Of a stretch of DNA of 34,060 nucleotides, positions 1 to 34,060 are shown piece by piece. The position numbers were made by a program, and so were the translations under genes. The stretch's first letter is position 1; every line of letters starts with the position of its first letter. The notes under the pieces are model-generated. The model worked only from the letters and a program-made list of their open reading frames with translations, was not told where the DNA came from and did no database searches. Source of the DNA: Nemertoderma westbladi (lineage: Eukaryota; Animalia; Xenacoelomorpha); NCBI GenBank assembly GCA_032718475.1, contig JAUCBJ010005620.1:1-34060 (forward strand), read 5' to 3'.

Positions 1-160
1 ATTATCCAAATAGCGATATTTCCATCAACAAATATTTACAATTAATAACTGACGGTAAAATAACAGTACAAACAATATGATTAATGAGTTAGGTAACAGT
101 TTATACTTTCGATAATTCAAGCAGTTTACGGTACAGCAGTATCTATCCAAAAAATGCCGG
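1..160. repeat. Diverged direct repeat, copy 1 (copy 2 at ~1774-1930)
   Basis: ATTATCCAAAT..CGATATT(T)CCATCAACA..TACAATTAATAAC.GAC.GTAAA.....AACAGTT.ATAC.TTC...TAAT shared with 1774 onward. Confidence 0.75.
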
Positions 161-1773
161 TGTTTCTGGCTTAGACAGCAATAACAACAAAGTATCAAGA
201 AAAAACAGTAAGACTGAACACTCTCCTTATGATCGGCAGAAAAGCTACACGTCGACAGGAAAAACCGCCCTGATTGGTCCAAGCCAAACAAAGAACCACG
301 CGGCCAATGGCTGTTTCCATGTCAGCAACCAGCTGCTAGATGTCGTAATATGAATCATCACGGCTAAGCTGTGAAAGGTGGTTGGTGCATTACAAGTTTT
401 TTGTCTTACCATGTCCGCTAAAACACGTATATAGCAGAATTACTTTTATGTCCGTTAAAACACCTGTAAAGGTACCTTGCGGGCGAGGGGAATATATATA
501 CAGTTAGAAAACCCTTTTAGAGTATTCCAGCGCCTGGGGGGGAACTGGCCAGCATAGGCAAACGTATCAGTTATCCCACAAAAGCTTTTACAACTATCAA
601 GCCTAAACAAACTACGGTATATGCAGACTCCGAAATGGTTAGTTAGTATGCGTTCTAACCGAGTAGGACGACTTATTCTTTCGAAGAGGTTTACCTCACA
701 GCACTGGAAGCCCCTACGTTCCCAACTGGCACTTTATCGGACATACACTCCACACACACCGCAATCTCTTCAGACCCAACAACAGCCAGACAACAGTCCA
801 GCCTACAAATTATCTGTACAATCTGAGCAGGCTTACACGTCTTCTGCTCAATATTAACCTACAAATAAATAAAACCTGACAGAAATAAGTAAACCATGCA
901 AAGGAATAAGGGGTGATCAATCCCTAATCCCCCAACAGCCTACAATATACAATATATCACAATCGAAATAATACTGATGTACCTATACTGCTGTAAGTAC
1001 CGGTTCCGGTGGTTAGGTAGTTAGGCCTACAGGTTACCGGTCGACCGGTACTTCAGCTTTATTGCTTACTGCAATAAAGAAGCAATAACTGTTACTGTTC
1101 TTACCAGAACAATAGTAAACTGTATTTATTGCCTACACTGCAATCAGAGTTCATAACTGTTATTGTTCGCGCTTTTAGACCTTAGGCAGTTTAACCCGCC
1201 TAATTTAGGTGTCTTTTAGTTTGTAAATCGACTTTAGCCTACGACGAGTATTTGATACACTACATTAGCCGAAGCCAGCCTATGCGCGATCATTCACCCG
1301 CTGGATATACCCGGGAGACTGGATTCGGGGGCTCTGACCTTATTGCGGTGTAGGCCTACTGTATTATTCGATTGATCGTTAATATATAATCTCTGACAAT
1401 ATTATTCACTTTCGGGAAATATTAACAGTTCCTTTAGGACGTGGCGCTCTAAATATATAAACAGAGCTATGACTTACACTAAACACAACGGGATGGCTTA
1501 TGATTCACGTATAAGGCGCATTCTTTAGGAGATGCTTTGTTATCTGTCCCAATCATGCACACTACCGGTACCGCACAATACTGCACACTGATCTGCCGAC
1601 CTTTACTAATTTTAGTCACATATAAAGAGAATAGCAATTGACCCATGTAGTGCCTATGAAATAGCATTAGATTCACTCCAAAACCAATATCATATAAGTC
1701 GCAATTGCTATATGTAACCGGTCTCTTACCTTCAGTATATCAAGAAGATGGGGTTTTATAATTATTTATCGAT

Positions 1774-1930
1774 ATTATCCAAATATAACGATATTCCATC
1801 AACAGATACAATTAATAACCGACAGTAAATAGCAGTAAAATAATGCGGTGTGTATATAATGCAGTTGACAGGCAGGATAACAGTTATACGTTCCGGTAAT
1901 CAAAGCCGTTCTAATGTTTTGGCTAAAGTC
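1774..1930. repeat. Diverged direct repeat, copy 2
   Basis: Aligns by eye to 1-160 with indels; both copies are followed by CTGATTGGTC (CCAAT-type) motifs. Confidence 0.75.
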
Positions 1931-2318
1931 TGAAACAGAATAATTCCATAGCTGATGTTCATGGCATCAGGAAAACCAACACACTGAAACCTGTGGGCCG
2001 TTGTAGGCAGCTTTCAACACAAAGAGAAATAGCTCTCATTGGCAGAACTCCAGATTCTATGGGTTCCACGAACGTCTAAATGCCAAACCTCCCTAGCCTT
2101 TGCAGCCCATAGCCAACACAAGGCTAAATCGCTCTGATTGGTCGATCATTGTTCTGATTGGTTAATCGAACAGAACAAAGAGGCCATACGTACAGCAAAT
2201 CGGCCAATCAGCCAGCAGAATGCATCACTCGAGCAAGGCAGTTTTAGAGTATTTGAGCGCATTGAGGGAAACTGGATTGCGGAGAAAAAGGGCCAGTTAC
2301 ATCCCGCAAAAGCTTTTA

Positions 2319-2517
2319 CAGCCAGTAAGGAAGCTGCAGGGGTTAGTTTTTAAACGGGATCCCGATCAGTCAGTCAGTAAGGAAGCTGCAGGGGTTAGTG
2401 TTTAAACGGGATCCCGATCAGTCAGCCAGTAAGGAAGCTGCAGGGGTTAGTGTTTAAACGGGATCCCGATCAGTCAGCCAATAAGGAGCTGCAGGGGTTA
2501 GTGTTTAAACGGGATCA
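2319..2517 (+). repeat. ~4 tandem copies of a 52-bp unit spanning the MITE left end and its flank
   Basis: CAGTAAGGAAGCTGCAGGGGTTAGTGTTTAAACGGGATCCCGATCAGT; TIR starts at 2344, 2396, 2448, 2499. Confidence 0.9.
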
Positions 2518-3330
2518 CGGTGAAAAATGCAATCCCGGTCCCGATCTATTTTGGAACGGGATCCCGATGTACAAATAAATAGCTAAATAAATTTCTTGAA
2601 TATCCGATGGTTATTTGAGCCAGAACAGAACAGAATTGACTATATTGAATTGTCGGATTGATGGCTGTCCCTAATCCATCCAGTAATTAACTGTAAATAA
2701 ATTATAATATAACTTTATCTCACTAATATTTCAGCAGTTTGAAATAAAGTGGTAGAATTTTGCCAAAACCTCATTACATACTAACACAGCAATACTGAAA
2801 ACTTTCAGATATTTTTATTCAAAATTGTAATCCCAGGCCAGATCCCGGAAATCCCGAAAAGTCTGATCCGGGATCCCGTTTAACCCTTTGCTGCATAGTG
2901 TTGCACTGGTGCAACACTAACATTTCCTGTTCTTATTTCTCCTAAGTAGGAAAACAGCCAATGAGGATCAAGCAGTGAGAAAGAGGGTATATTAAGCTTT
3001 CATTTGATTGGTCACTTGACATATTTAGTCCAGCTGGTAACTAAGTGATGTAATTCAAATATTGTATATCCTTAATTGTAAATTTCCTGAATTTCAACAA
3101 ATTTATCTTCCTGTAGAAAGTTACATAGACAGTCTGGGGGTCTGAAAAAATTCATAATAATAATAAAATATGTATTTTTTCATAAAATAACCTTATCTTT
3201 CCATATAATATCTGTTAGAGGCGTACAGACCTGAAAAACTGACCGTTGCACAAATGCAACATCATGCAGGAAGGTACAAATTTTGTTCGGCGAATTGTTC
3301 AGAAATTTCGGTCGATTTTATACATTTAGG

Positions 3331-3602
3331 GTGCCCATGTGAAGAATACCAGGATTTCACTTTTCGGTCGACTTTTTATTGGAATTTTATATATGAAGAT
3401 TTTTTATTTTTTTTAATTTAACTTTATTAAGTGTTTTATAGCGCTTATTTCTGTCTTATAACATGTACTAATTCGTTTATTGTTTTGGTTAGATTAAGCC
3501 CTTCTGTAACCTGGGTTTTTGGTGAAACCTGGTATTCTTCACATGGGGGTAAATGCAATGTGAAATATAACGGCAGAAAGTCTGGTATTCTTCACATGGG
3601 CC
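3331..3602. mobile_element. MITE with 8-bp TSD (Merlin-like by GG terminus and TSD length; family uncertain)
   Basis: TIR G(T)GCCCATGTGAAGAATACCAG / CTGGTATTCTTCACATGGGCC; CATTTAGG at 3323-3330 and 3603-3610; extra internal TIR copy ~3528-3548. Confidence 0.8.
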
Positions 3603-4395
3603 CATTTAGGTCAATTATACAGTACAGGCCACCAGAAAAAGCAGATTTCATAATATGTGATCACAAGTGAACACATCTGATCAAGTCAACTGATTGGCAC
3701 TAATTCAATATCGAGTTATCTTCTAGAGCCCACAGCAGAAGGTTGACATGCTGGGACCGACAAAAGCGTTGTGTGCGGTGCGCCTGTATGTCTGATATCA
3801 GGTAGATGAGAGAGCCCCCAGGGAGTAACATTGCGGACATGGGCTGTATTGGTAGAGAGAGAACTACATACAAGACCACATGGAGGTTCATGGACTGTAT
3901 GGGAGTGGATGGGTATATGGATTGAGGAGCCTAGACCATTGAATAATTAATTTAGTGCAGGGGATGTCGCGCCATTAGTCTGACACCGAGAGGGTACAGA
4001 GAAAGACCAGAAGATGCCTTATCACTAACTATAGGCCTATTAGACACTATTAAACATACACTATAAAGGTAAACATAATGCAGCTGCAATGCTGCAGTGA
4101 GTGACAGTTCGCGGCAAACTACAGAGAGTTTCCAGATTACTAAGCGTTTCAAAAGTATTCAAATGTATTCTTTGACGAAAAAATTTTGGTTGTTGGCAAT
4201 TCCAATATGTTCAATTGTCCCGTTCAACAACATTACATTAACTGGTACACATTTGATCAAATGTGTTCACATTCGAACAAATCTGCGTTTTCTGGTGGCC
4301 TGTACGCTGTAATGTAGAGTTAAATTTGGGTATCTACTGTATGTCTATTACATCTAAGATATGGCTTCCTCGGAATTGACTTTCAATTTCAATAA

Positions 4396-4418
4396 GGGGG
4401 GGGGGGGGGGGGGGGGGG
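4396..4418 (+). repeat. Poly(G) tract (23 G)
   Basis: Direct read. Confidence 0.9.
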
Positions 4419-4439
4419 TAGCGCTAAATCAATATTTTT

Positions 4440-5050
4440 TTGCAATTTTTTTTATTTCATCTAAAGCATAATTTTATTAAAATTCCAAATTTGAAAACCG
4501 TTTAGCAAGATCTGTCTTACTTCTCGAGATATGGCTGCCTGTCCGTTTTACTGTTGGTTTTGTCCGTCAGTATGTCTGTTCGTCAATAAAAAACACACTA
4601 TCTTTCTAAAAAATTCCCTGTAAGGGTTTTCGTGGTCGGTGACTTCATTTCTGATGTCATAAATCAAATTTGGCCCTGTCGGTTCTGTCTGTAAGCCTGT
4701 CAGTCTGTCTGTCAAAATATTACCGACAGTCTGACAGTCAAACAGACAATTTGGAAGTCATCAAATGTTAAAATTGACACTCGAAATGAATTCTGCGACC
4801 AGGGAACTTCTATAGCTAAACTTTTAGCTAAATGGTGTGCCTTTTTATTATATTTGACAGGCAGATAGTCGAATAGACTGAAAGACCGACAGACAGACAT
4901 ATTTACACACTAGATTTCATTAAAAGTGAAAACTGACCTCAGTAATGAAATCAGCAACCAGGAAAACCCCCACAGCAAAAATCTTATCATGGTTTTGTGC
5001 TTTCTTGTTACTAGATATAGACAGACATTCATTCGCTTATTATTATGATA
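4440..5050. mobile_element. Possible Helitron/Helentron-like non-autonomous repeat inside the piggyBac-like element
   Basis: Degenerate (TGTC)n/(GACA)n blocks; inverted pair GGGTTTTCGTGGTCGGTGACTTCATT (~4624) / AATGAAATCAGCAACCAGGAAAACCC (~4944); family call by resemblance only. Confidence 0.3.
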
Positions 5051-5969
5051 ATTAAAACTTACTTACTTACTGAAAAGTAAAGACGTGACACTGAAAATAG
5101 TGAAAGATAAGAAGTGGTACTTGAAAAGTAAAAACTATTTCTTAGATTTCCACAAAAAAATAGAAAACTCGTGCAATGCAATATTTATCCAATAATAGGC
5201 AGGCCTATGCAAATATTAGAATAAAATAATGCATTCTAAATTCATAAAATTAACATTTATTTTTCTAATATAGAACCCTTATGAATCGTATAACGCGGGA
5301 AACAATGTGTCGCACAACAATTACTATTGGATATATTTTCAAAATTTGGTGCCGGGCACCAAATTTTCCACCCACCACCGAAAAATACAAGTTTGAGATT
5401 TCTAGTGTCATTTTTATTAATTTCATTACTTTCAGAATCGCCATAAACCAGTATAACGCAATATGTTAAACAATATGAAACAATATGTTACAATCAATTC
5501 ATATATTGCATCTATTGGTGCTGGCACCAAATTTTCGACCTACCGCTGACATATAGAAGTTTGAGATGTCTCATGCCATTTATATATATTCCATGGAATT
5601 CATAACCCTCATAAAACCATACAACACAAGAATCAAGAAAACAATCATCTTAACAATTCGCCAAATATTATGTATATTTCTATCCCCTTTATGCATGATG
5701 TTGCACTAGTGCAACAGTGGTGCAAAAAGTGCCAGTATATTTTTAAAAAAATTTTCCAATTTTTAGTTTTTTTACACCCAAAAATGACTGTGAAAAACAC
5801 CAAAATAATTTTTTTCTATGGAGCATCAAAAATTCATGCAGTAAAGGGTTAAACACGACCGCGGGTGACGTATAACATCGGTATATTATATACCGGGATA
5901 TAAAGTATTTATGTGAACTTTATTTACGTTTATTATAACTAAGTCCTACACTAATAATTATAGAGAGTT

Positions 5970-5975
5970 TTTATT
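5970..5975 (-). terminator. Candidate EMC4 poly(A) signal
   Basis: AATAAA on the minus strand about 157 nt after the EMC4 stop. Confidence 0.55.
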
Positions 5976-6131
5976 CAAAACGGAAAATATAACGACAACG
6001 TTTTGTGAAAGTCTCTAGTGAAATATTATAATATTAGATGAGTTTGAAACTGAAAGTAATTGAACCATAGGGTCGGGTAGAGCTATTGTTTCACATTGGG
6101 ATGAGTTGAGCAACATAAAAAAAGTAATAAA

Positions 6132-6692
6132 CTAAAAGGAGAAGCCACCACCGGAGAACTCAACCTGTGTCTGTGGGTCTACAAAGGCCAACCAATCGGA
6201 GGCGTGGGTAGGCAGGAGACCCATAGACTGGCACTTATACAGCGCCAAACCGAGACCCAAAGCGTTGCCTAGGAGATACACGAACTTCTGTACCAAGGCG
6301 TGGGAGGATCCCTCGAGCATCTTACAGGTCCCGCGGAACCCGAGGATCGCCTGCACCGGCTTGAAGAACATCATCCCGACCATCATTATAGGGAAGATCC
6401 CGATGATGTTACCGGACATGTACATAAGGAACATATTCATAGGGAGCTGCTTCAACGGGCCCACAGCGATGTCCCACGAGCGTTTATCGACCAACGAGTT
6501 GTCCGACTGGTGGCTGAGGCCTTCCGGGAGTTGGCGGTCCGTGTAGCCCGGGGGGTTGTTCGTGACGTCACATCCGGTCTGGGACGCCGCCAGCAGCGCC
6601 TTGTACTGGTCGTTGTTTGAGCCGCGGGTGGTCAGATCGATGGACCATTTGTGGCGCTTTAGTGTTTGTCGCGCGGTCGTTGTTTGAGACAT
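6132..6692 (-). CDS. EMC4: ER membrane protein complex subunit 4 (intronless, 186 aa from ATG 6692)
   Basis: KWSIDL...NPPGY...LVDKRSWDIAVGPLKQLPMNMFLMYMSGN..IFPIMMVGM...ALYKCQSMGLLPTHASDWLAFVDP..VEFSGGG are EMC4/TMEM85 motifs; the ORF-track extension to 6830 starts at a non-ATG codon and is not homologous. Confidence 0.96.
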   Translation of the reverse strand: MSQTTTARQTLKRHKWSIDLTTRGSNNDQYKALLAASQTGCDVTNNPPGYTDRQLPEGLSHQSDNSLVDKRSWDIAVGPLKQLPMNMFLMYMSGNIIGIFPIMMVGMMFFKPVQAILGFRGTCKMLEGSSHALVQKFVYLLGNALGLGLALYKCQSMGLLPTHASDWLAFVDPQTQVEFSGGGFSF

Positions 6693-6891
6693 TCCGACAG
6701 TCGGTGAATAAAATTCGACAGCGGATATGAAAGTGACGAAGTTGGGTAGGTAGGTACCGATACCGGTAGGCCTACGTATCAGAGTATACCGGTATAGCAG
6801 TACAGACCAGCAGACAGATAGAGAAAGCAATTATTAAACACCAAACCAAGTCAATTTAACGCGAACAATTTTTATACTACCGGTAGAAGAA

Positions 6892-6925
6892 CTGTAGAAG
6901 TTGAGGAGATAAATAAGTAAAAGAC
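6892..6925 (-). promoter_or_regulatory. U-rich tract plus 3' splice acceptor (candidate trans-splice site) upstream of EMC4
   Basis: Minus strand ...tcttttacttatttatctcctcaacttctacAG directly after the ANAPC13 AATAAA; a second AG-exclusion zone ends at AG 6772-6771. Confidence 0.45.
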
Positions 6926-6927
6926 CG

Positions 6928-6933
6928 TTTATT
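6928..6933 (-). terminator. Candidate ANAPC13 poly(A) signal
   Basis: AATAAA about 38 nt after the ANAPC13 stop, followed by a U-rich tract. Confidence 0.6.
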
Positions 6934-6970
6934 TAAACTGATACACTGGTGACTCGTCGTGACTCGCTGT

Positions 6971-7189
6971 TTATCTCAACTCCATATGCCGGAAGGCCAT
7001 GTCGAGCCACTTGGCCTCCAGTTGTTTCAATGTTTCGGTACTGGGTCCGTTATCGTGGTCCGTTTCGGGTAGTTCGTTAGCAGGAATCCCAATGTCGTCT
7101 CCGTCGTTAGGGAGTTGTTCGGAACGCCAGGCTGCGTCGATTAAATCGATTCGTCGACCGTCCAGTAAATGGTGCACCGAGCTATCCAT
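6971..7189 (-). CDS. ANAPC13: Anaphase-promoting complex subunit 13 (intronless, 72 aa from ATG 7189)
   Basis: MDSSV..DGRRIDLIDAAWRSEQLP..DIGIPANELPETDHDNG..TETLKQLEAKWLDMA matches Apc13 (MDSEV.DGR..DLIDDAWR...LP...IP..ELPE...DNG...E.KW.D.AL). Confidence 0.9.
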   Translation of the reverse strand: MDSSVHHLLDGRRIDLIDAAWRSEQLPNDGDDIGIPANELPETDHDNGPSTETLKQLEAKWLDMAFRHMELR

Positions 7190-7200
7190 GCACAGCAAAA

Positions 7201-7210
7201 CTGTAAATAT
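7201..7210 (-). promoter_or_regulatory. 3' splice acceptor 11 nt upstream of the ANAPC13 ATG (candidate trans-splice site)
   Basis: Minus strand gatatttacAG|TTTTGCTGTGCATG. Confidence 0.45.
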
Positions 7211-7349
7211 CCGTTCGCTATTTGGGCACGGTCTGCAGTATGGTTGGCGTCTTGTCGGTAGCAGTGAGTCTAGCCTCCTACCGGTCTGCTTGTCGCTTGT
7301 AGGTATAATAGTTACACAGTCTGACAGTTACAGTGATCTGATAGGCCTA

Positions 7350-7565
7350 TTACAGCACCAATATACTAATCGCCATTGCAATACAACACAGGGCAATGTA
7401 GGGACTCAATCGTTCGCCGATTCTAGCGCACTTCCAAAAAGTTCCAACGAAGCCGGTTTTATTTTTATCCAAGAGACTCGGCATAAACGCATGAATATAA
7501 GTGCAGGTGCAGATAATCAACAAAACCACGGTTAGCAATCCTTGGAAGTTGAAGATCGCAGACAT
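7350..7565 (-). CDS. TMEM167A: Protein kish / TMEM167 (intronless, 71 aa)
   Basis: [23 protein letters not shown]...[35 protein letters not shown] matches the kish-A family end to end. Confidence 0.95.
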
Positions 7566-7989
7566 TTAATTCAATACAGCAATAGGCAGATAGGCTGATA
7601 GGCATAAACTAAACCAACTTTAGTACCGGTATTCTGGTCTTTATTTAAGTCGAGGCCCTTACAGCCTTATCCCTGTATCCAGTTATCAACCTTTTGAGAA
7701 TTTTACATGCAGACACGATGTACCCGTATTACTAAACCAGTGCAATTCTACAGCAATGTAGGCCTAAATAATGAATAAATTGGGAGCGGGGATCAAGTGG
7801 AATTTTTGAAGCTTTACATGAAAAAATATATAAATCATTATTATTAAATGATTTAAGATGATAATCTAATGAATACGTAAACGCGAACAAAGGAATTAAA
7901 TGGAAATTTTTTAACGGCATTGAAATGTTATAATATTTAAATTTAAGTACCCTTTTGTTTTAAATCACCAAGTCGAACGAACGACGAAC

Positions 7990-8470
7990 GAACTACTTGT
8001 CTTCAGCTTCAATGCACAAAGTATTGTGAACAAGTTGCCAGAATTTAAAGCACGTATTTTACTTGACAAACCACATGTTGTTGCTATTAGTGAATCTTGG
8101 GGTCGTCCAACAATTGATATTTCTACCCTACATGTAGAAGGCTACTGTACAATATATGCCCCAATGATCGTGGTAATGATATAACAGGGGGAGGGGTGTA
8201 CTATACATTCAGCATTCTCCTCTGTATGCTTGAAGAATATTACCGACCTTCCGCAACCTGTTTCTAGTTACGAAGAATCGACATGTGCCCTTCTCCGCTT
8301 TCACAATGATTCACAATGTTTCACAATGTCGCCATTCAATGGCGACACTATCTGTGTACAGGTCACCCAATAGTTCTGACAACAATAATGCAAAGCTAAT
8401 GGATTTCATTTTACATGTCAAGAATATTGCCAATGACTGTTTGATTCTCGGGGATTTTAACCTACCTAAG
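7990..8470 (+). pseudogene. Degenerate LINE apurinic endonuclease fragment (CR1-like)
   Basis: FNAQSIVNKL..PHVVAISESW (~8008-8100) and VYRSPNS...CLILGDFNLP (~8355-8466), broken by frameshifts. Confidence 0.8.
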
Positions 8471-8718
8471 AGCTCTAACCTTAGAGCTCTTAACCTAAGA
8501 GCTTTAGTCTTTACAAGACTGAAGTGTATTTGCACTTCGACCCTTCTCCAGTGTTCACCGCCTTATTGTGGCAAATGTAATACTTAGTCTGCGTGCTAGC
8601 AGAACAATGAAATCTGCCTTGCCGCGGCATGACTGGTCCTCTTTGTTTCAACAGCCCAGTTAGTTGTGAGATCCAGCTTTACACTACAGCTGAGCCTCAG
8701 GTATGAGGTTTTCGCTTC

Positions 8719-10342
8719 TAAAGGCCATGATACACCACAGGAGCGGCGTGCGGCAGCGGCGAGCGGCCACTTTTTAAAAATAGAACACATTATTATCTAT
8801 GGGTGATGATACACCACAAATGGCCCCTGCAGCTCGCCGCTGCAACCCACTGCCCTTTTAGAACTTGCTCTATTTTTTGAGCGGCGAGCGTCGGCGGTGA
8901 GCGGCTTCTGTGTTTTTCACAAATGAAAAATATTGGATCTGATCACATGAAAAAGGAAAGACTGGGGGAATTTCGTGATTTTTTTACTCTGTACTTGTAC
9001 AAACAACTGCAGAGACGTTATAATTTATATGCAATTAGGCACTACTGTAGCGTGTGTTTTTAGCAAAACTTTCTATTTGTACTACCTAATTGCAAATAAT
9101 GGTCGGGGTGGGGTGTCGGGCATGGCGATCATATGATCTTGGGGTAAATGAAAAATGTACTCCTTGGGATATATTTAGTTGCGAGTAATGCTGTGAGGAA
9201 CGGCGCAGTTGAGAGGGAGAAATGCACATGATCCGTCCGGTGTTGAAGTCGCTAAAAATGTAAAAACTTTTAAGTCAGGGGCTTCTGCAGGCAAGAAGGT
9301 CCGGAAAGTGACGAAACAGCGCCTTGTATATATAGCCAGACATTATGATTATCGGGATCGAAGCGTCTGAATGCTGATTGGCCATCATATCTAGTCCCTA
9401 TTTGTGTCGGAGCTACTGGTTGGCTAAACAGTTACGTTTCGATCCTATTGCACATATGGGCTGGTGAGGGCTGAGGTCAATGACATAGAACGTCTCGGCG
9501 AGTAATGCCAATAACAGACTGCGCGGCATTTTACGTCGTTGTGATTCGATGTCCAGCAATGGCTAAATGAATTGGACAACTCTTTAAAATGCAGTACAGT
9601 ACTGTGCCGTTCTGGCTCTTCTGCTCAAGTAGTGTATATAATGTTCTAGAAAAACAATTGTAGAATTAATACTTTCGTAATTATTTTGCAAAGATGCCAT
9701 GGAATAATATGTTGCCATACTATCCATCACCTCAGGCATATCAACAACAATATCAACAACAATCAGAATTTACTACATATAGAGTAGTGCACAGACATCG
9801 CCAAAGACATGCAGTACATGTCCTTATAGTTCTAAGAAATAGCTACATATTGAGTATTGATGTATGATTATTTAATTAAAATGTGTAATTTACTGTATCC
9901 TGCCATGAAACTCTTCTAGGTCCACTAAAATAGTGTCGAAGTTTGTCTCTGATGTTTTGTGCAGAGTCTGAGTTGCGATTTCCCCCTTTACAAACTAAAC
10001 TCTGTAAGTTACTCTCATGCTCTAAGCCACCTGGTTCTTCGAGGGTATGGCTACTATCCGACTCGACGTTAGAAGGTATGTACGCAATAACCTTCTCACG
10101 CAGCAATTTGTGTAATACACAACAACACCTTATTATTTTTTCTGTCTTTTCTCGGCTGAGGAGTATTTTACTCTGAAATACTTGAAATCGAGCTGCCATT
10201 ATGCCGAACGCGTTTTCAGATGTTCTCCGGGCTCTGCTCAGCCTATAGTTAAATATGCGATGCTCATCAGTTAACACTAATCTGGTACTATAGGGCTTCA
10301 TAATATTTTCTTTCAACGGAAAAGCATCATCTGCAACTATTA
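8719..10342 (-). mobile_element. PIF/Harbinger transposon remnant (one terminus plus transposase C-terminal part)
   Basis: TAA then AGGCCATGATACACCAC terminus-like motif, repeated at ~8806, with GCGGCGAGCG subterminal repeats; transposase fragment below; other end replaced by the 44-bp array. Confidence 0.65.
9876..10342 (-). pseudogene. Harbinger/HARBI1-like DDE transposase, C-terminal third only
   Basis: VIVADDAFPLKENIMKPYS...RIFNYRLSRARRTSENAFGIMAARFQVF...CCVLH is the DDE_Tnp_4 signature; N-terminus absent. Confidence 0.9.
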
Positions 10343-13300
10343 CTCACCCATCCATATAAAGCAATCCCACGCAACCTATAAAGCTGTCTCACCCGCCAAA
10401 TAAAGAAATCCCAACCAACCTATAAAGCTGTCTCACCCGCCATATAAAGCAATCTCACCCGCCATATAAAGCAATCCCACCCAACCTATAAAGCTGTCTC
10501 ACCCGCCAAATAAAGAAATCCCAACCAACCTATAAAGCTGTCTCACCCGCCAAATAAAGAAATCCCAACCAACCTATAAAGCTGTCTCACCCGCCATATA
10601 AAGCAATCTCACCCGCCATATAAAGCAATCCCACCCAACCTATAAAGCTGTCTCACCCGCCAAATAAAGCAATCCCAACCAACCTATAAAGCTGTCTCAC
10701 CCGCCAAATAAAGCAATCCCACCCAACCTATAAAGCTGTCTCACCCGCCAAATAAAGCAATCCCACCCAACCTATAAAGCTGTCTCACCCGCCATATAAA
10801 GCAATCCCAACCAACCTATAAAGCTGTCTCACCCGCCAAATAAAGCAATCCCAACCAACCTATAAAGCTGTCATAAAGCTGTCTCACCCGCCATATAAAG
10901 GAATCCCACCCAACCTATAAAGCTGTCTCACCCGCCATATAAAGCAATCCCAACCAACCTATAAAGCTGTCTCACCCGCCATATAAAGCAATCCCACCCA
11001 ACCTATAAAGCTGTCTGACCCGCCGTATAAAGCAATCCCACCCAACCTATAAAGCTGTCTCACCCGCCATATAAAGCAATCCCACCCAACCTATAAAGCT
11101 GTCTCACCCGCCAAATAAAGCAATCCCAACCAACCTATAAAGCTGTCATAAAGCTGTCTCACCCGCCATATAAAGCAATCCCACCCAACCTATAAAGCTG
11201 TCTCACCCGCCATATAAAGCAATCCCACGCAACCTATAAAGCTGTCATAAAGCTGTCTCACCCGCCATATAAAGCAATCCCAAACAACCTATAAGGCTGT
11301 CTCACCCGCCAAATAAAGCAATCCCACCCAACCTATAAAGCTGTCTCACCCGCCAAATAAAGCAATCCCACCCAACCTATAAAGCTGTCATAAAGCTGTC
11401 TCACCCGCCAAATAAAGAAATCCCAACCAACCTATAAAGCTGTCTCACCCGCCATATAAAGCAATCCCACCCAACCTATAAAGCTGTCTCACCCGCCATA
11501 TAAAGCAATCCCAACCAACCTATAAAGCTGTCTCACCCTCCATATAAAGCAATCCCACCCAACCTATAAAGCTGTCTCACCCGCCAAATAAAGCAATCCC
11601 ACCCAACCTATAAAGCTGTCTCACCCGCCAAATAAAGCAATCCCACCCAACCTATAAAGCTGTCTCACCCGCCATATAAAGCAATCCCACCCAACCTATA
11701 AAGCTGTCTCACCCGCCATATAAAGCAATCCCAACCAACCTATAAAGCTGTCTCACCCGCCATATAAAGCAATCCCACCCAACCTATAAAGCTGTCTCAC
11801 CCGCCATATAAAGAAATCCCAACCAACCTATAAAGCTGTCTCACCCGCCATATAAAGCAATCCCACCCAACCTATAAAGCTGTCTCACCCGCCATATAAA
11901 GCAATCCCACCCAACCTATAAAGCTGTCTCACCCGCCATATAAAGCAATCCCACCCAACCTATAAAGCTGTCTCACCCGCCATATAAAGCAATCCCAACC
12001 AACCTATAAAGCTGTCTCACCCGCCGTATAAAGCAATCCCACCCAACCTATAAAGCTGTCTCACCCGCCATATAAAGCAATCCCACCCAACCTATAAAGC
12101 TGTCTCACCCGCCGTATAAAGCAATCCCACCCAACCTATAAAGCTGTCTCACCCGCCATATAAAGCAATCCCACCCAACCTATAAAGCTGTCTCACCCGC
12201 CATATAAAGCAATCCCAACCAACCTATAAAGCTGTCTCACCCGCCATATAAAGCAATCCCACCCAACCTATAAAGCTGTCTCACCCGCCGTATAAAGCAA
12301 TCCTACCCAACCTATAAAGCTGTCTCACCCGCCATATAAAGCAATCCCACCCAACCTATAAAGCTGTCATAAAGCTGTCTCACCCGCCATATAAAGCAAT
12401 CCCAAACAACCTATAAAGCTGTCATAAAGCAATCCCACCCAACCTATAAAGCTGTCTCACCCGCCATATAAAGCAATCCCACCCAACCTATAAAGCTGTC
12501 TCACCCGCCATATAAAGCAATCCCACCCAACCTATAAAGCTGTCTCACCCGCCATATAAAGCAATCCCAACCAACCTATAAAGCTGTCTCACCCGCCATA
12601 TAAAGCAATCCCACCCAACCTATAAAGCTGTCTCACCCGCCATATAAAGCAATCATCAAACAACCTATAAAGCTGTCTCACCCGCCAAATAAAGCAATCC
12701 CAACCAACCTATAAAGCTGTCTCACCCGCCAAATAAAGCAATCCCAACCAACCTATAAAGCTGTCTCACCCGCCACATAAAGCAATCCCAACCAACCTAT
12801 AAAGCTGTCTCACCCGCCATATAAAGCAATCCCAACCAACCTATAAAGCTGTCTCACCCGCCATATAAAGCAATCCCAACCAACCTATAAAGCTGTCTCA
12901 CCCGCCAAATAAAGCAATCCCAACCAACCTATAAAGCTGTCTCACCCGCCATATAAAGCAATCCCAACCAACCTATAAAGCTGTCTCACCCGCCAAATAA
13001 AGCAATCCCAACCAACCTATAAAGCTGTCTCACCCGCCAAATAAAGCAATCCCAACCAACCTATAAAGCTGTCTCACCCGCCATATAAAGCAATCCCAAC
13101 CAACCTATAAAGCTGTCTCACCCGCCAAATAAAGCAATCCCAACCAACCTATAAAGCTGTCTCACCCGCCAAATAAAGCAATCCCAACCAACCTATAAAG
13201 CTGTCTCACCCGCCATATAAAGCAATCCCAACCAACCTATAAAGCTGTCTCACCCGCCATATAAAGCAATCCCACCCAACCTATAAAGCTGTCTCACCCG

Positions 13301-13353
13301 CCATATAAAGCAATCCCAACCAACCTATAAAGCTGTCTCACCCGCCATATAAA
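10343..13353 (+). repeat. 44-bp minisatellite, ~68 copies
   Basis: CTATAAAGCTGTCTCACCCGCCATATAAAGCAATCCCACCCAAC, built of two ~22-bp TATAAAGC subunits. Confidence 0.97.
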
Positions 13354-13404
13354 GGAATTTCACTCCGTATATGAAATGAGAAGAATAATCAAAATAACTT
13401 ATAT

Positions 13405-13410
13405 TTTATT
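13405..13410 (-). terminator. Candidate VCP poly(A) signal (second candidate at 13546-13551)
   Basis: Minus-strand AATAAA hexamers in the first AT-rich unique sequence after the VCP stop; the intervening repeat units contain none. Confidence 0.5.
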
Positions 13411-13734
13411 AATGTTACTACAATAGGAAATTTGGGACAAACATTGTCCTAAAACAAAGACAAACAGTGAAACAATCCAACAAATACTTTAGGGTGTAGC
13501 TGTAGAATTAATACAGTACCGAGATATTGCATTAAGTAAATTAACTTTATTATAATTTTACTTTTATAATTTTGGTGTAGGTCAGGTTTAGGTTAGGTAC
13601 GTAAACGGAAAAAATATGTTACAGCACAAATTCAACTGAAGAATCATAACCACATAAACACCAACAATAACTTAATAATAGTCCGTAATTGCTATGATGG
13701 GCGAGTCCAATAGGGAAAAAGAGGACACCAACCC

Positions 13735-15125
13735 ACGGGATTCACTGGAGACGCGCGTTACAATGCACGACCAATCAAAGGGACTCACTGGAGACGCGTG
13801 TTACAATGCACGACCAATCAACGGGACTCACTGGAGACGCGCGTTACAATGCACGACCAATCAAAGGGACTCACTGGAGACGCGTGTTACAATGCGCGAC
13901 CAATCAAAGGGACTCACGGAGACGCGTGTTACAATGCACGACCAATCAACGGGACTCACTGGAGACGCGCGTTACAATGCACGACCAATCAACGGGACTC
14001 ACTGGAGACGCGCGTTACAATGCGCGACCAATCAACGGGACTCACTGGAGACGCGCGTTACAATGCACGACCAATCAACGGGACTCACTGGAGACGCGCG
14101 TTACAATGCACGACCAATCAACGGGACTCACTGGAGACGCGCGTTACAATTCACGACCAATCAACGGGACTCACTGGAGACGCGCGTTACAATGCACGAC
14201 CAATCAACGGGACTCACTGGAGACGCGCGTTACAATGCACGACCAATCAACGGGACTCACTGGAGACGCGCGTTACAATGCGCGACCAATCAACGGGACT
14301 CACTGGAGACGCGCGGTACAATGCGCGACCAATCAAAGGGACTCACTGGAGACGCGCGTTACAATGCACGACCAATCAACGGGACTCACTGGAGACGCGC
14401 GTTACAATGCGCGACCAATCAACGGGACTCACTGGAGACGCGCGTTACAATGCGCGACCAATCAAAGGGACTCACTGGAGACGCGTGTTACAATGCACGA
14501 CCAATCAAAGGGACTTACTGGAGACGCGCGTTACAATGCACGACCAATCAACGGGACTCACTGGAGACGCGTGTTACAATGCACGACCAATCAACGGGAC
14601 TCACTGGAGACGCGCGTTACAATGCACGACCAATCAACGGGACTCACTGGAGACGCGCGTTACAATGCACGACCAATCAACGGGACTCACTGGAGACGCG
14701 CGTTACAATGCACGACCAATCAACGGGACTCACTGGAGACGCGCGTTACAATGCACGACCAATCAACGGGACTCACTGGAGACGCGCGTTACAATGCACG
14801 ACCAATCAACGGGACTCACTGGAGACGCGCGTTACAATGCACGACCAATCAACGGGACTCACTGGAGACGCGCGTTACAATGCACGACCAATCAACGGGA
14901 CTCACTGGAGACGCGTGTTACAATGCACGACCAATCAACGGGACTCACTGGAGACGCGCGTTACAATGCACGACCAATCAACGGGACTCACTGGAGACGC
15001 GTGTTACAATGCGCGACCAATCAACGGGACTCACTGGAGACGCGCGTTACAATGCACGACCAATCAACGGGACTCAGTGGAGACGCGCGTTACAATGCAC
15101 GACCAATCAACGGGACTCACTGGAG
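13735..15125 (+). repeat. 43-bp CpG-rich minisatellite, ~32 copies, in the presumed VCP 3' UTR
   Basis: GGAGACGCGCGTTACAATGCACGACCAATCAACGGGACTCACT. Confidence 0.97.
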
Positions 15126-15420
15126 ACCAATCAACACGCTTCCCCAGAGAGCCCCGTCTCGTAGCAACCAATCAACACGCTTCCCCAGAGAGGCCCGTCT
15201 CGTAGCAACCAATCAACACGCTTCCCCAGAGAGCCCCGTCTCGTAGCAACCAATCAACACGCTTCCCCAGAGAGCCCCCGTCCCGTAGCAACCAATCAAC
15301 ACGCTTCCCCAGAGAGCCCCCGTCCCGTATCAACCAATCAACACGCTTCCCCAGAGAGCCCCGTCCCGTAGCAACCAATCAACACGCTTCCCCAGAGAGA
15401 CCAGTCCCGTATCAACCAAT
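15126..15420 (+). repeat. 41-42-bp minisatellite, ~7 copies, starting just after the VCP stop
   Basis: ACCAATCAACACGCTTCCCCAGAGAGCCCCGTCTCGTAGCA. Confidence 0.95.
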
Positions 15421-15428
15421 TAGCACGT

Positions 15429-15647
<219 letters not shown>

Positions 15648-15665
15648 TTAAAATTAAAATTTTTA

Positions 15666-16043
15666 GCAGCAGCTTGGTCTAGTGGTGACATTACTGTGCT
15701 TCCGATTAGGGAGCCCAGGTTCGATCCCTAGAGGGGGCAGCACTGTTTGGGCACGGTGCTTTAAATGCTGCATCCTAGCCCAACCCAACCCCGGCTTTCA
15801 TCCTTCAGTGGTCGATAAATGGGAACCAAGGCAACTTGGGAAACAGAGTGGAAGGGTTTACTGAGAAAGATCGCCCATGGTGGTGAACAGGAATTCATTT
15901 AGGAAACAGGGTGGACGGGTTTACTGTGGAAGATCATCCATGGTGGTGAACAGACATTCATTTAGGAAACAGAGTGGAAGGGTTTATTGTGGAAGATCAC
16001 CCATGGTGGTGAACAGGCATTCCTTGGCTTAACGAGCCTAAAA
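15666..16043 (+). mobile_element. tRNA-derived SINE, with a central domain resembling Meta/MESC-type SINE cores and three 63-bp 3' tandem repeats
   Basis: A box TGGTCTAGTGG (15675-15685); B box GGTTCGATCCC (15718-15728); GGCTTTCATCCTTCAGTGGTCGATAAATG (~15793-15821); GGAAACAG units at 15839, 15902, 15965. Confidence 0.8.
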
Positions 16044-18581
16044 GATTCTCCCATTCCTACTGATTTTCTTGAATTACTCGATCTAGCTCTAACTGAACTT
16101 ACTAAAAACAACTATGATGTAATTATCACAGGAGATATTAATATTAACCTTCTAAAATCAACCACTACTTCCAAATCCTATACTGACCTCATTAATTCCT
16201 ACGGTTTTATACAACTTATCAACCAACCTACACGTGTTTTTCATAATGAACTACCCGATCAGACAATACACTCTGAAACTCTTATAGATCATATACTTAC
16301 AAACATTACTAATTATACTACTACAGCCGGTACTTTTAACTCACAAATAGGCACTTCTGATCACTATGCTACATTCGTTATCCTCCAGAAGTACTCCTGT
16401 TACTTTCATCCAGCAGCTCCACACACAATATTCGATTACTCGCGTTTTAACAAGGATCAATTTCTGAGAGACGTAGCCAGTAGTAAATCTTGGTCTTATC
16501 TAACTCCAACTATAGCCGACAAGGACAAACTAGACTCTTTCTACTCCGATTTTAATTCTATCTGCGACAAACATTTACCTAAGAAATCTATTCCACCCCG
16601 TAAAAAATTATCTAAACCCTGGATGACTGATAATCTTATCAAAAGCTCCATTAATAAAAACAAATTATACAGAATTTACATTAGGAATCCTACCCCTGCT
16701 AATACTCTTGCTTACAAAACCTATAGGAATAAATTAACTTCTACTCTAAGGGCTGCCGAGAAGGCCTATTACTCTAGTGAATTCGAAACTAACTCAGGTA
16801 ACATACGCAAAACATGGATAATTATAAACTCTGCATTAAATAAAACAAAACATTTAAATACTCCAAAAAAACTAACTATCCGTACTGATAATTCTGCCAA
16901 AACCATCACCGACCCAAAGCAAATTGCTGAAGCTTTCAACCTACACTTTACTACCATAGGACCTAAACTAGCCAACGATATTCCTAAATCCAACCGCTCC
17001 CCACTACGCTTCATTAACCACACTCGCTCTAACTCATTTTCACTGGTAGAGACATCCCCTGTCGAAGTCGAATATCTAATCCTCCAATTAGACCCCAAAT
17101 CTGCATCTCATGATTGTTTCCCCATTAAACTATTACAGTTGTCTGCTAAATTACTATCTATTCATCTATCTCACCTAATTAACCTATCGATAACTCAAGG
17201 CTTCTTCCCTAAGGCTCTTAAATCGGCCAAAGTCATTCCCGTATTCAAGAGTGCCGACCCATCGGACACTAATAACTACCGACCTATTTCTCTTCTACCC
17301 GTAATAAGCAAACTGTACGAATCCATAATTAATAACCAACTACTCTCGTACCTAAAAAAATATTCCATATTGTCTAATTCTCAATTCGGCTTTCGCCCTA
17401 AATCTACAACATCCCATGCTCTGCTATCCGTTGTAGAGAATATTCACAAATACTTAGACCAAAAACTATTCACCAGTGCTATCTATATAGATCTAAAAAA
17501 GGCTTTCGACACTATTGATCACTCTATCCTAACCTCTAAGCTAAACTCCTATGGTATCCGGGGAATACCACAGCAACTACTCTCAAGCTTCCTAGATTCT
17601 AGAACCCAATTTGTTTCTATCGGTAACCACCATTCTTCTAGTTTACCTATTACATGTGGTGTCCCACAAGGCGCCACTATCTCGCCAATCCTATTCCTAT
17701 TGTATATCAACGACCTTCCTAATGCTACCTCACTAATCTCAACATTATTTGCTGACGACACAACTCTTCATATAGATAAACCTAATCTGGACTCTTTAAT
17801 CTCCATAACTAACTCTGAATTATCTAAGATTGCGGACTGGCTATCAGACAACCGTCTATCTCTCAATATATCTAAGACTGAATATGCTATATACTCTAAT
17901 TACCCTAATACTCACTCCGACCCAATACTAATTAACCATTTCCCCATTACTCGGAAACCACATTCTAAATTTCTAGGGGTTCTAGTAGATGACAACTTAA
18001 ACTGGAAATCTCACATTAAACATATTACGTCTAAAATCTCTAGAACCTCCGGAATATTCTACAAACTGCGTCACATATTTCCCCTTCGTATACTTCGCCA
18101 ACTATATTTTTCACTTGTACACCCCTATTTATTGTATGGCATTCTACTCTGGGGCAAAACCCATTCTTATACCCTACAACCCCTACGTATAAAAATAAAC
18201 ATACTCCTCCGCTGTATTACTTTCTCGCACTACCGAGCTTCTTCTAAACCTATCTATAAGTCTCTCGGCATCCTACCTATTGACCTCCTCTATAAGCACC
18301 AAGTAGGATCCCTCATGTACGATGTAAACGCTAACTTATTTAAACCTGATTCTACTCTAGGCTCATTATTCACCAAAATTTCCTCTGTACACAGATATCC
18401 AACTCGCCTTGCTACTACGGATGGTTTCTCTATTCCGAAGGTCCGCCTAACTTCCTCCAAAGCTTCCATGAATTATCAAGGCCCTTCAATTTGGAACGCA
18501 CTACCATCTCAATTAAAACACTCAAAATCAAAAAAAGCATTTTCGTCAGCGTATAAATACCACCTGTTAATGTCCCTGTAG
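15987..18581 (+). CDS. LINE ORF2: C-terminal half of APE endonuclease plus complete reverse transcriptase
   Basis: GDININL, IDHIL, SDH (APE); NYRPISLL, QFGFR, DLKKAFD, GVPQG, LFADDT, KFLGV (RT); IWNALP C-terminus; the first ~19 codons derive from the SINE and the APE N-terminus is missing. Confidence 0.9.
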   Translation: MWKITHGGEQAFLGLTSLKDSPIPTDFLELLDLALTELTKNNYDVIITGDININLLKSTTTSKSYTDLINSYGFIQLINQPTRVFHNELPDQTIHSETLIDHILTNITNYTTTAGTFNSQIGTSDHYATFVILQKYSCYFHPAAPHTIFDYSRFNKDQFLRDVASSKSWSYLTPTIADKDKLDSFYSDFNSICDKHLPKKSIPPRKKLSKPWMTDNLIKSSINKNKLYRIYIRNPTPANTLAYKTYRNKLTSTLRAAEKAYYSSEFETNSGNIRKTWIIINSALNKTKHLNTPKKLTIRTDNSAKTITDPKQIAEAFNLHFTTIGPKLANDIPKSNRSPLRFINHTRSNSFSLVETSPVEVEYLILQLDPKSASHDCFPIKLLQLSAKLLSIHLSHLINLSITQGFFPKALKSAKVIPVFKSADPSDTNNYRPISLLPVISKLYESIINNQLLSYLKKYSILSNSQFGFRPKSTTSHALLSVVENIHKYLDQKLFTSAIYIDLKKAFDTIDHSILTSKLNSYGIRGIPQQLLSSFLDSRTQFVSIGNHHSSSLPITCGVPQGATISPILFLLYINDLPNATSLISTLFADDTTLHIDKPNLDSLISITNSELSKIADWLSDNRLSLNISKTEYAIYSNYPNTHSDPILINHFPITRKPHSKFLGVLVDDNLNWKSHIKHITSKISRTSGIFYKLRHIFPLRILRQLYFSLVHPYLLYGILLWGKTHSYTLQPLRIKINILLRCITFSHYRASSKPIYKSLGILPIDLLYKHQVGSLMYDVNANLFKPDSTLGSLFTKISSVHRYPTRLATTDGFSIPKVRLTSSKASMNYQGPSIWNALPSQLKHSKSKKAFSSAYKYHLLMSL

Positions 18582-18940
18582 TTAGGCCCATGCCCACTTT
18601 TTATATCTCACCACGTATCTTTTATTATAGTCGCTGCCATTTATTGCCTCTCAAAGTCTTCTATCCCAGAATGCTACTGCTACACTATTCGGCTGACCAT
18701 CAATTATATCTTATACAATAAAGCTCAAAAACCAGACAAATTCTAGAGGAGCAGACACGCCCACCCACCCCCCCCCCCCCCACCCCACCTCCAACCCATC
18801 AATTTCCAGTCGGAGTAGCAGGCTATACTAGCTTCGCTATTGTCTGCTACTTCGTCATCACCATCACCTTCATCCAATGTTTGTATTGATTGTACTGAAA
18901 TAGGAAATTGTTGAAAGGAAAAATAAATTGAAATTGAAAT
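16044..18940 (+). mobile_element. 5'-truncated non-LTR retrotransposon (L2/Crack/Daphne-like), antisense in the last VCP intron
   Basis: Uninterrupted partial ORF2; 3' UTR stem-loop 18811-18854; AATAAA plus (TTGAAA)n tail ~18922-18940. Confidence 0.92.
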
Positions 18941-19203
18941 TCTTTATTCAAAATTAAAATTTTAATTATTAAGGGGTTATCACCTTAAATCGATTTTTAT
19001 TGTATTTTTATAGCTACTGTTTTGAAACTTTAACACAATTATCTGTGATCTTTAACTAAGAAAACTGACTAGGGATACCTTAGCAAACCAATTTGTTCGA
19101 AAAATATGGGACTTTTTGTGCAAGTCGGTTGTTTTCAAAATTTGTAAAGAATTTGAAGATTTTTAAGAAAAATATCTCATGTAGAAGGATCTGTAGTACC
19201 AAA

Positions 19204-21176
19204 TGGGTTGCAGGTCTCGGTCCAAGAGTTTGGCCCATTGAACCTTGGGTTGCAGTTTTCGGTCCAAGAGTTTGGCCCATTGAACCTTGGGTTGCAGGTC
19301 TCGGTCCAAGAGTTTGGCCCATTGAACCTTGGGTTGCAGGTCTCGGTCCAAGAGTTTGGCCCATTGAACCTTGGGTTGCAGGTCTCGGTCCAAGAGTTTG
19401 GCCCATTGAACCTTGGGTTGCAGTTCTCGGTCCAAGAGTTTGGCCCATTGAACCTTGGGTTGCAGGTCTCGGTCCAAGAGTTTGGCCCATTGAACCTTGG
19501 GTTGCAGGTCTCGGTCCAAGAGTTTGGCCCATTGAACCTTGGGTTGCAGGTCTCGGTCCAAGAGTTTGGCCCATTGAACCTTGGGTTGCAGTTCTCGGTC
19601 CAAGAGTTTGGCCCATTGAACCTTGGGTTGCAGGTCTCGGTCCAAGAGCTTGGCCCATTGAATCTTGGGTTGCAGGTCTCGGTCCAAGAGTTTGGCCCAT
19701 TGAACCTTGGGTTGCAGGTCTCGGTCCAAGAGTTTGGCCCATTGAACCTTGGGTTGCAGGTCTCGGTCCAAGAGTTTGGCCCATTGAATCTTGGGTTGCA
19801 GGTCTCGGTCCAAGAGTTTGGCCCATTGAACCTTGGGTTGCAGGTCTCGGTCCAAGAGTTTGGCCTATTGAACCTTGGGTTGCAGGTCTCGGTCCAAGAG
19901 TTTGGCCCATTGAACCTTGGGTTGCAGTTCTCGGTCCAAGAGTTTGGCCCATTGAACCTTGGGTTGCAGGTCTCGGTCCAAGAGTTTGGCCCATTGAACC
20001 TTGGGTTGCAGTTCTCGGTCCAAGAGTTTGGCCCATTGAACCTTGGGTTGCAGGTCTCGGTCCAAGAGTTTGGCCTATTGAACCTTGGGTTGCAGGTCTC
20101 GGTCCAAGAGTTTGGCCCATTGAACCTTGGGTTGCAGTTCTCGGTCCAAGAGTTTGGCCCATTGAACCTTGGGTTGCAGGTCTCGGTCCAAGAGTTTGGC
20201 CCATTGAACCTTGGGTTGCAGTTCTCGGTCCAAGAGTTTGGTCCATTGAACCTTGGGTTGCAGGTCTCGGTCCAAGAGTTTGGCCCATTGAACCTTGGGT
20301 TGCAGGTCTCGGTCCAAGAGTTTGGCCCATTGAACCTTGGGTTGCAGGTCTCGGTCCAAGAGCTTGGCCCATTGAATCTTGGGTTGCAGGTCTCGGTCCA
20401 AGAGTTTGGCCCATTGAACCTTGGGTTGCAGGTCTCGGTCCAAGAGTTTGGCCCATTGAACCTTGGGTTGCAGGTCTCGGTCCAAGAGTTTGGCCCATTG
20501 AATCTTGGGTTGCAGGTCTCGGTCCAAGAGTTTGGCCCATTGAACCTTGGGTTGCAGGTCTCGGTCCAAGAGTTTGGCCTATTGAACCTTGGGTTGCAGG
20601 TCTCGGTCCAAGAGTTTGGCCCATTGAACCTTGGGTTGCAGTTCTCGGTCCAAGAGTTTGGCCCATTGAACCTTGGGTTGCAGGTCTCGGTCCAAGAGTT
20701 TGGCCCATTGAACCTTGGGTTGCAGTTCTCGGTCCAAGAGTTTGGCCCATTGAACCTTGGGTTGCAGGTCTCGGTCCAAGAGTTTGGCCCATTGAACCTT
20801 GGGTTGCAGTTCTCGGTCCAAGAGTTTGGCCCATTGAACCTTGGGTTGCAGGTCTCGGTCCAAGAGTATGGCCCATTGAACCTTGGGTTGCAGTTCTCGG
20901 TCCAAGAGTTTGGCCTATTGAACCTTGGGTTACAGGTCTCGGTCCAAGAGTTTGGCCCATTGAACCTTGGGTTGCAGGTCTCGGTCCAAGAGTTTGGCCC
21001 ATTGAACCTTGGGTTGCAGGTCTCGGTCCAAGAGTTTGGCCCATTGAACCTTGGGTTGCAGTTCTCGGTCCAAGAGTTTGGCCTATTGAACCTTGGGTTG
21101 CAGGTCTCGGTCCAAGAGTTTGGCCCATTGAACCTTGGGTTGCAGGTCTCGGTCCAAGAGTTTGGCCCATTGAACT
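19204..21176 (+). repeat. 42-bp minisatellite, ~47 copies
   Basis: TGGGTTGCAGGTCTCGGTCCAAGAGTTTGGCCCATTGAACCT. Confidence 0.97.
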
Positions 21177-21611
21177 TAGATAGGTTCTCCCCTTTATGGG
21201 GGTTTCAGTATGTTCAGGCTTTATTTCGGGCTTCATATATTTTGAGGTAGACAAAGAGAAGCAGTTACATAATGGATCATTGAACATCTAAATGGACATA
21301 TTTTACAAAACCAATACACACGATTGTAGCCCTAGATGCTGAACATTTTTGTATGTTTGATAAAAATTGTGTGAAAAATAAAAAAGTGGTAGAGAAATTA
21401 GTGATGGAAATTGTCAAATTCGGCAAACTGAGAAAAACGTTGTTTTATACAGAGAGTCATGAATATTAGCAATAAATTATGTTGTTGAAAAGTTATGTTT
21501 TGTGTTGGAATATTACAATGGTGAAAACCGATGTCACCACGTGAAAGCCCTTCTATCAAACCACAAAAGCAGAAGAAAAAAAATTTTAAAAAATTTCAAA
21601 ATTTTCAGAAA

Positions 21612-21840
<229 letters not shown>

Positions 21841-21926
21841 GATAGGCATTCATACAGATGGACTATAGATAATATAGACAATCACCAATATTATAAATTA
21901 GTTAGTTAGTTTCCATGGATACAAAC

Positions 21927-22093
21927 TTTGTTATATTGGGTACTGGGTCTTCATCATCATCCATCATCGACTCGGGATTGGCTGCCCGTCTTCTTTCCCG
22001 CTCAATATCTTTAGAAATCGATTCACCAATGGCCAATTTACAGGCTCTTTGGCAAATCTCGGTAAGATCAGCACCACTGTATCCATGGGTTAC
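21927..22093 (-). CDS. VCP: VCP exon (D2 helical subdomain); not listed in the ORF track
   Basis: Manual translation: tacacag|[55 protein letters not shown](K)|gtttgt; 167 bp, phase 0 in, phase 2 out. Confidence 0.95.
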
Positions 22094-22211
22094 CTGTGTA
22101 AATAGAGTTAAATCACTCTATAGTTACTAAATAAGTGACGTGTACATCTTGTTCCAGAGTATATAGAATCATAACCACCCATCCCTTCTCATTATACATT
22201 CTAGGTACCTG

Positions 22212-24334
<2,123 letters not shown>

Positions 24335-25042
24335 TTAGAAATAAAGAAGGATAAAGTTTTCTTCAGCCGTTAGGCCAGACTTTATTCCAGTGCGGTCTGC
24401 GGTCCCCCCCTAACTACTGTATAATACTCCACAGAGGAAACTTGTGCTCAATTGGCTAATATTTAGGGATGCAAGGCTATGCACCCTGGCCACGCAGCCA
24501 AGTGAATGCAAGGCTCGGATAACTGTTTATTTTAAAAACCAAACATTATAAACATAAAATCGAAGTATAAGCAACTGGTTTATGATTCTTTCAGCCACAC
24601 CACTTACAGACTTGCTGCCAACACACATCTCCCCCAGGGTGAGAGTGTGATAGACCTGGTATATGTACGATACGCTGATATTATACCAGAGATCCTCCCC
24701 ACCATCAAAGTGGAAACTAATCATCTGCGGAAACATCAACGTGTCGTTGTTATTATAGAATTTGACTATAGTATTCATTCATTTAATTCGGACCCAGCCG
24801 ACAACAGTAAAAAAAAAAAGTTAGCTGCACGTTAATAAGAAATAAAAAGCGAACAAAGTTTCACACACTGCACCAGTGATACAAAATATAGGATACAATA
24901 TATTCAAATTAAAAGGAAGAACAAAGCAGTTAAAATAGCCATGGATGGATGCAAATGAAAAAAAAAAAGAATTATGACCTCGGGGTTTGCTCTGCTTCCA
25001 AATGATGCAGAGTCATTAATACTGCACAGGGAACACAGTGTA

Positions 25043-27560
25043 TTACACAATACCGAAGTAGTCCCTAATTCTGGTTCTTTTTTCTGTGAGACTCAATGTT
25101 CTAAGATTAAATGTTTCTTCGATAAAGCTGGCCTTGGCCATATCACCAGTCAATGCTGGTCCGTGCGAGATACGATTCGTCAGGGACTTCTTGTCATAGC
25201 GGTACATCAATAGTGACTCAAGCTGTGGAAGGGGAAAGATAGATAGCGCTCTTAAAAAAGAGTTTAGCACTCCCCGATACCGTGACCCAGAGGTTCCATC
25301 GAGACTAGCAACAGAGCAGTTAATAAACGATCCCTGTAAAGCCTTGCTGGGACAATCTATAATTCGCACCATGGTTCCCACCGCTTGTCGCATCGCTTCC
25401 ACTGATAAGCCATTGATGCTCATAAGGTGCTCCAGTGTGGCGTTGCTAACATAGCGCCCAATGTAGAGTAAGCTGCACAGATCATTTTGAAGAGGACTGG
25501 TGAGAGGAGTGATCCCTGTTTCAGGCCTCTACAAACATGGATGCCTATAGCATCTACATCACTGCCAAACTTGAGAAAATAGAGGCTTCTGGTGTAATAG
25601 TTAAGGACAGTAGCGACAATGTGAGGGTTTATTCCACACTCCAGCATTTTGCAGCCCAGAACGTTATAGTCATCATTGTCGAATGCTGACTCTATATCAA
25701 GCTGACAGAGATATACTGACTTGTCCTTCATCTGCAGATGCTCAATGCACTCTAACATCGTTGCAATGACTACATCAGACCCAAATGTGACTACGGTAGG
25801 CTGTCTGGTTCTCATGGAGATCTATGCTGCTAAGGAAGCTCTTCAGCACAACATGTTCAAAAAATTTGGCCCAAATGCTGATTGATGATATTGGGCGATA
25901 CGATTTAGGAGAGTAAACATCCCGATGCTTGCCCTTATAGAGGCTTGTCAGAACCGAATGTCCAAATATACTAGGAACTTTCTTCAGCATGAAGGGGAGG
26001 TTGAACACAATTGCTAAGATTTCACATATTGGCTCTGGATTCAAATGTAGCAAATGCTCAATAGTGAGCGAAGAGTTATCAGGGGCTTTCCCCGTAGATA
26101 GTGCTGCAATTGCTCTCTTCACTGTCAGTGAGGATATTTGTGGCACCACTGAGTTTGCACATGCCAAGTCCATGTCAGTCTGTAGTTCATCACTCAACTT
26201 GGAGGCATTGATGGAAAAGTTTCTCACATAACTATCGCGCAGCTTATCTTCCATCGAGGGAGGTATACCATTTCCGTTTGATTTATTTACCTTTGCCCAA
26301 AAGTATTTCGGATTTGAGTTGAATTTGTTGGCCCATTTACGTGTTGATTGTGCGACTGAGTTTTTAGAGAGAAAATATTTGATCCGCCTTGTACGTCGTT
26401 TTGACTCCTTGAACACTGTAGCAAGGGGGTGTTCATTGCCTTTTCCTTCTTCACTCCATAGTTGGTACAATTGTTGTGTTGTTTTCGAACTCTGGTGTAG
26501 AATTTTGGACCGAATTCTTATGTTTTTTATTCCAGTCTTTCGCTTTGCTACTGGAATATTCTGAATTGCAGCATCATGAATTGCAGACTGTATGTTCTCC
26601 ATCACACCATCGAGACTTGCAGTAGGAGGTTTTCCGCCTAGTTCATATTTTATTTTATGGATATTCTCTAATAGAAGTGTGTCAACAGCAACTTTATATC
26701 TTTCCTTTTTGGCTTCAGTTGCTTTTGCCCAGTTAAATTTCATGATTTTCCTCCTTGTGGTTGGCTTCACCTTCTGCCCTGAATGGTCATTGTTGAACAT
26801 AACCGAAAATGTCGCAATTACTGGTACGTGATCTGAGTAGTTACTACTAGGATCTTCTTCATATATGCAGCCATCTTTTATCAAAACCATGTTTAACATT
26901 GGAGTCAATATGTGGTCAATATATGACTGACCACCGTTGTGTCCATAAAACGTTGTAACTGGCCCTGTGAACTGCTTGTGAGTATCAATGGCCCTTAAAT
27001 TATTATCATTTAGAAAAGAGTTAAGAATCCGACCTCTGTATGATGGTTTCTCAGAGAGGAATCTGTTTCCCTGTAGACTACCAAGATCAGCATTGGCATC
27101 AGTGAGGGTGATGGGGATGCATGCTGAATACTGCTCCAGTAACCCATAGAGGCAGCCCAGGAACTCATCGTAGACTTCTTGAGGTTTTCCCGAATCTGGG
27201 GCATAGACTGAAAGAATTAAAAATGGCTCGTTTGAGGAGTGAAGATGAGCAATTACAATTACGCCAACAATATTATCTCCAGATTTCACTTCACTGAAAC
27301 TATTCCCTTTAACCTTCCTCATATAAATGGCTACACCACCTGCACCACGTATACGGTTAGGATTTCCCATTAAGTGGCTTACTAAATATATACAGTTGAA
27401 GTTGGCATCCAGTTGACACATTGATTCTTTGCACTCCATGTCACGAGCCAGTGTTCCTGGAGGCCTAGAAAATCACAGCTGGTTAAGAGCTCAGCAATGT
27501 ATTTAGAGTTTGCCGCAAATCCATGGGTATTAAAAGTGCACAACCGCAGCTGTTCTTCCA
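25043..27560 (-). pseudogene. Retrotransposon ORF2 (APE + RT), frameshifted, with no YADD motif found
   Basis: LCTFNTHG..LQEHWL, GGVAI, VYAP, DANA, SYIDHI, NYSDHVP; SYRPIS, LDIESAFD, GLKQGSLLSPVLF; shifts near 27440 and 25800. Confidence 0.88.
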
Positions 27561-27577
27561 AACCACATTCAGCGGTG

Positions 27578-30500
27578 TTAGTCTTGGTGAAAGGGCTGGT
27601 GGGCCTGCGGTCTATCTCTATACCCTGAATTGACTGCATTGTGGTACTGATCACTTTGCTCCATGTGGTGGTTAACTTGGTGGATATGTCGAGGATGGTA
27701 GATCCAGTCCCGACATGTTATTCCTCTTGACCAGAAACCAGGTACTTTTAGATTATCACCGATCCCTGAATCCACTGATATCTTCATATTCCCAGAGTCT
27801 CTGGAATTACGTGTTGTTATACGGTGGGTAGTTATACGATGATAATTTAAGTAATCAACTATATCATCCTCAGAGTACTCAAATGGCACACCGCTGATAA
27901 AGACAGTTGTTTGTTTTGATAATTGTTCGGAGCAGCTCTGTTTGTTTGAGCCCTGTTTTAATTCATTAGGTTCGTGTTGCTTGTTGATGATATGATGCTA
28001 TCTATGATGATCTATGATGCCTGATACTTCTGGCAGGACTGGAGTGTCTATGTGTACCCAGTTCAACCCTGTTGATTTACGATTATTTGTTCTAGAGCTT
28101 GAGTTCTCAATCCTTGAACCAGTAACTTGCTTTGCATAAAGCTGATTTGGAATTGCCTTTAAGTACTGTGAATTTGAAATTGTAGCTGCATTGTCTGCTT
28201 CATCTGGGAGTAGAGGGGTAAATCTGTTGTTTGTTTGTCCCACCAATTTGGGAGGGCAACCAGCAGAAAAATCCTTTCTTTGATAACTTCTCCGCCTGGA
28301 AGTGATGGACCAGTCCAAATCGTTTGGCTTGGCATCATGATTGCCGTGGTGAGGTTGATCTCTTGGATTGGTTGGTGTGCTTTCCCCTGCTGATATAGAA
28401 TCAATGATAAGGTACTCGTCTTGGGAGCCTACTTGAGTCTTCTTTCGTTTGCCAGTCATTTCCCCACTGCTTCGACCTGAAGGTTCACATGCTTGCAGTT
28501 GTCCTTCTGGCCTAGTAATTTTTTGTTCCAAGATCATTCGTTGGTGGCATTCTATACTAAGTTCATCTTGGAAATCTCCATATTTCTCTTTTAAGGAACA
28601 ATTCTCAGTTTCGATGAGGCCAAGATGTGCCTGCAATGTGGAAACAGCTGTAATGAGGTCATTCCTAATGCCCTCTAAAGTGATCCCCGTTGTATTCGAG
28701 TCAACCTTCCGTAAGTGTCTACGGCAGGCCTTTGAGATAGCCCCTGTTGAGAGACAGCATATAAGCTCAAATATGTCTGTTGCTAGAGGAGTGGCAGCTG
28801 AGCGGTGTTGTAGTTTTAGGGTTACTGACTGTAGTGGGGACATAATTTTCTGCAGAGAGTCGAATAATTGTTGTCGAATTATCATGTTCTCTTCTTGGTG
28901 GTTTCTCAACAGAATATTTATTGCATCTTTTCGTGTATGCTGCAGAATTCCACACAGTTCACTAAAGCCAGCTGGAGCCGGTTGAGGTGTATTGTCATCT
29001 AAGGTTCCATTGTCCCCATCAATATCACCAAATTCATCATTAAACCCTGGTACATACATGAAATCGAAGATAACGTCTTTATGATGCACAATCTTCATAT
29101 CTGAAAGACAGTTTTTAATCCATTGTCTACAGGATGTGCTGTCTTTATGGATTTTAGATACAGTGTTTAGATTTTGAGCAATGGCCAATACATACAGACA
29201 CACATACGCGCCACAGTCCCATGTATTATTTTGCTTGGGGAAACTCTTCGAACGTTCGGTGCTGGTTCACCCTATTGTATAGGTCAATGTGGTTCAAGAG
29301 GTTGCCTATCTCGACAGTTGTTTTAGATGGTGTATTAGACGATGGCATAGAGTTCAGCATGTATACTGTTTTATGATTGGTGTCCGCAACATGTAAGACC
29401 CAATGGTGGTTGGTGCATTCTGGGAAAAACATCAGCTGTGTTTCTGTTTTTTTTGCAGGAACTCAAGTAATGACGTGCAGCATACTTTATGGCACACAGC
29501 TTGTCATAGTTAGGATTTTGCAGCGTTGTGAGGACACCCATAATCGAAGCGGTGTTTGGTAAAGCAATACTAATTATAGACAGAAAACTGTCAATAACAT
29601 TGTCGTCAATCCATGACTTCCCATTTAATGTTTCCATTGATGACCACAAAGGGTCGACAGGTCCCAATGGGTCAGTAGGTAAAACTGACAGATATTCCTG
29701 CATTAGACGAACTAATATCTTACCTGATAAAGGTTGCTGTGAGCTGTCCGGGTGCACCATATAAACAGATTTATTGGATTCATCATTCAATTTGTTTTTC
29801 ACCGTTTCTGATTTAATAGGGTGGAAAAAGTGAGTTATTATAGTATCTTTAGACTTTTTATTACTCGGTTTGGGACTTCGTAGCAGCCAGCGGCCATCCT
29901 CCTGCAGATCTTCTACTATTGGGCGGTTGAATGGCAAAGCATCAGGATTTAGTGTGGTGGTGCGAATGACATCCCGGCCTAGGTTCATTGCTGTATGGAT
30001 GCCCAGTCTCGCCTGGGCTGGGACATCTGGATAGGCAGCAGTTGTACCTGTAATAGAACCACTACCATTATCTATACATTTTGTTGTAGGTGAGCCTGCT
30101 GATCTATTACATCCCACAGTTACAGATTCTTTTATGGATTTATCAATCAGCTGGACATCCTCCTGGCTAGAGGTCATTGCTGTATGGATGCCCGGGGTTC
30201 ATCTAGCCAGTGGACCACGCAAAGGAAACTCTGGTGTAATGGAGATATCAATAGTGTCAGATGGTATACTACATATCACTTGGCCTAAATAGACAATATC
30301 CACCGGTTTATTGTCAATGATTGGCTGATCCATTGGAGGTATATCAGGCTGATCCATGGGACGTTTATCATGCTGATCCACAGGTTTACGGGAGGTATCG
30401 AGCTGATCCACAGGTTTACTGGTGGTATCAGACAGATCCACAGGTTTACGGGAGGTATCGAGCTGATCCACAGGTTTACTGGTGGTATCAGACAGATCCA

Positions 30501-31458
30501 CAGGTTTACGGGAGGTATCTAGCTGATCCACAGGTTTACGGGAGGTATCGAGCTGATCCACAGGTTTACTGGGTGGTATCAGACAGATCCACAGGTTTAC
30601 GGGAGGTATCGAGCTGATCCACAGGTTTACTGGAGGTATCTAGCTGATCCACAGGTTTACTGGAGGTATCTAGCTGATCCACAGGTTTACGGGAGGTATC
30701 GAGCTGATCCACAGGTTTACTGGAGGTATCTAGCTGATCCACAGGTTTACTGGAGGTATCTAGCTGATCCACAGGTTTACGGGAGGTATCGAGCTGATCC
30801 ACAGGTTTACTGGGTGGTATCAGACAGATCCACAGGTTTACGGGAGGTATCGAGCTGATCCACAGGTTTACTGGAGGTATCTAGCTGATCCACAGGTTTA
30901 CTGGAGGTATCTAGCTGATCCACAGGTTTACGGGAGGTATCGAGCTGATCCACAGGTTTACTGGTGGTATCAGACAGATCCACAGGTTTACGGGAGGTAT
31001 CGAGCTGATCCACAGGTTTACTGGAGGTATCTAGCTGATCCACAGGTTTACGGGAGGTATCGAGCTGATCCACAGGTTTACTGGGTGGTATCAGACAGAT
31101 CCACAGGTTTACGGGAGGTATCGAGCTGATCCACAGGTTTACTGGATGTATCAAGCTGATCCACAGGTTTACTGGAGGTATCTAGCTGATCCACAGGTTT
31201 ACTGGAGGTATCTAGCTGATCCACAGGTTTACAGGAGGTATCGAGCTGATCCGCTGGTTTACTACAAGTATCGACCAGATCCACAGGTTTACTGGAGCTA
31301 TCGACCAGATCCACAGGTTTACTGGAGCTATCGTGCTGATCCACTGGTTTACTGGAGGTATCTAGCTGATCCGCAGGTTTACTGGAGGTATCAAGCTGAT
31401 CCACAGGTTTACTCGAGGTATCAAGCTGATCCACAGGTTTACTCGATGTTAAAGACAT
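27578..31458 (-). pseudogene. Retrotransposon ORF1 (frameshifted): 10-aa repeats, Ulp1/C48 protease, coiled coil, RRM-like C-terminus
   Basis: WIDDNVID; FFPECTNHHWVLHV; YMLNSM; PKQNNTWDCGAYVC after a 1-nt shift at CCCC ~29238; heptads LEGIRNDL..LKEKY; VFISGVP...FWSRGITCRDW. Confidence 0.75.
30372..31447 (+). repeat. 30-bp minisatellite, ~36 copies, in the retroelement 5'/ORF1 region
   Basis: GCTGATCCACAGGTTTACTGGAGGTATCTA; reads SKPVDQLDTS on the minus strand. Confidence 0.95.
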
Positions 31459-31599
31459 ACTGACTAACAATGACTGTTCTGACTGACTGACTGACTGACT
31501 GTTCTCTAATGGCAGACTACTGAAACGAACTGGCTTAAACTACAACAGGTCAATAGGATTATTTTATTGAGCCTATGTAAATGTTAAACAACAATAAAA

Positions 31600-31950
31600 T
31601 ATACTAAAAGAAGCTCTCTCCTACTTTTTAGTTCAAATAACACGTTTACTCAACTAATGTTTAAGTATGGGCAAATTACCCTCCAGCTGGCGTGAAAGTT
31701 TCATAAAAATTCTGTATAAAGGGAAAGGTACACTTACGGATCCGGACAGGGGAATAGGGGAATAGCTCTAACTTCAGTTATGCTGAAGATCTTAACCTCA
31801 ATAATTTTAACTGACTGTAGAATAATAATTACAAATGTTAGAAATCAAATAGCAGAACACCAACATGGTTTCCAACCCGGTAAACCAACTGTACAAGCAA
31901 TAGTTCAATTACTTAATGATATGCACAACACTTTTCGGCCGACCGTCCTA
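31600..31950 (+). pseudogene. Degenerate LINE reverse transcriptase N-terminal fragment
   Basis: GKLPSSWRESFIKILYKGKG..DP..RGIALTSVMLKILT...EHQHGFQPGKPT; stop codon and frameshift present. Confidence 0.8.
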
Positions 31951-32016
31951 AAAAATAGTTGTTGTTTTGTTGTCATTAAAAAAAAGCCTTTGTTACCGTT
32001 TCTCGTCTTTATACTA

Positions 32017-32232
<216 letters not shown>

Positions 32233-32293
32233 TTAATTAATTACCCTACAGTTAGATGTTGTAGTAACTACTAATCTCTGGATAAACGGCTGT

Positions 32294-33603
32294 ATGTGGG
32301 ACGAAGGCGTGGGACGGGGTTCATGGGACGTAGGCGTGGGACGGGGTTTATGGGACGTAGGCGTGGGACGGGGTTTATGGGACGTAGGCGTGGGACGGGG
32401 TTTATGGGACGTAGGCGTGGGACAGAGGCGTGGGACGGGGTTTATGGGACGTAGGCGTGGGAGAGGGTTTGTGGGACATAGGCGTGGGACGGGGTTAATG
32501 GGACGTAGGCGTGGCACGGGGTTTATGGGACGTAGGCGTGGGACGGGGTTTATGGGACGTAGGCGTGGGACGGGGTTTATGGGACGTAGGCGTGGGACGG
32601 GGTTTATGGGACGTAGGCGTGGCACGGGGTTTATGGGACGTAGGCGTGGGACGGGGTTGATGGGACGTAGGCGTGCGATGGGGTTTATGGGACGTAGGCG
32701 TGGGGCAGAGGCGTGGGACGGGGTTTTGGGGACGTAGGCGTGGCACGGGGTTTATGGGACGTAGGCGTGGGACGGGGTTGATGGGACGTAGACGTGGGAT
32801 GGGGTTTATGGGACGTAGGCGTGGGGCAGAGGCGTGGCACGGGGTTTATGGGACGTAGGCGTGGGGCAGAGGCGTGGGACGGGGTTTTGGGGACGTAGGC
32901 GTGGCACGGGGTTTATGGGACGTAGGCGTGGGACGGGGTTGATGGGACGTAGGCGTGGGATGGGGTTTATGGGACGTAGGCGTGGGGCAGAGGCGTGGCA
33001 CGGGGTTTATGGGATGTAGGCGTGGGACGGGGTTTATGGGACGTAGGCGTGGGACGGGGTTTATGGGACGTAGGCGTGGGACGGGGTTTATGGGACGTAG
33101 GCGTGGGACGGGGTTTATGGGACGTAGGCGTGGGATGGGGTTTATGGGACGTAGGCGTGGGGCGGGGTTTATGGGATGTAGGCGTGGGACGGGGTTTATG
33201 GGACGTAGGCGTGGGACGGGGTTCATGGGACGTAGGCGTGGGACAGGGTTTATTGGACGTAGGCATGGGATGGGGTTTATGGGAGGTAGGCATGGGACGG
33301 GGTTAATGGGACGTAGGCGTGGGACGGGGTTTATGGGACGTAGGCGTGGGACGTAGGCGTGGGACGGGGTTTATGGGACGTAGGCGTGGGACGTTGGCGT
33401 TGGACGTATGCGTGGGACGTAGGCGTGGGATGTAGGCGTGGGATGTAGGCGTGGGATGTAGGCGTAGGACGGGGTTTATAGGATGTAGGCGTGGGACGCA
33501 GGCGTGGGACGGGGTTTATGGGATGTAGGCGTGGGACGGGGTTTATGGGATGTAGGCGTGGGACGTATGCGTGGGACGTAGGCGTGTGACGTAGGCGTGG
33601 GAC
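32294..33603 (+). repeat. 27-bp G-rich minisatellite filling most of a VCP intron
   Basis: GGGACGTAGGCGTGGGACGGGGTTTAT with 13-14-bp subunit variants. Confidence 0.95.
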
Positions 33604-33691
33604 ATGATATATGTGAAATGAGAGAATTATAAGGCACACCTTCCACAACAAGATACTTTATATTATCTCATCTAACGCTGAAAAGCGATTA

Positions 33692-34012
<321 letters not shown>

Positions 34013-34060
34013 TTAAGGGTTTCTGGGGTGGGGGGGAAGGGGGTATGGGGTGGGGGGTAT

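What the first reader, a model, noticed from the sequence alone, without database searches (positions are those of the whole stretch)
5970..7620. Operon-like trio of intronless housekeeping genes: TMEM167(kish) - ANAPC13 - EMC4
Seen: three intact, unrelated, conserved genes lie on one strand within 1.43 kb, with CDS gaps of 160 and 278 bp and no coding introns, while neighbouring VCP has kb-scale repeat-filled introns. The spacers contain no TE or minisatellite although about a third of the window is tandem repeat. The ANAPC13-EMC4 spacer reads AATAAA, U-rich tract, then ttctacAG within ~40 nt. ANAPC13 has atttacAG 11 nt before its ATG. Known: the orthologues are unlinked and intron-containing in vertebrates, and poly(A) signal + U-rich element + acceptor is the intercistronic layout of SL trans-spliced operons (nematodes; operons also occur in tunicates, flatworms and chaetognaths). 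Inference: a polycistronic unit resolved by SL trans-splicing, possibly assembled from retrocopies.
Basis: partly seen in the sequence, partly recalled or inferred. Interest (0 to 1): 0.88.

Follow-up and report, generated by a model that had tools for sequence, protein, structure and literature searches.

The report
Three-gene intronless animal operon candidate
Three unrelated, intron-free housekeeping genes sit head-to-tail within 1.4 kb of an otherwise repeat-bloated genome of an unidentified invertebrate and are likely read as one RNA that is cut up by leader trans-splicing, an arrangement already known from sea squirts and arrow worms and untested here for lack of RNA data.

Summary
The trio is real. 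TMEM167 (7565-7350), ANAPC13 (7189-6971) and EMC4 (6692-6132) are intact and intronless on the minus strand, with gaps of 160 and 278 bp; VCP introns are 1.5-7.7 kb. The ANAPC13-EMC4 spacer has AATAAA, an AG-free pyrimidine tract and an acceptor, a layout shared by only 2 of 66 AATAAA in the window. Both spacers lack ATG (0 vs 5 expected). Corrections: spacer 1 has no poly(A) hexamer, a weak acceptor and a possible donor; the spacers are crowded with TACCGGTA/TAGGCCTA palindromes, probably transposon scars. Retrocopy origin is unsupported: no poly(A) remnant or credible target duplication, and EMC4 is also intronless in an ascidian-like contig, without these neighbours. The host is unresolved: the EMC4 tree favours tunicate kinship without excluding protostomes, and the CpG pattern resembles chaetognaths; both groups have leader-resolved operons, and Ciona operons are rich in single-exon genes. 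Best reading: an operon resolved by spliced-leader (SL) trans-splicing, with very short intercistronic spacing (about 0.62). No RNA run or genome was available, so no leader or shared promoter is shown. This scan noted similar candidates in three other genomes. New member of a known kind.

The parts
7350..7565 (-). TMEM167A/kish coding sequence, 71 aa, single exon
   Evidence: Pfam PF06842 E 2e-20; up to 80% identical to animal kish-A proteins
6971..7189 (-). ANAPC13 coding sequence, 72 aa, single exon
   Evidence: Pfam PF05839 above cut-off; 91 relatives at E<=0.001; conserved GR-D-W, LP-D, ELP and KW positions kept; Atlas first hit APC13 0.92
6132..6692 (-). EMC4 coding sequence, 186 aa, single exon; lacks the three intron positions seen in other animals
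   Evidence: Pfam PF06417 E 1e-43; introns in 4 of 9 related loci, L006-L009
7190..7349 (-). Spacer 1 (160 bp): no poly(A) hexamer, no ATG, weak donor CCG|GTAGGA at 7281, last AG before the ATG ends at 7201
7201..7208 (-). Candidate acceptor for ANAPC13 (ATTTACAG), 11 nt before the ATG; no pyrimidine tract
   Evidence: sequence; score -4.6
6693..6970 (-). Spacer 2 (278 bp): predicted ANAPC13 3' UTR, junction and 199-nt ATG-free EMC4 leader
6928..6933 (-). AATAAA, predicted ANAPC13 poly(A) signal
6892..6927 (-). AG-free U/pyrimidine-rich tract and candidate acceptor (TTCTACAG) for EMC4
   Evidence: best acceptor of all AGs in 8000-6693, score 5.0; 2 of 66 AATAAA outside tandem repeats have such a site 15-50 nt downstream
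7595..7662 (-). Upstream of TMEM167: weak donor GTAAGG at 7662, AATAAA 7645-7640, candidate acceptor ending at 7595 (29 nt before the ATG)
5970..5975 (-). AATAAA 156 nt after the EMC4 stop (two more at 5934 and 5924); predicted end of the unit
6761..7766 (.). Seven TACCGGTA/TAGGCCTA palindromes (6761, 6767, 6787, 6878, 7342, 7624, 7759), confined to non-coding parts; likely transposon excision scars or a promoter-proximal motif
   Evidence: enrichment tested; the scar reading is taken from earlier AI notes and was not tested

Best explanation
TMEM167, ANAPC13 and EMC4 are three intact single-exon housekeeping genes that are likely transcribed as one precursor and likely cut into three capped mRNAs by spliced-leader trans-splicing. 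Shown: gene identity, integrity, order, spacing and the sequence signals. Inferred: a promoter upstream of TMEM167, with about 350 bp of AT-rich DNA available before a LINE remnant. Inferred: a leader joins at the AGs ending at 7201 (ANAPC13) and 6892 (EMC4), and possibly at 7595 (TMEM167). Inferred: the ANAPC13 3' end is cut 10-30 nt after AATAAA 6933-6928, leaving only about 5-25 nt before the EMC4 acceptor, as in Oikopleura, Spadella and Ciona rather than the ~100-nt C. elegans SL2 layout. The TMEM167 3' end has no hexamer and would be made by a weak signal or by the trans-splicing cut itself, as proposed for Ciona. The unit would end at AATAAA 5975. The three proteins (secretory trafficking, APC/C, ER membrane insertion; functions recalled) share no pathway, as is usual for animal operons. 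The benefit would be a shared promoter, and selection would keep the spacers short in a repeat-expanding genome.
For: Gaps of 160 and 278 bp beside 1.5-7.7 kb introns and 34.5% tandem repeat. AATAAA, tract and acceptor at the second junction, 2 of 66. No ATG in 438 nt of spacers, against a shuffle mean of 5.0, with 5 of 2000 shuffles as low: the spacers are constrained like leaders of translated genes. No strong donor in 8000-6693; the best scores 3.4, against 6.0 and 7.4 for the two best VCP donors, and weak upstream donors typify Ciona trans-spliced genes (PMC11155486, passages). The EMC4 tree joins the window to the ascidian clade at 98/90. Genes have CpG o/e about 1.0 while one LINE in a VCP intron has 0.46-0.51, the pattern reported for the chaetognath, early-diverging nematodes and ctenophores (PMC12460157 section 9). 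In Ciona 38% of operon genes are single-exon and 60% of operons start with one (PMC2760879, passages). Intercistronic gaps are 23-30 nt in Oikopleura (PMC1488885, passages) and 3 nt in Spadella (PMC2481426, passages).
Against: No RNA evidence at all. Spacer 1 has no poly(A) hexamer, its acceptor is weak, and a donor at 7281 could pair with it as an 81-nt cis intron. Two true VCP donors score 1.6 and -2.6, so a 3.4 donor cannot be dismissed. Most of spacer 1 would be 3' UTR under this model, yet it also lacks ATG (88 of 2000 shuffles), which fits a long leader from an internal promoter. The host is not pinned down: window plus protostomes is not rejected (p-AU 0.185), the APC13 tree is unresolved, and the window keeps ancestral residues where ascidians share derived ones. 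The second LINE is not CpG-depleted (0.90). The cluster was not found in any of 9 EMC4 loci.
Confidence: 0.62

Rival explanations
1. Three independent compact genes, each with its own short promoter lying in the upstream neighbour's 3' end. The acceptors close small 5' UTR cis introns (7662-7595, 68 nt; 7281-7201, 81 nt), and the palindromes mark promoter-proximal open chromatin.
For: Plausible donor-acceptor pairs exist upstream of TMEM167 and ANAPC13. Palindromes or their ACCGGT core occur upstream of all three genes. CpG is undepleted across the trio (1.09). Both spacers are wholly ATG-free. Internal promoters occur even in Oikopleura operons (PMC6389100, passages).
Against: At the second junction only about 5-25 nt separate the predicted cleavage site from the best acceptor, which leaves no room for a promoter and an intron between them. 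Promoters would have to overlap coding sequence. VCP exons are equally CpG-undepleted (1.01), so CpG does not mark promoters here. Head-to-tail crowding is not explained.
Confidence: 0.18
2. One promoter but no trans-splicing. A shared upstream non-coding exon is cis-spliced to alternative acceptors (7595, 7201, 6892), or a stable bi- or tricistronic mRNA is read by re-initiation after the short upstream frames.
For: A donor upstream of all three acceptors exists (GTAAGG at 7662, score 1.0). The two upstream frames are short (71 and 72 codons). There is no ATG in either spacer and no poly(A) hexamer after TMEM167.
Against: TMEM167 and ANAPC13 contain 3 and 2 internal ATGs, which argues against leaky scanning. 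Re-initiation after about 70 codons is inefficient (recalled). The spacers have no unusual fold suggesting internal ribosome entry (z -0.18 and +1.03). The 7662 donor is weak. AATAAA directly before the EMC4 acceptor suggests cleavage there.
Confidence: 0.14
3. A cluster of recent retrocopies, possibly silent, with intron-containing parent genes elsewhere in the genome.
For: All three are intronless, and EMC4 lacks three intron positions seen in 4 of 9 related loci. LINE elements are present in the window.
Against: No A-rich tract follows any stop codon inside the unit (at most 7 A in 12 nt in the spacers), and the only flanking direct repeats of 8 nt or more are four AT-rich words of 8-10 nt. 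All frames are intact with conserved residues. EMC4 is intronless in an ascidian-like contig (L002-L004) and has lost the three introns in L005. Duplicated chaetognath genes show no retrotransposition burst (PMC12460157, passage).
Confidence: 0.06

Closest known systems
Ciona SL-resolved operons (Satou 2006 PMC1488885; Satou 2008 PMC2760879; passages read)
   Same: Unrelated genes head-to-tail, many single-exon (38%; 60% of first genes); 185 three-gene operons; the upstream 3' end may be made by the trans-splicing cut
   Different: Ciona cistrons abut exactly, whereas here about 5-25 nt is predicted at the second junction. Ciona has gene-body methylation and a compact genome; this host has unmethylated-looking genes and kb-scale introns. 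SL use is shown in Ciona and untested here
Chaetognath operons (Paraspadella gotoi PMC12460157; Spadella cephaloptera PMC2481426; passages and section 9 read)
   Same: Housekeeping genes, gaps under 250 bp, near-abutting poly(A) and acceptor, genes unmethylated while transposons are methylated
   Different: Chaetognath identity of the host is not shown; no passage read reports enrichment of intronless genes in these operons; the gene table that could show this trio (supplementary xlsx) could not be read
Oikopleura dioica operons (PMC1488885, PMC11067885, PMC6389100; passages read)
   Same: 23-30 nt intercistronic gaps, housekeeping bias, rapid reshuffling of operon membership, which fits the lack of conservation seen here
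   Different: O. dioica has a very compact genome with short introns; this one is repeat-expanded
C. elegans SL2-type operons (PMC7986045, passages read)
   Same: Poly(A) signal, U-rich element and acceptor in that order
   Different: Median intercistronic distance about 100 bp, against about 5-25 nt predicted here; no evidence of a specialised second leader

Membership tests
SL-resolved animal operon | Two or more same-strand genes with short gaps (under 250 bp in P. gotoi, at most 500 bp in Oikopleura annotation) | tested here: met
   CDS gaps 160 and 278 bp; mRNA gaps necessarily shorter
SL-resolved animal operon | Unpaired splice acceptor before each downstream gene | tested here: inconclusive
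   Good acceptor at 6892; weak one at 7201 with a possible donor at 7281
SL-resolved animal operon | 3'-end signal of the upstream gene close before the acceptor | tested here: inconclusive
   Met for ANAPC13 (2 of 66); no hexamer after TMEM167
SL-resolved animal operon | Non-genomic spliced leader on downstream mRNAs | not testable with these tools
   No RNA run was listed
SL-resolved animal operon | Single promoter and polycistronic precursor | not testable with these tools
   Needs CAGE, RT-PCR or long reads
SL-resolved animal operon | SL RNA gene in the genome; host in a trans-splicing lineage | tested here: inconclusive
   No genome held; no Rfam match in the window; trees and CpG point to tunicate kin or chaetognath-like hosts without settling it
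C. elegans SL2-type operon | About 100-nt intercistronic region | tested here: not met
   36 nt from the hexamer end to the first base after the AG
Ciona-type abutting operon | Poly(A) site identical to the acceptor site | not testable with these tools
   Needs mapped 3' ends; sequence allows it
Retrocopy | Loss of ancestral introns | tested here: met
   Shown for EMC4 against L006-L009; ancestral introns of TMEM167 and ANAPC13 are recalled, not tested
Retrocopy | Genomic poly(A) remnant and target-site duplication | tested here: not met
   old retrocopies lose both
Retrocopy | Intron-containing parent elsewhere in the genome | not testable with these tools
   No genome; no second copy in the window

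The most novel reading that the evidence does not exclude
The host lies outside the animal groups known to have operons, and the trio is an operon built from old retro-processed genes that needed only an acceptor to be expressed. Its spacers record repeated transposon insertion and excision, with selection tolerating only scars. It would be an island of enforced compactness in a bloated genome and may even extend upstream to VCP across 7.9 kb of repeats (an AATAAA sits 45 nt before the TMEM167 acceptor).
Probability: 0.12. Interest if true: 0.7.

Novelty: new member of a known kind. Interest (0 to 1): 0.32.

Why it matters
If confirmed, it adds one more operon of a described kind. Its use is as a clean test site: three single-exon genes with short spacers in a large, repeat-rich genome show that operons persist without genome compaction, and the scar-like palindromes offer a way to measure selection on spacer length. 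[quoted passage not shown]

Tried and rejected
Expression: no RNA holder was listed; this is no evidence either way. Whole genome: none is held. Synteny: none of 9 EMC4 loci from metagenomes carries TMEM167 or ANAPC13 by tblastn or profile search; only L002-L004 (one gene, 3.0-6.0 kb upstream held) come from a possibly related lineage, and four loci are under 5 kb. TMEM167 scans of viral and prokaryote collections gave nothing real (L010 is a weak 24-residue match). No protein among those fetched matches two of the three genes, so no fusion was seen. A fourth gene: 46 chosen frames from 1-10,400 (of 198 listed) gave only a LINE endonuclease remnant at E<0.001; the 178-aa antisense frame over the trio has no Pfam match; a possible exon at 858-694 was not recognised. 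Structured RNA: no Rfam match, spacer folds ordinary. Capture by a mobile element: no terminal inverted repeat bracketing the trio among the 25 longest of 65 pairs shown, apart from a 28-nt, 79% AT-rich match at 5808/7800. Host identity: best EMC4 identity over the full length is 56-58%; the first EMC4 tree was the quick version (88); the careful tree used 33 of 120 hits chosen for having names or for lying in the tunicate clade; window plus echinoderms and hemichordates is rejected (p-AU 0.02); APC13 trees are unresolved. Xenoturbella fits poorly (median intron 131 nt; PMC11521371, passages); Nemertoderma is not excluded (PMC10565955, passages). Literature: no paper on this trio was found by the search for TMEM167, ANAPC13, EMC4, operon, polycistronic or the search for operon, trans-splicing, spliced leader, retrotransposition, intronless; the palindrome search gave nothing relevant. 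The three readable chaetognath supplements do not name the genes; the spreadsheet with the gene and operon table was too large to read and may bear on this.

Full report
Observation. The minus strand carries three complete frames: TMEM167/kish at 7565-7350, ANAPC13 at 7189-6971 and EMC4 at 6692-6132. Pfam confirms all three above cut-off, and homologue searches show full-length, unbroken matches. The gaps are 160 and 278 bp. VCP lies upstream on the same strand, its stop 7863 bp before the TMEM167 ATG, with introns of 1522, 7712, 2016 and 6296 bp. Tandem repeats cover 34.5% of the window and none touches the trio. No fourth host gene was found in 1-10,400 among 46 frames scanned. A rough Poisson estimate puts such crowding at 0.0002-0.002; this rests on assumed mean gaps, as no genome is held.

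Junction anatomy. At ANAPC13-EMC4, AATAAA (6933-6928) is followed by 34 AG-free, pyrimidine-rich bases and the best acceptor of the whole region, ending at 6892. Only 2 of 66 AATAAA outside tandem repeats have such an acceptor 15-50 nt downstream. With cleavage 10-30 nt after the signal (rule quoted in PMC3273482, passages), about 5-25 nt would separate the two mRNAs. At TMEM167-ANAPC13 the picture is weaker: no poly(A) hexamer, an acceptor without a pyrimidine tract 11 nt before the ATG, and a weak donor at 7281 that could form an 81-nt intron. The generic matrix also scores two true VCP acceptors and one true donor below zero, so it cannot settle these sites. Upstream of TMEM167 lie another AATAAA (7645), a candidate acceptor (7595) and a weak donor (7662). 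Neither spacer contains an ATG (0 in 438 nt; shuffle mean 5.0; 5 of 2000 shuffles as low), so they look constrained like leaders of translated genes. EMC4 ends with three AATAAA at 5975, 5934 and 5924. The spacers do not fold better than shuffles, and Rfam finds nothing in the window.

An unnoticed feature. TACCGGTA and TAGGCCTA occur 7 times in the 673 non-coding bases in and just upstream of the trio, against 4 times in 12,140 other unique non-coding bases (p 3e-7; no shuffle of 2000 reached 7). Earlier AI notes from two other genomes read such TA-flanked palindromes as excision scars of TA-targeting transposons. I tested the enrichment but not that origin; a promoter-proximal motif is the alternative. 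If they are scars, the spacers were hit by transposons and kept only the footprints, which is what selection for short spacers predicts.

Intron loss and retrocopies. Four of nine related EMC4 loci (L006-L009) are split, together showing three intron positions that are absent here. But L002-L004, one gene on 6-19 kb genomic contigs that groups with Phallusia, is also intronless and has no TMEM167 or ANAPC13 nearby, and L005 lacks the same three introns. Full-length EMC4 proteins of the ascidian clade recorded on 31 kb to 2.6 Mb assembly contigs may be intronless too; I could not see their DNA. No poly(A) remnant or credible target duplication flanks the genes. Intron loss is therefore real but may be old, and assembly from retrocopies is unsupported, though not excluded.

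Host. No close relative is in the protein collection (EMC4 at most 56-58% over its length; APC13 about 55%). The careful EMC4 tree of 34 rows places the window as sister to the ascidian clade at 98/90. Grouping with protostomes is not rejected (p-AU 0.185); grouping with echinoderms and hemichordates is (0.02). APC13 is uninformative. Genes show no CpG depletion (VCP 1.01, trio 1.09; ascidian-like EMC4 0.48). One intronic LINE is depleted (0.46-0.51) and another is not (0.90). Methylated transposons with unmethylated genes are reported for the chaetognath P. gotoi, early-diverging nematodes and ctenophores (PMC12460157, section 9 read). The leading candidates, a non-ascidian tunicate or a chaetognath-like animal, both belong to groups with trans-splicing and operons, which raises the odds of an operon and lowers its novelty.

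Mechanism. Most likely (0.62) one precursor starts upstream of TMEM167 and is resolved by a spliced leader at 7201 and 6892, with near-abutting 3' and 5' ends. Gene identity, spacing and signals are shown; co-transcription, leader addition and the 3' ends are inferred. Rivals are three compact promoters with small 5' UTR introns (0.18), a single promoter with alternative cis-splicing or re-initiation (0.14), and recent retrocopies (0.06). No RNA run was listed, so none of these could be tested directly.

Comparison. About 20% of Ciona genes lie in 1,310 operons, 185 of them with three genes; 38% of operon genes are single-exon (PMC2760879, passages), and the trans-splicing cut was proposed to form upstream 3' ends (PMC1488885, passages). 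Oikopleura has 23-30 nt gaps (same paper) and reshuffles operons quickly (PMC11067885, passages). In P. gotoi 18% of genes are in operons, enriched for housekeeping functions (PMC12460157, passages); Spadella has a 3-nt gap (PMC2481426, passages). C. elegans SL2 operons have about 100 bp (PMC7986045, passages), which this locus does not match. It works like the tunicate and chaetognath kind; membership stays unproven because the defining leader was not testable. Two literature searches found no paper on this trio, and the chaetognath gene table could not be read. This scan has noted similar candidate operons in three other genomes.

Verdict. A real and well-observed cluster, probably a trans-spliced operon of a known kind, in an animal I could not name. 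Interest 0.32; 0.7 if the host proves to be outside known trans-splicing groups and the retro-assembly holds (probability about 0.12).

Noticed in passing
window 22212-24166: The 51-bp minisatellite in a VCP intron derives from the 3' end of the exon at 24312-24110 and starts inside it; the copies repeat the exon end with its AAG|GTAAG donor, giving many decoy donors that could add 17-codon units in frame.
   Followed up: partly
window 13727-15427: Tandem arrays of 41 and 43 bp begin one base after the VCP stop codon, so the VCP 3' UTR would be about 2 kb of minisatellite before the AATAAA near 13410.
   Followed up: partly
window 980-1060 and 694-858: A second cluster of ACCGGT/TAGGCCTA words ends in an acceptor-like ACTTACAG on the minus strand; an exon-like stretch with a good acceptor and donor follows at 858-694 but has no Pfam or Atlas match.
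   Followed up: partly
window 16623-18581: A 652-aa uninterrupted LINE reverse-transcriptase frame lies antisense in the last VCP intron, with no CpG depletion (0.90), possibly a young insertion.
   Followed up: no
window 25043-30177: A second, decayed LINE (endonuclease match below cut-off, upstream long frames) in a VCP intron is CpG-depleted (0.46-0.51) with TpG/CpA excess, while VCP exons are not.
   Followed up: partly
window 9876-10343 and 7924-8584: A Harbinger-type DDE nuclease fragment and a LINE endonuclease remnant lie between VCP and TMEM167.
   Followed up: no
window 7463-7458: An AATAAA lies inside the TMEM167 coding sequence, so the hexamer alone cannot be sufficient for cleavage in this unit.
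   Followed up: no
L002:5965-6501; L005:559-984: EMC4 is intronless in an ascidian-like contig, with an acceptor 22 nt before its ATG, and has lost three introns in a mollusc-like contig, suggesting repeated intron loss in this gene.
   Followed up: partly
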